From an uncultured Desulfatibacillum sp. (GTDB lineage: Bacteria; Desulfobacterota; Desulfobacteria; Desulfobacterales; SpSt-501), in NCBI GenBank assembly GCA_964573635.1, contig CAZNKG010000004.1, positions 1,352 through 65,351 of the forward strand: a DNA stretch of 64,000 nucleotides, in the 5' to 3' direction. The notes beneath the pieces are model-generated. The model was not told the origin of the DNA. It made no database searches and saw only the letters and a list, made by a program, of their open reading frames with translations. The translations under genes and the position numbers were made by a program. Each line of letters begins with the position of its first letter. Within the stretch, counting starts at the first letter, position 1. This document shows, piece by piece, positions 1-64,000 of this stretch.

Positions 1-200
1 CTCGCCGCCGCGAGCGGGATCTCCACCTCCGGGGAGTTCTTCTCGACCTCCGGCCGGGACCTCAGACAGTACGAAATCACGATCGAGGCGGGCGGGCGGA
101 CGGTCGCGGCCCTCTTCGACGACGAGACGCTTCCGCCCGCGGCCCGGCCGCTCGTGGGCTTCCTGCGGCGCTACGCCCGCCCCGCCCCCCCGGGGAGGTA
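1..200 (+). CDS. 3' end of a small protein, tentatively emfourin-like (metalloprotease-inhibitor family); partial
   Basis: Frame 1 is open from the window edge to TAG at 198-200. The tail ...RQYEITIEAGGRTVAALFDDETLPPAARPLVGFLRRY resembles, from memory, the C-terminal half of emfourin-type proteins. Confidence 0.4.
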
Positions 201-241
201 GCGCGGCGCAGCGCCGCGCGCGCCCCCCGCCGGCGGTCGGA

Positions 242-1429
242 TCACCGGAAGCTGAAGGTGTCGAGCATCCGGAGGAAGACCTCCTTGTGCTCCTTGTAGA
301 ACTTCTCGGGTGCGGCGTAGGAGACCCAGTAGTAGTTCGCCCCGTCCTCGAGCACGAGCTGCATGTGCTTCCAGTCGGCCATCTTCTGCTTGGAGTTGGC
401 CGCGCGGTAGCTCCCGACGAAGAAGGGCGCCTTCTGGCCGGCGACCCGCCGGTCCCCGTCCGAGACCACCTCCCCGCCGGGCTGGCCCTTGATCTGCTTC
501 TTCGCCTGCTTGAGCTGTTTTTCGGCGGAGCTTCCGGGGTTGGCGGCCTTGGCGATCGCCTGCACCACGATCGCCACCTCGTTCAGCCCGCTGCCCGGCG
601 GGCCGGAGATCAGGTAGCCGCTGCGGTCGGCGAGCAGCTGCGAGCTCATCTGGGCCGGCAGCTCGAAGGCGAAGCCGAAGTGGTTGTCGCGGAAGATCTT
701 GGTGCCGCCCGCGCCGGCGGCCGGCGGCAGGGTCGCCGGGCCGCCGCCCCCGCCGGGCGTCGCCGGCAAGGTCGTCACCGGCCCGGTGGCGACCGGCGGC
801 TGGACGCCGCCTCCGGCGGAAGGCGGCAGGGACGGGGGCCGGGTGGTCGTCGTCCCGCCGCCCCCCCCACCGGCCACCGGCGGGGTCCCGCCGCTCGGGC
901 CGGCGGGGGCGACCGACACCATGAGCTGGTAGTTCACCTCGGGGTGAATGGCGTTGCCCTCGTAGAGGGAGGGCAGGTTGCGCGAGCGCTTCGTGACGTT
1001 GTAAGGGCCGCTCGGGGTGAAGCGGGCGATGCACCAGTCGGAGCCGCAGGCCGATCCGTGAAAGGTGGGCTTGAGCCAGATCAGCCCCTGCGGGCTCGTG
1101 GCCGTGAAGGTCAGACTGACGCTGCCGCGGCCGGCGCTCTCCTCCCAACCGGTCCAGCCGAAATCCTTGACGCCGAGCTGGACGTTCCCCCCGGCCGGGC
1201 ATCCGCTCACGGTCACGGTGACTTTGCCGGCCGCCGGCAGGGTCACGCGGAAGTAGTCGAAGGCGTCCTCGAAGATCCCGGTGACCGCCTCGCCGGCGCG
1301 GATGGCGTTCGCCTGCTGGGGCTCGCTGTTGGGCTCGGTTTCATTGAGGGCCGCGGCGGGCAGCGGGAGGCAGAACAGTCCGATCAAGGTTAACCAAACG
1401 AGATGAATGCACGGGGCGCTTCGCTTCAT
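242..1429 (-). CDS. Secreted protein: signal peptide, PPC-like (pre-peptidase C-terminal type) beta domain, long Gly/Pro/Thr linker, and a C-terminal domain of unknown function
   Basis: AAGGAG lies 6-8 nt upstream of the ATG. The N-terminus MKRSAPCIHLVWLTLIGLFCLPLPAAA is signal-like. The motif EAVTGIFEDAFDYFRVTLPAAGKVTVTV is typical of PPC domains. The C-terminal roughly 130 aa has normal, non-low-complexity composition. Confidence 0.75.
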   Translation of the reverse strand: MKRSAPCIHLVWLTLIGLFCLPLPAAALNETEPNSEPQQANAIRAGEAVTGIFEDAFDYFRVTLPAAGKVTVTVSGCPAGGNVQLGVKDFGWTGWEESAGRGSVSLTFTATSPQGLIWLKPTFHGSACGSDWCIARFTPSGPYNVTKRSRNLPSLYEGNAIHPEVNYQLMVSVAPAGPSGGTPPVAGGGGGGTTTTRPPSLPPSAGGGVQPPVATGPVTTLPATPGGGGGPATLPPAAGAGGTKIFRDNHFGFAFELPAQMSSQLLADRSGYLISGPPGSGLNEVAIVVQAIAKAANPGSSAEKQLKQAKKQIKGQPGGEVVSDGDRRVAGQKAPFFVGSYRAANSKQKMADWKHMQLVLEDGANYYWVSYAAPEKFYKEHKEVFLRMLDTFSFR

Positions 1430-1521
1430 GGCAGCTCCTTTGATGGTCTAGGCCCGGCCGCCTGCACCCGGCCGGGCTGGCAGATGAAAGCCGGCAGGCC
1501 CTTAAAGACGCAAAAGACATG

Positions 1522-1535
1522 CCCGGATGGCCGGG
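1522..1535 (-). terminator. Weak hairpin plus U-rich tract downstream of the 1658-3739 gene
   Basis: CCCGG-ATGG-CCGGG forms a 5-bp stem. On the minus-strand RNA it is followed by CAUGUCUUUUGCGUCUUU. Confidence 0.3.
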
Positions 1536-1657
1536 TCAAACAAAATTCATCGAATTCAATTGGTTGCTTTAAGGAAGGAGCTGCCCGCCGACCGGCGGGC
1601 GGCGGCCCCCGGCGTCAAATCGCCGACGCCGGCGGCCGCCGCGATCCGGAAGAAGCG

Positions 1658-3739
1658 CTACTGGATTTGAAACCGCCCGTCGCCGCCGCCCTCGCCGACG
1701 GCGTTCACCACCGTGACGCGGCAGGGGCCGGAGAGCTTCTTGGGGACGAGGACGACGGCCGTGCTCGCGTTCGTCGCGGGGTCCATGCTCCAGCCGAGGA
1801 CCTTGCCGAAGGCGCTCGCCCCGCCCGCGTCCGTGAAGCGCACCTTGCCCTTCTTGATCCCGAAGAGCCTGCCGGCGATCGTCACCTGCTCCCCGGCGGC
1901 GCCGCCTGCCGGGGTGACGCCCGCGACCTCCGGTCGTCTCACCGCCAGCGCGTCGCTCAAGGTCAGGGAGAGGTAGGACGTCGGCGCCTTGACGCCTTCG
2001 ACCAGAAGCTTGCCGCCCGCGGCGCCGAACCCCGAGCCCCTCAGGGTGACCCGGGTCCCCACCGTGACCTCCGCCGGCGCGATCTCGTGGACGTACTGCG
2101 AGTGGCCCACGGTGAAAGGGTAATCCGAGGCGTCGCTCACCGCCGGGTTCTGCCAGTCGCTGACCCGGAAGGTGAAGCCGGGGCCGAAGGGGCCGGCCGC
2201 GGCGATGAGCCAGGAGAAGCTCCCGTTGTTGAGGACGGTTTTCGCTTCGATGAGGGCATCCCTCTGGAAGAGCTCGAGCTTGACCAGGTTGGCGACCGGG
2301 CCCCGGGAGCTCCAGGCGGCGGTGCAGACGCGGCCCCGCACCAGGGTGAGCCCCGGCTGGGAGGGATAGGTCAGGGTGAGGACCGGAGGCTCCGGGGCGC
2401 GGATCGTGAAGCGGAAATCGGAGGCGTCGCTCACGGCGGGGTTGGCGCTCGAGCTCACCTTGATCCAGTAGTCGGCGCCGGGGGTGAGGCCGGCGGAAAG
2501 GGTGAAAACGCAAGAGCCGGTGTTGGCGGCGAGCTGGCTTGCCGCCACGACCTCGCCCTGGTAGAGCTGGATCAGGACCTCGCCGCCCACCGCGCCGCTC
2601 GAGCTCCAGGAGACGGTGGTGCTCTCGCCGGCCGTCCAGACGATCCCGGCCGCCGAGGGATGGATCACCGTGAGCGCGCCCGCCGCGGCGCTCGAGGTCC
2701 AGCTGATCGTGGCGTTCGTCCCCGCCGTCCAGTTGATCCCGGCAGCCGAGGGGCTCGTCACCTGGATCGCCGTCGCCCCGCTGATCGCGAAGGGGTTGTC
2801 GGAGAGATCCGACTGCCCGCCGCCCGAGACGCGGATGCGGTAGTCGGAGGCATTGGCGACGTCCGCGGGGACCGTGAAGGCGAAGCTGCCTCCGGCCGGG
2901 GCGTTCGGCGCGCTCGCGGCGAGCGTGCGCACGAGCGCCTCCCCGCGGTAGAGGTCGACCGCCACCGTGGCGGCGGAAAATCCGCGCCAGGTGATCAGCT
3001 GCGGGGCGCCCGCGGGCCAGGTGATGCCGGAGGCGCTCGGGTGGGTGACGACAGTCCCCTGGGGCTGGGGGACGACCCGGATCAGGTAGTCGATGTTCCC
3101 TTTCCAGTCGAGGTAAGGCTCGTTGTCGATGGCGTTGGGGTTCGCGTAGTCCCCGCCGCCCCAGTTGTCGTGGATGATGACCCACTCGGTGCCGCTGTGG
3201 CCGGGGTAGAGGCTTCCGGTGAAATAGCCCACGGCGCACACCCCGTGGTCCCCGTAACCGCAGTCGGAGGGGTTGTCGGGGTCGTTCGCGTAGCCGAGCA
3301 GCGCGAGGAGGGCCGGCTGACCCGCGTCGATTTCGGCGCGCAGTCGTAGCTCATCGCGCTCCGAAGGTCGCGGCGCGCCGCGCCGAGGTTCCCGTCGTCG
3401 ACCAGGCGGCCGTAGCCGCGCAGGTCCCAGTAGAGCGCGATGTCGAGCGCGGCGGCGACGCCGCAGTCCCCGCAGCTCGGGTCGGCCGCGCTGTCGGGCG
3501 GCGGGTCGAGCATCTGGTTGATGTTCGGAACGCCCTCGATGTAGCCCGTGTAAAGCGCGGGCGCCGCGAGCCGTCCGTCTCCCGGCGCGCCGGCCGAAGG
3601 CCGCCGCCGCGGTCGCTTCGGCGAGCTTAAGGGCGAACTCCTCGGGGACTTCGGCGGGGCCCGCCGCCCGCGCCGCGCCGGCCAGTCCGGCCAGAACCAG
3701 GAACCATGCCGCCGCCTGCAGAAAAGCGGATCGCCGCAT
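1658..3739 (-). pseudogene. Secreted papain/C39-like cysteine peptidase fused to about five Kre9/KNH-like beta repeats and two IPT/TIG domains. The reading frame is interrupted by two compensating frameshifts (pseudogene or assembly indels).
   Basis: A signal peptide (MRRSAFLQAAAWFLVLAGLAGAARA) and everything from about 3345 downward read in the 3739 frame. Between about 3345 and 3595 this frame is Arg-rich nonsense. The frame of ORF 3082-3888 there gives LYTGYIEGVPNINQMLDPPPDSAADPSCGDCGVAAALDIALYWDLRGYG, a catalytic-Cys-like motif. A downstream His/Asn region is present (GDHGVCAVGY, IIHDNWG). The C-terminus carries repeats of the ITW...DYRIRVS type and TIG-like segments. Confidence 0.6.
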
Positions 3740-3881
3740 GCCGTCCCCCTTTTTCTGAGGGGTTGTGCCTGCCGGTCGGCCGCGCGCCGATCCGCGCGGC
3801 GCACTGGGAATCGAAATGCTTCTTGGCTGATGGATGGAAGCGAAGCGTGACGCGTGAAGAGAGCCCCCGATGGAGGCCTCC

Positions 3882-3897
3882 CTAACAAAAAACTAAC
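3882..3897 (+). promoter_or_regulatory. Two CTAAC pentamers 11 bp apart (weak or uncertain Pho-box-like site)
   Basis: CTAAC occurs at 3882 and 3893. There are only two repeats, and they read away from the nearest downstream gene start at 3739 (minus strand). Confidence 0.25.
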
Positions 3898-4017
3898 GCG
3901 GCCGTCAGGCGGAAAAAGCGCCGCCGGAGGGTGCCGGGGCAGGCCGCGGGCGGAAGCGCCGCGCGGCGAGGCTCGGCTCGGCGGATGGAGCGGTCCGGGG
4001 GCGTTGCCAGGCCCCGG

Positions 4018-4674
4018 TCAATCCTGGGCGTGGCGGTAGATCTCGCCCTCGACGAGGTAGATCACCTCCTCGGCGATGTTGGTGGCGTGGTCGGAGAGGC
4101 GCTCGAGATGGCGCGAGATGAGCAGGAGGTTGATGTAGTAGCCCACCCGTTCCGGCAGCTCGCGGATCGCCTGCTTGAAGCGGTCGTAGGCCTCGTTCTT
4201 GTAACGGTCCACCTCGTCGTCCATGGTGATGACCTTGTAGGCCGCGTCGGCGTCGAGGTTCACGAGCGCATCGAGGCTCATCTTGAGCATGCGCTGGGCC
4301 TTCTCGCCCATTTCGGCATAGTCGAACAGGAAGGGCGCCGCCGGGCGCTTGGCGATCACCTGCACCCGCTGGGCGATGTTGACCGCCTGGTCGCCGATGC
4401 GCTCGAGCTCGTTGTTGATCTTGATCACGGCGATGATGAAGCGCAGGTCCACCGCCACCGGCTGATGCAGGGCGAGGACCTTGAGGCACTCCTCCTCGAT
4501 TTCGACCTCGAGGTCGTCGATCTCGGCGTCCTTGCGGATGATCTCCGCCGCGAGCTCCCCGTCCCGCTGCTCGACGGCCTTGATCGACTGCCGCACGAGA
4601 TCCTCCACCACGGACCCCAGGGTGAGCAGGCGCTTCTTGATGTTCTCGAGCTCTCGGCGGAAGTGCTTCGTCAT
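4018..4674 (-). CDS. phoU: Phosphate signalling/transport regulator PhoU
   Basis: [17 protein letters not shown]... contains two PhoU-type repeats ([13 protein letters not shown] and [14 protein letters not shown]). GGGGAGGAG lies 8 nt upstream of the ATG at 4674. The upstream ATG at 4701 was rejected because its extension has poor composition. Confidence 0.93.
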
Positions 4675-4755
4675 GACCCGGTCTCCTCCCCATGGACGCA
4701 TGGCCGGCGGATGGCCGGCCGCAGCGCGGCGGCTTTTTAAGGATCACTTTTCAAG

Positions 4756-4793
4756 GTTAGCACGTCGTGAAGAAAAAGTTAAGAATCGGTTAG
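4756..4793 (-). promoter_or_regulatory. Candidate Pho box serving phoU (four phased repeats)
   Basis: On the plus strand: GTTAG 4756, GTGAA 4767, GTTAA 4778, GTTAG 4789, each 11 bp apart. This reads CTAAC-type toward phoU, 82 nt upstream of its ATG. Confidence 0.6.
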
Positions 4794-4810
4794 ATAAAAC
4801 TCACGCGATT

Positions 4811-4837
4811 CTAACCTCGCCCACATACCCGCCTAAG
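4811..4837 (+). promoter_or_regulatory. Candidate Pho box serving the phn C-P lyase operon
   Basis: CTAAC 4811, CACAT 4822 (degenerate) and CTAAG 4833, in 11-bp phase, lie 58 nt upstream of the ATG at 4895. Confidence 0.5.
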
Positions 4838-4894
4838 ACCGATGCCCGAAAACCGGGATGGTCGGCCGGGAGCCTCCGGCCGGCGGAAACCGAG

Positions 4895-5500
4895 ATGACT
4901 GCAGACCCCACCACCGCCATCGACGCCGCCGCGCTCGTCAGGGATTCGCGCCTTGGCCGCTACACCGACATCGGTCCGGGCTGGACGGTGATCGAATCCA
5001 CCCTGGGCGACTACAGCTACCTCGCCGGGTCGGACGGGGTGGTCATCTATTCCGAAATCGGAAAATTCTGCTCCATCGCCTCCCACGCCGCCGTCAACCC
5101 GGGCGACCACCCCATGGAGCGGGTCACCCAGCACCACTTGACCTACCGCCGCCGCCGCTACGGGTTCGCGGCGGACGACGACGAGAGCTTTTTCGACCGC
5201 CGGCGGCGCCGCCCCTGCCGCATCGGCCACGACGTCTGGATCGGCCACGGCGCGAAGGTCATGGCGGGGGTGACGATCGGCACCGGGGCGGTCATCGGCG
5301 CCGGGGCGGTCGTGACCCGCGATGTCGCCCCCTACCAGGTGGTCGCCGGCGTGCCGGCCCGGCCGATCCGCCCGCGCTTTCCGGCCGACATCGCCGCCCG
5401 GCTCCTGCGCAGCGCCTGGTGGGAGTGGGACCGCCGGACGCTCGAGGAGCGCTTCGATGATTTTTTCCACGTCGAGCGGTTTATAGAGAAATATGCCTGA
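4895..5500 (+). CDS. Phosphonate-metabolism hexapeptide-repeat acetyltransferase (first gene of the phn operon)
   Basis: Left-handed beta-helix repeats ([35 protein letters not shown]). The gene overlaps the phnG start by 8 nt. This family is commonly found in phn clusters. Confidence 0.85.
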
Positions 5501-5984
5501 AACGCACCGCACCGGAGAAGCCGGCGCGCCGGCGCTCAAGGCGGCCCTGCAGGAGGTCGTCGATGCGGCGACCCCGGAGGAGGCCGCCGAGCTGCTCGAC
5601 CGCCTGTTTGCCGCGCTGCCGCTCGCGGTCACCCGCCCCGCGCAGCCGGGCCTCGTCATGATCGCCGCCCTCGACCCCTTCGAAACGCCGTTCTACCTCG
5701 GGGAGCTTCTGGTGACCACGGCCGAGGCGGCCCTGGACGGCTTCCATGGGCAGGGGACCGTGAGCGGGGAGGCGCCCGAGTGCGCGCTGCTGCTCGCCGC
5801 GGTCGAGGCGGCCGAGCTCGCCGGCCGCGGGGCCGAGCTCGCCTTCCTCGCCGAGGCCATCGCCGCCCTCGGCCGGCGCAAGGCGGAGCGGGAGGCCCTG
5901 GCCGCCCGCATCGCGGGCGCGACCGCCGTGAGCTTCGAATCGATGCAGAAGGAGCGGGTCGACTTCGGGTCGCTCGGGGATTAA
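5493..5984 (+). CDS. phnG: C-P lyase core complex subunit PhnG
   Basis: Position and order in the phnGHIJ series, size of 163 aa, and a PhnG-like motif ([13 protein letters not shown]). Confidence 0.85.
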
Positions 5985-6012
5985 CGGAAAGGGGCCTGCG
6001 CCGACGAAAACC

Positions 6013-6588
6013 ATGTCCGCCGAGATTTTCCGCCACCAGCGCAACTTCCGCGTCCTGCTGCAGGCCATGGCCCGGCCCGGCAGGCTCCGCCGCCTGGAGG
6101 TCGGCGACCTGCCCTCGCCCGCCTGGGCGATCGCCGAGTGCCTCCTCGATTCCCAGGTAAGCTTCTGCCTCGCCGGGAGCCGACCGGAGGAGGTTCCGCC
6201 GGAAGACTTTTCCGCCGCGACCGGGTCGCAGGCGGCCGGCCTGCCGGAGGCGGACTTCGTCTTTGTCTCCGGGCCGCCCGCCGAGAGCGTCATCCGTGCG
6301 GCCCGGCGGGGGCGTCCGGAGTCGCCCGAGGAGGCCGCGACCCTCGTCTTCAGCCTCACCCGGCGGCCGCCGGACCCGGCCGAGCGCCTGCGCGTGCGGC
6401 TTTCGGGCCCCGGGATCGCCGCGCCCGAAGGGATCGCCCCGGAGATGCCCGGGATCCCCCTGCCGGTGTTCACCGCCCTCGCGGAAGTCAACGCCGACTA
6501 CCCCCTCGGCGTGGACGCGATTTTTCTTCTTCCGAACGGCGAGCTCATGTGTCTGCCGCGCTCGACCCGGATCACGGTGGAGGGGTAG
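6013..6588 (+). CDS. phnH: C-P lyase subunit PhnH
   Basis: The N-terminus FRHQRNFRVLLQAMARPG is PhnH-like. 191 aa, in operon order. Confidence 0.88.
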   Translation: MSAEIFRHQRNFRVLLQAMARPGRLRRLEVGDLPSPAWAIAECLLDSQVSFCLAGSRPEEVPPEDFSAATGSQAAGLPEADFVFVSGPPAESVIRAARRGRPESPEEAATLVFSLTRRPPDPAERLRVRLSGPGIAAPEGIAPEMPGIPLPVFTALAEVNADYPLGVDAIFLLPNGELMCLPRSTRITVEG

Positions 6589-6594
6589 GCGCCG

Positions 6595-7701
6595 ATGGGC
6601 TATGTCGCCGTCCGGGGCGGGGAAGCCGCCATCGAAAATGCCGAGCGGGCCTTCGTGGTCGAGCGCGCCGGCAAGACCTCCCCGCCGATCACCCCGGCGC
6701 AGATCCGCGACCAGCTCCACCTGGTTGTCGACCGCGTGATGGGCGAAGGCTCGCTCTACGCCCCGGAGCTCGCGGCGCTCGCCTTCAAGCAGGCCGCGGG
6801 CGACACCTTCGAGGCGGCCTTCATCCTGCGCGCCTACCGCACGACGCTGCCGCGCCTGGGCGACAGCGAGCCGGTCGACCCGCGCCGCATGCGCGTCGAG
6901 CGGCGCATCTCCGCCGCCTTCAAGGAGATCCCCGGCGGCCAGGTGCTCGGGCCCACCCCGGACTACTCCCTGCGCCTGCTCGACTTCGCGCTTTTCGAGG
7001 ACGAGGGCCCCCGGGCCGCCGAGGCCTTGCGCGCCCTGCTGGCGGCCGGAGAAACGGCCGCGCCGCTGCCCGCCGAGTTTCCCAAGGTGGTCGACCTGCT
7101 GCGCCGCGAGGGGCTGATCGCGCGCCGGCCGGCGGCCGACCCCGGCGCAGGCCGGATCTTCGACGTGACGCGCCGGGCGCTGGCCTTCCCGGCCCCGCGC
7201 AGCGCCCAGCTCCAGGCCCTCGCCCGGGGGGAGACCGGGGGGCTGCTCGCGCTCGCCTATTCGAACATGCGCGGCTACGGCTCGGTCCACCCGGTGATCG
7301 GCGAGCTGCGGGTCGGCTGGCTCCCCGTTTCGCGGCGCAACCCCTTGAGCGGTCGGGTGGAGCGGATCGGCGCGGTCAAGGCGACCGAGGCCGAGGTGAT
7401 CGCGCGCATCGCCGCGGGCGACGGGGCGATGCGCTTCACGCTCGGCTATGGACTGTGCTTCGGCCACAACGAAACCAAGGCGATCGCCATGGCCGTCCTC
7501 GACCGGGCGATGGCCGCCGCCGAGCCGGCCGCCCCTTCCGAAGACCAGGAGTTCGTCCTGACCCACGTCGACGGCATCGAATCGATGGGCTTCTGCAACC
7601 ACTACAAGCTGCCCCATTACGTCACCTTTCAATCGGAGCTCGACCGCCTGCGCCGGATCCAGGCGAGGCCGAAGGCACAGGAGCCCGGATGCGGCCGCTG
7701 A
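6595..7701 (+). CDS. phnI: C-P lyase subunit PhnI
   Basis: The N-terminus MGYVAVRGGEAAIENAE is typical of PhnI. 368 aa, in operon order. Confidence 0.9.
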   Translation: MGYVAVRGGEAAIENAERAFVVERAGKTSPPITPAQIRDQLHLVVDRVMGEGSLYAPELAALAFKQAAGDTFEAAFILRAYRTTLPRLGDSEPVDPRRMRVERRISAAFKEIPGGQVLGPTPDYSLRLLDFALFEDEGPRAAEALRALLAAGETAAPLPAEFPKVVDLLRREGLIARRPAADPGAGRIFDVTRRALAFPAPRSAQLQALARGETGGLLALAYSNMRGYGSVHPVIGELRVGWLPVSRRNPLSGRVERIGAVKATEAEVIARIAAGDGAMRFTLGYGLCFGHNETKAIAMAVLDRAMAAAEPAAPSEDQEFVLTHVDGIESMGFCNHYKLPHYVTFQSELDRLRRIQARPKAQEPGCGR

Positions 7702-8612
7702 CCCCGAAGCGCGCCGCGGCCCCCGCCGCGGATTGGCGCCGCCGCCTGCACCCCGAGACCGGGCGCTACGCCTACGCCTTCCTCGACGAGGGGGCCAAGC
7801 GCGAGATCCGCCGTCGCCTGCTCAAGGCCGTGGCGGTCCCCGGAAGCCAAGTCCCCTTCGGCTCCCGGGAGATGCCGATCGCCCGCGGCTGGGGCACCGG
7901 CGGGCTGCAGCTCACCCTCGCCCTCATCGGCCCGGAGGAGATTCTCAAGGTCATCGACCAGGGGGCCGACGACAGCGTGAATGCGGCGAGCATCCGCAAA
8001 TTCATCCGGCGCGTGACCGGGGTGCGCACGACGACCGAGACCCGCGCGGCCACCCTGATCCAGACCCGGCACCGCATCCCCGAGGGGCCGCTCGCCCCCC
8101 ACCAGCTTCTCGTCTTCCAGGTGCCGATCCCCGAGCCCCTGCGGCTCGTCGAGCCCTCCGAGCGCGAGACCCGGCGCATGCACGCCGAGGCCGACTACAG
8201 CCGCATGTGGCTCTACCTCTACGAGGACATCGTCACGACCGGCGAAATCACGATCGGCGCCCGCTACCCGGTGATGGTCAACCGCCGGCACCTCATGGAC
8301 CCGAGCCCCATCCCGCGCCATGACGTCGCCCGGCTCGACCGCGCCGAGGCGCTGTTTCTCTTCGGCGCCGGACGCGAGAAGCGCATCTACGCCGTTCCGC
8401 CCCACACCGAGGTCCGGCCGCTCGAGTTCGAGGATTTCCGCTTCCGCCCCGAGGATTTCCGGGGAAAGCGCTGCGGGCGCTGCGGCTCAACCGGGGTCTA
8501 CCTGGACGAGATGATCGACGACGCGGGCGGGCAGCGCGTTTACGCGTGTTCGGACACCGCCTTCTGCGCCGCCGCCGCCCGGAAAAACGGCCTCCGGGAG
8601 GCCGGGCGATGA
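7689..8612 (+). CDS. phnJ: Radical-SAM C-P lyase PhnJ
   Basis: YAFLDEGAKREIRR and QVPFGSREMP motifs. The Cys pattern C-x2-C-x21-C-x5-C (CGRCGS...YACSDTAFC) has the same spacing I recall for the E. coli PhnJ Fe-S cluster and thiyl-radical cysteines. Confidence 0.93.
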   Translation: MRPLTPKRAAAPAADWRRRLHPETGRYAYAFLDEGAKREIRRRLLKAVAVPGSQVPFGSREMPIARGWGTGGLQLTLALIGPEEILKVIDQGADDSVNAASIRKFIRRVTGVRTTTETRAATLIQTRHRIPEGPLAPHQLLVFQVPIPEPLRLVEPSERETRRMHAEADYSRMWLYLYEDIVTTGEITIGARYPVMVNRRHLMDPSPIPRHDVARLDRAEALFLFGAGREKRIYAVPPHTEVRPLEFEDFRFRPEDFRGKRCGRCGSTGVYLDEMIDDAGGQRVYACSDTAFCAAAARKNGLREAGR

Positions 8613-9484
8613 GGCCGGTCCTGCGCGCGCGCGGCCTGGCCAAGCGCTTCGGGCCGGGCTGCCCGGAGTGCGACGCGGCGACGGGCCCGGCGGCCGGGAC
8701 CAACCAGTGCCCGCGCTGCGGGAGCGTCACCGCCTGCCGCGGGGTCTCCTTCGACCTGTACGCCGGCGAGGTGCTCGGCATCGTGGGCGAAAGCGGCTCG
8801 GGCAAAAGCACCGTCGTGCGGATGCTCCACTTCGACTTCCCGCCCACCGAGGGCCGGCTCTTCCTCGACCTCGGCGCCAACGGCCGCGCGCCCGGCGGCA
8901 AGCCCGCGGAGTTCACCCCCGACCCGGACCAGGAGCTCTTCGCCCTGAGCGCCTTCCGGCGCCGCGCGATCCGCAACGAGTTCATGGGCATCGTTTACCA
9001 GAACGCCCGCATCGGGCTGCGCTTGAAGGTGAGCGCCGGGGGCAACATCGCCGAGCGGCTGCTCCTGGCCGGCTGGCGCCGGGTGGCCTCCATGCGCGCC
9101 CGCGCCGCCGAGCTCCTCGGCCGCACCGAGGTCCCGCTCGCGCGCATGGACGAGCCCCCCCGGAACTTCTCCGGGGGCATGCAGCAGCGCGTCCAGATCG
9201 CCCGCGCCCTCTCCACCGGACCGGCGGTCCTGCTGCTGGACGAGGTCACCACCGGGCTCGACGTCTCGGTCCAGGCGCGGGTGCTCGACCTCATCCGCGC
9301 GCTGCAGCAGGAGCTCCAGATGGCGACCCTCGTCGTGACCCACGACCTCGGCGTGATCCGCCTGCTCACCAGCCGCACGATCGTCATGCGCCACGGCGGC
9401 ATCGTCGAGGCCGGGCTCTCCGACCAGATCCTCGAGGACCCTCGGCACCCCTACACCCAGCTTTTGGTGAGCTCGATTCTTTGA
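8609..9484 (+). CDS. phnK: C-P lyase-associated ABC-type ATPase PhnK, with a CxxC-X12-CxxC insert
   Basis: ATGA overlap with the phnJ stop. Walker A GESGSGKST, signature FSGGMQQR, Walker B LLLDE. Confidence 0.9.
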   Translation: MRPVLRARGLAKRFGPGCPECDAATGPAAGTNQCPRCGSVTACRGVSFDLYAGEVLGIVGESGSGKSTVVRMLHFDFPPTEGRLFLDLGANGRAPGGKPAEFTPDPDQELFALSAFRRRAIRNEFMGIVYQNARIGLRLKVSAGGNIAERLLLAGWRRVASMRARAAELLGRTEVPLARMDEPPRNFSGGMQQRVQIARALSTGPAVLLLDEVTTGLDVSVQARVLDLIRALQQELQMATLVVTHDLGVIRLLTSRTIVMRHGGIVEAGLSDQILEDPRHPYTQLLVSSIL

Positions 9485-9593
9485 CCCGCAGGCGCGCCCG
9501 GATGGATGGAATGGCTGGCGAGATAGATGAATGCCGATCCGCGCCCGGGCGGCCTGCGCCGCAACTCCAACACCTGACGCCGTTGTCACTGCG

Positions 9594-10286
9594 ATGCTGA
9601 CCGTCACGAACCTGAAAAAAAGCTTCGTCGCCCACATCCTGGGGGGCAAGGTGATCCCCGGCTTCGAGGGGGTCTCCTTCCACGTTCCGGCCGGCCGGGC
9701 GCTGCGCCTCGCCGGCCCCAGCGGGGCGGGCAAAAGCTCGGTCCTCAAGTGCATCTACCGCACCTACCGCGCCGACGCGGGATCGATCGCCTATGACTCG
9801 GCGGCCCTCGGGCCGGTCGACCTCGCCGCGCTCGGCGAGACCGGGGTCCTCGCCCTGCGGCGCAACGAGATCGGCGCCGTGACGCAGTTTCTCCAGGTGC
9901 TCCCGCGGGTCCCGGCCGTCGACGTCGTCGCCGAGCCGCTCCTCGCCTCCGGGGTGCCCCGCGAGGAGGCGCGCGAAGCCGCCGAAAGGCTGCTCGCGCG
10001 CCTGCGGATCGGGCGCGCGCTTTTCGACGCCTACCCCTGCACCTTCAGCGGCGGCGAAAAGCAGCGGGTGAACCTCGCGCGCTCCGTGATCCGGCCGGTG
10101 CGCCTGCTGCTCCTCGACGAGCCGACCGCCTCCCTCGACCCCGAGTCGATGCGGATCGTGCGGGAGATCCTGACCGAAATGAAAGCCGCGGGCACGACGA
10201 TGATCGCCGTCTTTCACGACCGCTCCGTCATGGACGACCTGATGGACGCCGTCTACCGGATGCCGGAAACCGGGAGGTTCGCATGA
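9594..10286 (+). CDS. phnL: C-P lyase-associated ATPase PhnL
   Basis: MLTVTNLKKSF..., Walker A GPSGAGKSS, FSGGEKQR, LLLDEPT. The start was chosen by comparison with the N-terminal length of E. coli PhnL. Confidence 0.88.
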   Translation: MLTVTNLKKSFVAHILGGKVIPGFEGVSFHVPAGRALRLAGPSGAGKSSVLKCIYRTYRADAGSIAYDSAALGPVDLAALGETGVLALRRNEIGAVTQFLQVLPRVPAVDVVAEPLLASGVPREEAREAAERLLARLRIGRALFDAYPCTFSGGEKQRVNLARSVIRPVRLLLLDEPTASLDPESMRIVREILTEMKAAGTTMIAVFHDRSVMDDLMDAVYRMPETGRFA

Positions 10287-11467
10287 CCGATGCAACCGCG
10301 ACGCCGCGGGGGCTCATCATCCGCAACGCACGCGTGGTGACCCCCGAGGCGCTTCTGCCGGAGGGGGCCGTGGTGGTGGAGGACGGCCGCATCGCCGCCG
10401 TCGGGGAGCCCCCCGGGCGTGCGGTCGGATTCGACGAGGTCGACGCCCGCGGCCGGCTGCTCCTGCCCGGCTTCATCGACATCCACAGCGACGTCATCGA
10501 AAACGCGATCCAGCCGCGCCCCGGGGGGCGCTTCCCGGTCGAAGTGGCCCTCCAGGAGCTCGACAAGCAGCTGGTCGCCTGCGGGGTGACGACGATCTAC
10601 CACTGCCTGTGCTTCGTGAGCAGCGACGAGAACCCCCCCTTCCGCAGCCGCGAGATGACCGACTTCCTGATCCACAAAATCATGGATCTCGCCCCGGGGT
10701 TCCACGCCCGCACCCGGATCCACGCCCGCTACGAGATCACCAACGCGGAGGCCTTCGACGCCGTCGAGTCGCTGATCGAACAGGGGGCGATCCACCTCTT
10801 CTCCATCATGGACCACACGCCCGGCCAGGGGCAGTTCGCGGAGATGGATCACTTCCGGGAGTACTACGCCAAGGCGCGGGGCTTGAGCCGCGAACATGTC
10901 GACCTCCTCGTCGAGCGGCGCATCGCGGCGAGCCGCCGGATCGACTGGCGGCGGGTCGAGCGGCTGGGGGAAGTCTGCCGCGCGCGGGGGATCCGGATGG
11001 CGAGCCACGACGACGACTCCGCGGAGAAGGTCGCCGCGGTCAACCGGCTGGGGGCGAGCCTGTCGGAGTTTCCGGTCAACCTCGCGGCCGCGCAGGCCGC
11101 GCGCCGCCACGGCATGCTGATATCCCTCGGCTCGCCGAACGTGCTGCGCGGCGCATCGCTCACGGGGAACCTCTCCGGCCGCGAGGCGCTCGAAGCCGGG
11201 CTGGGGGATGTCCTGTGCTCCGACTACGCGCCCATGTCGCTGCTGCACGCCGCGCTCACCCTCGCCCGCGAGGGGATCGTCCCGCTGCCGCAGGCCGTGC
11301 GGCTGATCTCCGCCAACGCCGCGGCCGCGACCGGCACCGAGGCGGCGGTCGGCGCCATCGCGCCGGGCAAGGCCGCCGACCTCGTCCTGGTGGACGACCG
11401 CCGTCCGGTCGCCGCCGTCACCCGCACCTATGTCGCCGGCCGCGAGGTGTTCCGCAGCGGCGAGTAG
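10283..11467 (+). CDS. phnM: Amidohydrolase-family PhnM (ribose 1-methylphosphonate 5-triphosphate diphosphatase)
   Basis: ATGA overlap with the phnL stop. The motif PGFIDIHSD is amidohydrolase metal-binding type. 394 aa, in operon order. Confidence 0.9.
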   Translation: MTDATATPRGLIIRNARVVTPEALLPEGAVVVEDGRIAAVGEPPGRAVGFDEVDARGRLLLPGFIDIHSDVIENAIQPRPGGRFPVEVALQELDKQLVACGVTTIYHCLCFVSSDENPPFRSREMTDFLIHKIMDLAPGFHARTRIHARYEITNAEAFDAVESLIEQGAIHLFSIMDHTPGQGQFAEMDHFREYYAKARGLSREHVDLLVERRIAASRRIDWRRVERLGEVCRARGIRMASHDDDSAEKVAAVNRLGASLSEFPVNLAAAQAARRHGMLISLGSPNVLRGASLTGNLSGREALEAGLGDVLCSDYAPMSLLHAALTLAREGIVPLPQAVRLISANAAAATGTEAAVGAIAPGKAADLVLVDDRRPVAAVTRTYVAGREVFRSGE

Positions 11468-11487
11468 GCGACCCGGAGACGACCGCC

Positions 11488-12330
11488 ATGATGCGCCCAT
11501 CCCATTCCACGCGGACCGGCCTTCCCGCCGCCTTCACCGGCCAGGCGCTGCGGGTCGCGGCGGCGGCCGCCACCAAGGCGGGCGGGATCCAGCTCGCGCA
11601 GTTCCGCAGCGGGAAGGACCGCGGCCGGCCGCTGCCTTACGACATCAAGCTCGAAACCGACCGGCGCTGCGAAGCGGCGGTCATCGCGGCGATCCACGGC
11701 CGCTTTCCCGACCACGCGATCCTCGCCGAGGAGAGCGGCGCGCACGCCGGCACGGGCGGCTTCGTCTGGATCGTGGACCCCCTGGACGGCACCGTCAACT
11801 TCGGCAGCGGCCTGCCCTTCTTCTGCGCCTCGGTCGCCTGCTACCAGGGCGGCGCCGCAGACGGCGGGCTTCCCGGCGCGCCGGTCGCCGGCGCGGTCTA
11901 TCTGCCCTACGGCCGCGAGCTTTTCACCGCCGCCCCCGGCGAGGGCGCCCGCTTAAACGGCCGCCCGATCCGCGCGAACGGCGCCGCGGCGCTCTCCGAG
12001 GCGGTCGTCAGCGTCTCCTTCGGCAAGACGCCCGCGTCCATGCAGCGCATGGCGCGGCGGCTTGAGGGGCTCCTGCCGCGCGTGCGCAAGGCGCGCTGCC
12101 TGGGCGCGGTCGCCGCCGAACTCGCCTACATCGCGGCCGGCTACCTCGACGGGCTCGTTTATGAAGGGATCCGGATCTGGGACTTCGCCGCGGGGAAGAT
12201 CATCCTCGAGGAAGCGGGCGGGCACCTGGAGGCCCAAGAGACCGAGCCGGGCCGCTGGCGCCTTTGGGCCTGCGCCCCCGGCCTGCGGGAGGTCCTGGGC
12301 TCGGCCCTGCGGCTCGAAGCGCCTGAATGA
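11488..12330 (+). CDS. Inositol-monophosphatase-family (SuhB/CysQ-like) phosphatase, last gene of the phn operon
   Basis: IMPase motifs EESG and WIVDPLDGTVNF, plus a C-terminal WDFAAG motif. The gene starts 20 nt after phnM on the same strand. Confidence 0.85.
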   Translation: MMRPSHSTRTGLPAAFTGQALRVAAAAATKAGGIQLAQFRSGKDRGRPLPYDIKLETDRRCEAAVIAAIHGRFPDHAILAEESGAHAGTGGFVWIVDPLDGTVNFGSGLPFFCASVACYQGGAADGGLPGAPVAGAVYLPYGRELFTAAPGEGARLNGRPIRANGAAALSEAVVSVSFGKTPASMQRMARRLEGLLPRVRKARCLGAVAAELAYIAAGYLDGLVYEGIRIWDFAAGKIILEEAGGHLEAQETEPGRWRLWACAPGLREVLGSALRLEAPE

Positions 12331-12430
12331 ACCGCTTTCCGGCGCCGCCCGGCCTTTCCGCGCGCGGCATCGGCGGGCCGCCCGGCGCTCCCGAGCGGCG
12401 GTCGGCGCGGCACAAGCGCCGGCCCCGCGT

Positions 12431-13228
12431 TCAGATGTAGCGCTTGCGCACCCACGCCGAGCCGAGGTCGAGCAGGCTCACCACGACGATCAGGATCAGC
12501 AGCATGGCGGCGGTCGCCGCGTAGTTGAAGCTGCGGATCGCATCCCACAGGAGCATCCCGATCCCGCCGGCCCCGACCATGCCGACGACGGAGGCCGAGC
12601 GCACGTTGGACTCGAAGCGGTAGAGGGAGTAGGAGATCCACAGCGGGACGACCTGGGGGATGATCCCGTAGGCGATCTCCTGCAGCGGGTTCGCGCCGGT
12701 GGCGCGGATGCCCTCGACCGGCTGGGGGTCGATCGCCTCGACAGCCTCGGAGAAGAGCTTGGCCAGCGTCCCCAGGGTGTGCATGAAGAGCGCGAGCACC
12801 CCGGCGAAGGGCCCCAGCCCCACCGCGCTGATGAAGAGCATCGCGAAGATCATCTCGTTGATCGAGCGGCAGGCGTCCATCACGCGGCGCACCGGCTGGT
12901 GGACCCAGACCGGGGTCACGTTGGCCGAGGAGAGCAGGCCGAAGGGGACGGCCCCGAGGATCGCGAGCAGCGTCCCCCAGATGGCGATCTGCACCGTCAC
13001 GGCGGTCTGGTGCAGGTACTCGCGCCAGTCGTGGAAGTCGGGCGTCAGGAACCCCGCGAGGTAGGCGGCCATGTTGCCGCGGTAGGCGACCAGGTCGAGG
13101 GGCCGCATCTCGGAGCCCTGCCAGGCCCACATGAGCACGACGGCGAAGGCCATCGCGCCGAGCAGGCGCAGCAGCTTGCGGCCGAGCGGGGTTTCGGGGA
13201 TCGGGGGGAGCGCAGCCGAGGCGGTCAT
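12431..13228 (-). CDS. phnE: Phosphonate ABC transporter permease PhnE
   Basis: Polytopic membrane protein with the EAA-loop-like motif [19 protein letters not shown] and a [14 protein letters not shown] motif typical of PhnE. Confidence 0.9.
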
Positions 13229-13251
13229 GATCAGCCTTCGCCCTCGCCGGA

Positions 13252-13288
13252 CCCGCCCGGGGGCCGCCCGGCGGCGGCCCCGGGCGGG
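13252..13288 (-). other. GC-rich intercistronic stem-loop between phnD and phnE
   Basis: CCCGCCCGGGGGCCGCC / loop CGGC / GGCGGCCCCGGGCGGG gives 16 bp with one bulged G. No U-tract follows. Confidence 0.6.
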
Positions 13289-13300
13289 ACGGGGTCCGGG

Positions 13301-14311
13301 CTAATTGAATTTTTCGATCAGCTTGCTGTAGGAGCGGATCTCGGAGAGCTGCTTATCGATCTCCTGGAGCTTCTGCTGCTTGTCGGCGGCGGCGAGGTTT
13401 TGGTCGCCCTCGATCTTCATCTTGTTCTTGGCGATGTCGATCTCCATGATCGGCAGCAGCTGGTGGTTGGAGGAGTCCTGGAAGGGGGCCCAGCCGGAGC
13501 TCATGCCTTTCAGCACCGCGAGCTCGCGCTCCTTCTCGGCGCCGATGCGGCCGTAGGCGAGGAAGAAGCCCTTGATGCGGCTCTTCAGCTCGCGGGGAAG
13601 GTCCTTGCGCCAGACCATCGGGTCGCTCGGGATGAGCGGGCTCTTCCAGACGGCGCGCACGTTCTTGATCATGTCCGGGTGCGCCTTGGCGAACTTGTCC
13701 CAGTTCTCGGTGTTGTTGGTCGCGAAATCGACCTGCTTGTTCGCCACCGCCATGAGGTTCGTCTCGTGGTTCGCGTTGCGCACGAGCTTGAAGTGCTTGG
13801 CCGGGTCGATGCCCCGCTGGCCCCAGATGTAATAGGTGGGGATGAGGTAGCCCGAGGTGCTGTTGGGGTCGCCGTTGCCGAACGTGAGGTTCTTGCCGTC
13901 GCGGATGATCTCGTCGATGTTCTGGTAGGGGCTGTCCTTGTGGACGACGATGAGCGACCAGTAGCCGGGGTTGCCGTTCACGTCGACCGTCTGGACGAAG
14001 ACCTCGCCGCTCGCCCGGTTGACGGCTTCGATCGCCGACTTGTTTCCGAACCAGGCGATCTGGACCTTGTTGAAGCGCATGGCCTCGATCACCCCGGCGT
14101 AGTCGGGCGCGATGAAGAGCTTGACCGGCAGGCCGAGCGCCTTTTCCATGTCGGCGCGGAAGGGCTCGAAGCCCTTCATGGCGGAGGCGGTGGACTCGGT
14201 CGGGATGATGCCGAGCGTGAGCTCCTTGAGCTCCTCCGCCGCGGCGGCGGGCGCGGCGGCGGCGAGCGCCGCGGCGATCAGGATCAACCCCACTGGCAAC
14301 CATCGTTTCAT
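13301..14311 (-). CDS. phnD: Phosphonate ABC transporter substrate-binding protein PhnD
   Basis: Signal peptide, the motif LTLGIIPTES, and AWFGNKSAIEAV. Gene order is phnC-D-E. Confidence 0.9.
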   Translation of the reverse strand: MKRWLPVGLILIAAALAAAAPAAAAEELKELTLGIIPTESTASAMKGFEPFRADMEKALGLPVKLFIAPDYAGVIEAMRFNKVQIAWFGNKSAIEAVNRASGEVFVQTVDVNGNPGYWSLIVVHKDSPYQNIDEIIRDGKNLTFGNGDPNSTSGYLIPTYYIWGQRGIDPAKHFKLVRNANHETNLMAVANKQVDFATNNTENWDKFAKAHPDMIKNVRAVWKSPLIPSDPMVWRKDLPRELKSRIKGFFLAYGRIGAEKERELAVLKGMSSGWAPFQDSSNHQLLPIMEIDIAKNKMKIEGDQNLAAADKQQKLQEIDKQLSEIRSYSKLIEKFN

Positions 14312-14398
14312 GACGTCTCCTTTCAGGTGGTGGATGAGTTCAGGGTACTCTCCGCAAGGCGTTGCGGGGCGTAAACCCGGTTTTCCAACGGCGCGGGC

Positions 14399-15244
14399 TC
14401 AGAGCCCGGCCGCGGCGGCGACCGGCCGGTCGCAGAGATCGAGCCCGAGGGGGGCCGTCCCGTCGAGGTCGAACCCGCCCGCGGTCAGACCGTAGATGCG
14501 CCGCAGGGACTCCGGGGTGAGATCGGCGCTCGGCCCGTCGTAGACCACCCGGCCGGCCTTGAGCGCGACCGATCGCGGGCAGTACTGCAGGGCGAACTGG
14601 ACCTGGTGCAGGCTGACCAGCACCGTCACCCCGTCCGTGCGGTTGAGCGCCGTCAGGCACTCCATCACGAGGCGGGCCGACTCCGGGTCGAGGGAGGCGA
14701 TCGGCTCGTCGGCCAGGATGATCCGGGCGCGCTGCTCCATGGCGCGGGCGATGGCGGCGCGCTGCTGCTGGCCGCCCGAAAGGGTGCTCGCCCGCTGCCC
14801 GGCGTACTCGCTCAGGCAGACGCGGGCGAGCGCCGCCATGGCGCGCGCTTTCTCTTCGCGGGAGAACCAGCCGAGCAGGCTGCGCAGCGTCCCCACCCGG
14901 GCGAGCATCCCGGCCATCACGTTGGTGAGGAGCGGCAGCCGGCCGACGAGGTTGAACTGCTGGAAGATGAAGCCGACCTCGGAGCGGATGGCGCGGATAT
15001 CGGCGGCGACGCGGCCGTTTTTCTGCACCTCGCGGCCGAAGACGCGGATGCCCCCCGAGTCGCGGTCGGCGGGGACAAGCCCCGAGATGTGGCGCAAAAG
15101 CGTCGACTTCCCCGAGCCCGAGGGGCCGATCAAGGCGACCATCTCCCCGGGCGCGACCCGGAGGCTCACCCGGGTGAGCGCCCGGCGCCGCCCGAAGCTT
15201 TTATTGACGGACTCGATCTCCACGGCCGGATGGTCGGCATGCAT
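14399..15244 (-). CDS. phnC: Phosphonate ABC transporter ATPase PhnC
   Basis: [37 protein letters not shown] lies 8 nt upstream of the ATG at 15244. The alternative ATG at 15277 would fall at or before the predicted transcript start. Confidence 0.9.
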
Positions 15245-15301
15245 GCGGCGGGCTCCTTGGGTTGGGGGTTGCTTCATCGGCCGCGATGCTAGCGGCCCCG
15301 G

Positions 15302-15328
15302 ATTAGCGTTCGATTAGGCGTCGATGCG
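15302..15328 (-). promoter_or_regulatory. Candidate Pho box plus -10 element for phnCDE
   Basis: Plus strand: ATTAG 15302, ATTAG 15313, ATGCG 15324, in 11-bp phase. Reading toward phnC these are CTAAT repeats, followed after 8 nt by TAGCAT (plus-strand coordinates 15286-15291). Confidence 0.6.
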
Positions 15329-15380
15329 TTTTCGGTGTGCCGCATCGCCGACCGGCGCCTCTTGCCCCGCCGCGGCGAAG

Positions 15381-15392
15381 CCTATATATAGG
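15381..15392 (+). promoter_or_regulatory. Perfect 12-bp AT-cored palindrome CCTATATATAGG; possible -10 element or operator for the ArsA-like gene
   Basis: It is the only TATATA-type element in the 15245-15444 intergenic region and lies 53 nt upstream of the TTG start at 15445. Confidence 0.3.
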
Positions 15393-15444
15393 AAGCCCCG
15401 CCGGCGGGCGCCCGGCCGTTGACCCCCGTTTCTGGAGCATACGC

Positions 15445-16644
15445 TTGCGGATCATCTTCTTCGCGGGAAAAGGCGGCGTCGGCAAGACCTCGGTCGCCGC
15501 CGCCACCGGCGTCGCGGCGGCCCTCTCGGGCCGGCGGACGCTCGTCCTGTCGCTCGATGTCGCCCACAGCCTGGCGGACATCTTCGACCTCGAGCGCGGG
15601 CTGCTCGACCGCAACCGGGGGCTGCCGGTGCGGGTGGCGCCCGACCTCTGGATCCAGGAGCTCGACATCCAGGAGGAGATCGGCCGCAACTGGAAGCAGA
15701 TCCACGCCTACCTCGCGGAGCTGCTGAACACCGCCGGGCTGGACGAGGTGCTGGCCGAGGAGCTCGCCGTGCTCCCCGGGATGGAGGAGATCAGCCTGCT
15801 GCTCCACATCAACCGCTACGCGCGGCGGAAAAAATTCGATGTCCTGCTGCTCGACTGCGCGCCGACCGGCGAGTCGCTGCGCTTCATCAGCATCCCGGCG
15901 ACGCTCGAGTGGTACCTGAAGAAGGTCTTCCGGCTGGAGCGCGCCCTGGTGAAGGTGGCCCGGCCGATCGCCCGGCGCCTGAGCGACCTCCCGCTGCCCG
16001 ACGACGGCTACTTCCGCGCGATCGAGGAGCTCGGCGCCCGGCTCAAGGGGGTCGACCGGCTCCTCGCCGACCCGGAGGTGACGACCGTCCGCCTGGTGGC
16101 GAACCCCGAAAAGGTGGTCTTGAAAGAGACCCAGCGCGCCTTCATGTACTTCTGCCTCTACCAGATGTGCATCGACGCGGTGATCATGAACCGCGTGCTG
16201 CCGCCGCAGGTGACCGACGCCTACTTCTCCGGCTGGCGCCGGGAGCAGGCGGCGAACCTCGAGTGGGCGCAGGCCTGCTTCCGGCCCGTGCCGGTCATGC
16301 CGGTGGACCTCTTCGGAGCGGAGATCGTCGGCTACGCCAGCCTGCGGGAGCTCGCCCGGCGCCTCTACGGACCGCGCGATCCGCTCGCGCGCTTCGTCGC
16401 CGAAGTGCCCTACCGGTTCGACAAGCAGGACGGCCGCTACGGCCTGCGGCTCAAGCTTCCGTTCGTCGTCCGGGAGGCGATCGACCTGAGCAAGATCGGC
16501 GACGAGCTGATCCTGCGCATCGGAAGCTACAAGCGGCACATCCTGCTGCCGAAGCAGGTGGCCGCGCGGCCGACGGTGAGCGCCCGGGTCGAGGCCCCCT
16601 ATCTCACCATCACCTTCAGCGGAGGGGAGCATGCCCAAGGCTAA
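15445..16644 (+). CDS. ArsA/Get3-family P-loop ATPase (single ATPase domain) with a C-terminal Hsp20/alpha-crystallin-like domain
   Basis: A TTG start with GGAG 7 nt upstream. Deviant Walker A GKGGVGKT and a DCAPTGESLRF switch motif. The C-terminal segment YGLRLKLPFVVREAIDLSKIGDELILRIGSYKRHILLP is a beta-sandwich-like Hsp20-type sequence. Confidence 0.8.
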   Translation: MRIIFFAGKGGVGKTSVAAATGVAAALSGRRTLVLSLDVAHSLADIFDLERGLLDRNRGLPVRVAPDLWIQELDIQEEIGRNWKQIHAYLAELLNTAGLDEVLAEELAVLPGMEEISLLLHINRYARRKKFDVLLLDCAPTGESLRFISIPATLEWYLKKVFRLERALVKVARPIARRLSDLPLPDDGYFRAIEELGARLKGVDRLLADPEVTTVRLVANPEKVVLKETQRAFMYFCLYQMCIDAVIMNRVLPPQVTDAYFSGWRREQAANLEWAQACFRPVPVMPVDLFGAEIVGYASLRELARRLYGPRDPLARFVAEVPYRFDKQDGRYGLRLKLPFVVREAIDLSKIGDELILRIGSYKRHILLPKQVAARPTVSARVEAPYLTITFSGGEHAQG

Positions 16645-16864
16645 ACGCGGCTGCGATCATCCGGCGGGCTGCCCGATCGGAAGCCTCTTCCAGAGCCTGG
16701 CGGCGCTTCTCGGCCCCGGCGCCGAGACCGGCGCCCATCTCAAGCGCTCGCAGCTCGAGCTGCTCAAGGCCCTGCGCGCCTGGGCGGACGGGCGGATCGG
16801 GGAGCTCGAGGGCCGGCGCCGCCCGGGGCGCGGCAAGCGCATCACCAAGATCGCCGTGGACTGA
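16631..16864 (+). CDS. Small basic hypothetical protein (77 aa), translationally coupled to the ArsA-like gene
   Basis: GGAGGGGA lies 3-4 nt upstream of the ATG. The gene overlaps the ArsA-like gene by 14 nt, and its composition is helical and non-repetitive. Confidence 0.5.
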   Translation: MPKAKRGCDHPAGCPIGSLFQSLAALLGPGAETGAHLKRSQLELLKALRAWADGRIGELEGRRRPGRGKRITKIAVD

Positions 16865-16877
16865 GGCCTCCGGGCGC

Positions 16878-16932
16878 CTCACCGAAAACGAACCCGATCC
16901 TCATCACGCGCTAACACTACCAGGAAGATAAT
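16878..16932 (+). promoter_or_regulatory. Candidate Pho box (four repeats) plus -10 element GATAAT for the 17063-22318 operon
   Basis: CTCAC 16878, CGAAC 16889, CTCAT 16900 and CTAAC 16911 are each 11 bp apart. GATAAT at 16927-16932 follows 9 nt after the extended last repeat (CTAACAC, ending 16917). The site lies at the edge of an AT-rich island (16921-16972). Confidence 0.55.
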
Positions 16933-17062
16933 GAAAATTTATGTAGGCAAAGAAATGACTTTTTTTCTCGACAGAACCCCGCGCGCCTGTTAGCTTTTCC
17001 CCGGTTTCCCCCACACTTGGACGGCAGCGTTCCAACCCCACATCAGCCATCGGAGGTGACCC

Positions 17063-17335
17063 ATGAACCTTTTTGGAAACGGACTGCGTTTCGGCGGCGC
17101 CGTGGCGATCGGCGCGGCCGCCGTGCTGCTCGCCCCCGTCGTTCTGCCGCTCGTCGCCAGCGTGCTCAAGCCGGTGGTGAAGGGCGTCATCAAGGGCGGG
17201 ATCCTGGCCGTCGAGGGGGCGAAGGCCGCGCTCGCGGAAACCAAGGAGACGATCGAGGACCTCGCGGCCGAAGCCAAGGCCGAAGTCACCGAGAGCCGCA
17301 AGGCCCCGGCCAAGGCGAAGAAGCAGGCCGCCTGA
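17063..17335 (+). CDS. Small membrane-associated protein, DUF5132-like (N-terminal hydrophobic segment, Lys/Ala/Glu-rich amphipathic tail)
   Basis: GGAGGTG lies 5 nt upstream of the ATG. Sequence: GAVAIGAAAVLLAPVVLPLVASVL followed by ETKETIEDLAAEAKAEVTESRKAPAKAKKQAA. The family name is recalled from memory. Confidence 0.7.
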   Translation: MNLFGNGLRFGGAVAIGAAAVLLAPVVLPLVASVLKPVVKGVIKGGILAVEGAKAALAETKETIEDLAAEAKAEVTESRKAPAKAKKQAA

Positions 17336-17373
17336 AGCGGACGCTTGACACCGGCGGAAAAGGGGCCCGTGAC

Positions 17374-17886
17374 GTGGAGCTGCCCGAAGCCGTCCTCTGC
17401 CACCAGAGCGCCCAGCGCCTGCGGTTCCGGGTGCCGGCCCAGCGGGGCGACACGGCCTATTTCGCCAGGGTGGTGAAGGGCCTCTCCGGCCTGCGCCGCT
17501 TCGCGCTGCTCACGGCCAACCCGACGACGGGCAGCGTGCTCTGCGCCGGGGACGACCTCGATCCATCCGCCATCGCGGCGCAGGCAAGCCGCCTGGGGCT
17601 GTTCCGCCTGCGCGAGGACTCCGAGCCCGCCCCCGCGCTGATGCACCGCATCGTCCGGCCGGTGGCCGGGATCGACCGATCGCTCGCCGTGATGACCGGC
17701 GGGAAGATCGATCTCGCCACCGCCGCATTCCTGGCCCTTCTCGCCTCCGGGGTCGTCCAGCTCCTGCGGGGGCGCCTGAGCGTCCCGCCCTGGTACACCG
17801 CCTTTTGGTACGCCTTCGGCCTCGCCACCATGGTGGTGGTCGACCGGGCGGCCCGCCGCGCCGGGGACGCCCCGGTTGCGGACTGA
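17374..17886 (+). CDS. Membrane protein with an N-terminal non-canonical HMA-like (HMA_2-type) domain and a C-terminal two-TM hairpin
   Basis: A GTG start with AAAAGGGG upstream. The sequence AQRLRFRVPAQRGDTAYFARVVKGLSGLRRFALLTANPTTGSVL parallels the N-termini of both P-type ATPases in this window. TM segments are AAFLALLASGVVQLL and YTAFWYAFGLATMVVV. Confidence 0.7.
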   Translation: MELPEAVLCHQSAQRLRFRVPAQRGDTAYFARVVKGLSGLRRFALLTANPTTGSVLCAGDDLDPSAIAAQASRLGLFRLREDSEPAPALMHRIVRPVAGIDRSLAVMTGGKIDLATAAFLALLASGVVQLLRGRLSVPPWYTAFWYAFGLATMVVVDRAARRAGDAPVAD

Positions 17887-17935
17887 GCCGCGGGCCCGCG
17901 CTCGCTTCAGCGGCGGCGCCTGCGCCCACGCGCAT

Positions 17936-17962
17936 CTAACCAAATCCTAATCGAAACCTAAC
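17936..17962 (+). promoter_or_regulatory. Three phased CTAAC-type repeats upstream of the P2-type ATPase (possible internal Pho box)
   Basis: CTAAC 17936, CTAAT 17947 and CTAAC 17958, 128 nt upstream of the GTG at 18090. No convincing -10 hexamer was seen downstream. Confidence 0.4.
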
Positions 17963-18089
17963 CTCCATCACCGACAAGTTGCGGGTTTGCTTCCGCCGCC
18001 GGCTGCGGCGCCGCCTTGCCCGCTGGCGTGGGCTTCCGGGCGGCCGCCGCGCGACACGGCTTGCGCGGCGCGGGAAAAAGGCGGGTATC

Positions 18090-21000
18090 GTGATTGAGCC
18101 CATCCATACGAAAATCGAAGGCCGGGCGCGGTTCCGGGTCGATGGACTGCTCGGCTCCGACCCCCTCAAGCGGTTTCTCGAAAACCGGCTCGCCCGGGAA
18201 AAGGACATCCTCTCCGCCCGGGCGAACACGCTCACCGGCAGCATCCTGATCAACTACAACTCCAACAACAACCACCACACGATCGCCTTCCTCCTGGAGG
18301 ACATCCTGATGGAGGCGGGCGGCGGCGCGGCGCCGCCGGCCGATCCGCCGGCGGCCGAAGCGGCCGCGGCGCCCCCGCGCCCCTCCAAGGCCCGCGAGCT
18401 TCCCGTCGACGTCCTCAAGCGCTTCCTCGCCCCGCCGCCGGCGGCCCGGGCCCCCGAGAAGAAGCCCTGGCACACGCTCGAGGCCGAGACGGTCGCGGCG
18501 ATCGTGCGCGCCGACCCGGCGGCGGGGCTTTCCGAGGCGCTCGCCGCCGAGCGTCTCCGGGAGCATGGCCCGAACATCCTGCCGAAGCCCGCGGCGCGCT
18601 CGGGGGCGGCGATCTTCTTCGAGCAGCTCAATTCGCTGCCGGTCTACCTCCTCGGCGCGGCCGCCGGCATCTCGGTCCTCACCGGGGGGCTGCTCGACGC
18701 GGCCGTGATCGGCGCCGTCGTGCTCGCCAACGCCGCGATCGGCTATTTCACGGAGAGCGGCGCCGAGAAGACCATGGAGTCCCTGAAGGATCTCGTGCAC
18801 CCCACGGCGGAGGTGCTGCGCGGCGGCCGCGAGATCCATTTGCCGGTCGAGGAGGTGGTCGTGGGCGACCTCGTCGTGCTCAAGCCCGGGACCTACGTCG
18901 CTGCCGACTGCCGGCTTTTGGCCGCCGACCGGCTGAGCGTCGACGAGTCGATGCTGACCGGCGAGAGCCTGCCGGTCCACAAGGAGACCGCGCCGCTCCG
19001 GCACGAGAACACCCCGCTCGCCGACCGCACCAACATGGTCTACATGGGGACCCTCGTCACCGGCGGGCAGGGGCTGGCGGTCGTGGTGGCCACCGGCCGC
19101 CACACCGAGGTGGGGACGCTGCAGGCCATGCTCGCGGAGACCGTGACCCCGCGGACCCCGATCGAGCTCCAGCTCGAGCGCATGGGCAACCAGCTCGTCG
19201 TCGCCTGCGGCGCCATCTGCGGCGTGGTCTTCGGGATCGGCTTCGTGCGCGGCTACGGCCTCATCCAGATGCTCCAGATGGCCATCTCGCTCGCCGCCTC
19301 GGCGGTGCCCGAGGGGCTTCCGGCCGCCGCCACGATCAACTTCGCCATGGGGATCACCGATCTGCGGCGCCACGGGGTGCTCGTCCGGCGGCTGCAGGCC
19401 GTCGAGACCCTCGGCGCGGTGCAGACGGTCTGCCTCGACAAGACCGGCACCATCACCGAAAACCGCATGTCGGTGACCGAGATCGTCGCCGGCGCCTGCC
19501 GCTACGCCGTATGCGACCGCCGCATCGCCCCGCCCGCGGACGGCCGCGACCCCCTCGCCGCCGGCGAGCTCCGCCAGCTGCTCACCGTCTGCGCGCTGTG
19601 CAACGAGATCAAGATCGCCGCGACCGGTCCGGCCGGCGCGCTCGAGTTCTTCGGCTCCTCCACCGAGAAGGCGCTCGCCGAGGTGGCGGCCGCGGCCGGC
19701 TTGGATATCCTCGGGCTGCAGGAGGAATTCCGCTTCATCGGCCACCGCCTGCGCGCGGAAAACCGCCTCTTCATGAGCAGCCTCCACGCCTGCCCCGCGC
19801 AGGAGTGCCACGCCATCTTCACCAAGGGCAGCCCGCACGAGGTGCTCGACCGCTGCGACCGGGAAATGGTGGACGGACGCGTGCGGCCGATCTCCGAAGA
19901 CCGCCGCCAGGAGATCCACATCGAAAACGACCGCATGGCCGGCCGCGGCCTGCGGGTGCTCGGCTTCGCGTTCAACCGCTTCGCCCTGAACGAAGAAATC
20001 GATGAGGCCGCCCCCATGGTCTGGCTGGGGCTCGTCGGGATGGTCGACCCGGTGCGGCCGGGGGTGAAGGAGCTGATCGCGGTCTTCCACCGCGCCGGGG
20101 TCGAGACGGTCATGATCACCGGCGACCAGAGCACGACGGCCTACGCCGTCGCCCGCGAGCTCAACCTCGGGGGCGACAAGCCGCTCAAGATCCTGGACTC
20201 CGCCGAGCTTGCCTCCCTCGACCCCGAGCGGCTGCAGGCGCTCGCCAAGAACGTGCACGTCTACTCGCGCGTGAGCCCCGCCCACAAGCTGCGCATCGTC
20301 CAGGCGCTCCAGGCCGCCGGCCGGATCGTGGCCATGACCGGCGACGGCATCAACGACGGCCCGGCGCTCAAGGCCGCGAACTTGGGCATCGCGCTCGGCG
20401 AGTCGGGGACCGACGTCGCGCGCGAGGTGGCCGACATCATCATCGCCGGCGACCGCCTGGAGGAGCTCGTTCAGGCGCTGCGCGGGGGGCGCACGACCTA
20501 CGGGAACATCCGCAAGTCGGTGCACTTCTTCCTGTCGACCAACATGACCGAGATCATGGTCATGTTCGTCTGCATGGCGCTCGGGCTGGGCTTCCCCTTG
20601 AACGTGATGCAGCTTCTGTGGATCAACATCATCTCGGACATCTTCCCCGGCCTCGCCCTTTCGCGGGAGCCGGCCGAGCCGCAGATCATGTCGCGGCCGC
20701 CGCGCCCGGCCGGGGACCCGCTCTTCTCCGGAAGCGACTTCCGCCGGATGGCGCTCGAGTCCGCCGTCATCTCGGCCGGGGCGCTCGCGGCCTACGCCGT
20801 CGGCATCCGGCGCTACGGCCAGGGCCCGCAGGCGAGCGCGCTCGCCTTCCAGACGCTCGTCTTCGGCCAGCTGCTGCACGCCTTCAGCTGCCGCAGCGAC
20901 CGGCACGGCCTGCTCGACCCCGGCCGCCCGCCGGCGAACCCCTATCTCACCGCGGCCGTGGGCGGCTCGCTCGCGCTGCAGGCGCTCACCCTTTTCGTCC

Positions 21001-21143
21001 CCGGCCTGCGGGGGTTTCTCGGACTCGCGCCGCCAGCGATCGCCGACCTCGCGGTCATCGCCGCCGGCGCGCTGCTGCCGTTCCTCGCCAACGAGTCCCG
21101 CAAACGGGTCCGCGCGACCCCCGACCATGAGGTGATCCCGTGA
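18090..21143 (+). CDS. P2-type (SERCA/PMCA-like) cation-transporting P-type ATPase with an N-terminal HMA-like domain
   Basis: Cation_ATPase_N-like WHTLEAETV...GLSEALAAERLREHGPNILP. TGES (LTGESLPV), PEGL in TM4 (19308-19319), DKTGTIT, TGDQ, GDGINDGPALK. TM5 has STNMTEI and TM6 has WINIISD (20619-20639). Confidence 0.9.
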   Translation: MIEPIHTKIEGRARFRVDGLLGSDPLKRFLENRLAREKDILSARANTLTGSILINYNSNNNHHTIAFLLEDILMEAGGGAAPPADPPAAEAAAAPPRPSKARELPVDVLKRFLAPPPAARAPEKKPWHTLEAETVAAIVRADPAAGLSEALAAERLREHGPNILPKPAARSGAAIFFEQLNSLPVYLLGAAAGISVLTGGLLDAAVIGAVVLANAAIGYFTESGAEKTMESLKDLVHPTAEVLRGGREIHLPVEEVVVGDLVVLKPGTYVAADCRLLAADRLSVDESMLTGESLPVHKETAPLRHENTPLADRTNMVYMGTLVTGGQGLAVVVATGRHTEVGTLQAMLAETVTPRTPIELQLERMGNQLVVACGAICGVVFGIGFVRGYGLIQMLQMAISLAASAVPEGLPAAATINFAMGITDLRRHGVLVRRLQAVETLGAVQTVCLDKTGTITENRMSVTEIVAGACRYAVCDRRIAPPADGRDPLAAGELRQLLTVCALCNEIKIAATGPAGALEFFGSSTEKALAEVAAAAGLDILGLQEEFRFIGHRLRAENRLFMSSLHACPAQECHAIFTKGSPHEVLDRCDREMVDGRVRPISEDRRQEIHIENDRMAGRGLRVLGFAFNRFALNEEIDEAAPMVWLGLVGMVDPVRPGVKELIAVFHRAGVETVMITGDQSTTAYAVARELNLGGDKPLKILDSAELASLDPERLQALAKNVHVYSRVSPAHKLRIVQALQAAGRIVAMTGDGINDGPALKAANLGIALGESGTDVAREVADIIIAGDRLEELVQALRGGRTTYGNIRKSVHFFLSTNMTEIMVMFVCMALGLGFPLNVMQLLWINIISDIFPGLALSREPAEPQIMSRPPRPAGDPLFSGSDFRRMALESAVISAGALAAYAVGIRRYGQGPQASALAFQTLVFGQLLHAFSCRSDRHGLLDPGRPPANPYLTAAVGGSLALQALTLFVPGLRGFLGLAPPAIADLAVIAAGALLPFLANESRKRVRATPDHEVIP

Positions 21144-22318
21144 TCTTCACATCCGAATCCGTTACGGAAGGCCATCCGGACAAGCTCTGCGACCAAATCA
21201 GCGACAGCATCGTCGACCACTTCCTCAAGCAGGACCCCTACTCCCGGGTGCGCGCCGAGTGCGCGGTCTCGAGCGCGATCATCTTCATCGCCGTGCGCTA
21301 CGCCTCCGAGGCCAAGGTCGACTTCTCCTACCTCGCCCGCAAGGTGATCCAGCGCATCGGCTACGACCAGCCGGACTTCAACGCCAAGATATGCAGCATC
21401 CTTTCGGCCCCGCAGGAGCTGCCGCTCAACATGGCGCACCGCTTCGACGAGGAGAAGCTCACCGACGCGGAGATCGACCGGGTCGCGGCCAAGAACCAGG
21501 TGACGCTCTTCGGGTTCGCCTGCGACCAAACCCCCGAGCTCATGCCGCTGCCCATCATGCTGGCGAACCGCCTCACCCGGCGCATGTCCGAAGTCCGCCA
21601 CCAGAAGATCCTGCCCTACCTGCTGCCGGACGGAAAGGTCCAGGTGGCGGTCACCTTCGACGGCGGCCGGCCGGTGCGCATCCACAGCCTGACCATCATG
21701 GCGAGCCTCGACCAGCCCCGGCAGGTCGACGCCGACAAGCTCGCCGCGGCCCTGGTCGACAGCGTCATCCAGCCGGTCTTCAAGCATGAAAAAATCAAGC
21801 CCGACAAGGAGACGCGCATCCTCGTCAACCCCGACGGCCCCTACGCGGGCGGCCCGACCCACCACTCCGGGCTGACCGGCCGCAAGAGCGCGGTCGACAC
21901 CTACGGCGAGTACGCCCGGCACAGCGGCGACGCGCTGAGCGGCAAGGACCCCATGCGGGTCGACCGCATCGGGGCCTATGCCGCGCGCTACGCCGCCAAA
22001 AACATCGTCGCCGCCGGGCTCGCCTCCCAGTGCGAGGTCATGCTGAGCTACTCCATCGGCATCACCCGTCCGGTGAGCCTCCAGGTCCAGACCTTCGGAA
22101 CCGGGAAGGCCGCCGACGAGAAGATCCGCAAACTCCTCGAGCGGCACTTCGAGTTCCGCATGGCGGGGATCATGAAGCACTTCCGCCTGCGCACCCTGCC
22201 GGCGCGCCACAGCGAGGGCTATTTCCAGCGCCTCGCCGCCTACGGCCATTTCGGCCGCAGCGACATGGACCTGCCCTGGGAGAAAACCGACAAGGCCGAG
22301 CTGCTCAAGGCCGGCTGA
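21140..22318 (+). CDS. Divergent S-adenosylmethionine-synthetase (MetK) paralogue
   Basis: The GTG start overlaps the ATPase stop (GTGA). It has FTSESVTEGHPDK, LTGRK and SGKDPMRVDRIGAYAARYAAKNIV. The canonical GAGDQG reads AAKNQV, GDxGLTGRK reads HHSGLTGRK, and HGGGAFSGKD reads HSGDALSGKD. Confidence 0.85.
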   Translation: MIFTSESVTEGHPDKLCDQISDSIVDHFLKQDPYSRVRAECAVSSAIIFIAVRYASEAKVDFSYLARKVIQRIGYDQPDFNAKICSILSAPQELPLNMAHRFDEEKLTDAEIDRVAAKNQVTLFGFACDQTPELMPLPIMLANRLTRRMSEVRHQKILPYLLPDGKVQVAVTFDGGRPVRIHSLTIMASLDQPRQVDADKLAAALVDSVIQPVFKHEKIKPDKETRILVNPDGPYAGGPTHHSGLTGRKSAVDTYGEYARHSGDALSGKDPMRVDRIGAYAARYAAKNIVAAGLASQCEVMLSYSIGITRPVSLQVQTFGTGKAADEKIRKLLERHFEFRMAGIMKHFRLRTLPARHSEGYFQRLAAYGHFGRSDMDLPWEKTDKAELLKAG

Positions 22319-22345
22319 CGGACCCGCCCGCCCGGCCGCCGCAAA

Positions 22346-22366
22346 GGCCCGCGCCGGGCGCGGGCC
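22346..22366 (+). other. Stem-loop after the MetK-like gene (9-bp GC stem, no U-tract)
   Basis: GGCCCGCGC-CGG-GCGCGGGCC. It is followed directly by the RBS GGAGAGGAG of the next gene. Confidence 0.5.
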
Positions 22367-22383
22367 TGGAGAGGAGATCCCGC

Positions 22384-22947
22384 ATGCACTGGCTCATGAT
22401 CGCCGCCGCCGTGGGGCTCGGGGCGCTCGCCGCATCGCGCGGCCGGCCCTGGATCGAGCGGCTCATCCAGGCGGCGGCCCCGGGGCCGGAAGCCGCCCTG
22501 CGCCGCGAAACCGAGCTCGACCGCCGGATCGCGGCCTGGCGCTCCGCCGAGCAGCCTCTCGAGCGCTTCCGGCGGCTCGGGGAGATCGTCGCGGCGGCCC
22601 ATGCCGAGCGCGCCGACCCGGCCGCCCGCAAGCTCCTCATGCGTTTTGCCGCCATGCAGGTCGAGGCCCTGCCGGCGGCGGCCGAGGAGCTCAAAACAGC
22701 CGGCGGCGGCCGGCTGCCGGAGATCCCCGCCTTCGGCCTGCTCGCCGAAGCGCTGGAGGAGCAGGGGCGCGCCGCGGAGGCGCTCGCGCTGTGCCGCCGG
22801 GCGGAGGCGCTGGGAGTGAGGGACGGGAGCCGGGCGGGATTCGCCGGCCGGATCAAGCGGCTTGAGGCCGGGCGTCCGGAGAAGGCCGCCGGGCGGCCGC
22901 GCGCCGGCAAATCCGGAAAGCCCCCCTCCCCGCGGCGGCGCCGATGA
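22384..22947 (+). CDS. Hypothetical protein with an N-terminal TM segment, a helical (TPR-like?) body and a basic tail
   Basis: GGAGAGGAG lies 7 nt upstream of the ATG. N-terminus MHWLMIAAAVGLGALAA. No family was recognised. Confidence 0.5.
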   Translation: MHWLMIAAAVGLGALAASRGRPWIERLIQAAAPGPEAALRRETELDRRIAAWRSAEQPLERFRRLGEIVAAAHAERADPAARKLLMRFAAMQVEALPAAAEELKTAGGGRLPEIPAFGLLAEALEEQGRAAEALALCRRAEALGVRDGSRAGFAGRIKRLEAGRPEKAAGRPRAGKSGKPPSPRRRR

Positions 22948-22948
22948 G

Positions 22949-23227
22949 CTATGCCGGAGTCTTTTTATGATACGTCCGGCATCGCGGGTAGTCCGCGCAG
23001 CGGAAGCGCAGCCAGGCGCCGCGGCGCTGATAGACGTGCATGGGCTTGCCGCAGGCGGGACAGGACGGGCGTTCTTCGGGGGCAAGCTGCCCCGGGCCCC
23101 TGAGCGTGAATTGGCGCCGGCAAACCTGGCACAGGAAGCGCTTCTTGCCGTTCGCCGTGCAGCCGTAGCGGTAGATGGCATCGGAGCGGCAGCGCGGGCA
23201 GTGGATCCCTTCGATCAATTTGCGCAT
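22949..23227 (-). CDS. Small double zinc-ribbon protein (an IS1/IS1595-type N-terminal finger plus a topoisomerase-type C4 finger); not a transposase
   Basis: CPRCRSDAIYRYGCTANGKKRFLCQVCRRQF and CPACGKPMHVYQRRGAWLRFRCADYPRC. The start is taken at MRKLIEG; the upstream ATG at 23257 is also possible. Confidence 0.6.
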   Translation of the reverse strand: MRKLIEGIHCPRCRSDAIYRYGCTANGKKRFLCQVCRRQFTLRGPGQLAPEERPSCPACGKPMHVYQRRGAWLRFRCADYPRCRTYHKKTPA

Positions 23228-23321
23228 CGCCCCTCTCGTCCGGCCGGGGCGGCGCACCGCGGCCGGTTCTCCGGCTGCGGCGGCCGCTCGCCTGTGTCGG
23301 GCGCGATGATGACCCCGGCGT

Positions 23322-23359
23322 GTGAGAATCGGACTAGGCGCGGGTTAGAAGGCGGTTCG
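23322..23359 (-). promoter_or_regulatory. Candidate Pho box upstream of the zinc-ribbon gene
   Basis: Plus strand: GTGAG 23322, ACTAG 23333, GTTAG 23344, GTTCG 23355, in 11-bp phase. They read CTnAC-type toward the minus-strand gene. Confidence 0.45.
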
Positions 23360-23360
23360 G

Positions 23361-23651
23361 TCAGATGCCGCGGAGCGGCCGCTTGGCCGGCCGCATCGCT
23401 TCGAAAAGCTCCGCATCGCGGGGATCCCGCACCCGCGGCCGGGCTTCATAGCGCATGAATTCGATGAACTGCTTGATCCGCTCGGCGTATTGCCTCCCGC
23501 AGCGCTCCCGCAGCGGATCGCCGGAGCACCGCCGCAGCAGCCGGCGCTCGGCCTCCGTCGCCTCGCGGTCGGCCAGATGAATCATTTCGTAATAGTCCTT
23601 GTCCCGAACGGCCCCCATGAAATCGGAGAACTTGCAATCCTTGGAGATCAT
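23361..23651 (-). CDS. Hypothetical 96-aa protein
   Basis: ATG at 23651 (MISKDCKFSDFMGAVRDKDYYEMIHLADRE...) with normal composition. An A6G9 tract forms the RBS region. No family was recognised. Confidence 0.5.
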   Translation of the reverse strand: MISKDCKFSDFMGAVRDKDYYEMIHLADREATEAERRLLRRCSGDPLRERCGRQYAERIKQFIEFMRYEARPRVRDPRDAELFEAMRPAKRPLRGI

Positions 23652-23747
23652 GCCCCCCCCCTTTTTTCGGTTGCCGCCCCCGTCGCCCGCCCGCCGGGGG
23701 CGGCAGCGGTCTTTCACGGTCGGCCAAGGAATGGATAAATGCGGATT

Positions 23748-23774
23748 GTTAGGCTTTTATTAGGATTCGGTTCA
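23748..23774 (-). promoter_or_regulatory. Candidate Pho box upstream of the 23361-23651 gene
   Basis: Plus strand: GTTAG 23748, ATTAG 23759, GTTCA 23770, in 11-bp phase, 97 nt upstream of the minus-strand ATG at 23651. Confidence 0.45.
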
Positions 23775-23922
23775 AACGGGCGCCTCGGTTTCACGGTTCG
23801 ACCCGGCCGGCGTGCCCACCGCGTTTTGCCAATCCGGGAAAGCTGGTTTATGGAGACGGCGGCGATCTGCACTCAAACGCGGCGGGCGGCGTTGCGCCGG
23901 CGCGCCGGGGAGGAGATGACCG

Positions 23923-26847
23923 GTGGCCGATGACCGCGGCGCGGCAGTCGAGCTGATCCACAGGCTTCCGGAAAGGGCGCGGTTCCGGGTGGCGGGACTG
24001 AAGGGCGACCTTCACCGGGCGCGCTTCCTCGAGCAGGCGCTCGGGGAGCGGGCGGGCATACGCCGGGCGGCGGCAAGCCCCGTGACCTCCACGGTCCTCA
24101 TCCGCTTCGCCCCCGGCCGGCCGGTGGAGGAGGTGGCGGCGGCCATCCGCGAAGCGATGGCGGCCGAACTCCCCGAGGGGCAGCCGGCCTTCACCGCGCC
24201 GGAGGGCGCCGCCCGCCGGCCGGGGAAGGGGTGGCCGCCGCCCTGGGCGATGCTTTCGGCCGCCGAGGTGCTGCGGCGCTTCGAGCTCTCCGCTGAAGCC
24301 GGCCTTTCGCCGGAGGCTGTCGCGGAGCGCCGCCGCCTGTACGGGTCGAACCGCCTGCCGGCAATGGCCCCGCGCGACCTGCCGGCCATCTGGAAGTCCC
24401 AGGTGACGAGCCTTCCGGTGGTCTTGACCGCCGCGGCCGCCCTGCTGTCGCTCCTTTCCGGGGCGCTCGCCGAAGGGGCGCTCGCGCTGGCGATCGTGGC
24501 GCTGAACGCCGCCATCGGCGCCTTTTCCGAAAACCGCTCCGAGCGCCTTCTCGACGCGGTGCGGGAATCGGTGGAGCTCAAGGCCCGGGTGGTGCGCGGC
24601 GGACGCCTCACGGAGATCGCCTTCGAGGAGGTGGTGCCGGGCGACCTCCTCGACCTGCAGCCGGGCGACCGGGTGGCGGCCGATGCCCGGCTGGTGCAGG
24701 CGGAGGGGCTGGGCGTCGACGAGGCCGCGCTCACCGGAGAGAGCCTCCCGGTGCAGAAATCCGCCGGCCGGCTTCCTCCGGACGAAGCGGCGGCGGCCGG
24801 CTTCGGCGCCAACATGCTTTTCCGCGGCACCCTGGTGGTGGAGGGCAGCGGCCGCGCCGTGGCCGTGGCCACCGGGGCGCAGACCGTCCTCGGCCGGCTG
24901 CAGAACTTCCTGGGCGCGGTTTTTCCGCCCGAGGCCCTGGTCGCCCGGGAGATGCGCCGCCTGTCGCGCCGCTTCGCCCTTCTCGGCCTGGGTGCGGCGG
25001 GGCTTTTCGCCGTGGCGGCTCTCTGGCGCGGCGCCGGGCTGCTCGGCGCGCTCCGGGGAGCGCTCGCCCTCATGGGCGGGGCGATCCCGTCGGGGCTCTC
25101 CACGCTGACGCTCGGCGCCTTCGCCCGCGGCCACCGCGAGCTGCGGCGAAACCGCGTCCTCGTCCGCCGGCTCCGGGCGCTGGGAAACCTCGCCTCGGCC
25201 CAAATCGTCTGCTTCGACAAGACCGGCACCCTCACCCGCAACCGCATGCGCGTCGCCGTGCTCGCCGCGGCCGGTCCGGCTTTCCGGCCGGCCTTCCGGG
25301 CCCAGCCGCCGGCCTTCATGCAGGACGCCGACGTCCGCTGGCTCGTCTCGCTCGCCACCCTCTGCAACGAGGCTTTCATGGTGCACGAAGGCGCCCAGTC
25401 CCTCGAGGGCTCCTCGACGGAGCAGGCCATCATCCGTCTTGCGGAGCGCGCGGGCATGAACTCGACCGCCTTTCGCAGCGACCACCCCATCCGCGACATC
25501 CGCCACCGCAGCGAGGGCGAGCCCTTCATGGTCACGATTCACCGCTGGACGGCCGACCGCGAGCTCGCGGTGATGAAGGGCAGCCCCCACGAGGTCCTGG
25601 AGCGCTGCGGCCGGGTCCACCGCGGCGGCCGCGCCCACCCGCTCGGGGAGGCCGAGCGCTCCCGCATCGAAGCCGAGAACTCCCGCATGTCCGGAGCGGG
25701 ACTGCGGGTCCTGGGGGTGGCCTACCGCTGGGACCCCAAGGGGGACGCGGAGTCCCTGTGCCCCCCGGGCCGCGGGCTCGTCTGGTCGGGTCTGATCGGG
25801 CTCTCCGATCCGGTGCGCCGGGAGGCGGAGGGGGTGATCCGGGGGCTGCAGCAGGCCGGCCTGCGCACGGCGGTCATCACCGGCGACCAGAGCCTGACCG
25901 CGCAGCACATCGGCCGCGAGCTGGGGCTTTCCGCCGGCGGGCCGCTGCGCATCTTGGACGCCGCGGACCTGAGGGCCCTGAGCCCCGAGGGGCTCAAGAG
26001 CGTCGTGCTGCGCACCCACGTCTTCGCGCGCCTCTCCCCCACGCAGAAGCTTCAGATCATCCAGGCCTATCAGCGCGCCGGGCTCGGGGTGGTGATGGTC
26101 GGGGACGGGTTCAACGATGTGCTCGCCCTGAAGGTCGCCGATGTGGGCATCGCCATGGGCCGCGACGGGGCCGAGCTCGCCCGGCGGACCGCCGATCTCG
26201 TGCTCGAGGACGACGACCTCGAAAACGTGCCGCGCGCCGTGGCGAACGGACGCGCCTTCTATGCCAACATGCGCCGCAGCCTGCGCTTCGTCCTCGGCGC
26301 GGCCCACATGGACGTCGCCGCGGATCTCGCGGCGCGCAGCGGCATCGGCGGAGCGGGGCCGAGCCCCTGGCAAAGCGTCTGGGGAAACCTGGCCTGCCTC
26401 GCCCTCGCGCTGGAGCCGGCCGCCGCCGACGGCCGCGAGCCCCCGCCGCCCGCAGACCTGATCACCCCCGCGGAGGCCCGCGCCGCAACCGCCGACGCGG
26501 TCAAGGCCCTGGCCGCCGCCGCGGTCGCGGGCGGGCTCGGGCGGGCGGGCGCCGGCCCCGGGAGCGATGCGGATCGGCTGCTGTGGCAGAGCGTCTCGCT
26601 CAACCAGCTGCTCCTCGCCTTCACCTGCCGGGGCCGCGACGGAGCCGCGCCGCCGCCCAACCGCAGGCTCCAGGCGGTGTTCTGGGCGCTCGCTGCAAGC
26701 CACCTCTTCGCGGCCCTGCTCGCCGGCGGGCCCGTCCGGGCGGCGGGCGACATCCTCGCGCTCGCCGCGGGCGCGGCGCTATTCCGCCGGCTCGCTCAGG
26801 CCGAGCCGTCGACCGCTTCGGCCGCCTCGCCCCCCCCGCGGGCGTGA
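23923..26847 (+). CDS. P-type ATPase paralogue with an N-terminal HMA-like domain and degenerate ion-site and C-terminal membrane regions
   Basis: A GTG start with GGGGAGGAG 7 nt upstream. It has ERARFRVAGLKGD...TSTVLIRF, GLSPEAVAERRRLYGSNRLP, LTGESLPV, DKTGTLT (25216-25230), TGDQ and GDGFNDVLALK. TM4 reads PSGL (25087-25098) instead of PEGL, and the TM6-equivalent reads WGNLACL (26380-26400). Confidence 0.85.
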   Translation: MADDRGAAVELIHRLPERARFRVAGLKGDLHRARFLEQALGERAGIRRAAASPVTSTVLIRFAPGRPVEEVAAAIREAMAAELPEGQPAFTAPEGAARRPGKGWPPPWAMLSAAEVLRRFELSAEAGLSPEAVAERRRLYGSNRLPAMAPRDLPAIWKSQVTSLPVVLTAAAALLSLLSGALAEGALALAIVALNAAIGAFSENRSERLLDAVRESVELKARVVRGGRLTEIAFEEVVPGDLLDLQPGDRVAADARLVQAEGLGVDEAALTGESLPVQKSAGRLPPDEAAAAGFGANMLFRGTLVVEGSGRAVAVATGAQTVLGRLQNFLGAVFPPEALVAREMRRLSRRFALLGLGAAGLFAVAALWRGAGLLGALRGALALMGGAIPSGLSTLTLGAFARGHRELRRNRVLVRRLRALGNLASAQIVCFDKTGTLTRNRMRVAVLAAAGPAFRPAFRAQPPAFMQDADVRWLVSLATLCNEAFMVHEGAQSLEGSSTEQAIIRLAERAGMNSTAFRSDHPIRDIRHRSEGEPFMVTIHRWTADRELAVMKGSPHEVLERCGRVHRGGRAHPLGEAERSRIEAENSRMSGAGLRVLGVAYRWDPKGDAESLCPPGRGLVWSGLIGLSDPVRREAEGVIRGLQQAGLRTAVITGDQSLTAQHIGRELGLSAGGPLRILDAADLRALSPEGLKSVVLRTHVFARLSPTQKLQIIQAYQRAGLGVVMVGDGFNDVLALKVADVGIAMGRDGAELARRTADLVLEDDDLENVPRAVANGRAFYANMRRSLRFVLGAAHMDVAADLAARSGIGGAGPSPWQSVWGNLACLALALEPAAADGREPPPPADLITPAEARAATADAVKALAAAAVAGGLGRAGAGPGSDADRLLWQSVSLNQLLLAFTCRGRDGAAPPPNRRLQAVFWALAASHLFAALLAGGPVRAAGDILALAAGAALFRRLAQAEPSTASAASPPPRA

Positions 26848-28652
26848 TGCCCGAGCAGCGCGGCCAGCCCCTCCGGCCCCATGTAGCGCTGCAGGGTCTT
26901 GCGGTCCGTGCGCAGCAGATCCACCAGGATCAGGCCGTCCATGACATCGCCGAAGCTGCGGTCGATGTTGAAGGCGAGCAGCTGCCCCCCCAGGTTCAGA
27001 TAGTGGCGCAGGAGGACCGGCACCTCCTTGTTCTGGAACTCGATGTCCCCGATCAGCCCGCAGACCTCCTTGAAGTCCTGGAACCAGGCGTCCGGCGCGA
27101 TCAGCCCGCAGCCGGGCACGCGGATCGGCTTCAGGCGCACGGGCCGCCGCGGCCGCACCATGAGGGCGAGGTCCTTCGCCTGGCTGTGCGCGAGCAGCGT
27201 CGTGGCGATCAGCCGCCGGGTGAGGTCGCTGTAGTCGCGGCTGATGCTGACCGGCCCGAAGAGGAAGCGGTAGCGCGGGTTGCGGGCGATGAAGCCGCCG
27301 ATCCCCTTCCACAGCAGCAGCAGGGCGGAGTAGGATTTCTGGTACTCCGGCCGGATGAAGGAGCGCCCCATCTCGAGCGCCGGCCCGATCGCCTGGAAGA
27401 ACTCCCGGCGGCTGTGGAACAGCGTGCTGGTGTAAAGACCCTCCGGACCGTGCCGCGCGATGATCTGGTCGGTCGGCCCGAGGCGGTAGGCGCCCACGAT
27501 CTCCCCGGCCGCCTCATGGATGACGAACAGGTGCAGGTAGAGATCGTCGAAGCGGTCGAGATCGAGCGCGCGGCCGGTGCCTTCGGCGGCGGCGCGGAAG
27601 GAGATCTCCCGCAGGCGGCCGATCTCCCGCAGGCAGCGGGGGATCTGGCCGGCGGTGGCGAGCCACACGGCGAAGCCGCCGCTTTGCGCCAGCCGCTGGG
27701 CGGCGGGCAGCCGCGCGATCTCCCGTTTGAGCCGCTGCGGGTCCTCGGCCGCCGCGAGCGGCGCCATCCGGGCGGCGGCCGGCCGACCGGGCCGGGCGGG
27801 CGGGCGCCGGGCCGGCTTGGGCGCGCAGCCGAGAATGTAGGTGCGCCACCGCAGGTACTCCGTGAGGCGGCGGTCGTCGCCGTAGTGCTGGAGCCAGCGG
27901 TGGGGGATCGGGGCGCCGATTTTCATCGGGATCACGGCGCCGCGCTTGTGGAGCAGCTCCCGGGCGAGCAGCGCCGTGCGCAGGCGCGGGTGCACGAGCC
28001 CGGCCGCCTGGAACCGGGCGCGGTTGCGGCCGCGGATGAAGACCGGCACGACCGCGGCCTGCGCGCGGCGGACGACCGCCCCGGCGGCGGGGCTCCAGGC
28101 CGGGTCGGTCACCTCGCGGGTGGCAAGCTTCAGGTGGGAGACCTCCCCGGCCGGGAAGACCATGAGCAGCCCGCCGCCCTGGACCCAGCGCACCGCCTGG
28201 CGCAGCGCCCCGAGGTTGGCGCGCGCCGAATGCGTCCGGCCGAAGGGGTCGACCGGGATGGCGAGCGGCCTGAGCTGCGGAATGCGGTTCAGCATGTAGT
28301 TCACGAGAAGCTTCACGTCGGAGCGCACCGACAGCAGCAGCTCGGCGAGCAGGAGCCCCTCGATCCCGCCGAAGGGGTGGTTCGCCACGACCACCACCGG
28401 CCCCCGGGCGGGGATGTTTTCACGCTCCGCGGCGGTCGTTTCGGCGCGCACCTCGAGCGCGCCGAGCACCGCCCGGATGAACTTAAGCGGGTCGGATTGC
28501 GCGCCGTGCGCGGCATAGATGCGCTCGCATTCGCCCAGTCCGAGCAGGCTTTCGAGCGGGCGCGCGGCGGCCGCGAGCCAAGCGCCCTTCCACCCCGCGG
28601 CCGGGCCGGGGATAAGCGAGAAAATCCGGGATTCGAGAGCCGAGATCGCCAT
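26796..28652 (-). CDS. Bifunctional acyltransferase, OlsF-like aminolipid (ornithine-lipid-type) synthase: N-terminal PlsC-type domain plus C-terminal OlsB-type GNAT domain
   Basis: AGGAGGTGG lies 6 nt upstream of the ATG at 28652. It has NHPFGGIEG and FPAGEVS acyltransferase motifs. The C-terminal region (LYLHLFVIHEAAGEIVGAYRLG...LEMGRSFIRPEYQKSY) matches the OlsB/Acetyltransf_5 type. Confidence 0.75.
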   Translation of the reverse strand: MAISALESRIFSLIPGPAAGWKGAWLAAAARPLESLLGLGECERIYAAHGAQSDPLKFIRAVLGALEVRAETTAAERENIPARGPVVVVANHPFGGIEGLLLAELLLSVRSDVKLLVNYMLNRIPQLRPLAIPVDPFGRTHSARANLGALRQAVRWVQGGGLLMVFPAGEVSHLKLATREVTDPAWSPAAGAVVRRAQAAVVPVFIRGRNRARFQAAGLVHPRLRTALLARELLHKRGAVIPMKIGAPIPHRWLQHYGDDRRLTEYLRWRTYILGCAPKPARRPPARPGRPAAARMAPLAAAEDPQRLKREIARLPAAQRLAQSGGFAVWLATAGQIPRCLREIGRLREISFRAAAEGTGRALDLDRFDDLYLHLFVIHEAAGEIVGAYRLGPTDQIIARHGPEGLYTSTLFHSRREFFQAIGPALEMGRSFIRPEYQKSYSALLLLWKGIGGFIARNPRYRFLFGPVSISRDYSDLTRRLIATTLLAHSQAKDLALMVRPRRPVRLKPIRVPGCGLIAPDAWFQDFKEVCGLIGDIEFQNKEVPVLLRHYLNLGGQLLAFNIDRSFGDVMDGLILVDLLRTDRKTLQRYMGPEGLAALLGHHARGGGEAAEAVDGSA

Positions 28653-28719
28653 CGGCGGTCCACCTCCTGGCAGGTCGTGATGTTGAAAGGCCAGGCTACC
28701 CGCCGATTTATAGGCTCCG

Positions 28720-28746
28720 ATTAGCATCGATTTAGTTTTCGGTTCA
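28720..28746 (-). promoter_or_regulatory. Candidate Pho box for the OlsF-like gene
   Basis: Plus strand: ATTAG 28720, TTTAG 28731, GTTCA 28742, in 11-bp phase, 68 nt upstream of the minus-strand ATG. TATAAA/TAGCCT-type hexamers lie proximal to it. Confidence 0.5.
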
Positions 28747-28786
28747 GCCGTCTCTTTTTTCGGCGTCGTCAATATTTAGTGCTATC

Positions 28787-28818
28787 TTAATCCGCACCTA
28801 ACAGCATATGGGTCTAAT
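28787..28818 (+). promoter_or_regulatory. Candidate two-repeat Pho box plus -10 element TCTAAT for the PHP-domain gene
   Basis: TTAAT 28787 and CTAAC 28798 are 11 bp apart. TCTAAT at 28813-28818 follows 8 nt after the extended repeat (CTAACAG, ending 28804). The ATG is at 28864. Confidence 0.4.
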
Positions 28819-28863
28819 GTCGGCATGCATGCCAGCATCGAACGCTGCGACACGGGGGAGACG

Positions 28864-30723
28864 ATGCAAGCCGACCTGCACGTGCACTCGCGATACTCGA
28901 CCCGGCCCTCCCAGTGGTTTCTTCAGAAAATCGGCTGCCCGGAAAGCTTCACCGAGCCGCTGCACCTCTACCAGATCGCCCGGCGGCGGGGCATGACGCT
29001 CGTCACCATCACGGACCACAACCGCATCGACGGCGCGCTCGAAATCGCCCACCTTCCCGGGACCTTCATCAGCGAGGAGGTCACCTCCTATTTCCCCGAG
29101 GACGGGTGCAAGCTCCACGTCCTCGTCTATGACATCACCGAGGCGCAGCACGCCGAGATCCAGAAGCTGCGCGGCAATGTCTACGAGCTGGCCGCCTATC
29201 TGAAGGGCGCCGGGATCTGCTTTGCCGCGGCGCACCCGCTCTACGCCGTGAACGACCGGCTGCGGCCGGCGCACATCGAAAAGATGCTGCTGCTGTTCCG
29301 CATCCTCGAGTTGAACGGCGACAGCCATCCCGACACCAACCGGGCGCTCGAGTCGATCGTCGCGGGGCTCGACCCGGCGGCGATGGCGCGCCTGGCCGAG
29401 CGGCACCGCCTGGAGCCCCTGTGGGCGGAGCCGTGGGTGAAGATCCTGATCGGCGGCTCCGACGACCACAGCTCGCTCAGCATCGCGCGCAACTTCACGC
29501 GGGTGCCGGGGGCCGCCTCGGCGGCGGAGTTTTTCGGCGGCATCCGCGACGGCCGGGCGGAGGTCGTGCAGCGGCCCTCCTCGCCGCAGAACCTCGCCCA
29601 CAATCTGATGAGCATCGCCTACCAGTTCTACCGGCACAAGCTGCACGTGAACGGCGGGGTGCCGCACGACTTCCTGCTGCGCTTCATCGACCGCAGCCTG
29701 CGCCTGACCGACGAGGAGGATTCGGGGCTCTGGTCGCGGCTCACCCTGCTGTGGCGACTGCCGCGGCTGCGCCGGATCACCGGGAGCATCCCGGAGCCGC
29801 TCGTCGAGCTGCTGAAAAAAGAGTGCGGCCGCCTCATCCAGGAGGAGCCCGGGCTTTTCGTCCTGCCGCGCGCGGGCGACCGCATCCCCCAGGGATTGGA
29901 GGCGCGCTGGTTCCACTTCATCAACCGGATATCCAACCGCATCCTGAGCGGCTGCGCCAACCACCTGATGGGGCACTTCTCCGGGGCGAACCTCTTCAGC
30001 ATTTTCCACACGATCGGCTCCGCCGGGGGCTTCGCCACCCTTTTGGCGCCGTACTTCGTGGGGTTTGCGCTGCACAGCGCGCAGCGCCGCTTCGCCCGCG
30101 AGCTCCTCGCCCACTTCGACCGGGAGGCGGCGCCCGGTCCGCCGGAGACCGCGGCCGTTTTCGCCGACACCCTCGAGGAGGCGCGGGCGGCGGCCGGCGC
30201 GGCGGCGCCCGCCGTGGTCCTGACCTGCGCCGGCGGCGGCGGCGACGGCGTCCAGAGCTTCACGCCGATCGGCGTCTACGAGTTCAGCGATCTTCCCGAG
30301 CACCGCATCGCCTACCCGCCGCTCCTCGAGATGCTCGACTGGTGCTTCGCCCACGACATCCGCCGCATCCATCTGGCCGGCACCGGACCGACGGCGCTCG
30401 CCGGCCTCTTCATCGCGCGGTTCCTCAAGCTTCCCGTCGAGGCGACCTTCTCCGATGCGCTCCCCCGGCTCGCGCGGGTCGTGACGCACGACGGCTTCAT
30501 CGAGGACCTGGCGTGGAAGTATGTCGCCTGGTTCTGCAACCAGACGGCCGCGGTGCACGCGCCTTCCGTCGAAGCCCGGCGCACCCTCCGGGAGAAAGGG
30601 GTCGCGCCCGAGAAAATCCTCCTCTCCAACCCGCCGCCGGCCGCGGCGCGGGACGCCGCGCCGGAGGGGGGCGCCGCCGAGCCGCCGGCGGCGCAGCGCG
30701 GATCGCGGGCGGCCGGCCGATGA
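28864..30723 (+). CDS. PHP (polymerase/histidinol-phosphatase) domain protein fused to only the N-terminal half of a GT4-type glycosyltransferase
   Basis: PHP motifs DLHVHSRYS, TDHN and GGSDDH. The C-terminal region IHLAGTGPTALAGLFIARFLKLPVEATFSD...VHAPSVEARRTLREKGVAPEKILL resembles the GT4 N-terminal Rossmann half. The ORF ends where the catalytic C-terminal half normally begins. Confidence 0.7.
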   Translation: MQADLHVHSRYSTRPSQWFLQKIGCPESFTEPLHLYQIARRRGMTLVTITDHNRIDGALEIAHLPGTFISEEVTSYFPEDGCKLHVLVYDITEAQHAEIQKLRGNVYELAAYLKGAGICFAAAHPLYAVNDRLRPAHIEKMLLLFRILELNGDSHPDTNRALESIVAGLDPAAMARLAERHRLEPLWAEPWVKILIGGSDDHSSLSIARNFTRVPGAASAAEFFGGIRDGRAEVVQRPSSPQNLAHNLMSIAYQFYRHKLHVNGGVPHDFLLRFIDRSLRLTDEEDSGLWSRLTLLWRLPRLRRITGSIPEPLVELLKKECGRLIQEEPGLFVLPRAGDRIPQGLEARWFHFINRISNRILSGCANHLMGHFSGANLFSIFHTIGSAGGFATLLAPYFVGFALHSAQRRFARELLAHFDREAAPGPPETAAVFADTLEEARAAAGAAAPAVVLTCAGGGGDGVQSFTPIGVYEFSDLPEHRIAYPPLLEMLDWCFAHDIRRIHLAGTGPTALAGLFIARFLKLPVEATFSDALPRLARVVTHDGFIEDLAWKYVAWFCNQTAAVHAPSVEARRTLREKGVAPEKILLSNPPPAAARDAAPEGGAAEPPAAQRGSRAAGR

Positions 30724-30802
30724 GCGGCCCGCGCCGCGGCGGCCTTCCGGCCGCCGCTTTCCGGAAACCGCCCACCCGAGACGCCTCCCGAGGAAGGTTC
30801 CC

Positions 30803-31996
30803 ATGGAGCATCCGAAGAACTACGTCATCGACACCAACGTGCTTTTGGAGGATCCGCAGGCGCTGATCAAGCTGCGCAACGGAAACGAGAACCGCATCTT
30901 CATCCCCTTCCACGTGCTTCTGGAGCTGAACAAGGTCAAGAAGGACCCGAAGCTCCGGCACATCGTCGCCCGGGTGGTGGACTGCCTGACCGAAAACCCG
31001 GACGCCTTCCAGGTGCTCGACCCGGCCGTCGTCGCCGACCCTTTCGCCAACCGCGTGGACAAGTTCATCCTGGACGAGATCGCCGGCAGCGGGGTCGCCG
31101 AGCCCATCCTGGTGACCAACGACCGGATCTTCCAGCTCCAGGCGCGGCTGCGCGGCATCCGCAGCGAGGTCTACAAGGAATCGGTGCCCTTCAAGTCCGA
31201 GGCGGAGTATTTCACCGGCTTCGTCTCCCGGCGCGAGGAGGCGGTCGCCAACTGCTTCATGTGGAACGAGCAGGGCAAGCCGGTCTTCTTCGGCCCCTCC
31301 GGGGAGAAGGTGATCGACTACACCCACAAGGTCTGGAAGCTCGCCCCGCGCAGCGTGTTCCAGAACCTCGCCGTCGAGCTCATGACCCACCCGGAGATCC
31401 CCATCGTGTCGGTGCAGAGCGAAGCCGGCTACGGCAAGAGCACGCTCGCCCTCGCCTGCGCGCTCACCCTCGCCCTCGAGCGCAAGGCCTACGAGAAGAT
31501 CTTCGTGATCAAGCCGATGATCGAGATCGGCCAGAAGCTGGGCTACCTCCCGGGGAAGCTCGAGGAGAAGATGGAGCCCTACACGCGCACGATCGCCGAC
31601 CTCGTCGCGAAGCTCCACCGGCTGCGGCCGGCGAACCGGATCTTCGCCGACGCCGAGGCGACCCCGCCGCAGTTCAACCCGCGGGTCTTCGAAATCCTGC
31701 CCCTCAACTACATCCGGGGCATGAACATCGAAAACGCGGTGGTCATCATCGACGAAATGCAGAACATGTCGCGCGCCGAGTGCCGCGCGCTGCTGTCGCG
31801 CATGGGCGAGGGGGTGAAGTGCATCTGCCTCGGGGACATCCGCCAGGTGGACAACCCCTACTTGAGCCCCGAGAACAACGGCCTCAACTGGGTGGTGAAG
31901 AAGTTCAAGGGCAGCCGGCTCTACGCGCACCTGGTGCTCAAGGGGGAGAAGTCCCGGGGGCCGATCACCGATCTGGTCATCGCCACCGGCCTGTAA
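30803..31996 (+). CDS. PhoH2-type protein (N-terminal PIN domain plus PhoH-like P-loop ATPase)
   Basis: PIN-like YVIDTNVLLEDP; P-loop SEAGYGKSTLA; PhoH-type IDEMQN and GDIRQVD motifs. Confidence 0.85.
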   Translation: MEHPKNYVIDTNVLLEDPQALIKLRNGNENRIFIPFHVLLELNKVKKDPKLRHIVARVVDCLTENPDAFQVLDPAVVADPFANRVDKFILDEIAGSGVAEPILVTNDRIFQLQARLRGIRSEVYKESVPFKSEAEYFTGFVSRREEAVANCFMWNEQGKPVFFGPSGEKVIDYTHKVWKLAPRSVFQNLAVELMTHPEIPIVSVQSEAGYGKSTLALACALTLALERKAYEKIFVIKPMIEIGQKLGYLPGKLEEKMEPYTRTIADLVAKLHRLRPANRIFADAEATPPQFNPRVFEILPLNYIRGMNIENAVVIIDEMQNMSRAECRALLSRMGEGVKCICLGDIRQVDNPYLSPENNGLNWVVKKFKGSRLYAHLVLKGEKSRGPITDLVIATGL

Positions 31997-32055
31997 CGCA
32001 AAAAAAACCGGCCGCTAATGCGGCCGTAACCGGAGCGGGATTAAATCCCTTGGTC

Positions 32056-32586
32056 ATGATGCAAACGATCATCGACAGCATCACGCGGTTGGACGTCCGG
32101 TGGATGACCGCGATCTTCGGGCTGAACGACCGCCGCCGGGTCGCGGCGGTGATGCCGCGGATCTCCCGGACCGGCGACGGCTACGGCTACCCGCTGATCG
32201 CCGCCCTGCTGCTTTTGCTCGATCCCTCCACCGGACGCGCCTTCCTGGCCGCCGCCGCGGTGGCCTTCCTGATAGAGATCCCGGCCTTCAAATTGATCAA
32301 GCGCAGCGTGCGCCGCGACCGGCCCTGCCGGGTTCTGCCCGGCGTCGAGAGCCGGGTCGCGCCGAGCGACCGTTTCAGCTTCCCCTCGGGCCACACGGCC
32401 GCCGCGGTCCTGGTCGCCGTCCTGCTCGGCAACCTCTTCCCGCTGCTCTTCCCCGTCGCCGCCGCCTGGGCGCTCGCCGTCGGGCTTTCGCGGATCATCC
32501 TGGGGGTCCACTACCCGACCGACGTGATCGCGGGCATGGCGCTCGGCGCGCTCAGCGCCTGGTGCGGCATCGCCGCGGCCGCCTGA
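32056..32586 (+). CDS. PAP2-family (type 2 phosphatidic acid phosphatase-like) membrane phosphatase
   Basis: KxxxxxxRP (KRSVRRDRP), PSGH (FPSGHTA) and SRxxxxxHxxxD (SRIILGVHYPTD) motifs. Confidence 0.85.
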   Translation: MMQTIIDSITRLDVRWMTAIFGLNDRRRVAAVMPRISRTGDGYGYPLIAALLLLLDPSTGRAFLAAAAVAFLIEIPAFKLIKRSVRRDRPCRVLPGVESRVAPSDRFSFPSGHTAAAVLVAVLLGNLFPLLFPVAAAWALAVGLSRIILGVHYPTDVIAGMALGALSAWCGIAAAA

Positions 32587-32587
32587 C

Positions 32588-33613
32588 ATGGGATTGAACA
32601 TCCTCTACGGGGTCCAGGCGACCGGCAACGGCCACATCAGCCGCTCGCGCGAAGTGATCCGCTGCCTCAAGCGGGACGGCCACCGCGTCACGGTGATCCT
32701 GAGCGGCCGGGACGCCTCCCGGCTCTGGGACATGCAGGACTTCGAGCCCTATACGGTCCTGCCGGGCTTGACCTTCGCCACACGCCGCGGGCGGCTGCGC
32801 TTCCTGGAAACCGCCCGCCGCCTCAGGCTCTGCCGCTTCTACGCCGACATCCGGGCCTTCGATTGCCGCGGGTTCGACCTCGCCATCACCGACTTCGAGC
32901 CGCTCACCGCCCGCATCGCGCGCCGCAACCGCCTGCCCTCGATCGGCATCGGCCACCAGTACGCCTTCCGCTACCGGATCCCGATCGCCGGCTTCAACCC
33001 GGCCGCCTGGTACGTCATCCGCAACTTCGCGCCGGCGGACCATGCCGTCGGGCTCCACTGGCACCATTTCGAGCAGCCGATCCTGCCGCCGATCGTGCCG
33101 CCGGAGATGCCGGCGGCCGCCGCTCCGGACCCCGCCGCCGTCCTCGTCTATCTCCCCTTCGAGGAGCTCGAGGACATCCGGCGGCTGCTCGCGCCCTTCG
33201 GCGACCACGACTTTTTCGTCTACCACCCCGGCGACGCCGCCCGCGACGAGGGCCGCCTGCGCCTGCGGCCCTATTCGCGCGCGGGGTTCCTGCGGGACCT
33301 CGCCGCCTGCACCCGGGTGATCACCAACGCCGGCTTCGAGCTGGCGAGCGAGGCGCTCGTGCAGGGCAAGCAGGTGCTGGTGAAGCCGCTCGCCGGCCAG
33401 ATGGAGCAGCTTTCGAACGCCAAGGCGCTCGCCGAGCTCGGGCTGGGGACCGTGATGCCGCGCCTCGATCCCCGGGCGGTCGGCCGCCTGCTCGCGCTGC
33501 CGCCCCGGCCGCCGGTCCGCTACCCCGATGTCGCGCGGCTCGTCGCCGACTGGGTCGGCGCGGGCGACTGGCGGGACATCGAGGGGCTCTCCCGCCGCGC
33601 CTGGGGCCGGTAG
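32588..33613 (+). CDS. GT-B glycosyltransferase (MJ1255/TIGR00661-like; possible glycolipid synthase)
   Basis: The N-terminus ILYGVQATGNGHISRS is typical of this family. It has the C-terminal motif TNAGFELASEAL. The gene starts 2 nt after the PAP2 gene stop. Confidence 0.65.
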   Translation: MGLNILYGVQATGNGHISRSREVIRCLKRDGHRVTVILSGRDASRLWDMQDFEPYTVLPGLTFATRRGRLRFLETARRLRLCRFYADIRAFDCRGFDLAITDFEPLTARIARRNRLPSIGIGHQYAFRYRIPIAGFNPAAWYVIRNFAPADHAVGLHWHHFEQPILPPIVPPEMPAAAAPDPAAVLVYLPFEELEDIRRLLAPFGDHDFFVYHPGDAARDEGRLRLRPYSRAGFLRDLAACTRVITNAGFELASEALVQGKQVLVKPLAGQMEQLSNAKALAELGLGTVMPRLDPRAVGRLLALPPRPPVRYPDVARLVADWVGAGDWRDIEGLSRRAWGR

Positions 33614-33647
33614 CCCGGAAAACCCGGCCGCCGGGCGCCGCAGCGGC

Positions 33648-36053
33648 TCAATCCGGCTCGATCCGCACCATCCCCGCCCCGCCGTCCACGGTGACCCGCG
33701 CGCCCTCCGGGATGAGGCGCGTCGCCCGGCGCACGCCCACGACCGAGGGGATGCCGAGCTCGCGCGCCACGATGGAGCAGTGGTTGAGCAGCCCGCCCTC
33801 CTCCATCACGATCGCGCCGATCACGCTCAGGATCGGGGTCCAGCCGGGGTCGGTGTGCCGGGCCACGACGACGTCCCCCGGGCGGATGCGGGCGCTCGCC
33901 GGGTCGGTCACGATCACCGCCCGCCCGCTCGCCCGGCCGGCGCTTGTCCCGATGCCCGCGAGCACGGTCCCCTGCTCGGGGAAATCGAACTCGGGACGGC
34001 CGTCGACCCAGAACGTGGACGGCGCAACCGGCTTCTGAAAGCGGGCCTGCCGCCGGGCGGCGGTCCGTTCGGCCTCCTCCCGGGACGCTTTCCCCTCCAC
34101 GAGCGCCTCGATCTCCTCGGGCTTGAGGAAGAAGACCAGCGCTCCCAGCTGAAGGCGCCCCCCCAGGGCGAGGAGGTCGAGGCGGATCCGGTAGAGCACC
34201 TCGTCCATCAGGAAGCGCAGCTCCTCCCTCAGGTCCAAAAACCGCCGCGCCGTGCGCGCGAGCAGGCGCAGAAGCGGCCGGAAGCGCACCCGCCCGGCGG
34301 CGCCCGCCGGGGCCGCAGCGGCCTGCGGGCCGGCGGCGGCGCCGGAGCCCTGGGGGTGGCGCACCAGCGATTTGAGGATCGCCAAGACCTCCTCGGGCGA
34401 CTCCGCCCAGCGCGGGACGAGCAGGCTGCGGTGCCGCGCGCGGCAGCCGAAGCACGCCAGAAACCGCTCGAGCTCCGCGTCAAGCCACTCCGGGAGCCGG
34501 CCGGCGGGCTCCGCCGGCGGATCTGAGCCGAAGCGCTCCGCAAGCTTCCCGTCCCGACGGATGCGCGCCGCCGTGTCGCGAAACCAGCGCTCGATCCGCA
34601 GGGTGACGTTGTCGCCGCCGCCCCCGATGAGGGCGAGAAACTCGCCGCCGCTCATCCCGAGCCGCTCGGTCGCCACCCCCGCGAGCAGCGCGGCGCTCGC
34701 GTTGGCGTGGAAGTAGGGCCACTGGTTGTTCGCCTGCAGCCGCCGCAGCGTCTCGAGGTTCTCCTTGAGCCGCGAAAAAAGCTCGCCCGCCCCGGCGCCT
34801 TCCCGCGGCCGCGCGGGGCCTGGCAGCCGCTCGCGCAGGCCGGCGATCGCGGCCGGGGCGCGGCGCAGGCAGAGAAACGGGACCGCGCCGGGCTCGGAAA
34901 GCGGCAGCCGCAGGATCCCCAAGACGAGGCGCGCGAGCTCCGCGGGCCGCGGGCCGGCGATCTCGCCGATCGGCGCCGCCGCCGGCAGGAGCGTCTCGAG
35001 GTGGCGCAGCCTGAGGCCGCGGGGGATCCGGGCGATCACCTGCCGGATGCCTTCGACGTTCACGTAGAGGTAGCCGTCGATCACCGCGAGCGCCGGCCGC
35101 ACCGGGACGAGCCCGACCTTGCGGGATATCGCGGAGAGATCGAAGGCCGGAGCGTGGGCGAGCATCACGGCGGCCATGAAGGGCTCCAGGCGGTCGGCCC
35201 AGAGGTCGTCGGCGATCTTGCGCGTCCAGATCCCCGGCGGCGGCAGCTCGTCGTCGGCCGCCAGCGCCGTGATGGGCCGGACCTGGAGCAGCCACAGGTC
35301 GCGGCGCGGACCGACGGCCCATTCGATGTCGAGGGCGGCCCGGTCGTGGTCCGCCTCCAAGCGCCGCAGCAGCGCGGCGATTTCGAACCAGGGGGTCTCC
35401 GCCTCGAGCCGCGCGCCGGCGCGGGAGCGGGGGCGGCTTTCGATTTCGATCCGGCCCCGGCCGTTCAGCCGCGCGCGGCAGGGGGTCCGCCGGCCGCTCA
35501 CGAGGCCCTCCCCCGGGCCGTGGACCGCCTCGATCACCATTTCGTCGGCCGCCGGGCGGAGGGGGTTTTTGCTGAAAGCGACGCCGGCGATCCGCGCGGG
35601 CACCATCTGCTGGAGAATGACGGCGAGAAGCGGGGTCTGCGCCTCGGCCCCGGGGGTCGCCGCGGCCCGGAGGTAGCTTCTGACGGTCTCCGAGGAGGCG
35701 CTCTCCCAGCACGCCTCGACCCGCGCGAGGAGCTCCGCCTCGGTGGCGACCCGCAGAAAGGTTCGGTACTGGCCGGCAAAGCTGAGATCGCCCAGGTCCT
35801 CGCGCACGGCGGAGGAGCGGACGGAGAGGCCGCGGCCGAGGTCGAGGCGGTGCGCGGCCGCGAGGACCTCCGCGCGCAGTCCGTCGGCCCAGGTCCCGGC
35901 GACGAGATAATGGCGGTGGGCGGCCGTCGTGATCGCCCGGGCCGCCGGCACGGGGAACCCGCGGGCGGACGCCCGGGCCAGGTGGAAAAACTTCATTCCG
36001 ACGAGCTGCGGGTCTGCGGCTCGCGGATCGGTGAACGCGGCGACAAACGCCAT
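33648..36053 (-). CDS. PEP-utilising-enzyme family protein (PPDK_N-type ATP-grasp plus C-terminal swivel phosphohistidine domain, no TIM-barrel domain)
   Basis: GAGGAGG lies 6 nt upstream of the ATG. The C-terminus GTSAGRASGRAVIV...ARHTDPGWTPILSVIGAIVMEEGGLLNHCSIVARELGIPSV is the mobile His domain. The N-terminus resembles the PEP/pyruvate-binding ATP-grasp domain. Confidence 0.75.
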   Translation of the reverse strand: MAFVAAFTDPRAADPQLVGMKFFHLARASARGFPVPAARAITTAAHRHYLVAGTWADGLRAEVLAAAHRLDLGRGLSVRSSAVREDLGDLSFAGQYRTFLRVATEAELLARVEACWESASSETVRSYLRAAATPGAEAQTPLLAVILQQMVPARIAGVAFSKNPLRPAADEMVIEAVHGPGEGLVSGRRTPCRARLNGRGRIEIESRPRSRAGARLEAETPWFEIAALLRRLEADHDRAALDIEWAVGPRRDLWLLQVRPITALAADDELPPPGIWTRKIADDLWADRLEPFMAAVMLAHAPAFDLSAISRKVGLVPVRPALAVIDGYLYVNVEGIRQVIARIPRGLRLRHLETLLPAAAPIGEIAGPRPAELARLVLGILRLPLSEPGAVPFLCLRRAPAAIAGLRERLPGPARPREGAGAGELFSRLKENLETLRRLQANNQWPYFHANASAALLAGVATERLGMSGGEFLALIGGGGDNVTLRIERWFRDTAARIRRDGKLAERFGSDPPAEPAGRLPEWLDAELERFLACFGCRARHRSLLVPRWAESPEEVLAILKSLVRHPQGSGAAAGPQAAAAPAGAAGRVRFRPLLRLLARTARRFLDLREELRFLMDEVLYRIRLDLLALGGRLQLGALVFFLKPEEIEALVEGKASREEAERTAARRQARFQKPVAPSTFWVDGRPEFDFPEQGTVLAGIGTSAGRASGRAVIVTDPASARIRPGDVVVARHTDPGWTPILSVIGAIVMEEGGLLNHCSIVARELGIPSVVGVRRATRLIPEGARVTVDGGAGMVRIEPD

Positions 36054-36168
36054 CGGCGCCTCCTCAACCCTTGCATGCTCCCCCGCCGGTGTTTGCCGCG
36101 CGCTAATTTTCGGTTAGTTTTCGCCGGCGCGGGCCGACCGCCGGCCGGCCGGCCGGGGGTCACGATCA

Positions 36169-36195
36169 TTTAATGCGGCGCTCACACCCACCGAA
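36169..36195 (+). promoter_or_regulatory. Candidate Pho-box-like repeats upstream of the small Cys-rich gene
   Basis: TTAAT 36169, CTCAC 36180 and CGAAC 36191, in 11-bp phase, 45 nt upstream of the ATG at 36240. Confidence 0.35.
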
Positions 36196-36239
36196 CACGG
36201 CGGCGGCAGAGTCGGCCGACTTACCGAAGGAGGGATGCC

Positions 36240-36473
36240 ATGACACGCTTGCGCCGCATCAATCCCTGCCGGTCGTGCGTGCTGATCGACGCCGACAAGA
36301 ACAACGCCACCTGCCTGAACTGCCGGAGGCGGGTCGCCTACGTCGACGGCCTGCAAAGCGATCTGAGCTTCTGCGCCGGCCGGTCGGCCGAGGCCCCGCC
36401 GCTCGCCGGATGGGGGGGGATCCCGCGTCGGGCGGGGTGCGCCGCGTGCCCGCCGGACGGCCCCTTCGATTGA
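36240..36473 (+). CDS. Small Cys-rich (zinc-ribbon-like) hypothetical protein, 77 aa
   Basis: A strong RBS, AAGGAGGG, lies 5 nt upstream. The protein has a CRSC...CLNC pair (CxxC-X14-CxxC). Confidence 0.6.
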   Translation: MTRLRRINPCRSCVLIDADKNNATCLNCRRRVAYVDGLQSDLSFCAGRSAEAPPLAGWGGIPRRAGCAACPPDGPFD

Positions 36474-36540
36474 CGCCGCCGGACGGAAGCTCCCGCGCCC
36501 CCCCGGGCCGCGGCTCGCGGCGCCGTTGATCCACCGCCTG

Positions 36541-36594
36541 CTAACGCAAGGTTAACCGCTTGCTAACATAGACCTAACAATTCGGCCATACCTT
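36541..36594 (+). promoter_or_regulatory. Candidate Pho box (four repeats) plus -10-like TACCTT for pstC
   Basis: CTAAC 36541, TTAAC 36552, CTAAC 36563 and CTAAC 36574, in exact 11-bp phase. TAnnnT lies at 36589-36594. The ATG is at 36636. Confidence 0.7.
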
Positions 36595-36635
36595 ACCGCC
36601 GCCAGCACGATTGACGCCGACAACCGGGAGTCGCC

Positions 36636-38027
36636 ATGGCGCCCTTCAATCTTCTGATCGTTCTATTGGGCCTTTCCGCGGCGGCCTACTTTTTCGGCCG
36701 GCGCCAGGCCCTCGCCGTGGATGCCGTGCGGGGCGCCGCCGTGCGGCTGCACTCGCGCCCCACCTACCACGGCGCCCTCGTCGCGCTGTGGTGCGCGATC
36801 CCGGCGCTGCTCGTTCTCGGGCTGTGGCTGGCGCTCGAGACCCAGGTCATCACCCACCTGGTGGTCGGCGACCTGCCGGAGCCGTTCCGCTCCCTGCCCC
36901 GGGACCGCCTGGGCCTGGTCGTGAACGACATCCGCAACCTGGAGAGCGGCAACGTCGCCGCCGGCCAGGCGGTCGAGCCCGCCATGCGGGCGGCGGCCGA
37001 CCACTACCGCCGGCTGCGGGCGGTGAGCCATGCGGCCCTCGCCGTGGTGACGATCGGGCTGGCGGCCGGCGCGGCGCTTTTCGTGCGCCGCCTGATCACC
37101 CCCGCCCTGCGCGCCCGCAACCAGGTCGAGGGCATCTTCCGGGTGATCCTGGTCGCCTGCTCGACGCTCGCCATCTTCACGACCCTCGGGATCATCCTCT
37201 CGGTCCTCTACGAGGCGATCCTCTTCTTCCGGATCATCCCGCCCGGCGATTTCCTCCTCGGCCTCGACTGGAGCCCGCAGATGGCCATCCGCGCCGACCA
37301 GGTGGGCTCCTCCGGCGCCTTCGGCGCGGTGCCGGTCTTTTTGGGGACCGCCCTGATTTCGGCCATCGCCATGGTCGTCGCCGTCCCGATCGGGCTGATG
37401 TCGGCGATCTACCTCTCGGAGTACGCGAGCAAGCGCTTCCGGGCGGTCGCCAAGCCGCTGATCGAGGTGCTCGCGGGGATCCCCACCGTGGTCTACGGCT
37501 TTTTCGCCGCCCTGACGGTGGCGCCCTTCCTGCGGGCGGCGGGCGGCCTTCTCGGGCTGGACGTCGCCTCCGAGAGCGCGCTCGCCGCGGGCCTCGTCAT
37601 GGGGATCATGATCATTCCCTTCGTCTCCTCCCTCTCCGACGACTTCATCAACGCCGTGCCCCAGTCGCTGCGCGACGGCGCCTACAGCCTCGGGGCCACG
37701 AAGTCGGAGACCATCCGGCAGGTGATTCTGCCGGCGGCGATCCCCGGGATCATCGGCGGGGTCCTGCTCGCCGTATCGCGCGCCATCGGCGAAACCATGA
37801 TCGTCGTCATGGCGGCCGGGCTCTCGGCCAACCTCACCGTGAACCCCCTGGAAACCGTCACCACCGTCACGGTCCAGATCGTCACCCTGCTCGTGGGCGA
37901 CCAGGAGTTCGACAGCCCGAAGACGCTCGCCGCCTTCGCGCTGGGGCTGGTCCTGTTCGTCGTCACCCTGTGCCTCAACATCATCGCGCTCGTCGTCGTG
38001 CGCCGCTATCGGGAGCAGTATGAGTAA
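36636..38027 (+). CDS. pstC: Phosphate ABC transporter permease PstC (long form)
   Basis: GGGAG RBS. Polytopic permease with the EAA-type loop SLRDGAYSLGATKSETI, followed by pstA. Confidence 0.9.
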   Translation: MAPFNLLIVLLGLSAAAYFFGRRQALAVDAVRGAAVRLHSRPTYHGALVALWCAIPALLVLGLWLALETQVITHLVVGDLPEPFRSLPRDRLGLVVNDIRNLESGNVAAGQAVEPAMRAAADHYRRLRAVSHAALAVVTIGLAAGAALFVRRLITPALRARNQVEGIFRVILVACSTLAIFTTLGIILSVLYEAILFFRIIPPGDFLLGLDWSPQMAIRADQVGSSGAFGAVPVFLGTALISAIAMVVAVPIGLMSAIYLSEYASKRFRAVAKPLIEVLAGIPTVVYGFFAALTVAPFLRAAGGLLGLDVASESALAAGLVMGIMIIPFVSSLSDDFINAVPQSLRDGAYSLGATKSETIRQVILPAAIPGIIGGVLLAVSRAIGETMIVVMAAGLSANLTVNPLETVTTVTVQIVTLLVGDQEFDSPKTLAAFALGLVLFVVTLCLNIIALVVVRRYREQYE

Positions 38028-39312
38028 CGCCGCGCCTCCGCCCGCCGCCCCCGCCCGGCGGACCATCGACATCGTCAACCGGAGCCTGGCCCGCCGCTAC
38101 CGCGCCGAGCGCCGTTTCCGCTTCTACGGGGCCACGGCCATCGTGGCAAGCATCGCCTTCCTCGCCATCCTCTTCGCGAGCATCATCGGCAACGGCGCCA
38201 CCGCCTTCCGCCAGACCTTCATCCGGCTGCCGGTCTTTTTCGACCCCGACGTGCTGAAGCGCGACACCCTCGCCCAGGCGGACTACGCCGCGCTCGTCCG
38301 CGCCGCCCTCGCCGCCCAGTTCCCCGAGGTCGAGGGCCGGCAGGAGAAGCGGCTGCTGAACGCGCTCGTCAGCGGCGGCGCGGCGTACGCGCTCCGGGAC
38401 ATCGCGCTCGCCGACCCGGCCGTCGTCGGGGCGACCCGGGAGGTGTGGCTGGCGGCCGACGACGACATCGACATGTTCGTGAAGGGCCACTTCCCGCGCG
38501 AGCTGCCCGCAAGCGAGCGGCGCATCACCGACCAGCAGATCGCCTGGATCGACCGGCTGGCGGCGGAGGGGCGCCTGACGAAGCAGTTCAACACGACCTT
38601 CCTCACCGCCGGGGACTCGCGCGAGCCGGAGCTCGCCGGGATCTGGGGCGCGGTCGCCGGGTCCTTCTTCACCCTGGTGGTCACGCTCATCCTGTCGTTT
38701 CCGATCGGGGTCGCGGCCGCCGTCTATCTCGAGGAGTTCGCGAAGAAGAACCGCCTGACCGACCTGATCGAGGTCAACATCAACAACCTCGCCGCCGTGC
38801 CCTCCATCGTCTTCGGGCTCCTGGGGCTCGCGGTCTTCCTCAACTTCTTCGGGCTGCCGCGCTCCGCCCCGCTCGTCGGGGGACTCGTGCTCACCCTCAT
38901 GACGCTGCCGACCATCATCATCGCCAGCCGCTCCGCGCTCAAGTCGGTGCCGCCCTCGATCCGCGAGGCGGCGCTCGGGGTCGGCGCCTCCCAGATGCAG
39001 ATGGTCCTGCACCACGTGCTGCCGCTCGCGCTGCCCGGCATGTTGACCGGGACCATCATCGGGATGGCCCGGGCGCTCGGGGAGAGCGCCCCGCTGCTCA
39101 TGATCGGGATGGTCGCCTTCATCGTCGACATCCCCAAGGGCTTCACCGACCCGTCGACGGTGCTCCCGGTCCAGATCTACCTCTGGGCCGACAGCCCCGA
39201 GCGGGCCTTCGTCGAGCGCACCTCGGCGGCGATCATCGTGCTCCTCGGCTTTCTGCTGGTGATGAACGCCGGGGCCATCATCCTGCGCCGGAAATTCGAG
39301 CGGCGCTGGTAG
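38020..39312 (+). CDS. pstA: Phosphate ABC transporter permease PstA (long form)
   Basis: It overlaps pstC by 8 nt. It has the loop SIREAALGVGASQMQMV and the C-terminal motif typical of PstA. Confidence 0.9.
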   Translation: MSNAAPPPAAPARRTIDIVNRSLARRYRAERRFRFYGATAIVASIAFLAILFASIIGNGATAFRQTFIRLPVFFDPDVLKRDTLAQADYAALVRAALAAQFPEVEGRQEKRLLNALVSGGAAYALRDIALADPAVVGATREVWLAADDDIDMFVKGHFPRELPASERRITDQQIAWIDRLAAEGRLTKQFNTTFLTAGDSREPELAGIWGAVAGSFFTLVVTLILSFPIGVAAAVYLEEFAKKNRLTDLIEVNINNLAAVPSIVFGLLGLAVFLNFFGLPRSAPLVGGLVLTLMTLPTIIIASRSALKSVPPSIREAALGVGASQMQMVLHHVLPLALPGMLTGTIIGMARALGESAPLLMIGMVAFIVDIPKGFTDPSTVLPVQIYLWADSPERAFVERTSAAIIVLLGFLLVMNAGAIILRRKFERRW

Positions 39313-39340
39313 CCCCCGCGCGGCGGGGCCGGCGGGCGGC

Positions 39341-39394
39341 GAAACGAAAATCGAACACGGGGCTAACCATCGCCTCACACCCGCGGGCTAGGTT
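39341..39394 (+). promoter_or_regulatory. Candidate internal Pho box plus -10-like TAGGTT for pstS
   Basis: GAAAC 39341, CGAAC 39352, CTAAC 39363 and CTCAC 39374, in 11-bp phase. TAGGTT at 39389-39394 follows 8 nt after the extended repeat (CTCACAC, ending 39380). Confidence 0.55.
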
Positions 39395-39453
39395 GGCTTC
39401 GGGTTTCATCATCCGGGCCGACGGGCCCACACCAACCATTTAGGAGGATGGCA

Positions 39454-40506
39454 ATGAAGAAAACCGTGGTTTGGATGGCGGCCGCCGCGTTCCTCGCGGC
39501 CGCGGCCGGCACCGCAGCGGCCCAGCAGCGCGACGGGATCAGCATCGTCGGTTCGTCCACCGTCTACCCCTTCGCCACCGTGGTCGCCGAGAAATTCGGC
39601 AAGACCGGCGGCTTCAAGACCCCCAAGATCGAATCCACCGGCACCGGCGGCGGCTTCAAGCTCTTCTGCGGCGGGGTCGGGGTCGGGCACCCGGACATCA
39701 CCAACGCCTCGCGCGCCATCAAGGCGGGCGAGTTCGAGACCTGCCAGAAGAACGGCGTGACCGAGGTGATCGAGGTCAAGATCGGCTACGACGGCATCGT
39801 GATCGCCAACGCCAAGAAGGCCGCCCCGATCAAGCTCACGCGCAAGGAGATCTTCCTGGCGCTCGCCAAGGAGGTCCCGGACCCCGCGGACCCGGCCAAG
39901 CTGGTCCCCAACCCCTACAAGACCTGGAAGGCGATCAACCCGGCGCTGCCCGATGTCAAGATCGAGGTCCTCGGCCCGCCGCCGACCTCCGGCACCCGCG
40001 ACGCCTTCGTCGAGCTCGCCATGGAGACCGGGGCCGAGAAGATCGAGTCCCTCAAAGCGCTCAAATCGAGCGACGCCAAGGCCTTCCAGAAGGTCTTCGC
40101 CTCGATCCGCGAGGACGGGGCCTACATCGAGGCCGGCGAGAACGACAACCTGATCGTCCAGAAGCTCGTCGCCAACCCGAACGCCTTCGGCATCTTCGGC
40201 TTCAGCTTCCTCGACCAGAACGCCGACCGGATCCAGGGGGCGCTCGTCGAGGAGGCGCCGCCCACCTTCGAGAACATCGCCAGCGGCAAGTACCCCCTCT
40301 CCCGGCCGCTCTTCTTCTACGTGAAGAAGGCCCACGTGGGCGTCATCCCGGGGATCAAGGAGTACCTCGCGGAGTTCACCAGCGAGAAGGCCTGGGGCAA
40401 GGACGGCTACCTGAGCGAGAAGGGGCTGATCCCGCTGCCGGAGGCCGAGCGCAAGCAGGTCGCGCAGAACGTCGCCCAGATGAAGGTCCTGACCGAGGTG
40501 AAGTAG
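39454..40506 (+). CDS. pstS: Phosphate-binding protein PstS family (PBP_like_2)
   Basis: AGGAGG lies 6 nt upstream of the ATG at 39454. It has a signal peptide plus the [16 protein letters not shown] and SGTRD motifs. Confidence 0.9.
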
Positions 40507-40530
40507 CCGCACCCGACGGGATCCCGAGAC

Positions 40531-40567
40531 GCGGCGCGGGCCGGCCTCCGTGCGCGGCCCGCGCCGC
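40531..40567 (+). other. 13-bp GC stem-loop immediately after pstS
   Basis: GCGGCGCGGGCCG (40531-40543) pairs perfectly with CGGCCCGCGCCGC (40555-40567). The loop is 11 nt and no U-tract follows. Confidence 0.6.
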
Positions 40568-40604
40568 CATTCACCCATCCGAAACTACCCCTCGGGCGGA
40601 AATC

Positions 40605-41495
40605 ATGGTATCGTTGACGCGGATGAACGCAAAGGGGTTCGTGGGGACCATGCCGGAAGAAACCGCAGCGTCGACGTCGTCGGGGACGACCCGGGTGAGC
40701 CGCGACCTGCGCGAAACGGTCGGCCGCATCACGGTCGACAACCCGCGCATGACCTGCCGCGGCGTCAATGTCTGGTACGGCGACAAGCACGCGATCCGCA
40801 ACGTCTCGATCGACATCGGCCGCAACGAGGTGCTCGCCATGATCGGGCCGTCGGGCTGCGGCAAGTCGACCTTCATCCGCTGCCTGAACCGCATGAACGA
40901 CACGATCGACGGCTGCCGGGTCACGGGCGAGATCCTGCTCGACGGCGTCGACATCCACGGCCGGAACATCGACGTCGTGCCGCTGCGCGCCCAGGTCGGA
41001 ATGGTGTTCCAGAAGCCCAACCCCTTCCCCAAGTCGATCTACGAAAACGTGGCCTACGGGCCGCGCATCCACGGGCTCGCCCGGGGAAAAAGCGAGCTCG
41101 ACGAGATCGTCGAGACCTCGCTCATGAAAGCCGGGCTGTGGGAGGAGGTCAAGGACCGCCTGGACCAGCCCGGGACGGGGCTCTCCGGCGGCCAGCAGCA
41201 GCGCCTGTGCATCGCCCGGACGATCGCCGTCAACCCCGAGATCATCCTCATGGACGAGCCCTGCTCGGCGCTCGACCCGATCGCGACCTCGGTGATCGAG
41301 GACCTGATCTTCGAGCTGCGCGCGCAGTACTCCATCTGCATCGTCACCCACTCGATGCAGCAGGCCGCGCGCGTCTCCCAGCGCACGGCCTACTTCCACC
41401 TGGGCGACCTGATCGAGGTCGGCCCGACCGACCGGATCTTCACCAATCCCCGCCACGAGCTCACCCAGGACTACATCACCGGCCGCTTCGGCTGA
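40605..41495 (+). CDS. pstB: Phosphate ABC transporter ATPase PstB (start uncertain; ATG at 40650 also possible)
   Basis: [54 protein letters not shown] and ILMDEP. Confidence 0.9.
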
Positions 41496-41527
41496 TCGGC
41501 GCGGCGCGGTCCCCCCGGCGGCCCGCT

Positions 41528-43315
41528 TCAGTCCGGCGGGAGGCGATGCGGCAGGTGGATCGTGAACCGGCTCCCCTCGCCGAGGGCGCTCTCGACCGTG
41601 ACCCGGCCGCCGTGGGCCTGGGCGATGTGCTTGACGATGGCCAGGCCGAGCCCCGTTCCGCCGAGGACCCGGCTGCGCGCCGGGTCGACCCGGTAGAAGC
41701 GCTCGAAGATGCGGGGCAGGTGCTTCTTCTCGATGCCGATCCCGTGGTCTTCGACCTCGATTTGGATCTCGCGGCCCTGCGTGCGCGCGGTGATGCTGAC
41801 CGAGCGCTCCGGCTCGCTGTACTTGATCGCGTTGTCGAGGAGGTTCACGACGGCCTGCTCGAGGAGCAAGGGGTCGAGCATGGCCGCGAGCCCCTCCTCC
41901 ACGGCGAGCTCGATCGCGATCCGCTTCTCGTCGGCCTTCGGCCGGCAGATCTGCACCGCGTTCTGCAGGATCTCCTGCAGCCGCGCGCTCTCGCGCTTCA
42001 AGGCCCCGCCCTCGCTCTCGTTTTCGATGCGCGAGAGCATCAGCAGGTCCTCGATGATGGTGCTCAGGCGGCTGACGTGCTTGGCGATGATGCCGAGAAA
42101 CCGCGCGGCCTCGGCCGGCTCCTCGACCCCGCCCTGCTGCAGCGTCTCGACGAACCCGCGGATGGCCGTGAGCGGGGTGCGGATCTCGTGCGAAACGTTG
42201 GCAACGAAGTCGCGGCGCATGTTCTCCAGCCGGCGCAGCGGGGTGACGTCGGTGAAGACGATGAGCACCCCGATCGGCTCCGGCCCGACGGCGCAGAGCG
42301 GGGCGCTCTTGATGTTCAGGACCCGCTCCCCGCCGTGGTAGACGGTGACATCCTCCTCGAGGGGCACCAGGCTCTCCAGGCTGCGGGCGATGAACTTCTG
42401 GGCCGCGCGGTGGCGCACCGCCTCCGGAACGGACTTGCCGGTGGTGCGCGCGGCATCGATTTCCAACCAGCGCGCCGCGGCCGGGTTCATGCTGAGGATG
42501 CGCTCCTCGCGGCTCACGGCGATGACGCCCTCCTGCATGCTGGAGAGCACCGCCTCGAGCTGGTTGCGCTGGCTCGTCACCATGAGCATGCGGCTTTCGA
42601 GCTCGGCGGCCATGCGGTTCAGGGACTCGGCGAGCTCGGCGAGCTCGCGGGTCTCGGGAACCGGCAGCCGGTGCCCGAGCTCGCCGGCCGCAAAACGCGC
42701 GGCCCCCTGCTTGAGCTCCTCGACCCGCCGGCTGAACTGGCGCGAGATGACGAGGGTCACGACCAGCGCGAGCACCGCCAGGGCGAAGCCGACCACGAGA
42801 AGCTCGCGGCGCACGGAGGCGAGCTGCCGCTCGATGCGGGCGGTGGGGATGCCGGCGCGGATGACGGCGGGCGCGGGCGGCCCGCCGCGGGCCGGCACGG
42901 CCGCATACAGGGTCTGCCGCTGCAGGGTGCGGCTGAACCGAGCCGCCTGGCCGGCCCCGGTGGAGAAGGCGGCGGCCACCTCCGGCCGGCCGGCATGGTT
43001 CTCCATGTGGCGCGGGGTTTCGTGCGAGTCGCCGAGCACGGTGCCGTCGGCGGCGATCACGGTGAAGCGCGTGTCGGCGGCCTTGCCGGCGAGCTTGCAG
43101 GCCGCGTCGACGGCCGCGGCGTCGAGGGGGGCCAGGTGGGGGGCCACCTGCAGCTCGAGCAGGCGCGCCCGTTCGCTCAAGTCGCCGGCGAGCTGCTCGA
43201 CGAGAAAGCCCTCGAGCGACCGGTGCGCGTGCCAGCCGGCGGCGCCGAGGGCCCCCAGGGTGATCAGCAGGTACGAGGAAAGCAGGCGCCAGAAAAGCTT
43301 GCCGCGCTTGATCAT
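41528..43315 (-). CDS. phoR: Phosphate regulon sensor histidine kinase PhoR (TM-HAMP-PAS-HisKA-HATPase)
   Basis: The H-box is FVANVSHEIRTPLTAIRGF, with N/G boxes DNAIKYS and GTGLGLAIVKH. It lies immediately downstream of phoB. Confidence 0.85.
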   Translation of the reverse strand: MIKRGKLFWRLLSSYLLITLGALGAAGWHAHRSLEGFLVEQLAGDLSERARLLELQVAPHLAPLDAAAVDAACKLAGKAADTRFTVIAADGTVLGDSHETPRHMENHAGRPEVAAAFSTGAGQAARFSRTLQRQTLYAAVPARGGPPAPAVIRAGIPTARIERQLASVRRELLVVGFALAVLALVVTLVISRQFSRRVEELKQGAARFAAGELGHRLPVPETRELAELAESLNRMAAELESRMLMVTSQRNQLEAVLSSMQEGVIAVSREERILSMNPAAARWLEIDAARTTGKSVPEAVRHRAAQKFIARSLESLVPLEEDVTVYHGGERVLNIKSAPLCAVGPEPIGVLIVFTDVTPLRRLENMRRDFVANVSHEIRTPLTAIRGFVETLQQGGVEEPAEAARFLGIIAKHVSRLSTIIEDLLMLSRIENESEGGALKRESARLQEILQNAVQICRPKADEKRIAIELAVEEGLAAMLDPLLLEQAVVNLLDNAIKYSEPERSVSITARTQGREIQIEVEDHGIGIEKKHLPRIFERFYRVDPARSRVLGGTGLGLAIVKHIAQAHGGRVTVESALGEGSRFTIHLPHRLPPD

Positions 43316-43337
43316 GGCCGCCTCGAGCCGCCGCCCG

Positions 43338-44030
43338 TCACGGTCGCTCCTTGAAGCGGTAGCCGACGCCGCGCACGGTCTCGATGTAGGCGCCGTGGGC
43401 CTTGAGCTTCTTGCGCAGGCCGACGACCTGGACGTCGACGCTGCGGTCGGTGACGGGGTAGTCGCTGCCGCGGACGGCGTCGACGATCTGGGAGCGGGTG
43501 AAGACCCATCCGGGCCGGCGCGCGAGCACCCAGAGCAGCTGGAACTCCGTGTAGGTCAGGTCGACGGGCTCGCCGCCCGCCGTGACGCTGCGGCGGCCGG
43601 GGTGGATCTCGAGCTCGTGGATGCGCAGCGTCTTGGTCTCGTCGACCGGCTCCCGCGCCCGGCGGCGCAGCACGGCCTTCACCCGCGCCGAGAGGACCCG
43701 CGGGCTGAACGGCTTGGTGAGGTAATCGTCGGCCCCGAGCTCGAGGCCCGTGACGATGTCCGCGTCCTCGCCCCGGGCGGTCAGCATGACGATCGGCGTC
43801 GACTGGGTGCGCGCGTCTTTCTTGAGCGCCTTGGCGACCTCCAGGCCGTCCACCCCGGGCAGCATGAGATCGAGCACGACGAGGTCGAAACTCTCGGCGC
43901 GGGCGCTCTTGAGCGCCTGTTCGCCGCTCGCCGCCGTAGAGACCTGGTAGCCCTCGCGCGTCAGGTGGAAGCGCACCAGCTCGAGGATGTCCTCCTCGTC
44001 GTCGACCACGAGGATCCGCTCTTTCGCCAT
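43338..44030 (-). CDS. phoB: OmpR/PhoB-family response regulator PhoB
   Basis: MAKERILVVDDEEDI...DLVVLDLMLPGVDG...TARGE, plus a winged-helix C-terminus (YIETVRGVGYRF). GGAG lies 8 nt upstream of the ATG at 44030. Confidence 0.88.
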   Translation of the reverse strand: MAKERILVVDDEEDILELVRFHLTREGYQVSTAASGEQALKSARAESFDLVVLDLMLPGVDGLEVAKALKKDARTQSTPIVMLTARGEDADIVTGLELGADDYLTKPFSPRVLSARVKAVLRRRAREPVDETKTLRIHELEIHPGRRSVTAGGEPVDLTYTEFQLLWVLARRPGWVFTRSQIVDAVRGSDYPVTDRSVDVQVVGLRKKLKAHGAYIETVRGVGYRFKERP

Positions 44031-44101
44031 ATCTCGCACTCCGTCAAGGGGGATGGCCGGCTGCGCCGTCCACATCGCCGCGCGGAAATTATTGGCGAGC
44101 C

Positions 44102-44139
44102 GTTCTTCCGGAGTTAGGGCCGGATTAGATTTCGGTTAG
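44102..44139 (-). promoter_or_regulatory. Candidate Pho box for phoBR (autoregulation), overlapping the last codons of fdhD
   Basis: Plus strand: GTTCT 44102, GTTAG 44113, ATTAG 44124, GTTAG 44135, in 11-bp phase. Toward phoB it reads CTAAC-CTAAT-CTAAC-AGAAC, followed by AATAAT (plus-strand coordinates 44088-44093). Confidence 0.65.
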
Positions 44140-44934
44140 CCCGAAGCGCCGCGGGCCGCAGAAGACGCAGACCCCCCCCTCCGGCTCGAGGCAGGCGACC
44201 CCCATGTTGAGCCCGGCGGCGAGCGCGACCGCGAGCTCCGTGGGGCGCGAGACCGCGAGAATCGCCGCGATCCGCGCGCGGGCCGCCTTCTGCACGAGCT
44301 CGTAGCTCACCCGCGAGGAGAGGCACAGCAGCACCGCCCGGGGAAGGCTTCCGGCCATGAGCGCCCGGCCGACGGCCTTGTCGAGGGCGTTGTGGCGGCC
44401 GATGTCCTCGGCGAGCGCGAGCAGCCCCCCGCCCGCGTCGAACAGCGCGGCGGCGTGGGCGGCGCGCGTCAGCTCCCGCAGCCGCTGGCGGCCGGCCATC
44501 TCCTCCATCGCGGTTAGGGCCGCGGGCAGCGCGACGGCGGCGCCGTCCGGAACCGGGGTGAGCAGCTGCTCGAGGTCGCGCACGAGCTCCTTGCCGCAGA
44601 TCCCGCAGCTCGACTGGCTGATGTAGTTGCGCCGCTCGAGGATCGCCCCGCTCGCCGCCCGGCGTTCGGGGGTGAGCGTCACGGTGACGACGTTGGGGTT
44701 CTCGTCGTCGCACAGGCCGATGGCGACCGTGTCCGCAAGGCGGTCGATGACCCCCTCCCCCAGACAGAAGCCGGCCACATGGGCGATCTCCTCGCCCGGG
44801 GTCCGCATGACGACGGCGTAGGGGCGCCCCTCGACCCGGATGGCGAGCGGCTCCTCCGCCAAAAGGGCCATCGGCTGCCGGGAGGCCCCGGATGCTTTCC
44901 AGCGGATGACCGGCCGTTCGATTGAGCTCTCCAT
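44125..44934 (-). CDS. fdhD: Formate dehydrogenase accessory sulfurtransferase FdhD
   Basis: SSCGICG and DIGRHNALDK motifs. 269 aa from the ATG at 44934. Confidence 0.88.
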   Translation of the reverse strand: MESSIERPVIRWKASGASRQPMALLAEEPLAIRVEGRPYAVVMRTPGEEIAHVAGFCLGEGVIDRLADTVAIGLCDDENPNVVTVTLTPERRAASGAILERRNYISQSSCGICGKELVRDLEQLLTPVPDGAAVALPAALTAMEEMAGRQRLRELTRAAHAAALFDAGGGLLALAEDIGRHNALDKAVGRALMAGSLPRAVLLCLSSRVSYELVQKAARARIAAILAVSRPTELAVALAAGLNMGVACLEPEGGVCVFCGPRRFGLTEI

Positions 44935-45063
44935 GCAGCGACCCCCCCTGCGCGGCCTCGAGGATTCGGCCGCCGGCGGGCGCCGAGGCATTGCGTCCAC
45001 CGCCCGGGTGTGGAATAACATAACAACTTTCCGTGCATCTTTCCATCCAGGGAGGAACGCCCC

Positions 45064-45948
45064 ATGGAACCGGAGAAAGACTGGATCGCCAACGCCTATG
45101 CCGGGATGTCCCGGCGGCAGTTCCTGGCGCGCATGTCGGCCGCCGGCGCGGCGGCCCTGGCCGGCTTCGCCGCGGCCGCCAGCCCCGTCGCGGGCGAGAT
45201 CATCACGACCCCCGCCGACGGCCTGGAGGCGCTCGCGGGGCAGGCCCCCGCCGGCGGTTTCGCGCTGCCGCTTTATGCCGCGTGGCCGGCGGGCGCCGGG
45301 AAGCACCCGGTCGTGCTCGTCATCCCGGAGATCTTCGGCATGCACGCGCACATCCAGGACGTCGTGCGCCGCTTCGCCAAGGCCGGCTACTTCGCGGTCA
45401 CCCACGAGCCCTACGCGCGGCAGGGGGGCGTCCAGCACCTGACCGACATCCAGGCCGTGCTCAAAATCGCCAACGCGCTTCCCGACGACCAGGCGCTTTC
45501 CGACCTGGAGGCGGTCTGCGCCTGGGCCGCGGCGCACCCCGCCGCCCGGGCCGAGCGCCTCGGGGTGACGGGGTTCTGCCGCGGCGGCCTCTACACGCTG
45601 CTCTTTGCCGCCCGCAGCCCCGCCGTCAAGGCCGCCGTCGCCTGGTACGGCCAGATCAAGCCGGCGATCACCCCCGGCATCCGCACGGCGGGACCGCTCG
45701 AGGTGGCCGCGAAGATCGCCGCCCCGGTGCTCGGGCTCTACGGCGGAGCGGACCAGGGGATCCCCGCCGCGGACGCCAAGGAGATGGAGGCCGCCCTGCG
45801 GGCCGCGGGCCGGACCGCCGAGTTCGTGATCTACCCGGATGCGCCGCATGCCTTCTATGCGGACTACCGCCCGAGCTACCGCGCCGAAGCCGCGGCCGAC
45901 GCCTGGCGGCGCTGCCTCGCCTGGTTCGACCGGTATCTGAAGGCGTAG
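45064..45948 (+). CDS. Dienelactone hydrolase-family protein with a Tat-type signal
   Basis: AGGGAGG RBS. It has the SRRQFLARMSAAGAAALAG twin-arginine signal, the GFCRGG nucleophile elbow and a C-terminal YPDAPHAF. Confidence 0.85.
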   Translation: MEPEKDWIANAYAGMSRRQFLARMSAAGAAALAGFAAAASPVAGEIITTPADGLEALAGQAPAGGFALPLYAAWPAGAGKHPVVLVIPEIFGMHAHIQDVVRRFAKAGYFAVTHEPYARQGGVQHLTDIQAVLKIANALPDDQALSDLEAVCAWAAAHPAARAERLGVTGFCRGGLYTLLFAARSPAVKAAVAWYGQIKPAITPGIRTAGPLEVAAKIAAPVLGLYGGADQGIPAADAKEMEAALRAAGRTAEFVIYPDAPHAFYADYRPSYRAEAAADAWRRCLAWFDRYLKA

Positions 45949-45964
45949 GGCCCCGCCCGCGGCG

Positions 45965-48436
45965 TCAGCGCCGGGGCGTGTGCCGGCGCACCAGCCGGAG
46001 CGTGTTGCCGAGAACGCTCAGGCTGCTCGCCAGCATGGCGCCGGCGGCGACGAGCGGGGAGACGAGGCCGCTCATGGCGAGCGGGATGGCGACGGCGTTG
46101 TAGCCGAGGGCGAGCCCGAGGTTCTGGCGGATCGTGCGGTCGACGGCGCGGGCGAAGTCGAAAAACTCGACGAGCTGCGCGGGGTCGGCCCGCATGAGGG
46201 TCGCGTCGGCCACCTCCCGGCCGAGGTTTCCCCCGCCGTAGACCGCGAGCGACAGGTCGGCCTGAGCGAGCGCCGACGCGTCGTTCACCCCGTCGCCGGC
46301 CATGGCGACCCGCCGCCCGCGCCGCTGGAGCTCGGCGACCACCTCGGCCTTCCCGGCGGGCAGCAGGCCCCCGTGGCACCGCGGGATCCCCAGCCGGCCG
46401 GCCACCGCCCGCGTCGCCTCTTCGCCGTCGCCCGAGACGAGCGCCAGCCCATAGCCCCGCCGCGCCAGCGCGGCGATCGCCTCGGCGCTCGTCGGACGCA
46501 GCTCGTCGCCGAAGACGAAGACCGCCGCCGGACGGCCCCCCACGCCGAGGAAGACCTGCGAGCGGCCGGGGGCCCCGGACGGGGATGGAAGCCGAAGGCC
46601 GGCGAACTCCTCCGCCAGGAATTCGGCCGACCCGATCCGGGCCTCCAGCCCCTCCCACAACCCGATCACCCCGTTCGGCTCGGGCTGGACCAGGGCGACG
46701 CGCTCGGGCCGGATGTGGCGCTCGCGGGCCTCGGCGGCGAGCAGCCGCGCCACGGGGTGGTCGACGCCCTGCTCGAGACCCGAGGCGAGCGCCAGCGCCT
46801 TTTCCGCGCTGAAGCCGCCCAAGGGCACGACCTTCAGCAGCGTCCACTCCCCGCGGGTCACGGTGCCGGTCTTGTCGAGCACGATCGTGTCGACCTGCGG
46901 GGCGCGCGCGAGGGCCGAGAAGCGGCGCACGATCATCCCGCGCCGCGCGGCGAGCGCCACCGCCGCCGAGCGGGTGAGCGGGATGGCGATCCCCAGGGCG
47001 CAGGGGCAGGTGATCACCACGACCGTCACCGCCCGCAGGACGGCCGCCTCCGCCGTTCCGCCGGCGAAGGCCACCGCCGCCCCGGCGGCCGCGGCCAGGG
47101 CGAAGACCGCCGGCACGACGCGGCGCAGCACCCGCTCGGTCCACGGCTCCGCCGCGGGCCGGCGGGCGAGCGTCGCCTCCACCACCGCGGCCATCTGCCC
47201 GAGCGTCGAGTCGCCCCCGACCCGCTCGGCGCAGACGGTGAATTCGCCTTCCAGGACCCGGCTGCCGCTGCGGATCGCGTCCCCGGGCCGCCGCGCCAGG
47301 GGCAGCGGCTCGCCGGTGATCGAGGATTCGTCGATCGCTCCGCCGCCGCTCAGCACGACCCCGTCGGCGGCGACGATCTCGCCGGACTGGACCCGGAAGA
47401 GGTCGCCGGGCGAAAGCGCCCCGGCGGCCGCGAAGCGCCCCTCGGGCCAGGCCTCGCTCACGATCCGGACCTTGGTCGGCATGAGGGACAAAAACCCCTG
47501 CAGGCTTTCGAGCACCCGCTCCTTGGCGCGGCGCTCGATGAGCCGGCCGAGAAGCGCGAGGGTGATGAGCATGCTCGCGGTGTCGAAGTAGAGATGGATG
47601 CTCCCCCGGGCGAAGTGGACGAGGCTCAACGCGAAGGCGCCCGCGCTGCCGGCGGCGATCAGGGCCTCCATGCCGAAGGCGGCCGCAGCCGCCCCGGCGG
47701 CGGCCCGCCGGAAGAGGGGCCAGCCCCCGAAGGCGAGGACCCCGGCCGCCATCGCCGCCATCGGCCAGGAGAGGCTCGCCACCGACTCGGGCGGAAGCTC
47801 CGTGAAGAAGCCGAAATAGAGGGCCGCGGCGAGCATCATGACGTTCATCGTGAGAAACGCGCAGACCCCGAAGCGGATCCACTCCCGTCGCCGCGCGCCC
47901 TGGTCGGCGTCCTCGCCCGGGGCCGAAGCGGCGTAGCCGTAGCGCGCGACGGCGGCCTTGATGCGGTCGGGGGAGGTGGCCGTCGGGTCGTAGCGCACCT
48001 CGAGGTGGTCGGTCGCGAAGCTGCAGGCGGCATGGGCCACCCCGGGGGTGCGGCCGAGGGCCGCCTCGATCAGCCAGGCACAGGCGGGGCAGCTCATGTT
48101 GGCGATCCGCAGGACGAGCTTGAGGCCGGCGGCCGGGTCGGCCGCGGGCGGCGGGGGGGCGGCGGCGACGGCCTCGAGGTCGGCCGGGCTGCGCGGGATG
48201 ATTCCGCTCGCCTGGCACTGGCGGTAGAGCTCGGTGGCGCGAAAGGCCTCCGGGTCGGGGGCCCCGGCCGCCTGGACGAGGATCGCGAACACCTGGCGGC
48301 AGCCGGTGCAGCAGAAGGCGTAGGTCGTCTCGCCGTAGCGTGCGTCGCAGGCCCCGGCGCCGAGCGGCAGGCCGCAGAGGTCGCAGGCGGACTGCACGCG
48401 GCGGTTGCGGGCGGATTGCGGTTCGAGCTTCGGCAT
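45965..48436 (-). CDS. ccoI: P1B-type copper-translocating ATPase, CcoI/FixI-like (cbb3 oxidase maturation)
   Basis: N-terminal Cys-rich domain (CDLCGLP...FCCTGCRQVF). Canonical HMA domain with MSCPAC. It also has CPC in the membrane (ITCPCALG), DKTGT, and GDGVND. It is the last gene of the oxidase operon. Confidence 0.85.
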   Translation of the reverse strand: MPKLEPQSARNRRVQSACDLCGLPLGAGACDARYGETTYAFCCTGCRQVFAILVQAAGAPDPEAFRATELYRQCQASGIIPRSPADLEAVAAAPPPPAADPAAGLKLVLRIANMSCPACAWLIEAALGRTPGVAHAACSFATDHLEVRYDPTATSPDRIKAAVARYGYAASAPGEDADQGARRREWIRFGVCAFLTMNVMMLAAALYFGFFTELPPESVASLSWPMAAMAAGVLAFGGWPLFRRAAAGAAAAAFGMEALIAAGSAGAFALSLVHFARGSIHLYFDTASMLITLALLGRLIERRAKERVLESLQGFLSLMPTKVRIVSEAWPEGRFAAAGALSPGDLFRVQSGEIVAADGVVLSGGGAIDESSITGEPLPLARRPGDAIRSGSRVLEGEFTVCAERVGGDSTLGQMAAVVEATLARRPAAEPWTERVLRRVVPAVFALAAAAGAAVAFAGGTAEAAVLRAVTVVVITCPCALGIAIPLTRSAAVALAARRGMIVRRFSALARAPQVDTIVLDKTGTVTRGEWTLLKVVPLGGFSAEKALALASGLEQGVDHPVARLLAAEARERHIRPERVALVQPEPNGVIGLWEGLEARIGSAEFLAEEFAGLRLPSPSGAPGRSQVFLGVGGRPAAVFVFGDELRPTSAEAIAALARRGYGLALVSGDGEEATRAVAGRLGIPRCHGGLLPAGKAEVVAELQRRGRRVAMAGDGVNDASALAQADLSLAVYGGGNLGREVADATLMRADPAQLVEFFDFARAVDRTIRQNLGLALGYNAVAIPLAMSGLVSPLVAAGAMLASSLSVLGNTLRLVRRHTPRR

Positions 48437-48465
48437 CGGCTCCGGAGACCCTGCGGCGCGCCCGC

Positions 48466-48978
48466 TCAGGGGCGCTCGCCGAGCGACAGGATGTAGTGCA
48501 CGACGGCCAGGCGGTCGGCGGCCGTGACGGTTGAGTAGAGCGGCGGCTGCCGGCCGCCCGGGATCCCGTAGCTCACCGTCGTGAACAGCGCCTCCGGCGC
48601 CTTGAGCTGGACCGCGGCGCTGCGCAGATCGGTCGGCAGCGGCATGAAGCTCTGGCCGACGGTTCCCCGGCCGTCGTGGGCGCTCCCGTGGCACTGGGCG
48701 CAGAAGGTGAAGTAGACCGCCCGGCCGCGGGCGATCCCCTCCGCGGCCGCACCGGCCGCCGGGGCGGCGGCGGTCGGGTCGGCGCGGTAGAGGGCCTCGC
48801 CGCCGCCGACCGGCACGACCCCCTCGGGCATGAGCCTGAGCGGCTCCTCGTGCGGCTTGACCGCCGGGGTCTCGCGCATGCGGCCGTAGCGGAAGTTGTT
48901 GTCGTAGAACATCAGGGCGTGGTAGGCCGCGAGCAGGAGGGCGGCCGCCGCCGCCGCGATGAGCAGCCCGCGTTTCAT
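48466..48978 (-). CDS. Membrane-anchored monohaem cytochrome c (ActE-like position and function uncertain)
   Basis: N-terminal TM segment, a single CAQCH motif and a distal Met region. Confidence 0.75.
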   Translation of the reverse strand: MKRGLLIAAAAAALLLAAYHALMFYDNNFRYGRMRETPAVKPHEEPLRLMPEGVVPVGGGEALYRADPTAAAPAAGAAAEGIARGRAVYFTFCAQCHGSAHDGRGTVGQSFMPLPTDLRSAAVQLKAPEALFTTVSYGIPGGRQPPLYSTVTAADRLAVVHYILSLGERP

Positions 48979-49241
48979 TCGGCCCCCCGGTTCCCCAGCA
49001 CCTGGAGGGGATAGGCCTCGGCCCCGGGTGCGCCGCGGACGTGCTGCGGATGGGGCACCGGCGGGTAGAGGGCGTAGGGCCCCTCGCCCGGGGTGTCGGC
49101 CACGGGCCGGTAGTCCCAGTCGGGCTGGCCGAGGTCGCCGATCAGGGTATAGGCGAGGAATCCCTGGAAGAAGACGATGCCGACCATGGCCGCGACCAGC
49201 AGCCAGGTCCGCAGGGCCGATGCCTGCTGTTCCGGGTGCAT
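48975..49241 (-). CDS. Small single-TM membrane protein, hypothetical
   Basis: ATGA overlap with the downstream cytochrome c gene. TM segment WLLVAAMVGIVFFQGFLAYTLI. Confidence 0.55.
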   Translation of the reverse strand: MHPEQQASALRTWLLVAAMVGIVFFQGFLAYTLIGDLGQPDWDYRPVADTPGEGPYALYPPVPHPQHVRGAPGAEAYPLQVLGNRGAE

Positions 49242-49242
49242 G

Positions 49243-49518
49243 TCAGATCCTGACCCCCCAGGTTCCGGTGATGACGATGTAGAGCAGGCCCCAGAGCAGG
49301 GTGCCCGCGATGATCAGCATGAGCAGGAGCGGAAAGGGGGCGTTGCGCCCCGTGATCCCGCCGGGGTACTCCTCGACGATGCGGGTCAGGCGCTCCTCGG
49401 CGTCCCGGCGGCGGATGTGGGCGAAGCCGAGCCCGGCCGCGAAGAGCACGACGAAAACGAGCGCCGGCAGCAGATAGAGCAGGATGTGCTGGGTGTTCCA
49501 CGCCTCGAAGATCCGCAT
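49243..49518 (-). CDS. Small two-TM membrane protein, hypothetical (possible oxidase accessory subunit)
   Basis: ATG at 49518. TM segments ILLYLLPALVFVVLFAAGLGF and LLLMLIIAGTLLWGLLYIVI. The gene is tightly packed within the operon. Confidence 0.55.
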   Translation of the reverse strand: MRIFEAWNTQHILLYLLPALVFVVLFAAGLGFAHIRRRDAEERLTRIVEEYPGGITGRNAPFPLLLMLIIAGTLLWGLLYIVITGTWGVRI

Positions 49519-49535
49519 CCTGATCGCCCCCCGTC

Positions 49536-49799
49536 CTATCCCGAGTGGTTCAACGCGAAGACGATGACCGCGACGCTTCCCGCCAGGCCGGCCGAGACCA
49601 GGACGAAGAGCCCCGCGCTTTCGATCCGCCCGCGGCGCGTGAGGCGCGCGCGGCCGCCGGCCGCCGCCGGGCCGTCGAGCGCGAGGAAGCGCGCCCGCTC
49701 CTGGTCCCGGAACTGCCCCCGGTGGACGGCCCACAGCAGGACGCCGAGGCTTACGAGAAACCCGGCCGCCATGTAGGCGATGAAATAGGGAAAGTACAT
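49536..49799 (-). CDS. ccoS: CcoS/FixS-like cbb3 oxidase maturation protein with an extra C-terminal TM segment
   Basis: MYFPYFIAYMAAGFLVSLGVLLWAVHRGQFRDQERARFLAL resembles the CcoS signature (W-A-x-x-x-G-Q-F-D/R-D). Confidence 0.6.
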   Translation of the reverse strand: MYFPYFIAYMAAGFLVSLGVLLWAVHRGQFRDQERARFLALDGPAAAGGRARLTRRGRIESAGLFVLVSAGLAGSVAVIVFALNHSG

Positions 49800-49813
49800 G
49801 GGCGTCCCTCCGC

Positions 49814-50746
49814 TCACGGCTCCCAGGCCGCGTCGATCCCCCGCGGCGCGGCGTTGGCGTCGCTCTGGTTGATGAAGTGGTGCGCGACGTAGTCGCCCAC
49901 CTCCCAGATCTTCTGGGACTCGAGATCGCGCTTGAAATAGGGCATGGCCGAGCCGGTGATCCCGTTCATGATCTGGTAGTAGAGGATGCCCCCCGAGATC
50001 TCGCGCCCCTTGAGGATCGTGAAGTTGAGCGGCGGCGGGTAGATCCAGGGCTGGGCGGGCCCCATGCCGTCGCCGATCGGCCCGTGGCAGCCGATGCAGA
50101 AGTACTGGTAGATGCGCTGCCCGCGCTGCAGGCTCGCGGCGCTCGTCGGGTAGGGGTTGGGAAGCCGGCGCCAGCCCTCCGGCACGATCTCCGCCAGCCA
50201 GCGCACGTTCTCCTCGGGGCCGGCCTCGTAGGCCCGGATGGCCTCGGCCTTCCAATGGCGCTGGCGCTCCATGCGCCGGTCGGCCATTTTCAGCCCCAGG
50301 CTCTGGATGTAGGCGGTGAGCTGCCCGAGGCGCTCCATCCCCAGCCAGGCGAAGGGCGGCATGAGGGAGCTCGGCCGCGTGCTGCGCGGGTTGATGAAGT
50401 GGGCGATGTGCCAGTCGTCGGGGTGCTCGCCGCCCGCCTGGGAGAGGTCGGGGCCGGTGCGCTGCGAGCCGAGCTGGATGGGCTCGTCGGCGAGGTAGTC
50501 CCCGGACTGGGCGATGCGCTCCGAACCCATGTCCCAGTCGAAGGCGCGGATCGACTGGCTGTGGCAGTAGACGCAGCCGTTCTGGATGTAGATGCGCCGG
50601 CCGGCCGCCTCGAGCGCCGTCCGCTCGCGGAAGATCTCCGAGGGGGTCGTGTCGCGCGTCGCATAAGGCCAGTAGACCACGGTGAGGGCGATGCCGGCGA
50701 GCAGCGCGAGCACGCCGACCAGGATGACGGCGGGCGTCATGCGCAT
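49814..50746 (-). CDS. ccoO: cbb3-type oxidase monohaem subunit CcoO fused to a second monohaem cytochrome c domain (CcoO-CcoP-like fusion)
   Basis: FixO-like N-terminal half with CVYCHSQ and GPDL motifs. The C-terminal domain has CIGCH and a GSAMP-type Met ligand region. Confidence 0.8.
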   Translation of the reverse strand: MRMTPAVILVGVLALLAGIALTVVYWPYATRDTTPSEIFRERTALEAAGRRIYIQNGCVYCHSQSIRAFDWDMGSERIAQSGDYLADEPIQLGSQRTGPDLSQAGGEHPDDWHIAHFINPRSTRPSSLMPPFAWLGMERLGQLTAYIQSLGLKMADRRMERQRHWKAEAIRAYEAGPEENVRWLAEIVPEGWRRLPNPYPTSAASLQRGQRIYQYFCIGCHGPIGDGMGPAQPWIYPPPLNFTILKGREISGGILYYQIMNGITGSAMPYFKRDLESQKIWEVGDYVAHHFINQSDANAAPRGIDAAWEP

Positions 50747-52152
50747 GGCGTCCTCCGGCCTCCGGCGGCGAGCGAGCGCGCGACGTTGTAGAGCCCGATC
50801 CAGGCCCCGGCGACGATCAGCACCCCGAGCGCCGCGCGCACGACGTAGTAGGGCTGCAGCTCCGGCAGCGTGCGGTAGAGCGTCTCGCCGTTGTACCAGG
50901 CCTGGCCCTGGATCAGGCCGACAACGGTGAGCACGATGCCGAACCCCGTCGCCCCGATCAGGACGAGCCAGTACTGCAGATCGGCGAGAAAGACGCTGTG
51001 CAGCGGCCGGCCGGTCATCCGCGGCAGGATGAAGTAGAGCCCCCCGAGCGCCGTCACCCCGGCGAAGGCGAGCACCCCGATGTGCGCGTGGCCGACCACC
51101 CAGTTGTTGAAGTGGGTGATGCGCTGGACGTCCGGCAGCGCCATCATCGAACCCTGGATGTTCACGAAGAAGTAGAAGATCGTCCCGGTGAAGACGAACT
51201 TCGCGCCGATGTCGGCGTGGATGTCTCCGAGCCGACCCTTGACCGTGTACCAGATGTTCACCAGGAAGACCATGACGGGGATCACCATGGCGACGCTGTC
51301 GACGATCGAGATGGTCTTCAGCCAGGTGGGCACGGGCACCTGCAGCAGGTGGTGGGTGCCGATGTGGGTGTAGACGATGATGAGCGACCAGAAGCCGAGC
51401 AGCGAGAGCGTGTGGCTGTACAGCGGGCTGCGGGTGGCGATCGGCAGCACGTAGTAGGCGACCCCGAGCGCGAGCGGCGAGAGCAGCAGCCCGAAGACGT
51501 TGTGGCCGTAGAACCACAGCAGGATCGCGTCCGGGATCCCCGCGAGCGCGCCGGTGTCCGGCTTCCAGACGACGTTGCCGAGCAGATAGGTGCAGGCGGT
51601 GAGGACCACCGCGGCCGCGGCGTACCACACCGAGACGTAGAGCACCGGCTCACGCCGCCGGGCGATCGTGCCGAGGAAGTTCGCGATGACCAGCGCGAAG
51701 CTTGCCGCCACCATGAGGTCGACCGCCCAGGGGAGCTCGGCATACTCGCGGCCCTGGCTGAAGCCGAGGGCGATCCCCGCCATGCCGGCGGCGACGGTGG
51801 CGTTCCAGAAAAGGGCGGTGAAGAGCCCGAGCGCCTCGCTGAAAAGCGGGGTGCGCAGCAGCCGCGGCAGGGCGTAGAAGGCCGCGGCGATCAGCCCGGG
51901 GGTGACGAAGCCGAAGAGGACGGCGTTCACGTGCATCGGCCGCATGCGGCCGAAGTGCAGGTATTCGACGTTGGCCAGGAAGTCGGGGGCGATCAGGTAG
52001 GTCGCGGCGAGCAGGCCGAAGCTCGTCGCCGCGGCGAACCAGAAGGCGGCGGTCAGCGCGAAGGCCCGCGCCGTCCGGTCCCTATGGCGGATCTCCGCTG
52101 CGGGCGCGTTCACCGGGCCGCTCCCCGGCGCGTTCCGCCCGCGCTCATCCAT
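50737..52152 (-). CDS. ccoN: cbb3-type cytochrome c oxidase catalytic subunit CcoN
   Basis: Twelve-TM haem-copper oxidase with WFYGHN, HHLL and GHAHIG motifs typical of C-family (cbb3) subunit I. Confidence 0.9.
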   Translation of the reverse strand: MDERGRNAPGSGPVNAPAAEIRHRDRTARAFALTAAFWFAAATSFGLLAATYLIAPDFLANVEYLHFGRMRPMHVNAVLFGFVTPGLIAAAFYALPRLLRTPLFSEALGLFTALFWNATVAAGMAGIALGFSQGREYAELPWAVDLMVAASFALVIANFLGTIARRREPVLYVSVWYAAAAVVLTACTYLLGNVVWKPDTGALAGIPDAILLWFYGHNVFGLLLSPLALGVAYYVLPIATRSPLYSHTLSLLGFWSLIIVYTHIGTHHLLQVPVPTWLKTISIVDSVAMVIPVMVFLVNIWYTVKGRLGDIHADIGAKFVFTGTIFYFFVNIQGSMMALPDVQRITHFNNWVVGHAHIGVLAFAGVTALGGLYFILPRMTGRPLHSVFLADLQYWLVLIGATGFGIVLTVVGLIQGQAWYNGETLYRTLPELQPYYVVRAALGVLIVAGAWIGLYNVARSLAAGGRRTPCA

Positions 52153-52657
52153 GGCAGGCGAGCCAGCAGTCGACGCTGGCCTTCTTGGCGTGGTGGCATT
52201 CGAGGCACTCCCCCATGCGCCAGATCTTCTGCGGCAGCCGGTGGAGGTGTTGCACCTCTCCGTGGCAGGCCGCGCAGTCGACCTTGGCGGCGATGTGCCG
52301 CTGGTGGTTGAAAAAGACGTGCTCGGCGATCGCGTTGACCTTGACCCAGGGGGTCGGCGCGCCGCGGTTGAAATAGTCGTGCTCCTTGCGGATCCAGGGA
52401 TAGTTGGCGATGATGTAATTGTGGCAGTAGAGGCACTTCTCGACCGGCGGCATGCCGGGGAAGTTGGAGATCGCCACGGTGGGGTGGCAGAACTGGCACT
52501 GGATCTCCTTCACCCCGCTGTGGACGTTGTGGCTGAAGGGAATGGGCTGCTCCGGGCCGATGCCGAGCGAGGGCCCGGCGTAGAAGGCGAAGAGGAAAAG
52601 CCCCGTCAGCCCGGCGGCCGCCAGCGCGATCAGGATGGCGGGCAGGTGGCGCCTCAC
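52145..52657 (-). CDS. Membrane-anchored multihaem cytochrome c, ActA-like (four CxxCH plus one terminal CxxxCH)
   Basis: A GTG start with GGAGGTG upstream and a GTGA overlap with the upstream gene. It has CQFCH, CLYCH, CAACH, CLECH and CWLACH. Confidence 0.8.
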   Translation of the reverse strand: MRRHLPAILIALAAAGLTGLFLFAFYAGPSLGIGPEQPIPFSHNVHSGVKEIQCQFCHPTVAISNFPGMPPVEKCLYCHNYIIANYPWIRKEHDYFNRGAPTPWVKVNAIAEHVFFNHQRHIAAKVDCAACHGEVQHLHRLPQKIWRMGECLECHHAKKASVDCWLACHG

Positions 52658-53841
52658 CGCGGCACCTCCGGCCGGCGGGAAGCCGGCGATGCGCCGGCGG
52701 CGGGCGCCGGAAACAGCCGGGGGCAGGCGCCGAGCGTAAAGGTCAGGACGGCGAGCATCAGGCCGAAAAACCCGATGAACACGAGGACCTCGATGGCCCC
52801 GAGCGGCCAGGCGGCGGCCTCCGGGTAGAGCGCCGGGCCGATCAAGAGCAGGTGCTCGAGCCAGATGGCGATGATGACGAGCGCCCCGAGGGCGAGCATC
52901 CACTTGGGCCGGGTCTTGACGCGGCGGTTCAGCAGCACGAGGAAGGGCAGGCCGAAGCCCAGGAGGAAGACCGTCCAGGCGAGCGCCCGCCAGGGGGCGA
53001 GCATCGTGCGCAGAATCACGTAGTGGGTCTCCTCGGGGATGTTGCCGTACCAGATCACCATGAGCTGGACGTAGAGGAAATCGGCCCACAGCAGGCAGAA
53101 GGCGAAGAAGAGCTTGCCGAGGTCATGGAAGCGCTCGGCGGTGAGCGGCCCGCCCGGCCCCTGGCGCAGGGCCACGGCGGCGGCGAGCACGATGAGCGCC
53201 GCGAGCCCGATGTAGAACGCCTTCACGAAATGGTAGGCGCCGAAGAGGGTCGAGACCCAGTGGGGGTCGAGGCTCATGACGAGGTCGAAGCCGATCAGGC
53301 TGAGCACGACCGCGAAGGCGAAGCAGTAGAGCCCGGCCCACACCCGCTGCCGGCGCTCGCGGCGCTGCGCCGCCTCCGGCGGCAGCGCCTGCGCGCCGGG
53401 CGCCGGGCGCCGGGCGGCCAAAAAGGCGAACCCGCAGCCGTACAGCAGCAGGAGCCCGATCCCGTCGCGGGCGGCGAGAAACGGGAGGTTCAGCCACGCC
53501 TCCTGGCCGTGCAGCTCCATGTGCCGCCAGGGGAAGAGATGGTCCCGGCCGAGCAGGAGCACCGGGAACAGCGCGAGCGAGACCGGGAAGAAGCCCGCGA
53601 AGGCCTCGGCGAGCCCCTTCAGGGGCTCGGCCCAGCGGGCGCGGACGACGTGGGTGACGGCGGAGAAAAGCACCGCGCCCTGGGCGGCCGCCGACCAGAG
53701 GAGGAAGTTGACCAGAAAGGCCTGCCAGGCGCGGCCGGGCTCCCGGCCGAAGAGGCCCGCGAGAAAGGCGGCGAGCCCCACGGCGGCGAGCGTAAGCCCC
53801 GTCACGGAAACCGGTCTTCTGGGCGCGCGCGCGTCGTTCAT
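52654..53841 (-). CDS. Polytopic membrane protein, ActF-like (NrfD-related) subunit
   Basis: ATG at 53841 overlaps the stop of the DUF3341-like gene. About 10 hydrophobic segments, positioned after the ActC/ActD-like genes. Confidence 0.65.
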   Translation of the reverse strand: MNDARAPRRPVSVTGLTLAAVGLAAFLAGLFGREPGRAWQAFLVNFLLWSAAAQGAVLFSAVTHVVRARWAEPLKGLAEAFAGFFPVSLALFPVLLLGRDHLFPWRHMELHGQEAWLNLPFLAARDGIGLLLLYGCGFAFLAARRPAPGAQALPPEAAQRRERRQRVWAGLYCFAFAVVLSLIGFDLVMSLDPHWVSTLFGAYHFVKAFYIGLAALIVLAAAVALRQGPGGPLTAERFHDLGKLFFAFCLLWADFLYVQLMVIWYGNIPEETHYVILRTMLAPWRALAWTVFLLGFGLPFLVLLNRRVKTRPKWMLALGALVIIAIWLEHLLLIGPALYPEAAAWPLGAIEVLVFIGFFGLMLAVLTFTLGACPRLFPAPAAGASPASRRPEVPR

Positions 53842-54344
53842 GGAAAGACCCGGACCTCCCCGCCCTTTTTCTGGAAGAAGTCCATGAGCTCCGCCCGGCG
53901 GCCCGCCTCGCAGGCGGCGACGACGGCGAAGTGCTCCCCCGAGCAGCGCGGGTCGTAGAGCGCCTCCCCGCGGAAGTCGGGCAGCCGCGCGCAGCGGAGC
54001 AGGCCGATCACGTTGCCGAAGACCGCAAAGAGGATCGTGAACTCGAAGCCGAGCACCACGAGCGGCACGAGGGCCACGATCGGCTTGCCGCTCACGACCA
54101 GGTTCCACTGCGTCGCGGTGAAGGCGCCCAGCAGAAAGCCGGTGAAGAACCCGAGGACCCCTCCGGCCAGCGTGAACCAGCCGACGGGGCTTTTTTTCAG
54201 CCCGAGGGCCTGGGCGATCTTGCCGCTCGGCACCGGGCCGTGGGCGCGGTGGAAGGCGAAGCCCGCGGGCCCGAGCTCCTGGATGGCCCGCGCCGCCCGG
54301 CCGTCGTCGACGAACAGCCCCATGACGTAGGTGTCAGCGCTCAT
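53838..54344 (-). CDS. DUF3341 / ActD-like membrane subunit
   Basis: The N-terminus YVMGLFVDDGRAARAIQEL and two central TM segments match the ActD/DUF3341 pattern. Confidence 0.7.
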   Translation of the reverse strand: MSADTYVMGLFVDDGRAARAIQELGPAGFAFHRAHGPVPSGKIAQALGLKKSPVGWFTLAGGVLGFFTGFLLGAFTATQWNLVVSGKPIVALVPLVVLGFEFTILFAVFGNVIGLLRCARLPDFRGEALYDPRCSGEHFAVVAACEAGRRAELMDFFQKKGGEVRVFP

Positions 54345-55638
54345 GGCCGGCCTGCTCCTTCATCTCGGTCATCGCGACCGAGGGCAGATGCTTCACGAAG
54401 AGGACGAAGAGAAAGAAGAACAGGCAGAAGCTGCCGACCATGATGCCGTATTCGACCGGCGAGGGGGCGTAGAGCCCCCAGGCGTGCGGGGCGAAATCGT
54501 GCGCCACCCCGCCGACGATGATCACGAAGCGCTCCCACCACATGCCGAAGTTCACCACGAGCGAGATGCCGAAGAGCCAGGGGATGGAGCGCCGCACCCG
54601 TCCGGCGAGGAGCGCGAGCGGCACGAGCACGTTGCAGAGGATCATGAAATAGAGCCCGTAGGCGTACTCCCCGGCGGCGCGCCAGCGGAAGGACTCCCAC
54701 TCGACCGGGTTGTGGCCGTACCAGGCGATGAAGTACTCGGTCGCGTAGGCGAAGCCCACGATCAGGCCGGTCAGGATCATGGTCTTGCCGACGTTTTCCA
54801 GGATCTCGACGGTGATGAGCGCCTCGTAGCGGAAGATGCGGCGCAGCGGGATCATCAAGGTCAGCACCATGGCGAGCCCCGAGTGGATCGCGCCGGCGAC
54901 GAAGTAGGGGGCGAAGATGGTGGTGTGCCACCCCGGGACGATGCCGAGCGCGAAGTCCCAGGAGACGACGCTGTGCACCGAGATGACGAGCGGGGTGGCG
55001 AGCGCGGCGAAGAAGAGGTAGCCGCGGCCGTAGTGGCGCCACTGGTCGTGGGCCCCGGTCCAGCCGAGGGCGAGCGCGGCGAAGATGCGGCGCTTCACCC
55101 CCGTCGAGCGGTCGCGCACGATCGCCAGATCCGGCAGCATCCCGGTGTACCAGAACATCGAGCTCACCGTGAGGTAGGTGCTGATCGCGACGACGTCGAA
55201 CATGAGCGGCGAGATGAAGTTCGGCCACAGCAGCCGCTGGTTGGGCAGCGGCAGCATGTAGTGGACCTGCCAGACCCGGCCCAGGTGGATGAAGGGAAAG
55301 AGCCCCGCCGTGCAGACCGCAAAGACCGTCATGGTCTCGGCGGCCCGGGCGATGGGGTTGCGCCAGCCGGCGCGGAAGAGGTGCAGGATGGCCGAGATCA
55401 GCGTTCCGGAGTGGGCGATCCCGACCCAGAAGACGAAGTTGATGAGATAGGTCCCCCAGGCGACGGGGATGTTCTGGCCGCCCACCCCGATCCCGGTCGC
55501 GATCTGGTAGGCCCAGCAGCCCGCGCCGAGGAGCACGCCGCCGAAGAGCGCCCCGACCAGGACCCAGTACCCCCGGCCCGGCCGCTCGAGGGTGTCGAGC
55601 ACCGTCTGGTCGATCTGGCGGAAGCTCAGCCCGGGCAT
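54334..55638 (-). CDS. NrfD/PsrC-family quinol-interacting membrane subunit, ActC-like (a GTG start at 55704 is also possible)
   Basis: Polytopic protein with the motifs NFVFWVGIAHSGTLISAILH and WHTTIFAPYFVAGAIHSG, typical of NrfD-like proteins. Confidence 0.8.
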   Translation of the reverse strand: MPGLSFRQIDQTVLDTLERPGRGYWVLVGALFGGVLLGAGCWAYQIATGIGVGGQNIPVAWGTYLINFVFWVGIAHSGTLISAILHLFRAGWRNPIARAAETMTVFAVCTAGLFPFIHLGRVWQVHYMLPLPNQRLLWPNFISPLMFDVVAISTYLTVSSMFWYTGMLPDLAIVRDRSTGVKRRIFAALALGWTGAHDQWRHYGRGYLFFAALATPLVISVHSVVSWDFALGIVPGWHTTIFAPYFVAGAIHSGLAMVLTLMIPLRRIFRYEALITVEILENVGKTMILTGLIVGFAYATEYFIAWYGHNPVEWESFRWRAAGEYAYGLYFMILCNVLVPLALLAGRVRRSIPWLFGISLVVNFGMWWERFVIIVGGVAHDFAPHAWGLYAPSPVEYGIMVGSFCLFFFLFVLFVKHLPSVAMTEMKEQAGHER

Positions 55639-55711
55639 GTCGCCCCCGGACCGGCCGCGTGACCGCCGCAACCCTTCTGTCCCGTCATCGGAGTCGTCCC
55701 GCACGCGGTGG

Positions 55712-58648
55712 TCACACCGCGTGCAACACCTTTTTCAGGTAGATCACCGCCGGCTTCGTGTTGAGATGGCCCATCGCCTGGTAGGCCCGCGGCCCCTCCG
55801 CGAGCCGCCGCACCCGGCTGCGCGGATCGCTGAGGTCCCCGAAGACGAGCGCCTCGGTGGGGCAGGTCTGCACGCAGGCCGGCACGACCTCGCCGTCGGC
55901 AATCGGCCGCCCCGCCTGCCGCGCGGCCGTGCGCGCGGCCTTGATGCGCTGGATGCAGAAGGAGCACTTCTCCATGACCCCCTTGCTGCGCACCGACACC
56001 TCCGGGTTGAGCTGCAGGTTCGCCGGCGCGGGCCACTCGGCGTCGAACCAGTTGAAACGCCGCACCTTGTAGGGGCAGTTCTGGGAGCAGAAGCGCGTCC
56101 CGATGCAGCGGTTGTAGATCTGGGTGTTCAGCCCCTCGGCGTTGTGGTGCGGGGCGTAGACCGGGCACACCGATTCGCAGGGGGCGTTGTCGCAGTGCTG
56201 GCAGAGCATCGGCAGAAAGAGGACGCGCGCCATGTCGGCCGCGTCGTGGTAGCGCTCGATGCTCATCCAGGCCATCTCGCGGCCCTGGGCGATGCGCGCC
56301 TCGCCGACCACCGCGATGTTGTTCTCGGCATAGCAGGCCGCCGCGCAGGCGCCGCAGCCGATGCAGCGGTCGAGGTCGACCACCATCCCCCAGCGGCGCC
56401 CCTCGTGCTCGTGCGGGGGGTAGAAGTCGCGCTTCGCGCTGTAGCCCTCGGGAAGCGGAAGCGTGAGCGGAAAGTCGTGCATGCGCAGGCCGCCCTTCGC
56501 CTCCGGCCGGCCCGCGGCGATCTCGCGCGCCCCGATGGTGAGCGCCAAGGCGCGGCCGTGCTGCGTGCGGCTGCCGTCGACGCGGGCGAGCGTAAGGCGC
56601 CGGCCCGTCGCCTGGCAGTCGGCGAGCGCGGCGAAGAAGCTCGGGCCCCCGGCGAGCGGGTCGGCGCCGGGGGGCAGAAGCGTGAGCGGGTTCGCCGCCG
56701 CCGTCTGCCGGTAGCGGGCAAGCGCCGCGCGCCCCTGGCCCATCTCCATCACGAGGACCCCCGGAGCGACCGTCTCGCTCACGACGACCGGGGCCTCCAG
56801 CGCCCCCCAGGCGGAGGCGAGGCGCACGACGTCGCCCGCGGCCGCCCCGCGGGCGGCGGCGGTCTGCGGATGGACGACGGCCGGCGCCTGCCAGGCGACC
56901 CGCGAGAGCGGCTCGGGGATCTCGTTCAGCCAGGAGCGCTCCGCCCCGCGGCCGTCGAAGAGCCGGATCGAGGGGGCGGCGGCGAAGGAGAGCGCCGCGG
57001 CCTCCGGCACGCGCGCGGCCCCGAGGGCGGCCGGCGGCTCGGGGGCGAGAAGCTCCCCCGGGGGGTCCGGAGCCGGGGCCTCGAAAAGCCCCCCGCGCTG
57101 CAGGGCCCGCAGCCAGTCGGCGCGGCCGCCGATCAGCGCCTCGCCCCGCAGGTGCCCGGCCAGAAACTCGCGGTAGTCCCCCGCCGCTGGGGGGGCCTTT
57201 CCCGCGGCCGCCAGGAGAAGGTCCCCGAGGTGCGGGGCGCCGTTGAGGCTCGCCATGGCCGGCTGCAGCGTCCCGACGAGCCCGCTCACCCCCCCGTAGG
57301 CGTCCCAGGTTTCGAGCGGCAGCGCGACCGGCAGAACGAGATCGGCGAGCTGTGCGGTTTCGTCCATGAAATTGCTCAGGCTGACGACGAACAGCCCCGG
57401 CGCGGCGAGGGCCTCCCGGACGCCGCAGGCCGGCGGCAGCGCCTGCGCCGGATTCACGTGGTTCAGGATCAGCAGGTCCGCTCCGCCGCCGGAGAGACGC
57501 TGGAGGAGCTCGAGGAGCTCCGCGCGCCGGGCGCAGACCTCGACCCGGTGGCGGCGGCGGCGGTCGATCCGCGAAAGCTCCGGATCGAGGACGGCGTTCA
57601 GCAGGTTCGCGGCCGCGTGGGCGCGGTAGCCGTTCTCCCCTCCGGCGCCGGTGCCGGGGCCGAGCACGAGCGGCCGGCGGGCCTGCGCCAGCGCCTGGTA
57701 GAGCCCCTCGAAATCGGCCGGCGCCATCCCGGTCGCCCGCAGCACGGCCTCGGGCGCGTAGGCGGCCAGGGCCTTGCCGAGGAACTCCTGCCAGGCCGCC
57801 GGCAGGCGGCGGCCGCGGCCGTGATCGAGCAGGCGCTTGAGCAGCCCCATCGCCGCCGCCGACTCCGCGCCGGGGGCGCAGGCGACCCAGCGATCGGCGT
57901 TCGCCCCGGTCAGCCCCTGGTAGGGGCCGACATGCAGGAAGCGGCCGGAGGCGCCCGCGCCGGCCGCATGCATCGCGGCGAACCCGATGGCGTACTCGAC
58001 GGGCGACAGCCAGGTCTCGAGAAAGTCGGCCCCGAAGGAGACGAGGAGGTCCGCCTCCGCCAGGCGGTAGGAGGGGAGCCCGTCGATGCCGAAGACGTCG
58101 CGGTTCGCCGTCTTGAGGGCCTCGTAGGCGAACGGCTCGAAGACGATCGGCGGCTCCGCGTTCCAGCGCGCGAGCGCCTCCCCGAAAAGCCCGAGGAGCG
58201 GCTCGCCGACCGTCTCGGTGACGAGCACGACCCGCCCCGGCCCCCGGCGGGCGGCGGCGCGGGCCCTGGCGGCCAGAAGCTCCCCGGCCTCGGCGAAGCC
58301 GATCGTCCGGTGGCCGCCGTCGGCCTTGAGCCGGGGGGCGTGCAGCCGCTCGGGATGGTAGACCGCCTGCAGGGCCGCCTGGCCGCGCATGCAGAGCCGG
58401 CCGCGGTTCACGGGATGCAGGGGATTGCCCTCGAGCTTGATCACCCGGCCCTCGCGGTTCTTGGCGAGGATCCCGCACCCGGCGGGGCACTCCCGGCAGA
58501 CCGAGGCGTACCAGGCGGGATTGCCCGTCACCATGTCGTCCGGGGCGTGCACCTGGCTGTGGAGGTGCTTGGGCGATTCGGGGCTGCAGCCGGCCGCGAA
58601 GGCGACGCTGCCGAAGCCGGCAAGCTTGAGGAAACAACGGCGATTCAT
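55712..58648 (-). CDS. Tat-signal molybdopterin-oxidoreductase-like domain fused to a 4x[4Fe-4S] ferredoxin domain, ActB-like
   Basis: MNRRCFLKLAGFGSVAFAAG is a twin-arginine signal. It has an N-terminal CRECPAGCG cluster motif. The C-terminal half has CIGCGAC, CQHCDNAPC, CIGTRFCSQNCP and CVQTCP. Confidence 0.8.
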   Translation of the reverse strand: MNRRCFLKLAGFGSVAFAAGCSPESPKHLHSQVHAPDDMVTGNPAWYASVCRECPAGCGILAKNREGRVIKLEGNPLHPVNRGRLCMRGQAALQAVYHPERLHAPRLKADGGHRTIGFAEAGELLAARARAAARRGPGRVVLVTETVGEPLLGLFGEALARWNAEPPIVFEPFAYEALKTANRDVFGIDGLPSYRLAEADLLVSFGADFLETWLSPVEYAIGFAAMHAAGAGASGRFLHVGPYQGLTGANADRWVACAPGAESAAAMGLLKRLLDHGRGRRLPAAWQEFLGKALAAYAPEAVLRATGMAPADFEGLYQALAQARRPLVLGPGTGAGGENGYRAHAAANLLNAVLDPELSRIDRRRRHRVEVCARRAELLELLQRLSGGGADLLILNHVNPAQALPPACGVREALAAPGLFVVSLSNFMDETAQLADLVLPVALPLETWDAYGGVSGLVGTLQPAMASLNGAPHLGDLLLAAAGKAPPAAGDYREFLAGHLRGEALIGGRADWLRALQRGGLFEAPAPDPPGELLAPEPPAALGAARVPEAAALSFAAAPSIRLFDGRGAERSWLNEIPEPLSRVAWQAPAVVHPQTAAARGAAAGDVVRLASAWGALEAPVVVSETVAPGVLVMEMGQGRAALARYRQTAAANPLTLLPPGADPLAGGPSFFAALADCQATGRRLTLARVDGSRTQHGRALALTIGAREIAAGRPEAKGGLRMHDFPLTLPLPEGYSAKRDFYPPHEHEGRRWGMVVDLDRCIGCGACAAACYAENNIAVVGEARIAQGREMAWMSIERYHDAADMARVLFLPMLCQHCDNAPCESVCPVYAPHHNAEGLNTQIYNRCIGTRFCSQNCPYKVRRFNWFDAEWPAPANLQLNPEVSVRSKGVMEKCSFCIQRIKAARTAARQAGRPIADGEVVPACVQTCPTEALVFGDLSDPRSRVRRLAEGPRAYQAMGHLNTKPAVIYLKKVLHAV

Positions 58649-58751
58649 CGCGAGATCGGGCTCCACCCGAAGGGCTCGGTCGGGACGCCGGCGGCGCTTC
58701 GACCGCAGCGGCATGGGCGTCATTCCCTATAACGGACAAGCGTTTCGGCTG

Positions 58752-61244
58752 TCAAGTGAGGCTCGCCCGCCGCAGCCGCTCGTGGATCTCGAGGCGCTCG
58801 AGCGACAGGCGGATCACCTCGCGCGCGCGGTCGGTGCGGCGCCCGTAGTCCTGGAAGAAGGCGCGCACCTCGTCGCCGCGCCCGAGGCCGCAGGCGGGCA
58901 CGATGGCCGCGACGACCCGCTCGTAGAGCATCGGGTGGAACTGCTCGATCTCGGCGACCCGCGCCGCATACCACTCCCAGAGCAGCGCCTGGGCGTGGGG
59001 GTTCGACGCCATGGCCACCAGCGGCATGAACTGGTTGCGGGCCGGCACGGCCGCCAGCACGAAGTCGAGCGCGCGGGCGATCTCCGGCGGGCTGCGGAAC
59101 ATGCCCATGGCGGCGAGGATGATCAAGCGCTCGTGCTCGCTCACGGACTCGCGGAAGCGGCGCTCGAGCCAGGCGAAGGCCTCGGCTCCGCCGCACCAGG
59201 CGGCGGCCTGCAGCACGGCGCGCAGGATGTCGGCGGGAACGGCGGCCCCGCGCCGGAGCCCCTCGAACTGCTTGAGCAGGAAGTTCTCGGCCGTCACGAC
59301 GCCGTATTGCAGCGCATCGGCGAGCAGCTGCTCCCGCAGGATGGCGGCGGTCTGCGGCTCCCCCGGCCGCGGCGCGAAGCCGATCCGGCCGAGCACCCCC
59401 TCGAACCACGGCCCGGCGAGCGCGGCGATCGCCCGGCGCCGCTGCGGGGCGACCACGAGGTGGGCGTGGCCCAGGTGCTGGGCGATGCTGGTGAGCGGCA
59501 GGTAGGCGTCCTCGGACTGGTAGAACTTGAGGAAGTCGAGGTACTCCTCGAGGGCGACCGCACCGCTTAAGACCCGGGCGTAGAGGTCGTCCTGCAGGCC
59601 CCAGCGGTCCTCGGGGGGCAGGGTTTTCTCCCGCACCAGGCGCCCGAGCGCCGCCAGATCGGCCGGGTCGGCGTAGGCGACGCGGTAGAAGCCGGTCTGC
59701 CCGGCGTTCAGCTTGCAGGCGACCGGCTCCCCGTCCACCGGAACGCGCATCTGCCGGCCCTCGAAAACCACGCTCAGGCGCCGGAGCCGGCCGGCGCCGT
59801 CATAGAGCGCGAGATTGATCGGGATCAGCCAGTGCTGGTCGGCGTCGCTCTCGAGGTAGGAGAAGCGCCGCTGGGAGAGGACGAGCGCGCCCGGCTCGCG
59901 GCGCACGGTGACCAGCGGAAACCCCGGCTGCCCGATCCAGCTCTGCATCAGCGCGACCACCGGCTTCTCCGAGACGGCCTCGAAGGCCTCCCAGAGGTGC
60001 CGGCTCTCGGCGCAGCCGTAGGCGTGGGCCCCGAGGTAGCGCCGGAGCCCCGCCTGGAAATTCTCCGCTCCGATGTAGCCCTCGACCTGCCGCAGGATGC
60101 TCGCCCCCTTGCTGTAGATGATCGGGGCGGTGCTCGTGTTGATCACGAGGTGCTCGCCGCCGGGGATCTCGATCGCCACGTTCTCCTTCAGCCCGTCGCG
60201 GGCCATGGCGGCCGCCGCGGTGCCCGCCAGAAACTGCGGCCAGATCTCCCACTCGGGGTGGTGGTGGGCGACGACCCCGTAGCCGAAATAGGTGGCGAAG
60301 CTCTCGTTCAGCCAGAGGTACTTCCAGTCGGCGGGGGTGACGAGGTTGCCGAACCACTGGTGGGCGATCTCGTGGGCGATCACCTCGCAGATGCGCTCCT
60401 CCCCGGCCTTCGAGGTCGTCTCCGGGTGGTGCAGGAGCAGGTTCTCCCGGAAGGTGATCGCGCCCCAGTTCTCCATGGCGCCGAAAGCGAAGTCCGGGAT
60501 GGCGATCAGGTCCATCTTCGCGAGCGGGTAGGGGATGCCGAAATAGGCCTCGCTGTGCTGCAGGGCGATGCGGCCGAACTCCAGGCCGAAGCCGGCGTGC
60601 TTCTGCTGGCCGGGCAGGGTGAGCGCGCGCACCCGCGGGTCGAGCGGGTCCTGCAGCACCTCGAACTCGCCCACGCCGAAGAAGACGAGGTAGGTCGACA
60701 TGACCGGGGTGCGCTCGAAGATGACCCGCTTGCGGCCGTTTTCGAGGAGCTCCTGGGCCCGGATCGCGGTGTTGGAGACGGCGGTCAGGCGGCGGTCGAC
60801 TTCGAGCTCGATCTCGAAGGCGGCTTTCCGCCCCGGGTGGTCCATGCAGGGGAAGGCCCGCCGGGCGTCGCTCTCCTGGAACTGGGTGACGGCGATCACG
60901 TGCGCCTCGCCGCCGTGGGTGGAGCGGCTGCGGTAGAAGCCGGCCATGCGGTCGTTGATGCGACCGGTATAGTCGACGGCGACGACGAGCTGCCCGGAAG
61001 CGGGCTGCGGCAGCAGGACGGCGAGCTCCTCCCGGGCGGGGTCCACGCGGAAGCGGCAGGGGACGGCCGGGGCCGTCCCGGCGAGGAGGCGGCAGCCCCA
61101 CACGGCGAGGTCGACCGCGTTCAGCACGATCTCGGCTGCGGGCTGCGCGGCGCAGAGGTGGATTTCGACCCGGCCTTCGAAGGTGAACCGCTCGAGGTCC
61201 GGGGTCAGGCGGAGGCGGTAGAGCATCGGTGCGATATCGGTCAT
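58752..61244 (-). CDS. pepN: M1-family aminopeptidase (aminopeptidase N-like)
   Basis: It has the GAMEN motif (FGAMENWG), HEIAHQWFGN and WLNESFATY. Confidence 0.9.
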   Translation of the reverse strand: MTDIAPMLYRLRLTPDLERFTFEGRVEIHLCAAQPAAEIVLNAVDLAVWGCRLLAGTAPAVPCRFRVDPAREELAVLLPQPASGQLVVAVDYTGRINDRMAGFYRSRSTHGGEAHVIAVTQFQESDARRAFPCMDHPGRKAAFEIELEVDRRLTAVSNTAIRAQELLENGRKRVIFERTPVMSTYLVFFGVGEFEVLQDPLDPRVRALTLPGQQKHAGFGLEFGRIALQHSEAYFGIPYPLAKMDLIAIPDFAFGAMENWGAITFRENLLLHHPETTSKAGEERICEVIAHEIAHQWFGNLVTPADWKYLWLNESFATYFGYGVVAHHHPEWEIWPQFLAGTAAAAMARDGLKENVAIEIPGGEHLVINTSTAPIIYSKGASILRQVEGYIGAENFQAGLRRYLGAHAYGCAESRHLWEAFEAVSEKPVVALMQSWIGQPGFPLVTVRREPGALVLSQRRFSYLESDADQHWLIPINLALYDGAGRLRRLSVVFEGRQMRVPVDGEPVACKLNAGQTGFYRVAYADPADLAALGRLVREKTLPPEDRWGLQDDLYARVLSGAVALEEYLDFLKFYQSEDAYLPLTSIAQHLGHAHLVVAPQRRRAIAALAGPWFEGVLGRIGFAPRPGEPQTAAILREQLLADALQYGVVTAENFLLKQFEGLRRGAAVPADILRAVLQAAAWCGGAEAFAWLERRFRESVSEHERLIILAAMGMFRSPPEIARALDFVLAAVPARNQFMPLVAMASNPHAQALLWEWYAARVAEIEQFHPMLYERVVAAIVPACGLGRGDEVRAFFQDYGRRTDRAREVIRLSLERLEIHERLRRASLT

Positions 61245-61405
61245 GGCGGCGATCCCGTCAGCTGCGGGGTGGCGGCGGCGGAAGGCTCGAGGGGTGCGGC
61301 GTGCTTTTTTTCGGGCGACATGCTATTCAGGGCTTATAGAAGAAAGGGCCCGCGGTTGTCAATTCGCGCCCCGCGGCCCGCCATCCCCGGAGGAGGACTT
61401 GCGAC

Positions 61406-61708
61406 ATGAGCGTGATCGTCGATTTTTCGCTGTTTCCGCTGGACAAGGGGGAGAGCTTGAGCGCCTACGTCGCCCGCTCGATCCGCATCATCCGCGACTC
61501 CGGCCTGCCTTACGACTTCCGCGCCATGGGCACGAGCATCGAGGGGGAGTGGGAGGAGGTCATGGCGGTCGTCACCCGCTGCTTCCAAGCCATGGCGGCC
61601 GACTGCGGGCGCGTGAGCCTCGCCCTCAAGGCCGACTACCGCAAGGGGCCCGGCGGGAGGCTGCAGGCCAAGATCGACTCGGTGATGGAGAAGCTGCCCG
61701 CCGCATGA
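61406..61708 (+). CDS. MTH1187/YkoF-like (DUF77, UPF0045) small ligand-binding protein
   Basis: The sequence VDFSLFPLDKGESLSAYVARSIRIIRDSGLPYDFRAMGTSIEGEWEEV matches the DUF77 pattern. It has an ATGA overlap with the next gene. Confidence 0.75.
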   Translation: MSVIVDFSLFPLDKGESLSAYVARSIRIIRDSGLPYDFRAMGTSIEGEWEEVMAVVTRCFQAMAADCGRVSLALKADYRKGPGGRLQAKIDSVMEKLPAA

Positions 61709-63618
61709 AACGCTACAGCGCCTGCACCTTCGATTGCCCCGACGCCTGCACCCTCATTCTCGAGCCGAAGGAGGGCGGCGGCCTGCGCCTCGTCGGCGAC
61801 CCCGCGAGCCCCTTCACGCGGGGGGTGATCTGCGCCAAGACGCGGCGCCACCTGCGCCGGCTCGCGAGCCCCGAGCGGATCCGGACGCCGCTCCGGCGAA
61901 CCGCCGCGGGCGCCTTTCAGCCCCTCGGCTGGGAGGCCGCCCTCGAGCTGTGCGCCGAAAAGATCCAGCGGCTGCGCGCCGACCCCACGGCGATCCTGCA
62001 CATCCACAGCGACGGAGCCAAGGGGATCCTCAAGGAGGCGGTCGCGCTCTTCTTCTCGCAGCTCGGAACGAGCCGGATCCGCGGCTCGCTCTGCGACGCC
62101 GCGGGCTTCATCGCCTCCGTCGAGGATTTCGGCTCGCGGGAGAACAACGACCTCGAGGACCTCGAGAACGCCCGGGCGATCGTCAACTGGGGCCGCGACC
62201 TGCGGCGCAGCTCCATCCACGCCGCGGCGGCCGTCCACCGCGCGCGCCGCCGCGGCGCCCGCGTCACGACCATCTCCCCGGGCGGCGACGTCGGCCGCCC
62301 CTACTCGGAGACGCTCATCCGCATCCGGCCGGGGACCGACCGCTTCCTCGCCGCGGCGCTGATCGGCCGGCTGCTGGCCGAGCGGCCGCCGGCCGCCGAG
62401 CGGCTCGCGCGCGCGCGTTCGGCAGAGGCCTTCTTCGAGCTGGTGTCGCGCCACGCGCCGGCCGAGCTGTTGGCCGCCTGCGAGGTCTCCGCCGAGGATG
62501 CCGCGCGGCTCTTCCGGACCTACACCGGCGAGGGCCCGGTCGCCACCCTGATCGGCGCCGGGCTCCAGCGCTACCGCTACGGCGGCGAGAACGTGCGCTT
62601 CATCGACGCGCTCGCCTTCCTCTGCGGCCACGTGGGGGTCCCCGGCGGGGGGGTTTATTTCCACCTGCACTCCTTCCGCAACTTCGACCTTGCCTTCACC
62701 AAGGGCCCCGGCCACAAGGGCCGCCGCGCCTTCCAGATCGCCGCGATCGGCCGCGAGATCGCCGCCGCCGACCCCCCGGTCGCGATGGTCTGGGTGAACG
62801 GGATCAACGTCGTCAACCAGGCCCCCGGCGCGCTCGAGACGGCGCGCGCCTTCGAGGCCGTGCCCTTCAAGGTGGTCGTGGACGCCTTCATGAACGACAC
62901 GGCCGCCCGGGCGGACCTCATCCTGCCCTGCACGCTGATGCTCGAGCAGGCGGACGTCATCGGCTCCTTCCAGCACGAGTACGTGCAGTACGCCGAGGCG
63001 CTCGTCCCGCCGCCGGAGGGGGCGCGCCCGGACTACTGGATCGTGAGCGAAATCGGCCGCCGGCTCGACCCGCCGGTCGACATGCCCGCGCCGGAGGCGT
63101 GCCTGCGGGCGGCGCTCGCCTCCCCGTGGCTCGACGTCTCGCTCGAGGAGCTCAAGCGGCGGCGCTTCGTGCGCTCGAAGCGCCCGGCGGTCGCCTATGC
63201 CGGGGGGCGCTTCGCCCACGAGGACGGCCGGGTCCGCTTCCCGGCGCAGCTCCACCCCGAGCCGCCGCCGCCCGCGGGCTTCCCGCTCAGGCTGCTCACG
63301 CTGGTCCGGCGGGGGGCCATCCACTCCCAGATCCTTCCCGAGGACCAGGGCGCCCCGCCGACGGCCTGGGTCGCCCCGGAGTGCCCGGCGCTTGGCCGCC
63401 TCGATCGCGCGCAGCCCGCGCGCCTGGTATCGCCGCACGGCGACCTCGCCGTCCGCGTGCGGACCATGCCCGGCCTGCACCCCGGGGCGGTGGTGGTGCG
63501 CCGCGGCGGATGGATGCGCCTGGGCGGCGGCGTCAACCGCCTCACGGCGGCCGGGCTGACCGATCTCGGCGGCGGGGCGCCCTTCTACGAGCAGTACGTG
63601 CGGCTGGAAAACGGGTGA
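61705..63618 (+). CDS. Cytoplasmic molybdopterin-dependent oxidoreductase (MopB superfamily), substrate unknown
   Basis: The N-terminal Fe-S motif is CTFDCPDAC...GVICAK. 637 aa, no signal peptide. The C-terminal beta-barrel-like region is LVSPHGDLAVRVRTMPGLHPGAVVV. Confidence 0.8.
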   Translation: MKRYSACTFDCPDACTLILEPKEGGGLRLVGDPASPFTRGVICAKTRRHLRRLASPERIRTPLRRTAAGAFQPLGWEAALELCAEKIQRLRADPTAILHIHSDGAKGILKEAVALFFSQLGTSRIRGSLCDAAGFIASVEDFGSRENNDLEDLENARAIVNWGRDLRRSSIHAAAAVHRARRRGARVTTISPGGDVGRPYSETLIRIRPGTDRFLAAALIGRLLAERPPAAERLARARSAEAFFELVSRHAPAELLAACEVSAEDAARLFRTYTGEGPVATLIGAGLQRYRYGGENVRFIDALAFLCGHVGVPGGGVYFHLHSFRNFDLAFTKGPGHKGRRAFQIAAIGREIAAADPPVAMVWVNGINVVNQAPGALETARAFEAVPFKVVVDAFMNDTAARADLILPCTLMLEQADVIGSFQHEYVQYAEALVPPPEGARPDYWIVSEIGRRLDPPVDMPAPEACLRAALASPWLDVSLEELKRRRFVRSKRPAVAYAGGRFAHEDGRVRFPAQLHPEPPPPAGFPLRLLTLVRRGAIHSQILPEDQGAPPTAWVAPECPALGRLDRAQPARLVSPHGDLAVRVRTMPGLHPGAVVVRRGGWMRLGGGVNRLTAAGLTDLGGGAPFYEQYVRLENG

Positions 63619-63619
63619 C

Positions 63620-64000
63620 ATGGCGGCCGCAGCCGAAGACGCCCGCGGCGCGCTTCTGGATCTTTGCCGGCGGTGGTCGGCCGAGGCCGGCGCCGTCCCC
63701 GACGAGGGGGGCCGCCGCCAGGACTATTTCCGGCGCGAGCTGCCGGGGCTGCTCGGCCGGCCGGAGATCTTCCGGGAGATCCTCTCCGGCCTGCGCCGGG
63801 GAAGCGGGTACCCCGACCTGCGCGCCGCCACGATGTTCGCAAACGAACTGCTGCTCTTCCAGGACCCCGGCCGGGCCTTTTCGCTGCGGATGTTCATCTT
63901 CGGTCCGGGGGAGCGCACGCCGGTGCACGACCACGGCGCCTGGGGCGTGCTCGGCTCGGCCTTCGGGACGCTCGAGGTCGTGCGCTACCGCCTCGAGCCG
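63620..64000 (+). CDS. Cupin protein, cysteine-dioxygenase type I-like; 5' part only (runs off the window)
   Basis: The ATG lies 1 nt after the MopB stop, and the frame is open to the window end. The motif FIFGPGERTPVHDHGAWGVLG resembles bacterial CDO-like cupins. Confidence 0.6.
   Translation, partial: MAAAAEDARGALLDLCRRWSAEAGAVPDEGGRRQDYFRRELPGLLGRPEIFREILSGLRRGSGYPDLRAATMFANELLLFQDPGRAFSLRMFIFGPGERTPVHDHGAWGVLGSAFGTLEVVRYRLEP

Follow-up and report, generated by a model that had tools for sequence, protein, structure and literature searches.

What is the role of a gene cluster in which an ion pump of calcium type is encoded together with two small membrane proteins and a changed form of SAM synthetase, and which is preceded by phased direct repeats? 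The cluster lies in a 64,000-nt stretch of DNA (hereafter the window) from an uncultured Desulfobacterales-like bacterium. The underlying observation, i.e. the genes, their domains and the phased repeats, was confirmed, and the cluster is real, kept across several bacterial phyla and so far uncharacterised. Judged by its domains, it is centred on two proteins, a P2A-type ATPase with a fused CoBaHMA domain and a divergent member of the methionine-adenosyltransferase fold. On balance, the sequence evidence favours a locus that is part of the Pho (phosphate-starvation) regulon and encodes a PhoB-induced divalent-cation export module with accessory chemistry. The core features are:

16878..16921, plus strand: Pho-box array 1, four 11-bp units (CTCACcgaaaa CGAACccgatc CTCATcacgcg CTAACactacc)
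16927..16932, plus strand: candidate −10 element GATAAT of a candidate PhoB-dependent promoter, 5 nt past the last 11-bp unit of array 1
16944..16996, plus strand: conserved block TAGGcAAAgAAATGActttttttCTCGACA-N17-TGT-TAGCTT, columns invariant across 9 Desulfobacterales loci
17063..17335, plus strand: DUF5132 protein, 90 aa (Pfam PF17195, E 1.2e-11)
17374..17886, plus strand: CoBaHMA (HMA_2) hairpin protein, 170 aa, GTG start (Pfam PF19991, 36.2 bits)
17925..17968, plus strand: Pho-box array 2 (CCCACgcgcat CTAACcaaatc CTAATcgaaac CTAACctccat), within the 203 nt that separate the hairpin and pump genes
18090..21143, plus strand: P2A-type P-type ATPase, 1017 aa (Pfam E1-E2_ATPase, Cation_ATPase_N/C, Hydrolase, HMA_2)
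21140..22318, plus strand: MetK-like protein (methionine-adenosyltransferase fold), 392 aa (NCBIfam TIGR01034, 378.9 bits)

The positions given in the first-pass annotation for the repeats (CTCAC 16878, CGAAC 16889, CTCAT 16900, CTAAC 16911) and for GATAAT (16927-16932) were exact, and its remark on AT-richness was borne out: with a GC content of 0.52, 16900-17099 is the lowest stretch at 14-25 kb (0.61-0.80 elsewhere). The pattern CTMAY-N6-CTMAY matches 11 times in the window against 0.36 expected, a number reached in 0 of 100 shuffles, and its sites lie 5′ of pstC, pstS, phoU/phnG, phnC and phoB-like genes. With an independent matrix trained only on the pst/phn/phoU/phoB promoters, array 1 scored 23.3 bits (best three units) and array 2, on which the matrix was not trained, 35.2 bits; over the 64 kb, array 2 ranked first of all arrays and array 1 sixth, both above every shuffle (maximum 18.3 bits). 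Judging from motif and placement, the repeats are the Pho box of the host genome. The suspected Pho link is far stronger than had been claimed, as the window is a Pho-regulon island, with Pho genes identified by Pfam and NCBIfam; its response regulator, at 239.7, does not reach the 296.2 that NCBIfam sets for the PhoB equivalog. Equivalents of array 1 precede DUF5132 in L008, L011, L012, L016, L022 and L024, and array 2 is kept 5′ of the pump in at least seven Desulfobacterales relatives (L007, L009, L010, L011, L012, L014, L015). No array of the CTAAC type was detected at the loci from Nitrospirota or cyanobacteria.

The earlier reading of the array 1 promoter also held: the order of last repeat, 4-5 nt and TAnnnT recurs at pstC, pstS and phnC in the window, where TACCTT, TAGGTT and TAGCAT, respectively, follow the last units at matching spacing. 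No canonical −35 element was found at this promoter, as expected for PhoB-dependent transcription. GATAAT makes a good −10 hexamer; the one after the pump array, ACAAGT, is poor. The conserved block 3′ of array 1 is probably a second, sigma-70-type promoter plus an upstream site, with a putative −35 TCGACA at 16968-16973 and an extended −10 at 16988-16996; it matched no Rfam family. Because of this conserved sigma-70-like promoter, the DUF5132 unit may not depend solely on PhoB.

The four genes lie where they had been placed, but the single tightly packed operon proposed for them does not stand. The 203-nt gap between the hairpin gene and the pump gene (17887-18089) holds the second, stronger repeat array, so that the cluster probably comprises two Pho-boxed transcription units, DUF5132 with the hairpin gene and the pump with the MetK-like gene. 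Within the latter, the MetK-like GTG and the pump TGA share GTGA, as noted before; the two genes overlap or are separated by at most 30 nt in 28 of 60 loci.

Far from lacking conserved synteny elsewhere, an outcome that the first-pass annotation had named as speaking against its reading, the gene set is very strongly conserved. Of the 83 loci fetched, about 60 keep the order DUF5132, CoBaHMA-hairpin, CoBaHMA-P2A ATPase and MetK-like; they belong to Desulfobacterota, Nitrospirota and NC10. Searches from the MetK-like and DUF5132 sides recovered this order as well; the remotest DUF5132 homologues retrieved lay again inside the same cluster. DUF5132 is found 5′ of the pump in about 60 loci and the MetK-like gene directly 3′ of it in 70, and 56 loci have the CoBaHMA-hairpin protein; Fischerella-group cyanobacteria, too, carry the pair of pump and MetK-like gene. 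Around outgroup Firmicutes pumps (37-39% identity) all partner genes are missing. Frequent neighbours are pst, phoU, phn, phoH and ornithine-lipid genes, and in other phyla pstSCAB-phoU, phn, phoH, phoA or OlsF-like genes adjoin the cluster. Wider versions also include an amphipathic repeat protein (in 45 loci), monodomain CoBaHMA genes (in 50) and a CDF-like transporter (in 20), and the version in L008 carries a Na_Ca_ex exchanger as well; none of the first three is present in the version of the window. The flanking genes are:

15445..16644, plus strand: ArsA/GET3-family ATPase with C-terminal HSP20-like domain, 399 aa, public gene call (Pfam ArsA_ATPase 1.6e-81, ArsA_HSP20 1.7e-17)
16631..16864, plus strand: AF_1253-like small protein, 77 aa, public gene call with PF27253 (weak)
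22384..22947, plus strand: hypothetical protein, 187 aa, N-terminal hydrophobic segment, after the MetK-like gene
22949..23257, minus strand: double zinc-ribbon protein, 102 aa, annotated InsA-like (Pfam Zn_ribbon_InsA 1.4e-08)
23361..23651, minus strand: conserved hypothetical protein, 96 aa, divergent from the second ATPase
23923..26847, plus strand: second CoBaHMA-fused P-type ATPase, 974 aa (Pfam, NCBIfam, motif inspection)

The ArsA-like gene (NCBIfam TIGR00345, 227 bits, cut-off 135) accompanies the cluster only in Desulfobacterales, in six related loci; the AF_1253-like gene overlaps it by 14 nt and has homologues adjoining ArsA in 5-6 loci. Homologues of the 187-aa protein follow MetK-like in the closest relatives only (L008, L009, L010, L013), and neither this protein nor the 96-aa one, with homologues in 7-9 loci, has a Pfam match. 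The zinc-ribbon protein is a conserved member of the wider cluster, with homologues in 38 loci, mostly paired with a monodomain CoBaHMA gene; the CTAAC-type array upstream of its gene (23327-23359) scores 16.3 bits, below the shuffle maximum of 18.3, and the minus-strand Pho-box array of the 96-aa gene (23742-23774) 28.6 bits. In the second ATPase the ion site is degenerate (IPSGL replaces PEGL; VGDGFND hinge); its orthologue in L006 gives a full HMA_2 match.

Turning to the core proteins, Pfam finds the domains called earlier, namely DUF5132, HMA_2 in both the hairpin protein and the pump, and Cation_ATPase_N/C. The DUF5132 protein consists of a single N-terminal hydrophobic helix and a Lys/Ala/Glu amphipathic tail. 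In the 170-aa protein the PF19991 match (cut-off 30 bits) covers profile positions 12-152 of 154, and a two-helix membrane hairpin forms the C-terminus. The N-terminal domain of the pump reaches 31.5 bits against the same cut-off, and the two domains align with an hhalign probability of 96.2% (E 2.4e-9), in agreement with the shared HMA-like domain that had been reported. Pfam HMA_2 is CoBaHMA, a domain familiar from calcyanin; being without CxxC and having a conserved His and a basic strand, it is not the chaperone-like HMA that had been suggested.

The ion-site motifs described for the pump are present (PEGL, STNMTEI, INIISD), and its ligands E309, N768, E771, N796, S/T799 and D800 are SERCA-type and nearly invariant among 114 relatives. 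The E908 position is Gln, as in 28 of the 114 relatives, those in which the TM8 motif could be matched. The NCBIfam models that fit best are of PMR1 and SERCA type (569.8 and 504.3, against cut-offs of 798.3 and 703.4), and among PDB structures SPCA1 (451 bits), LMCA1 (439 bits) and SERCA (367 bits) match best. As the pump falls short of every NCBIfam Ca2+-ATPase equivalog cut-off and carries Gln at E908, its Ca2+ specificity remains a candidate one. Heavy-metal P1B models stayed far short of their cut-off (248 against 346, NCBIfam), in keeping with a P2A and not a P1B-6 pump.

The last gene had been called a MetK paralogue. The fold is right (TIGR01034 cut-off 309.4), but the label understates the change, the methionine ligands being swapped throughout the clade. 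In human MAT2A numbering, the protein of the window carries E70R, Q113L, D258H and K289R and retains the catalytic residues. Of the 67 sequences in the residue table, all have His at D258 and Arg at K289, 65 have Arg at E70 and 54 have Asn at D134; Q113 has become Leu, Met, Phe or Val, and S247/R249 Asp/Pro. No change is seen at E23, H29, D31, K32, E57, D179, R264, K265, K285 or D291, and 62 sequences retain K181. The clade has kept the ATP-triphosphate and metal residues, with the methionine-holding triad (E70, Q113, D258) replaced. The triad binds methionine by its amino and carboxyl groups; a variant with D258G kept tripolyphosphatase activity and lost SAM formation (PMC6850014). With the triad lost from nearly every member, the usual formation of SAM is unlikely, and the MetK-like protein is probably not an ordinary SAM synthetase.

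We propose that under low phosphate phosphorylated PhoB would bind the repeats, replacing the −35 element, and turn on both units, along with the uptake of phosphate and phosphonate and the synthesis of phosphorus-free lipids. The pump is predicted to move Ca2+ (possibly Mn2+ or Sr2+ too) out of the cytoplasm. Its basic CoBaHMA domain, the anchored hairpin protein and the single-pass DUF5132 protein might serve the pump as partners for regulation or targeting, comparable to regulins of the phospholamban type. Again by analogy, they would make its activity depend on an anionic ligand, for instance polyphosphate or acidic phospholipid, which both change in phosphate starvation. The MetK-like protein would be produced in a fixed ratio with the pump; instead of making SAM in the ordinary way, it may carry out an altered ATP-cleaving or adenosyl-transfer reaction, or be a subunit that cleaves triphosphate or has a regulatory role.

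It is unlikely that the cluster instead builds or feeds an intracellular Ca store (an amorphous Ca-carbonate-like or other phosphorus-free Ca inclusion or compartment), with the pump loading the compartment and the small membrane and CoBaHMA proteins shaping or marking its membrane. Such a store would fit the Microcystis region in which two DUF5132 genes, one CoBaHMA-hairpin gene and one monodomain CoBaHMA gene flank the marker ccyA and a Ca2+/H+ exchanger and are co-expressed with ccyA, the CoBaHMA nature of the N-terminal domain of W-type calcyanin, and the additional genes of the wider clusters, including the exchanger of L008. A magnetotactic Nitrospirota genome bin (L033) likewise carries the pump with its MetK-like partner, as does the ccyA-bearing Fischerella muscicola PCC 7414, which was imaged for intracellular carbonate (PMC8890360). 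However, a crude check saw no calcyanin-like gene near the cyanobacterial loci or in the window, whose version has none of the three additional genes; the cluster is common in members of Desulfobacterota and Nitrospirota not known for such inclusions; bacterial P2A pumps normally export across the cell membrane; and we found no tie between phosphate starvation and carbonate inclusions. A calcium storage or intracellular carbonate role, which develops the storage idea of the first-pass annotation with a better analogue, is speculative.

Less likely again is transport of another cation (Mn2+, Mg2+, Na+ or K+/H+) for general ion homeostasis amid the membrane and polyphosphate changes of phosphate starvation. 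The missed equivalog cut-offs, comparable scores on several P2 and P3 models, the Gln at E908 and the CDF-like transporters alongside the cluster are consistent with it, as is the fact that the nearest solved relative, SPCA1, carries Mn2+ as well. The SERCA-type, nearly invariant ligands argue against it, together with the TM6 motif NxxSD, unlike the DxxxD of Na,K-ATPases, and top PDB matches that are Ca2+ pumps only.

We consider it quite improbable that the locus serves phosphate-sparing membrane remodelling, with the MetK-like protein giving a SAM or adenosyl donor for phosphorus-free lipids, CoBaHMA sensing acidic lipids and the pump being secondary. An OlsF-like ornithine-lipid synthase, two glycosyltransferases and PhoH do lie beside the cluster in the window, with Pho boxes, OlsF-like genes adjoin it in L035, L040, L071 and L092 and GT1_3 in L007 and L014, and a CoBaHMA-anionic lipid interaction has been hypothesised (cited to Gaschignard 2024). 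But with the methionine ligands gone normal SAM synthesis is unlikely, the conserved core is without a SAM-using lipid enzyme, and the invariant partner of MetK-like is the pump and no lipid gene. That a housekeeping Ca2+ pump and an ordinary MetK adjoin by accident beside chance repeats, as the database labels of the two genes (‘Ca2+-transporting ATPase’, ‘S-adenosylmethionine synthetase’) and the MetK-like score above the TIGR01034 cut-off would allow, is scarcely tenable in view of the motif statistics, the synteny across phyla, the clade-wide swap of substrate-binding residues and the partnerless Firmicutes pumps.

The putative PhoB-induced export module was compared with known systems. 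The pump resembles SERCA, SPCA1/PMR1 and Listeria LMCA1 in DKTGT, TGES, TGDGIND, Cation_ATPase_N/C and the ten-helix layout, and matches the SERCA ligands E309 (PEGL), N768/E771 (STNMTEI) and N796/S799/D800 (INIISD), but its N-terminus is extended by a CoBaHMA domain of some 100 residues and E908 is replaced by Gln. Unlike those pumps, it always has a MetK-like gene after it and usually DUF5132 and CoBaHMA-hairpin genes ahead of it. The SERCA regulins phospholamban and sarcolipin are short single-pass proteins. They offer a working analogy for DUF5132, which is likewise short and single-pass, has a cytosolic amphipathic helix and is encoded with a P2A pump; the proteins share no sequence relationship, and the pump partnership is putative. 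The MetK-like protein has the three domains of MetK/MAT (TIGR01034) and about 300-330 bits to solved bacterial MetK structures, and differs in the replacement of E70, Q113, D258, K289, D134 (mostly) and S247/R249.

The ferrosome fez locus is reportedly a single stress-induced locus with a small hydrophobic protein and a P-type ATPase. This pairing is found here too, but the analogy drawn earlier fails, as the pump is P2A rather than P1B-6, no Fez-like partners were seen and the regulatory context is phosphate, not iron. The domains, promoter and Pho link of the first-pass annotation thus survive, whereas the ferrosome, the chaperone-like HMA, the single operon and the plain MetK paralogue do not. 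A closer analogue than fez is the ccyA neighbourhood of Microcystis aeruginosa PCC 7806 (Benzerara 2022, PMC8890360; Bruley 2025, bioRxiv 10.1101/2024.07.07.602159), with which the locus has in common CoBaHMA with a C-terminal helical hairpin, one-helix DUF5132 and an adjoining Ca2+ transporter; with the CoBaHMA family it shares a conserved His ahead of a basic first strand (RxRxR/K) and the lack of CxxC. Unlike the ccyA region, it has no calcyanin, a P-type pump instead of a CAX exchanger and a Desulfobacterales-like anaerobe as host, and the available parts of the CoBaHMA/calcyanin papers (PMC8890360; bioRxiv 10.1101/2024.07.07.602159) make no mention of a MetK-like partner or Pho regulation.

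As in the Pho boxes of E. coli PhoB, Synechocystis SphR and Desulfovibrio vulgaris DVU1083, at least two direct repeats phased at 11 bp replace the −35 element, with TAnnnT downstream. The repeat geometry agrees with that of published Pho boxes, in which 8+3 bp units lie some 10 bp ahead of the −10; the box is CTTAACCT in cyanobacteria (PMC1906773) and (c/t)GTnAC in D. vulgaris (PMC3333781), and the local CTAAC core resembles both. In the host genome the motif is found at pst, phoU, phn and phoB; what sets this genome apart is that its targets also include CoBaHMA proteins, a pump of Ca type and a MetK-like protein, which are absent from the Pho target lists described for E. coli, Synechocystis and D. 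vulgaris in the available parts of PMC1906773 and PMC3333781.

The core of the cluster consists of four genes:

17063–17335, plus strand: DUF5132 protein, 90 aa (Pfam E 1.2e-11)
17374–17886, plus strand: HMA_2 protein, 170 aa, with two C-terminal hydrophobic helices (36.2 bits, cut-off 30)
18090–21143, plus strand: P2-type ATPase (the pump), 1017 aa, with N-terminal HMA_2 (31.5 bits, cut-off 30)
21140–22318, plus strand: MetK-like protein, 392 aa (TIGR01034, 378.9 bits, cut-off 309.4)

The four same-strand genes claimed in the first-pass annotation are borne out by Pfam and NCBIfam matches and agree with the public gene calls of an identical 540-kb metagenome contig. The GTG start of the MetK-like gene does overlap the pump stop codon, GTGA being shared with the pump TGA. 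The genes had also been described as tightly packed; they are real plus-strand genes, but a 203-nt gap parts the gene of the 170-aa protein (the hairpin gene) from the pump gene. This gap holds a second repeat array (CCCAC 17925, CTAAC 17936, CTAAT 17947, CTAAC 17958), and the core locus is read as two putatively Pho-boxed units. The entire window is a Pho-regulon island; most of the genes listed below for 4021–15313 and 26799–44135 carry upstream CTAAC-type 11-bp arrays. Around the core lie:

within 4021–15313: phoU, phnG-M and phnEDC
15445–16864: ArsA/GET3-family ATPase with HSP20-like C-terminal domain, and an overlapping 77-aa AF_1253-like gene
23361–23651, minus strand: conserved 96-aa gene paired with the second ATPase; strong Pho-box array at 23742–23774
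23923–26847: second ATPase, a CoBaHMA-fused P-type ATPase
26799–28775, minus strand: OlsF-like ornithine-lipid synthase
within 26799–44135: two glycosyltransferases, GT4 and GT1_3
30485–31993: PIN-PhoH protein (phoH)
33651–36113, minus strand: PPDK_N/PEP-utiliser enzyme
36615–40503: pstC, pstA and pstS
41531–44135, minus strand: phoR-like/phoB-like pair, the PhoB-like regulator at 43341–44135

The repeats reported before the DUF5132 gene (CTCAC 16878, CGAAC 16889, CTCAT 16900, CTAAC 16911) and the GATAAT element (16927–16932) proved exact in position, and their AT-rich setting was confirmed as well: GC is 0.52 at 16900–17099, the lowest between 14 and 25 kb, compared with 0.61–0.80 elsewhere. 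The 64-kb window has 11 matches to the pattern CTMAY-N6-CTMAY where 0.36 would be expected, and 0 of 100 shuffles reach 11. Beyond the core-cluster sites the pattern is found upstream of pstC, pstS, phoU (divergent from phnG), phnC and the PhoB-like regulator gene, the Pho genes of the window having been identified with Pfam and NCBIfam. The regulator gene adjoins a kinase gene whose product scores above the PnpS cut-off and near the PhoR cut-off. Of two further matches, one precedes the 96-aa gene that neighbours the second ATPase and the other is at 3882, next to a Kre9/TIG-domain gene. The latter is a CTAAC-N6-CTAAC pair (3882–3897) at the start of this 744-aa Kre9/KNH and TIG-domain gene (1661–3892, minus strand); it is in plus orientation, without a plus-strand gene after it. 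For the left end of the window, an exact-protein look-up had no match. In 11-nt register the sites resolve into arrays of two to four units, followed 4–5 nt later by a TAnnnT hexamer at pstC, pstS, phnC and the DUF5132 gene; behind the pump array stands a weak hexamer, ACAAGT.

A weight matrix was built from the promoters of pst, phn, phoU and phoB alone, with 22 units in the training set. With this matrix the pump array, which was not in the training set, is the top three-unit array of the window on both strands (35.2 bits); the other untrained arrays score 28.6 bits at the 96-aa gene and 23.3 bits at the DUF5132 gene, and the maximum in 20 shuffles was 18.3 bits. More untrained matches were observed between the genes of the OlsF-like ornithine-lipid synthase and a glycosyltransferase, and at the gene of the PEP-utilising enzyme. 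The hallmark of a Pho-regulon member is present: direct repeats stand in tandem where a −35 element would be, phased at 11 bp and with the motif that the pst, phoU, phoB and phn promoters of this genome have in common. They are the predicted Pho box of this organism. The architecture of the window arrays agrees with that of published Pho boxes, in which direct repeats of 8 bp, joined by linkers of 3 bp, lie some 10 bp before the −10 element; the consensus is CTTAACCT in cyanobacteria (PMC1906773) and (c/t)GTnAC in Desulfovibrio vulgaris (PMC3333781).

CTAAC-type arrays also precede the pump gene in other fetched homologous loci (L007, L009, L010, L011, L012, L014 and L015) and the DUF5132 gene in L008, L011, L012 and L016, with inverted orientation in L022 and L024. 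This conservation is a phylogenetic footprint within the Desulfobacterales. The CTAAC matrix found zero arrays in the Nitrospirota or cyanobacterial loci, where it is solely the adjacency of pst and phoU that would point to Pho control. Between array 1 (16878–16921) and the DUF5132 start, a second block (16944–16996) is conserved in nine Desulfobacterales loci, with the consensus TAGGyAAA..AATGA..TTTTT-CTCGACA-N17-TGT-TAGyTT. Its elements (TCGACA, 17 nt, TGT-TAGCTT) are spaced as in sigma-70 promoters, with an invariant TAGG...AATGA upstream, so that two promoters may serve the DUF5132 unit. An Rfam search of 16800–18150 matched the conserved block to no family, the sole match being a sub-threshold guanidine-II inside the hairpin gene. 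A scan of 16600–24000 with the sigma-70 promoter consensus returned zero promoters, and a terminator scan of the same region gave terminator-like matches on the minus strand only, at chance level.

The cluster is conserved well beyond this genome. The nearest relatives of the pump come from Desulfobacterales and Desulfatibacillum genome bins (75–82% identity), followed by Nitrospirota and Thermodesulfovibrionia, including one magnetotactic bin, and then by Syntrophobacteraceae, NC10 and cyanobacteria (45–55%). Profile searches over 83 fetched loci found the order DUF5132, hairpin, pump, MetK-like in about 60 of them and in several phyla, which upholds the grouping proposed in the first-pass annotation; the MetK-like gene lies directly 3′ of the pump gene in 70 of the 83. 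The two genes overlap at the pump stop in 17/60 loci and are separated by at most 30 nt in 11/60 more. Reverse searches seeded with the MetK-like protein, or with the most distant retrievable DUF5132 proteins, return the same cluster. All four Firmicutes outgroup pumps (37–39% identity) are without the cluster partners, and Fischerella-group cyanobacteria keep only the pump and MetK-like pair. In the cultured carriers of this group (L052, which is Fischerella muscicola PCC 7414, L079, L081, L059, L064 and L076) a DUF5132 or hairpin gene is not nearby.

Wider versions of the cluster include a monodomain CoBaHMA gene (50 loci) and a double zinc-ribbon protein (38 loci, the window with 22949–23257 among them). 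Directly before the pump, 45 loci encode a repeat protein of about 230–250 aa, rich in V, G, A and T and with K and E in its repeats (for example L023, 7311–7994), which is found in Nitrospirota, Syntrophia and NC10 and has zero Pfam matches; at its place the window has the 203-nt Pho-box spacer. Its composition makes it look amphipathic and membrane-binding. A CDF-like transporter gene, identified by eye from sequence, follows the MetK-like gene in 20 loci (for example L047, 11904–12833), and the same cluster apparently recruits differing cation transporters. In L008 an exchanger of the Na_Ca_ex family (12506–13537) follows the MetK-like gene. Phosphate genes are recurrent neighbours in other phyla: pstSCAB-phoU adjoins the cluster in seven Nitrospirota loci, pstSCAB with a response-regulator/kinase pair in NC10, phn genes in L037 and L049, phoH in L007 and L090 and alkaline phosphatase in L091. 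OlsF-like genes adjoin it in L035, L040, L071 and L092. The ArsA-like/AF_1253-like pair accompanies the cluster in Desulfobacterales only (6 loci), placed either before the DUF5132 gene or after the second ATPase; that the tail-anchored-looking hairpin protein could be a client of the ArsA/GET3-like ATPase is only an idea.

The P2-type assignment of the pump stands, with the core motifs TGES at 290, DKTGTIT at 450 and TGDGIND at 750 and with Cation_ATPase_N/C domains by Pfam; the closest solved structures are SPCA1, LMCA1 and SERCA. The SERCA-like ion-site residues noticed earlier (PEGL, NxxE, NxxSD) were found too, AVPEGLP, STNMTEI and LWINIISD matching E309, N768/E771 and N796/T799(S)/D800. 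Among the seven Ca2+ ligands at SERCA sites I/II (E309, N768, E771, N796, T799, D800, E908), six are kept, with T799 as Ser, and E908 is Gln. These motifs are nearly invariant across 114 relatives. The pump stays below the NCBIfam PMR1-type and SERCA-type cut-offs (569.8 versus 798.3 and 504.3 versus 703.4), as it does for all Ca2+-ATPase equivalogs. Taken together, the Ca-type motifs and the sub-cut-off scores point to a P2A subfamily of its own, which has a Ca-type site and a putative specificity for Ca2+. The analogy to ferrosome (fez) ion-storage loci drawn in the first-pass annotation fails on pump subtype: the pump is P2-type and not P1B-6 like FezB, and P1B models reach at most 248 against a cut-off of 346.

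The pump N-terminus and the 170-aa protein both pass the gathering score of Pfam HMA_2 (PF19991), which is the CoBaHMA domain. When profiles of the pump N-terminus and of the 170-aa family were compared, hhalign gave a probability of 96.2% (E 2.4e-9), which confirms that both carry the same domain, as had been noticed by eye. The first CoBaHMA domain to be described was the one at the N-terminus of W-type calcyanin, the marker of intracellular amorphous Ca-carbonate in cyanobacteria; the CoBaHMA signature is a conserved His before strand 1 with conserved basic residues and without metal-binding cysteines (PMC8890360). The pump shows this signature as IHTKIEGRARFRV and the 170-aa protein as CHQSAQRLRFRV; CxxC is absent from both, and a regular expression finds the signature in 83/114 relatives. 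The earlier description of the domain as chaperone-like is not supported, and a metallochaperone is rejected because CxxC is absent and the family is CoBaHMA. The second ATPase reaches only 18.9 bits for HMA_2 against the cut-off of 30. It keeps DKTGTLT and TGES, has IPSGL for PEGL and VGDGFND for TGDGIND, and its TM5 and TM6 are without acidic or amide ligands; it could be either a pump or a regulatory relic. Fusions of CoBaHMA to transport proteins are reportedly noted in the CoBaHMA paper of Gaschignard et al. 2024, so the fusion of pump and domain as such is probably known.

Membership of the MetK-like protein in the MetK family was confirmed by the TIGR01034 score and by its Pfam N, M and C domains. 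In an alignment of 67 members of the clade with human MAT2A and two bacterial MetK proteins, the triphosphate/metal residues E23, H29, D31, K32, E57, D179, R264, K265, K285 and D291 are kept in 67/67 and K181 in 62/67. Other positions are replaced.

Replacements in the MetK-like clade (MAT2A numbering)
E70: Arg in 65/67 members; Arg in the window
Q113: Leu, Met, Phe or Val across the clade; Leu in the window
D258: His in 67/67 members, the window included
K289, which also counts as a triphosphate/metal residue: Arg in 67/67 members

In MAT2A, the methionine amino group is bound by E70 and D258 and a carboxyl oxygen by Q113, and the patient variant D258G loses SAM formation while tripolyphosphatase activity is kept (PMC6850014). 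The clade thus differs from MetK in that the methionine-binding residues E70, Q113 and D258 are replaced whereas the triphosphate/metal residues, K289 apart, are retained; with its methionine ligands replaced, it is unlikely to be an ordinary SAM synthetase. Among 120 protein clusters (P0121–P0240), all named MetK-like members are called ‘S-adenosylmethionine synthetase’ or ‘methionine adenosyltransferase’ (JGI, NCBI), in full agreement. D258 is His and K289 is Arg in almost all of these clusters. The naming looks like a systematic annotation error.

A conserved, Pho-controlled CoBaHMA-pump cluster is in our judgement likely, and we grade specific roles much lower. As an overall reading we favour, by a modest degree of confidence, a PhoB-induced divalent-cation export module with CoBaHMA, DUF5132 and MetK-like partners. 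When phosphate is scarce, PhoB~P would activate both units and the pump would export a divalent cation, Ca2+ or one like it. Regulation or targeting of the pump would fall to its basic CoBaHMA domain, to the hairpin protein and to DUF5132, which might sense the state of acidic lipids or polyphosphate. The MetK-like protein, made in a fixed ratio with the pump, would carry out a non-canonical ATP-dependent reaction. Export might be needed because Ca2+ is freed as polyphosphate and acidic lipids are consumed, or might supply periplasmic phosphatases with Ca2+; the pump might also load a store.

A service to a calcium-storage or carbonate-type organelle is unlikely. The CoBaHMA and DUF5132 toolkit shared with the neighbourhood of the calcyanin gene ccyA, the amphipathic and CDF-like genes added in other phyla, and the pump/MetK-like pair in Fischerella muscicola PCC 7414, which bears ccyA and has been imaged for carbonate inside its cells (PMC8890360), speak for such a role, but neither calcyanin nor inclusions are evidenced in this locus. 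No ccyA-like ORF with a triple glycine-zipper C-terminal domain was seen within 8 kb of the cyanobacterial loci, and in the window a crude small-residue-zipper scan, made without a calcyanin profile and uninformative at 71% GC, gave spurious out-of-frame ORFs only. Equally improbable is a fuller version, in which the cluster would be the conserved core of intracellular Ca handling induced by phosphate starvation, with evolutionary ties to the calcyanin toolkit for intracellular carbonate: with the help of DUF5132 and CoBaHMA proteins the pump would fill a membrane-bounded store, and the MAT-fold enzyme, with Arg and His for Glu and Asp, would act on a non-methionine substrate in a novel reaction, either adenosyl transfer or ATP-to-inorganic-phosphate cleavage. 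That the pump carries a different ion we consider quite unlikely, and a role in lipid remodelling or SAM supply is very doubtful, the loss of the methionine ligands standing against it. Chance arrangement or housekeeping genes are hardly credible in the face of synteny, motif statistics, matrix scores and MetK-like residue replacements.

Under the favoured export reading, the phosphate-starvation response of anaerobic sediment bacteria would extend to a P-type pump of the Ca type, to CoBaHMA proteins and to a MAT-fold enzyme, and a Pho-controlled Ca-type pump would link calcium and phosphate homeostasis within one regulon. A Pho-regulon member and a P2A pump are known kinds; the conserved partner set is unexplained. 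The large ‘SAM synthetase’ clade without methionine-binding residues, always encoded directly after one pump family, has probably been mis-annotated systematically, and novel chemistry or a novel sort of pump partner may lie in it. CoBaHMA and DUF5132 proteins, so far discussed only around cyanobacterial intracellular carbonate, gain a phosphate context and a fixed P2A-pump partner, both testable, and Fischerella muscicola PCC 7414 is a cultured carrier of the pump/MetK-like pair usable for experiments.

In literature on DUF5132, CoBaHMA, PF19991 and the Pho regulon with Ca-ATPase and SAM synthetase, a scope outside which Gaschignard et al. 2024 falls, the cluster, its MetK-like member and its Pho control are not described. 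In Microcystis PCC 7806, ccyA has as neighbours two DUF5132 genes, a CoBaHMA protein ending in a C-terminal helical hairpin, a monodomain CoBaHMA and a Ca2+/H+ exchanger, partly co-expressed with ccyA (bioRxiv 10.1101/2024.07.07.602159). Phosphate is absent from that account. In its parts, this neighbourhood is the closest published parallel.

What the first reader, a model, noticed from the sequence alone, without database searches (positions are those of the whole stretch)
23923..26847. Second P-type ATPase keeps the catalytic motifs but has lost canonical ion-coordinating residues
The phosphorylation and nucleotide motifs are intact: LTGESLPV, DKTGTLT at 25216-25230, TGDQ and GDGFND. The membrane sites differ from the neighbouring paralogue. 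The TM4 signature is PSGL (25087-25098) rather than PEGL. The TM6-equivalent reads WGNLACL (26380-26400), where the paralogue at 18090-21143 has WINIISD. The C-terminal membrane region is Ala/Gly-rich and shorter. In SERCA-type pumps the TM4 Glu and the TM6 Asn/Asp coordinate the transported cation. This paralogue may therefore transport something else, act as a regulator or sensor, or be decaying. Its 3' end also overlaps the convergent OlsF-like gene by 52 nt.
Basis: partly seen in the sequence, partly recalled or inferred. Interest (0 to 1): 0.6.

Follow-up and report, generated by a model that had tools for sequence, protein, structure and literature searches.

The report
Conserved ion-site-less P-type ATPase paralogue
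This gene is an intact, selectively maintained member of an undescribed branch of calcium-pump-like ATPases that keeps its whole ATP-driven engine but has dismantled the classical metal-binding pocket, and it travels with a normal pump and phosphate-starvation and lipid-remodelling genes, so it probably does something other than pump calcium.

Summary
ATPase2 (23923-26847, 974 aa) keeps TGES, DKTGT, KGxP, DPxR, TGD and GDGxND. It has PSGL in place of PEGL, and a 5-residue deletion in M6 removes the Asp.

- **Not decay.** At least 77 cluster representatives (43-80% identical) share the same new motifs. All ten genomic copies have open frames. dN/dS is 0.37, the same as neighbouring enzymes, while the gene's own disordered linker sits at about 1.
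- **Uneven constraint.** Cytoplasmic domains are as conserved as in canonical relatives. Membrane helices are less conserved, and M5, M6 and M8 are more polar.
- **Stepwise loss.** The M6 deletion arose once. Basal members still carry the M4 Glu, which was lost later.
- **Genomic company.** Every ATPase2-bearing genome searched also has the canonical CoBaHMA-fused ATPase1. In two other sampled lineages the order ATPase1, MetK-like, ATPase2 is contiguous. Elsewhere ATPase2 sits beside OlsF, GT4, PhoH2, PS-decarboxylase, MBOAT or pst genes.

My best reading is an active P-type ATPase with a remodelled, non-classical site that works in the ATPase1/MetK-like phosphate-starvation module. Its substrate is unknown. 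I class it as a new variant of a known kind.

The parts
23923..26847 (+). ATPase2: CoBaHMA-fused P2-like P-type ATPase of the 'M6-deletion / Glu-less' clade (974 aa). GTG start, with GGAGGAG 7 nt upstream.
23944..24117 (+). N-terminal CoBaHMA (Pfam HMA_2) domain, residues 8-65. It keeps the signature His13, Arg18 and Arg20 and has no CxxC.
   Evidence: Pfam gives 18.9 bits, below the cut-off of 30. Orthologues carry PF19991. H13, R18 and R20 are at least 90% conserved. AF2 gives a beta-alpha-beta fold with pLDDT 87-90.
24118..24243 (+). Disordered linker, residues 66-107. It evolves neutrally and serves as an internal control.
   Evidence: pLDDT is 37-62. dN/dS is 1.35 and 0.88 in two species pairs.
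24733..24744 (+). TGES dephosphorylation motif of the A domain.
   Evidence: Invariant in 104 sequences.
25087..25098 (+). M4 motif PSGL, in place of PEGL. The clade consensus is IP[S/A/T]GLSTL. The Glu309 equivalent is lost and the Pro312 equivalent is Ser.
25183..25185 (+). Gly421, at the position of SERCA Glu340 (SVETLG). Canonical relatives have Glu in 99% of sequences; the clade has Gly in 96%.
   Evidence: The position is fixed by its spacing from the phosphorylated Asp.
25216..25230 (+). DKTGT phosphorylation motif.
26101..26118 (+). Hinge motif GDGFND, followed by VLAL in place of xPAL.
26305..26337 (+). Remodelled stripe on M5: His795, Asp797 (the Glu771 equivalent, Asp in 88%), Asp801 (D/E in 70%) and Arg805 (R/K in 71%). 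Canonical pumps are hydrophobic at positions 801 and 805.
26380..26400 (+). M6 motif WGNLACL. The Asn796 equivalent is kept and the Thr799 equivalent is Cys. A 5-residue deletion after Cys825 removes the Asp800 equivalent.
26602..26607 (+). M8 Asn894-Gln895. Asn is clade-specific (96%). Gln corresponds to SERCA Glu908.
26796..26847 (.). 52-nt convergent overlap with the OlsF-like gene, inside the non-conserved C-terminal tail.
18090..21143 (+). ATPase1: canonical CoBaHMA-fused P2-type pump (PEGLP, STNMTE, WINIISD, Cation_ATPase_C). It co-occurs with ATPase2 in every genome searched.
21140..22318 (+). MetK-like gene overlapping the ATPase1 stop codon. In other lineages it lies directly between ATPase1 and ATPase2.
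17356..17886 (+). Free-standing membrane CoBaHMA (HMA_2) protein of the same conserved cluster.
17063..17335 (+). DUF5132 small membrane protein of the cluster.
15445..16644 (+). ArsA/Get3-like ATPase with an HSP20-like tail, syntenic in relatives.
26796..28772 (-). OlsF-like bifunctional acyltransferase, a convergent neighbour. Lipid-remodelling neighbours recur beside ATPase2 in other lineages.
23748..23774 (-). Phased repeats TGAAC-N6-CTAAT-N6-CTAAC in the AT-rich divergent intergenic region. They resemble the CTAAC array upstream of pstC and are oriented toward the small minus-strand gene (23361-23651).
   Evidence: Conserved in L023.

Best explanation
ATPase2 is a functional member of an old, undescribed lineage of CoBaHMA-fused P2-like P-type ATPases.

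Shown:
- It keeps every residue needed for the E1/E2 phospho-enzyme cycle, that is ATP binding, Asp432 phosphorylation and TGES-driven dephosphorylation.
- It keeps the ten-helix P2 fold.
- The classical cation pocket was dismantled in two steps. First a 5-residue M6 deletion removed the Asp. Later the M4 Glu and the second M4 Pro were lost, the M5 Glu became Asp, and the P-domain Glu that couples the cation sites to the phosphorylation site became Gly.
- In their place the clade fixed new polar and charged residues in the outer halves of M5 and M8.

Inferred: it still turns over ATP and moves its M1-M6 helices, but it cannot occlude Ca2+ the way SERCA, PMR1 or LMCA1 do. It therefore acts as a second, re-specialised pump-like component of the same pathway as ATPase1 and the MetK-like protein. 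In this genome that module is embedded in a phosphate-starvation and phosphorus-free-lipid island. The ligand is unknown.
For: - **Catalytic motifs.** They are invariant in 104 sequences. TIGR01494 scores 219.7 against a cut-off of 62.3.
- **Structure.** The AF2 model has pLDDT 87 and pTM 0.79, with helices at all M1-M10 positions. Foldseek aligns about 890 columns to LMCA1 and SPCA1, with TM-score 0.65-0.72.
- **Clade motifs.** 77 clade members carry IPxGLSTL, xxDxxx[DE]xxx[RK], WxNLxC plus the 5-residue gap, and INQLLY.
- **Phylogeny.** The clade is monophyletic (SH-aLRT 100). Basal deletion-bearing members still have PEGL.
- **Domain-specific constraint.** Cytoplasmic domains are as conserved as in canonical relatives (A 0.63 vs 0.63, P 0.75 vs 0.74 and 0.71 vs 0.73, N 0.51 vs 0.49). 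Membrane segments are lower, at 0.44-0.55 against 0.72-0.79.
- **Selection.** dN/dS is 0.37 overall, M1-M2 0.11, M5-M10 0.43 and the linker 1.35. OlsF is 0.38, PHP-GT4 0.35 and ATPase1 0.25.
- **Polarity.** M5, M6 and M8 are less hydrophobic and carry more charge than in canonical relatives. M1-M4, M7 and M9 are unchanged.
- **Co-occurrence.** All 10 ATPase2 genomes have an ATPase1 type. The background is 32 of 400 in the phylum sample.
- **Synteny.** ATPase1, MetK-like and ATPase2 are contiguous in L019 and L021 and syntenic in 7 genomes of the same genus.
Against: - No biochemical or expression data exist.
- I could not inspect the model's coordinates, so whether the new polar residues line a cavity is unknown.
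- Reduced conservation across all membrane helices fits a relaxed, merely anchoring membrane domain as well as it fits a new binding site.
- His795, Asp/Glu801, Arg/Lys805 and Cys825 are conserved in only 66-88% of members, less than expected for a strict ligand set.
- In G389, G421, L022, L024/L025 and L020, ATPase2 is not adjacent to ATPase1.
- CtpE-type pumps also lack the M6 Asp and are still reported to move Ca2+ (PMC10654040).
Confidence: 0.55

Rival explanations
1. ATPase2 is a non-transporting regulatory or sensory partner. It uses its ATP cycle, or its CoBaHMA domain, to control ATPase1 or the MetK-like protein, for example as a heteromer, and moves nothing across the membrane.
For: - Co-occurrence with ATPase1 is strict (10 of 10 genomes).
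- ATPase1, MetK-like and ATPase2 form an operon-like order in L019 and L021.
- All membrane helices show relaxed conservation.
- The Glu340 equivalent, which couples the phosphorylation site to the ion sites, is lost.
Against: - Regulatory pseudo-enzymes usually lose catalytic residues, but here every one is invariant, including the TGES motif needed for turnover.
- M1-M4 remain under strong purifying selection, with dN/dS of 0.02-0.40.
- New polar residues are fixed in M5 and M8.
- Several lineages have ATPase2 far from ATPase1.
- No heteromeric P2 pump is known.
Confidence: 0.2
2. ATPase2 is still a small-cation or proton pump. It uses a reduced site made of M5 Asp797, M6 Asn822 and M8 Asn894/Gln895, as CtpE (P6) pumps work without the M6 Asp and H+-ATPases work with a single carboxylate.
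For: - Asp797 is conserved in 88% of members, Asn822 in 94%, Asn894 in 96% and Gln895 in 83%.
- The basal 'intermediate' members have the P6-like pattern of PEGL without the M6 Asp.
- CtpE lacks the M6 Asp and is reported as a Ca2+ uptake pump (PMC10654040).
Against: - Both acidic ligands of site II are absent.
- Ion-pumping clades keep their M4-M6 helices far more conserved, at 0.72-0.79 against 0.44-0.55 here.
- Asp797 is replaced by Asn, Gly or Glu in 12% of members.
- The coupling Glu340 equivalent is Gly.
Confidence: 0.2
3. ATPase2 is a decaying pseudogene or relic paralogue.
For: - Canonical ligands are lost.
- There is no Pfam Cation_ATPase_C hit.
- The C-terminal half is Ala/Gly-rich.
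- dN/dS in M5-M10 is about twice that of ATPase1.
Against: - The frame is open in all ten genomes.
- 77 or more cluster representatives share derived motifs.
- dN/dS is 0.37, against about 1 in the gene's own linker.
- Catalytic residues are invariant.
- The clade is ancient, with a stem length of 0.37.
Confidence: 0.03
4. The finding is an alignment artefact, and the acidic ligands are present but shifted.
For: M5 does contain acidic residues (Asp797, Asp801), and Glu831 follows M6.
Against: - The M4 position is fixed by exact spacing from the phosphorylated Asp (42 residues, as in SERCA) and by the invariant Pro389.
- The M6 register is fixed by the invariant Trp820 and Asn822 and by the LALxxEP motif after the gap.
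- Glu831 aligns with the canonical loop Glu of ALEPPE.
Confidence: 0.02

Closest known systems
P2A Ca2+-ATPases (Listeria LMCA1, SPCA1/PMR1, SERCA)
   Same: - They are the best sequence and structure matches. phmmer gives 6.6e-94 to LMCA1, and Foldseek aligns about 890 columns.
- The A, P and N domains and all catalytic motifs are the same.
- The ten-helix layout and the Cation_ATPase_N domain are shared.
   Different: - The M4 Glu309, M4 Pro312 and M6 Asp800 equivalents are missing, and the M5 Glu771 equivalent is Asp.
- The Glu340 equivalent is Gly.
- NCBIfam scores are far below the family cut-offs: 376.6 vs 798.3 for PMR1-type and 328.1 vs 703.4 for SERCA-type.
- It has an N-terminal CoBaHMA domain.
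- M5, M6 and M8 are more polar.
ATPase1 of the same window and its clade (CoBaHMA-fused canonical P2-like pumps followed by a MetK-like gene)
   Same: - The domain architecture is the same, including CoBaHMA.
- The two proteins are 38% identical over the full length.
- They share the gene cluster and always occur in the same genomes.
   Different: - ATPase1 keeps PEGLP, STNxSE, WxNLxxD and a Cation_ATPase_C hit.
- The two belong to separate, well-supported clades, so ATPase2 is not a recent duplicate.
P6 ATPases (Mycobacterium CtpE type), as described in PMC10654040
   Same: They lack the M6 Asp while remaining functional. The basal 'intermediate' relatives of ATPase2 show the same PEGL-without-Asp pattern.
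   Different: - CtpE keeps PEGL and replaces the Asp with Ile, with no deletion.
- ATPase2 lacks the Glu as well.
- The phylogenetic relationship to CtpE was not tested here.
P4 lipid flippases and P5 ATPases
   Same: They are P-type ATPases that gave up the M4 Glu / M6 Asp cation site for a large non-metal substrate while keeping the full catalytic cycle. ATPase2 repeatedly neighbours lipid-modifying enzymes.
   Different: - There is no sequence affinity: TIGR01652 scores 38.8 against 431, and TIGR01657 scores 166 against 618.
- The M4 motif is PSGLS, not PISL or PPxxP.
- No CDC50-like partner was seen.

Membership tests
P-type ATPase superfamily (HAD-IC, TIGR01494) | DKTGT phosphorylation motif, TGES, TGD and GDGxND hinge motifs, and a family model score above the cut-off | tested here: met
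   All motifs are present and invariant across 104 relatives. TIGR01494 scores 219.7 against a cut-off of 62.3.
P-type ATPase superfamily (HAD-IC, TIGR01494) | A/P/N headpiece on a helical membrane domain | tested here: met
   AF2 gives pLDDT 87 and pTM 0.79. Foldseek gives probability 1.00 to LMCA1, SPCA1, H,K-ATPase and Na,K-ATPase over about 890-980 columns.
P2A Ca2+-ATPase (SERCA / PMR1 / LMCA1) | PEGL motif with the cation-ligand Glu in M4 | tested here: not met
   The motif is PSGL. The clade has S 58%, A 30%, T 9% and E 0%, against E 100% in 142 canonical relatives.
P2A Ca2+-ATPase (SERCA / PMR1 / LMCA1) | M6 Asn-x-x-[ST]-Asp, with Asp ligating the cation | tested here: not met
   Asn is kept. 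A 5-residue deletion removes the Asp in all clade members.
P2A Ca2+-ATPase (SERCA / PMR1 / LMCA1) | Equivalog model score above the cut-off | tested here: not met
   TIGR01522 scores 376.6 against 798.3, and TIGR01116 scores 328.1 against 703.4.
P4 phospholipid flippase | Family model (TIGR01652), PISL-type M4 motif, CDC50 subunit | tested here: not met
   TIGR01652 scores 38.8 against 431.25. The M4 motif is PSGLS. No CDC50-like gene was seen among the neighbours.
P6 (CtpE-type) ATPase | PEGL retained, with the M6 Asp replaced (per PMC10654040) | tested here: not met
   The M6 Asp is absent, but PEGL is also lost in ATPase2. Only basal relatives P0123-P0125 show the P6-like pattern. Phylogenetic placement with CtpE itself was not tested.
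CoBaHMA (Pfam HMA_2, PF19991)-fused proteins | N-terminal HMA-like domain without CxxC, with a conserved His before beta1 and basic residues in beta1 and beta2 | tested here: inconclusive
   The Pfam score of 18.9 is below the cut-off of 30 for this protein. Most orthologues carry PF19991. H13, R18 and R20 are at least 90% conserved, and AF2 gives a confident beta-alpha-beta fold. The signature is as described in PMC8890360.
Pseudogene | Frame disruptions, or neutral evolution with dN/dS near 1 | tested here: not met
   No stops occur in ten genomic copies. dN/dS is 0.37 and 0.21 in two pairs, against a linker control of 1.35 and 0.88.

The most novel reading that the evidence does not exclude
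The clade is a bacterial P-type ATPase that evolved, inside the P2 family and independently of eukaryotic P4 and P5 pumps, to move a non-metal ligand. The ligand could be a lipid head group, such as the phosphorus-free lipids made by its OlsF, GT4, PSD or MBOAT neighbours, or an anion. It would pass along a re-polarised M4/M5/M6/M8 pathway during phosphate starvation. The CoBaHMA domain would sense anionic lipid, and ATPase1 with the MetK-like protein would handle the cation and polyphosphate side of the same response.
Probability: 0.15. Interest if true: 0.9.

Novelty: new variant of a known kind. Interest (0 to 1): 0.6.

Why it matters
P-type ATPases are defined by a conserved engine and a variable membrane site. 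New substrate classes, such as lipids for P4, helices for P5A and polyamines for P5B, have each come from lineages that abandoned the M4 Glu / M6 Asp pocket. The Palmgren review (PMC10654040) expects further prokaryotic families.

This clade offers a natural series: canonical, then deletion-only, then fully Glu-less. That series shows the order in which a cation site is dismantled while the catalytic cycle stays under full selection.

The clade is also tied to a conserved but uncharacterised module (CoBaHMA proteins, DUF5132, an ArsA-like ATPase and a methionine-blind MetK paralogue) and to phosphate-starvation lipid remodelling. Finding its ligand would either add a new substrate class for bacterial P-type ATPases or give the first example of a catalytically active, non-transporting P-type 'pseudo-pump'.

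Tried and rejected
- **Pseudogene or decay.** Rejected on open frames, clade size, dN/dS and invariant catalytic residues.
- **Misalignment of ligands.** Rejected by three alignment methods and by fixed spacing from invariant anchors.
- **Recent duplicate of ATPase1.** Rejected by the tree.
- **Meaningful 3' overlap with OlsF.** Rejected. The overlap varies from none to 130 nt in relatives and lies in an unconserved tail.
- **Transition-metal site from His795, Asp797 and Cys825.** Considered and set aside. His and Asp are two residues apart, so they face opposite sides of the helix, and His and Cys are conserved in only 66% and 87% of members.
- **Pho-box control of ATPase2.** A three-repeat phased array exists in the divergent intergenic region, but it is oriented toward the small minus-strand gene. 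The sigma-70 scan found nothing, so direct Pho control of ATPase2 is not shown.
- **Literature.** The searches found no paper describing this clade. The CoBaHMA paper by Gaschignard et al. 2024 is not held.
- **Alignment of upstream regions with L011 and L016.** I gave the wrong coordinates, so only the G000-L023 pair is informative.


Full report
**The observation**

The ORF 23923-26847 (+) encodes 974 residues. These are LTGESLPV, DKTGT at 25216-25230, TGDQ, GDGFND, PSGL at 25087-25098 and WGNLACL at 26380-26400. The paralogue at 18090-21143 has PEGL and WINIISD.

Pfam finds E1-E2_ATPase, Hydrolase, Cation_ATPase and Cation_ATPase_N, plus a sub-threshold HMA_2 hit. It finds no Cation_ATPase_C, which the paralogue matches at 6.9e-47. 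NCBIfam places ATPase2 in the P-type superfamily (TIGR01494, 219.7 against a cut-off of 62.3). It falls far below every subfamily cut-off; the best are PMR1-type at 376.6 against 798.3 and SERCA-type at 328.1 against 703.4. phmmer similarity to solved pumps (best LMCA1, 6.6e-94) stops at residue 792, the start of M5.

**The ligands are missing, not displaced**

BLASTP against the paralogue gives 38% identity over the full length and puts a 5-residue gap in M6. MAFFT alignments of 104 and 232 relatives give the same register. Invariant anchors fix that register:
- Pro389 lies 43 residues before the phosphorylated Asp, exactly as SERCA Pro308 lies before Asp351.
- Trp820 and Asn822 fix M6.
- The LALxxEP motif follows the gap.

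In SERCA1a numbering (established knowledge of that pump) the changes are:
- Glu309 becomes Ser.
- Pro312 becomes Ser.
- Glu771 becomes Asp.
- Thr799 becomes Cys.
- Asp800 is deleted.
- Glu908 becomes Gln, as it also is in the canonical relatives.
- Glu340 of SVETLG becomes Gly.
- The Pro of NDxPAL becomes Leu.

**It is not decaying**

The search for homologous proteins returned about 80 cluster representatives at 43-80% identity. All carry the same derived motifs:
- M4: IP[S/A/T]GLSTL.
- M5: a stripe of His (66%), x, Asp (88%), x3, Asp/Glu (70%), x3, Arg/Lys (71%).
- M6: WxNLxC plus the 5-residue gap.
- M8: INQLLY.

TGES, DKTGT, KG, DPxR, TGD, the Lys of M5-P, and GDGxND are invariant across all 104 aligned sequences. 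All ten genomic copies found have uninterrupted frames.

I computed NG86 dN/dS between this gene and its 80%-identical orthologue on L023.

| Region or gene | dN/dS |
|---|---|
| ATPase2, whole gene | 0.37 |
| ATPase2, M1-M2 | 0.11 |
| ATPase2, P+N domains | 0.30 |
| ATPase2, M5-M10 | 0.43 |
| ATPase2, disordered linker 66-107 | 1.35 |
| OlsF-like | 0.38 |
| PHP-GT4 | 0.35 |
| ATPase1 | 0.25 |
| ATPase1, M5-M10 | 0.21 |
| MetK-like | 0.12 |

The linker serves as a built-in neutral control. A second pair (L024 vs L025) gives 0.21 overall, 0.88 for the linker, 0.02 for M3-M4 and 0.28 for M5-M10.

**Constraint differs by domain**

Mean pairwise identity within the ATPase2 clade equals that within the canonical clade for the cytoplasmic domains. 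It is much lower for every membrane segment.

| Segment | ATPase2 clade | Canonical clade |
|---|---|---|
| A domain | 0.63 | 0.63 |
| P domain, part 1 | 0.75 | 0.74 |
| N domain | 0.51 | 0.49 |
| P domain, part 2 | 0.71 | 0.73 |
| M1-M2 | 0.50 | 0.71 |
| M3-M4 | 0.50 | 0.72 |
| M5 | 0.44 | 0.72 |
| M6 | 0.55 | 0.79 |
| M8 | 0.50 | 0.72 |

Hydropathy is unchanged for M1-M4, M7 and M9. It is lower for exactly the three helices that, together with M4, form the ion pocket (best 17-residue Kyte-Doolittle window).

| Helix | ATPase2 clade | Canonical clade |
|---|---|---|
| M5 | 1.09 | 1.43 |
| M6 | 0.96 | 1.58 |
| M8 | 0.83 | 1.23 |

M5 and M8 also carry more charged residues. The core has therefore become more polar. 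It has not been filled in with hydrophobic residues.

**Structure**

AlphaFold2 with the 104-sequence alignment gives pLDDT 87 and pTM 0.79. It places a confident CoBaHMA-like beta-alpha-beta domain at residues 9-80 and a disordered linker after it. Helices fall at M1-M8 and in the M9-M10 region. DSSP reads residues 914-959 as one continuous helix. This subclade has a 6-residue shorter M9-M10 loop.

Foldseek against the PDB aligns about 890 columns to LMCA1 and SPCA1 and about 975 to the H,K- and Na,K-ATPases. The TM-score on the target is 0.65-0.72. I could not inspect the coordinates.

**Evolution**

A maximum-likelihood tree of 66 sequences (IQ-TREE, LG+G4) gives three results:
- The Glu-less clade is monophyletic, with SH-aLRT 100 and a stem length of 0.37.
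- Together with five 'intermediate' representatives it forms a clade with support 100.
- ATPase1 lies in a different canonical subclade.

All five intermediates have the 5-residue M6 deletion. Three (P0123-P0125) still have PEGL and a canonical-like M5. So the deletion that removed the Asp came first and happened once. The Glu was lost later. ATPase2 is an old paralogue, not a recent copy.

A further, separate lineage (P0141, P0148, P0187, P0196, P0233, P0237, P0249) lost the M4 Glu but kept the M6 Asp and gained Lys or Arg in M8.

**Distribution and context**

The ATPase2 type occurs in 8 of 19 genomes of the same genus and in 2 of 400 other sampled genomes of the phylum. The ATPase1 type occurs in 32 of those 400. 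All ten ATPase2 genomes also have an ATPase1 type.

Within the genus the order ATPase1, MetK-like, about 190-aa protein, small minus-strand gene(s), ATPase2 is syntenic. It is preceded by an ArsA-like ATPase, a 77-aa protein, DUF5132 and a free-standing CoBaHMA membrane protein.

In two other sampled lineages, a Syntrophobacteraceae-labelled MAG (L019) and an unlabelled assembly (L021), ATPase1, MetK-like and ATPase2 are directly contiguous on one strand.

Elsewhere ATPase2 neighbours lipid and Pho genes:
- L022: the two OlsF halves, PhoH2, GT4, PS decarboxylase and a pst-like ABC system.
- L024/L025: an MBOAT cluster.
- G389: PHP-GT4 plus PhoH2.
- This window and L023: OlsF, PHP-GT4, PhoH2, PAP2 and a GT.

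One divergent member (P0091) is solitary.

HMA_2 is the CoBaHMA domain. It has been linked to intracellular Ca-carbonate biomineralisation genes and proposed to bind anionic lipid (bioRxiv 10.1101/2024.07.07.602159 and PMC8890360).

Earlier notes of this scan describe the MetK paralogue as methionine-blind and the island as Pho-regulated. I re-checked only the CTAAC arrays. One three-repeat phased array lies at 23748-23774, but it points toward the small minus-strand gene, not toward ATPase2.

**Interpretation**

These points are shown:
- The phospho-enzyme machinery is intact and under selection.
- The classical site I and site II carboxylates are gone.
- A new conserved polar and charged pattern sits on the outer halves of M5 and M8.
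- ATPase2 depends genomically on the ATPase1/MetK-like module.
- Lipid-remodelling and Pho genes recur as neighbours.

It is inferred that the protein still cycles ATP and moves M1-M6 but cannot occlude Ca2+ in the SERCA manner. It would then serve as a re-specialised, pump-like second component of that module.

I cannot tell whether it carries a different ligand (a proton or small ion through Asp797/Asn822/Asn894-Gln895, an anion, or a lipid head group) or only regulates. CtpE-type P6 pumps show that losing the M6 Asp alone does not abolish Ca2+ transport (PMC10654040). The further loss of the M4 Glu and the Glu340 equivalent, together with the relaxed conservation of the pocket helices, argues against a classical cation pump.

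**Novelty and limits**

No held paper describes this clade, and the primary CoBaHMA paper is not held. I rate this a new variant of a known kind, of moderate-to-high specialist interest.

Noticed in passing
P0123-P0126 and P0133; no window coordinates: 'Intermediate' relatives carry the same 5-residue M6 deletion. Three of the five keep PEGL and a canonical-like M5, which is a P6/CtpE-like motif pattern. They branch basal to the ATPase2 clade.
   Followed up: partly
P0141, P0148, P0187, P0196, P0233, P0237, P0249: A second, independent lineage of CoBaHMA-type P2-like ATPases lost the M4 Glu (P[A/V/T]GLP) but kept the M6 Asp and has Lys or Arg in M8. This is another candidate for altered specificity.
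   Followed up: no
window 22949-23717 (-), compared with L019 and L021: In this genus a double zinc-ribbon gene and a roughly 96-aa gene on the minus strand sit between the MetK-like/190-aa genes and ATPase2. In L019 and L021 ATPase2 follows the MetK-like gene directly. The ancestral operon therefore seems to have been split by an insertion.
   Followed up: partly
window 23748-23774 (-): Phased repeats TGAAC-N6-CTAAT-N6-CTAAC lie in the only AT-rich patch of the intergenic region. They resemble the CTAAC array upstream of pstC (36541-36578), are conserved in L023, and are oriented toward the small gene whose conserved start is at 23651.
   Followed up: partly
L022:10001-12975: The ATPase2 orthologue P0070 is called as 861 aa, followed at once by a 129-aa ORF that starts at its stop codon. 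This may be a frameshifted or split C-terminal membrane part.
   Followed up: no
L024:2458-3969 and L025:3985-5496: An MBOAT acyltransferase with two unannotated genes lies divergent from ATPase2 orthologues P0057 and P0062. This is another lipid- or acyl-transfer neighbour.
   Followed up: no
window 25758-28724 (+) and 23848-26703 (-): Very long ORFs (988 and 951 aa) overlap ATPase2 and OlsF in other frames. They are the usual artefacts of 71-75% GC DNA and fail the GC3 criterion.
   Followed up: yes
G024:C17:9028-11235 (-) and 12826-15033 (+): Two P-type ATPase matches with identical scores lie in inverted orientation 1.6 kb apart in a genome of the same order. This may be an inverted duplication.
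   Followed up: no

Follow-up and report, generated by a model that had tools for sequence, protein, structure and literature searches.

The window, by which we mean the whole 64,000-nt stretch analysed, carries a pst locus in which short direct repeats precede pstC. The pentamers CTAAC (36541–36545), TTAAC (36552–36556), CTAAC (36563–36567) and CTAAC (36574–36578) follow one another at a spacing of exactly 11 nt; the extended last repeat, CTAACAA, ends at 36580, a TACCTT hexamer comes next, and the pstC ATG is found at 36636 with a GGGAG ribosome-binding site immediately 5′ of it. A first-pass annotation of the same DNA had given these four pentamers, their spacing, the end of CTAACAA, the hexamer and the start codon, and every coordinate checks out. 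Genes were mapped from Pfam and NCBIfam matches together with JGI gene calls, and arrays were scored with a position weight matrix (PWM); because the PWM was trained on these very sites and then used to score them, the scan is circular. The features of the pst locus are as follows.

36541..36584, plus strand: predicted pstC operator, four 11-nt units (CTAAC, TTAAC, CTAAC, CTAAC), equivalent to two Pho boxes; PWM 35.9
36589..36594, plus strand: predicted pstC −10 element, TACCTT, which begins 16 nt past the start of the proximal unit
36636..39312, plus strand: pstC (36636–38027; TIGR02138, 279 bits) and pstA (38020–39312; TIGR00974, 223 bits), long-form permeases
39352..39384, plus strand: predicted pstS operator, units CGAAC, CTAAC, CTCAC; PWM 21.9
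39389..39394, plus strand: predicted pstS −10 element, TAGGTT (offset 16, counted from the proximal unit)
39448..41495, plus strand: pstS (39448–40506) and pstB (40605–41495), from a profile match and domain calls
41528..44030, minus strand: phoB-like response regulator (43338–44030, 230 aa) and PhoR/PnpS-like histidine kinase (41528–43315), from a profile search
44086..44091, minus strand: predicted phoB −10 element, TAATTT (offset 16, counted from the fourth unit)
44096..44139, minus strand: predicted phoB operator, units CTAAC, CTAAT, CTAAC, AGAAC; PWM 29.2

Both permease genes score above their profile cutoffs, and their JGI gene calls show DUF3708/DUF3333 N-terminal domains. The pstS product is a PBP_like_2 protein of 352 aa that reaches 152.7 bits against the PstS family profile, under its 206.6-bit cutoff, and pstB encodes an ABC_tran protein of 296 aa. 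The regulator belongs to the OmpR family, with Response_reg and Trans_reg_C domains; an exact-protein look-up matched its 230-aa form and returned no match for a 245-aa start. It falls under the cutoffs of PhoB model TIGR02154 (240.1 against 296.2 bits), NF007546 (196 against 471) and the Bacteroidetes PhoB model (230 against 270), and it is about equally similar to MtrA/RegX3 and to E. coli PhoB, so its orthology rests on gene context. That context, a PhoR-type kinase and the pst operon next door, is the one that marks a phosphate-sensing two-component pair, and it is kept in the relatives L020, L022, L046 and L086–L089. The kinase, with a HAMP-PAS architecture like that of Gram-positive PhoR, scores above the cutoff of the PnpS model NF046044 (404 against 400 bits) and reaches 317 bits against the PhoR model. 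Many homologues are named 'PhoP' by JGI. The array upstream of its gene would give autoregulation.

The repeats are concentrated between genes and strictly phased. Of 20 exact CTAAC/GTTAG pentamers in the window, 18 lie within 4,049 nt of intergenic DNA (gene map for 1–48436) and 2 in 44.8 kb of coding DNA, whereas dinucleotide-preserving shuffling of the intergenic segments (2,000 shuffles) gave 2.58 ± 1.58, with a maximum of 9. The first-pass annotation had counted 18 intergenic pentamers and estimated that chance would give one or two per strand; the count is exact and the estimate was about right. At offset 11 we found 10 YTAAY pairs against a shuffle mean of 0.02, and 15 YT[ACT]AY pairs against 0.18. 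The remaining offsets from 6 to 24 gave 0–2 pairs each, with the exception of offset 22 (4 and 7 pairs, respectively). Of all 512 strand-collapsed 5-mers, CTAAC headed the list of words that pair with themselves at offset 11 or 22 (5 against 0.006 expected), and the runner-up words all overlap it. The core is CTAAC, degenerating to YT[ACT]AY and further to nnAAC, and its first base is C in 25 of 30 units.

About 15 arrays of 2–4 units each are present in the window, nearly all oriented towards the downstream gene. Those with a PWM score of at least 17.9 are all intergenic and all except one aim at the adjacent gene; beyond 44.1 kb the window holds no array at or above that score. Rfam and tRNA scans of the window gave no matches. 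As the first-pass annotation had claimed, the arrays recur upstream of pstS, phoB, phoU, phnC, the C–P lyase operon and further genes. Outside the pst locus, the arrays and the genes beside them are these.

4018..4701, minus strand: phoU (TIGR02135, 208.5 bits, above cutoff)
4750..4793, minus strand: predicted phoU operator, units CTAAC, TTAAC, TTCAC, CTAAC; −10-like GATCCT at 4745–4740; PWM 30.0
4800..4843, plus strand: predicted C–P lyase operator, units CTCAC, CTAAC and, less well matched, CACAT, CTAAG; PWM 17.9
15296..15317, minus strand: predicted phnCDE operator, CTAAT-N6-CTAAT; −10 TAGCAT at 15291–15286; PWM 20.0
16889..16921, plus strand: predicted operator upstream of a DUF5132 gene (17063–17335), CGAAC, CTCAT, CTAAC; PWM 23.7
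17936..17968, plus strand: CTAAC, CTAAT, CTAAC upstream of a P-type ATPase gene (17979–21143) and metK (21140–22318); PWM 39.8, the highest in the window
23316..23348, minus strand: array CTAAC, CTAGT, CTCAC upstream of the ORF at 22305–22910; CATCAT at offset 16; PWM 21.0
23742..23774, minus strand: array TGAAC, CTAAT, CTAAC upstream of a 118-aa ORF (23361–23717); PWM 32.4
28714..28746, minus strand: weaker array TGAAC, CTAAA, CTAAT, then TATAAAT; PWM 16.1
28776..28808, plus strand: array (TTAGT), TTAAT, CTAAC; −10 TCTAAT at 28813–28818; PWM 24.8
36085..36117, minus strand: array CTAAC, TTAGC, CAAAC; GAGCAT at 36080–36075; PEP-utilising enzyme gene (33648–36053) downstream; PWM 14.6
3882..3903, plus strand: two perfect units, CTAAC-A6-CTAAC, directed away from the nearest downstream gene; PWM 19.3

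The C–P lyase operon begins near 4858–5493, opposite phoU, and includes PhnI at 6595–7701; a TACCCG lies at 4826–4831 (plus strand) within its operator region. The identities of phnC, phnD and phnE were confirmed, and the gene divergent from phnC (15337–16644), previously taken for a C–P lyase gene, encodes an ArsA-like ATPase. Pfam domain searches with the ORF at 22305–22910 and with the 118-aa ORF were negative. Downstream of the array at 28776 are metallohydrolase/GT4, PhoH-like and GT1 genes, the first starting in all likelihood at ATG 28864; the divergent array at 28714–28746 faces a gene for an OlsF-like acyltransferase/GNAT protein with a likely start at 28652. Leaderless starts at 28825 and 15277 were dropped, given the in-frame downstream ATGs at 28864 and 15244 with good ribosome-binding sites.

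The arrays sit at the position of a −35 element, upstream of predicted transcription starts. With the proximal unit picked automatically, nAnnnT hexamers are commonest 16 nt from the proximal pentamer (offset 16: 4 of 12 window arrays, 14 of 39 arrays in relatives; 0–6 at other offsets); by eye, the same offset is seen at pstC, pstS, phoB, phoU, phnC and the PEP-utilising gene. The −10 hexamers listed earlier at GATAAT 16927 (16927–16932, predicted for the DUF5132 gene), TAGGTT 39389, TCTAAT 28813 and TAGCAT 15291–15286 (minus strand) are as described. Arrays without a convincing −10 are that of the P-type ATPase and those at 4811, 3882 and 36170; no −10 follows 3882..3903 on the plus strand. 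A search around pstC for a −35/−10 pair found no full sigma-70 promoter. When CTAAC is aligned on the GTCAT of E. coli CTGTCAT, the arrangement reproduces the 10-bp gap between box and −10 of E. coli (gap from PMC1906773). An ECF-sigma reading, in which 'AAC' would be a −35 element, was set aside: the pentamer ends just 10 nt before the −10 and repeats in phase upstream.

The pentamers are conserved where their surroundings are not. In the relatives L086–L089, whose PhoB proteins are 80–86% identical and whose GC content is 61–66%, they keep their phase at the promoters of pstC, phoB and the PEP-utilising gene even as the spacer and flanking bases change; conservation is weaker for the pstS array. 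All four in-phase units are kept at pstC, with variable spacers, and all four upstream of phoB; the three-unit array of the PEP-utilising gene, with nAnnnT at offset 16, is kept in L086–L088. The −10 offset at pstC is occupied by TAGTTT (L086), TACATT (L087) or TAGCAT (L089), and that at phoB by TAAATT in L086 and by AAATAAATTG or AAATAATTTG in L087–L089. An array at the pstA–pstS junction is also found in L001, L020, L022, L046 and L086–L088, one upstream of phoB also in L020, and arrays upstream of phoU also in L046 and L022. By contrast, no arrays turned up among the unrelated flanking genes of L086–L089, about 39 kb in all.

In more distant MAGs (44–65% GC), arrays occupy the same gene junctions, and orthologous promoters carry them across relatives of 44–71% GC. 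The motif had been called lineage-specific; it is real, but the specificity was overstated, as it occurs in MAGs labelled Desulfobacterales, Desulfobulbaceae, Desulfocapsa and deltaproteobacterium over that whole GC range. In a motif-first metagenome scan for the exact triple array, 3 of 120 loci among the matches listed lay directly upstream of pst operons, against about 0.02 expected by chance in a rough hand estimate. The pst operons on those three contigs are differently organised, and none of these three informative loci (among the matches listed) includes a regulator gene. Most of the 120 loci among the matches listed were short or low-GC tandem repeats, often multi-copy, and most were not near recognisable Pho genes.

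The regulator's recognition helix, RSVDVQVVGLRKKL, reads VDVQVVGLR where the canonical form has VDVHIRRLR; in E. coli PhoB numbering the changes are H198Q, R200V and R201G. The helix RSVDVQVVGLR is shared by 119 of the 120 closest homologues. Among 37 pst loci with a PhoB homologue, 3 with the helix VDVQ[IV][VF]GLRKKL carry 3–5 phased YTAAY pairs and the remaining 34, with VDVHI/VRRLRKAL-type helices (canonical VDVHIRRLRKAL), carry 0–1, a covariation that rests on three independent loci plus the window's own clade. A core altered relative to E. coli CTGTCAT appears, on these comparisons, to go with an altered recognition helix. The lost arginine is, we presume, the PhoB residue that reads the guanine of TGTCA.

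We reasoned that the phased CTAAC repeats are most likely the Pho boxes of a divergent PhoB/PhoP-type regulator that would activate promoters lacking a −35 element. The Pho-box reading put forward in the first-pass annotation is supported by the 11-bp direct repeats, the core Pho targets, the −10 spacing, the conservation and the helix covariation, and array placement covers the core Pho set: pstCA, pstSB, phoBR (the regulator's own operon), phoU, phnCDE and C–P lyase. The identity of the binding protein, activation upon binding and Pi-responsive expression are what the DNA leads us to infer. Under phosphate limitation, the PhoR/PnpS-like kinase would phosphorylate the adjacent OmpR/PhoB-family regulator, which would bind the arrays head-to-tail, with one winged-helix domain per unit. 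The arrays would take the −35 position at promoters that have a −10 element only; because they occupy that position, the bound regulator would recruit RNA polymerase and so activate transcription. Its predicted core targets are pstCA, pstSB, phoBR, phoU, phnCDE and the C–P lyase operon. Peripheral targets may include the OlsF-like and glycosyltransferase genes (phosphorus-free lipids), the PhoH-like gene, the PEP-utilising enzyme, the P-type ATPase with metK, and small uncharacterised genes. In a sulfate reducer, mutants in OlsF and in Agt-type glycosyltransferases show a defect when Pi is limiting (PMC5193443).

It is improbable, but the most serious alternative, that the arrays are operators of another OmpR-family regulator or factor encoded elsewhere and that the neighbouring PhoB-like protein recognises something else. 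That protein does fall under the PhoB equivalog cutoffs, the sequence in view is 64 kb of a genome, and OmpR-family half-sites are broadly similar, WalR for example binding TGTWAH-N5 repeats. Yet every part of the canonical Pho regulon has arrays, the promoter of the regulator itself among them, and this arrangement is conserved in relatives; loci have the motif or lack it according to the helix type of their pst-linked regulator, and the partner kinase passes the phosphate-sensing PnpS cutoff.

That the PhoB-like protein binds the arrays but mainly represses, by unphosphorylated occlusion or as roadblocks, seems very unlikely. The reversed array at 3882–3903, without a −10, would suit such a role, and PhoP-type regulators are known to repress some promoters (PMC2275107). 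However, the proximal unit does not cover the −10 but stands a constant distance upstream of it, a −35 was not found at pstC, and in all systems studied Pi starvation induces these target genes. Scarcely credible, finally, is a pattern that is no protein site at all (one arising from the higher AT content of intergenic DNA, from phased bending or UP-like elements, or from a small dispersed repeat): intergenic GC is slightly lower (68.6% against 71% for the window) and many of the metagenome triple-pattern matches listed are multi-copy tandem repeats on low-GC contigs, but shuffled intergenic DNA yields 0.02–0.18 phased pairs against 10–15 observed, pentamers persist while spacers and flanks change across 44–71% GC, orientation is consistent, and unrelated intergenic regions of relatives lack arrays.

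Taken as Pho boxes, the CTAAC arrays reveal no new regulatory principle. They offer a working model of the operators through which an abundant uncultured high-GC clade (NCBI label 'Desulfobacterales') would control its phosphate-starvation regulon; with it, Pi-responsive genes in these MAGs, among them genes for phosphonate use, phosphorus-free lipid synthesis and uncharacterised functions, could be predicted from sequence alone. The link between helix change and half-site change is a concrete hypothesis on how OmpR/PhoB-family specificity is encoded. Going further, and tentatively, the Q/V/G helix (E. coli positions 198, 200 and 201) might define an unrecognised PhoB-family specificity class, widespread in uncultured Desulfobacterota-like lineages, in which arginine loss co-evolved with the CTAAC operator. 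If so, it would be a natural, testable case of regulator–operator recoding, governing an unusual conserved regulon: the PEP-utilising enzyme, P-type ATPases with metK, and the OlsF/glycosyltransferase lipid-remodelling block. SphR, however, binds CTTAACCT with the DNA-contact residues of E. coli unchanged (Su et al., PMC1906773), and therefore helix substitutions need not cause a changed core.

Known Pho boxes differ in how closely they resemble these arrays. The sole experimentally derived Pho box from a deltaproteobacterium or sulfate reducer that our literature search found is that of Desulfovibrio vulgaris PhoB (DVU1083), a 6-bp (c/t)GT(n)AC repeat with a 4-bp spacer determined by DAP-chip (PMC3333781). 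Like the arrays here, it is a direct repeat and precedes pst and phoU (PMC3333781), but its core and spacing (10 bp) differ, and in the window GTnAC forms no phased pairs at either offset, 10 or 11. The same search, on Pho boxes, sulfate-reducing bacteria and Desulfobacterota PhoB, found no description of a CTAAC motif.

The Bacillus subtilis PhoP site reportedly consists of TT[ATC]ACA units that recur about every 11 bp. This is the consensus closest to ours, [CT]TAAC[AC] being nearly TTAACA, but exact TT[ATC]ACA occurs three times in the window and never in phase. The helices differ as well, Bacillus PhoP having VDVHISHLR and the regulator here VDVQVVGLR.

Like the E. coli Pho box, the arrays are direct repeats with an 11-bp period, in which one or two 22-bp boxes replace the −35, and pst, phoU, phoBR and phn genes lie downstream, E. 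coli phoB also being autoregulated. In E. coli, some 10 bp separate the end of the box from a downstream TAnnnT −10 (PMC4415409; PMC1906773). The regulator is 45% identical to E. coli PhoB; the wing arginine (R219) is conserved, as is most of the fold. Unlike in E. coli, the core is CTAAC rather than TGTCA, and three-unit arrays are common; none of the 13 TGTCA in the window forms a phased pair. The first-pass annotation was right that the core departs from the E. coli consensus, but the core is not exotic, for TAAC with an 11-bp period is also found in CTTAACCT. The Synechocystis SphR box comprises at least three tandem 8-bp CTTAACCT units with a 3-bp linker (PMC1906773), and shares with our arrays the TAAC(C) core, the 11-bp period and arrays of at least three units, with TTAAC itself at 36552 and 4782. 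It differs in that the first core base is T there and usually C here (exact CTTAAC occurs once in the window), in its unrelated lineage, and in a regulator that, unlike ours, keeps the E. coli contact residues (Su et al.). Most likely, the CTAAC arrays are a switch of an ordinary kind in an undescribed local spelling, one that would work like the boxes of E. coli PhoB, Bacillus PhoP and SphR.

Upstream of pstC, the plus strand at 36541-36584 carries CTAAC, TTAAC, CTAAC and CTAAC, followed in turn by the hexamers GCAAGG, CGCTTG, ATAGAC and AATTCG, so that each pentamer starts exactly 11 nt after the one before it. Further on comes TACCTT (36589-36594, plus), and the pstC ATG lies at 36636 (plus) behind a GGGAG ribosome-binding site. 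The first-pass annotation had described four pentamers 11 bp apart with TACCTT downstream, and every position proved exact on re-reading. Exact CTAAC/GTTAG occurs 20 times in the 64-kb window (GC content ~71%), near the first-order Markov expectation, and its placement is non-random. When genes were mapped from family searches together with JGI gene calls, 18 copies fell in 4,049 nt of intergenic DNA, the same figure as the annotation's count, versus 2 in 44.8 kb of coding sequence; 2,000 dinucleotide-preserving shuffles of the intergenic segments gave 2.58 ± 1.58 (maximum 9). At offset 11, we observed 10 YTAAY pairs (shuffle mean 0.02) and 15 YT[ACT]AY pairs (0.18), and across offsets 6-24 pentamer pairs were almost absent except at 11 and 22. 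In an unbiased test, CTAAC ranked first of 512 strand-collapsed pentamers for pairing with itself at a distance of 11 or 22 nt (5 observed, 0.006 expected). The phased CTAAC pattern is real and highly non-random.

To inventory the arrays, each set of pentamers in 11-nt register was located and then scanned with a unit position weight matrix (PWM), which was trained on the same sites that it scores and was therefore used only for ranking and extending arrays. About 15 arrays of 2-4 units each were found in the window.

Phased arrays in the window: start, strand, downstream gene, PWM score, and -10-like hexamer with its offset from the first base of the proximal unit.
17936, plus: P-type ATPase and metK; 39.8
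36552, plus: pstC; 35.9; TACCTT, 16
23774, minus: 118-aa unknown ORF; 32.4
4793, minus: phoU; 30.0; GATCCT, 16
44139, minus: phoB; 29.2; TAATTT, 16, after a fourth unit, AGAAC
28776, plus: metallohydrolase-GT4, PhoH and GT1; 24.8; TCTAAT, 16, from the 28798 unit
16889, plus: DUF5132 gene; 23.7; GATAAT, 17, from the 16911 unit
39352, plus: pstS; 21.9; TAGGTT, 16
23348, minus: 201-aa unknown ORF; 21.0
15328, minus: phnC; 20.0; TAGCAT, 16
3882, plus: no downstream gene, wrong-way orientation; 19.3
4800, plus: C-P lyase operon; 17.9
36170, plus: weaker array
28746, minus: OlsF-like gene; weaker array
36117, minus: PEP-utilising enzyme; weaker array; GAGCAT, 16

All arrays scoring at least 17.9 are intergenic, and all but 3882 are oriented towards the adjacent gene; they include those already proposed upstream of pstS, phoB, phoU, phnC and the C-P lyase operon. 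Units degenerate from CTAAC through CTAAT, TTAAC and CTCAC to nGAAC, with T at position 2 and A at position 4 the most informative. The region 44100-64000, an internal negative control, holds no phased array of at least 17.9 beyond the phoB promoter; its genes encode FdhD, a dienelactone-hydrolase-like protein, a copper P-type ATPase, a cbb3-type oxidase and alternative complex III.

The surrounding genes, on what is a 540-kb JGI metagenome contig, were identified with NCBIfam and Pfam.

Phosphate-related genes and neighbours in the window.
4018-4701, minus: phoU
about 4858/5493 to 11467, plus: C-P lyase operon (PhnI 6595-7701)
12431-15277, minus: phnCDE
33648-36053, minus: PEP-utilising enzyme
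36636-38027, plus: pstC
38020-39312, plus: pstA
39448-40506, plus: PstS-family protein
40605-41495, plus: pstB
41528-43315, minus: PhoR/PnpS-like kinase
43338-44030, minus: OmpR/PhoB-family regulator

The window further encodes an ArsA-like ATPase, a DUF5132 protein, two P-type ATPases, metK, an OlsF-like acyltransferase/GNAT fusion, metallohydrolase-GT4, PIN-PhoH and a GT1 glycosyltransferase. The pst genes (36636-41495, plus) run pstC-pstA, a predicted internal operator and promoter, then pstS-pstB, an order common to Desulfobacterales-like relatives; at 463 and 430 aa, both permeases belong to the long form and carry DUF3708/DUF3333 domains at the N terminus.

Several sites stand apart. The top-scoring array (17936-22318 with its genes, plus) has three near-perfect units and a poor -10, and precedes a Ca/Mg-type P-type ATPase and then metK, neither of them a classical Pho gene. 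At 28653-28863, back-to-back arrays on opposite strands (28746-28714, minus; 28776-28808, plus) separate the divergent OlsF-like gene from the metallohydrolase-GT4, PhoH and GT1 genes; with its neighbours, this region looks like a Pi-controlled lipid-remodelling block. A perfect CTAAC-AAAAAA-CTAAC (3882-3903, plus) lies in the gap separating the phoU stop (4018) from the start of the gene at 1658-3739 (minus), facing the phoU 3′ end and away from that downstream Kre9/TIG-domain gene. No -10 was found after these units on the plus strand, and they could represent a reverse-oriented site, an antisense promoter or a roadblock. Between GATAAT (16927), a predicted -10, and the DUF5132 gene, ~130 nt (16933-17062, plus) are unusually AT-rich and contain a 12-codon mini-ORF (ATG 16955 to TAG 16993) whose stop overlaps a lone GTTAG (16989); this stretch, which has no Rfam match, could be a leader peptide or small RNA. 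A predicted 77-aa ORF (36240-36473, plus) without a Pfam match sits in the space separating the PEP-utilising gene from the pstC operator and follows a weak array (TTAAT, CTCAC and CGAAC, 36170-36202); the position of this ORF is kept in the relatives' contigs L086 (17474-17704, 76 aa), L087 (18747-18965, 72 aa) and L088 (18336-18668, 110 aa).

A PstC search of species-representative genomes returned no close genome. The best matches (73-80% identity) were MAGs labelled Desulfobacterales, Desulfobacteraceae or delta proteobacterium, and several of these, at 44-65% GC, have CTAAC-N6 arrays directly upstream of pstC. In six loci (L001, L002, L003, L020, L022 and L046), arrays occupy the same junctions: before pstC, in the pstA/pstS gap, before phoB and before phoU. 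Regulator homologues (80-88% identity; NCBI names, Desulfobacterales or Deltaproteobacteria MAGs) are abundant in metagenomes. Four contigs (L086-L089; 61-66% GC) keep the window's synteny, and their aligned promoters, after one MAFFT alignment that was off by one unit had been adjusted by eye, share units that keep phase: pstC and phoB have four each, and the PEP-utilising gene has three. At pstS, where between one and three units can be recognised, conservation is weaker. The spacer and flanking sequences diverge, and the -10 offset is constant. The unrelated genes on the flanks of these clusters (~39 kb) contained no arrays. The PEP-utilising enzyme (PPDK_N + Rph_4th + PEP-utilizers) resembles PEP synthase or rifampicin phosphotransferase. 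Its gene diverges from pstC in the window (33648-36053, minus), L086 (18080-20470), L087 (from 19191) and L088 (from 18927), with a conserved three-unit array and a -10 at offset 16 in all four; the gene is a candidate conserved member of the Pho regulon. Just 3′ of phoR, three of the contigs carry a stand-alone PhnH-domain gene with its own CTAAC array in front (L087 12862-12925, L088 12551-12895, L089 12521-12584), a gene missing from that position in the window.

Searching metagenome contigs for exact CTAAC-N6-CTAAC-N6-CTAAC gave at least 120 loci, and the matches listed were mostly short contigs or low-GC tandem repeats. Five contigs (L126, L131, L156, L181 and L122; 42-52% GC) hold 8-21 such triples each in long tandem repeats, probably unrelated satellite-like or repeat DNA. 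Among the matches listed, three (L110, L137 and L179) have the triple directly upstream of a pst operon, two of them with a different, short-PstC organisation; at least three such cases are far above the roughly 0.02 expected by chance, an uncomputed estimate. The motif is therefore not confined to the window's clade, and of the proposed lineage-specific Pho box, the Pho-box part is supported and the lineage-specific part goes too far.

A predicted -10 starts 16 nt past the first base of the proximal unit at pstC, pstS, phoB, phoU, phnC, the PEP-utilising gene and 28798. The hexamers noted earlier after proximal repeats (TAGGTT, TCTAAT, GATAAT and the phnC TAGCAT) were all located, at offset 16 or 17. 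When the proximal unit was picked automatically, the commonest offset of nAnnnT was 16, both in the window (4 of 12 arrays) and in relatives (14 of 39), with 0-6 at other offsets. No -35/-10 pair was detectable around pstC.

Phasing, gene targets, -10 geometry and conservation in relatives support the original Pho-box interpretation, and a classical Pho-box mechanism is, on this sequence evidence, the best-supported and a quite probable reading. The phosphorylated regulator would bind the units head to tail, stand in for the -35 element and activate Pi-starvation genes, its own operon included. That the arrays serve a different regulator is unlikely, far less probable than the Pho-box reading; a mainly repressive role is more doubtful still, and a non-protein or compositional origin of the pattern is highly improbable, both again far behind the Pho-box mechanism. 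The peripheral predicted targets make biological sense. PhoH is a classical Pho-regulon protein. Mutants of Desulfovibrio alaskensis affected in OlsF or Agt-type glycosyltransferases are impaired when Pi is limiting (PMC5193443).

We compared recognition helices in the 37 of 80 pst loci that also had a PhoB homologue. VDVQ[IV][VF]GLRKKL occurred in three (L020, L046 and L022, with 5, 4 and 3 phased YTAAY pairs; regulators 53-70% identical to the window protein), and the other 34, with VDVHI/VRRLRKAL-type helices, had 0 or 1 pairs. Of the 120 closest homologues, 119 contain RSVDVQVVGLR. Because the window regulator falls under the PhoB equivalog cutoffs, we name it by context a PhoB/PhoP-family phosphate regulator. 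It aligns at 45% identity with E. coli PhoB (sequence checked against PDB chains 1b00 and 1gxp). In this alignment S stands in place of T194, Q in place of H198, V in place of R200 and G in place of R201, and R203 and wing R219 are retained. In the PhoB-DNA structure of Blanco et al. 2002, R201 reportedly contacts the guanine of TGTCA. We hypothesize that R201 loss fits the G-to-C core difference in the CTAAC/GTCAT register, an idea weakened by the report of Su et al. that SphR, with contact residues like those of E. coli, binds a different box, CTTAACCT (PMC1906773). The covariation of helix with operator, together with the unusual conserved regulon members, merits follow-up.

The published forms closest to the CTAAC box are those of Synechocystis SphR, Bacillus PhoP and Desulfovibrio vulgaris. 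The Bacillus PhoP box is TT[ATC]ACA. That of SphR comprises at least three copies of its repeat with a 3-bp linker (PMC1906773). Pho-box consensus differs between lineages (PMC4415409), and the Desulfovibrio vulgaris box, (c/t)GT(n)AC with a 4-bp spacer (PMC3333781), is unlike that of the window. We found no published description of a CTAAC Pho box in this bacterial group, and no phased pairs of E. coli, Streptomyces, D. vulgaris, Bacillus or exact cyanobacterial words within the window. The CTAAC arrays are not a new mechanism. The E. coli Pho box ends 10 bp upstream of a TAN3T/A -10 (PMC1906773), and setting CTAAC on the GTCAT of E. coli CTGTCAT, a register that we infer from sequence, would give the same 10-bp gap between box and -10 in the window.
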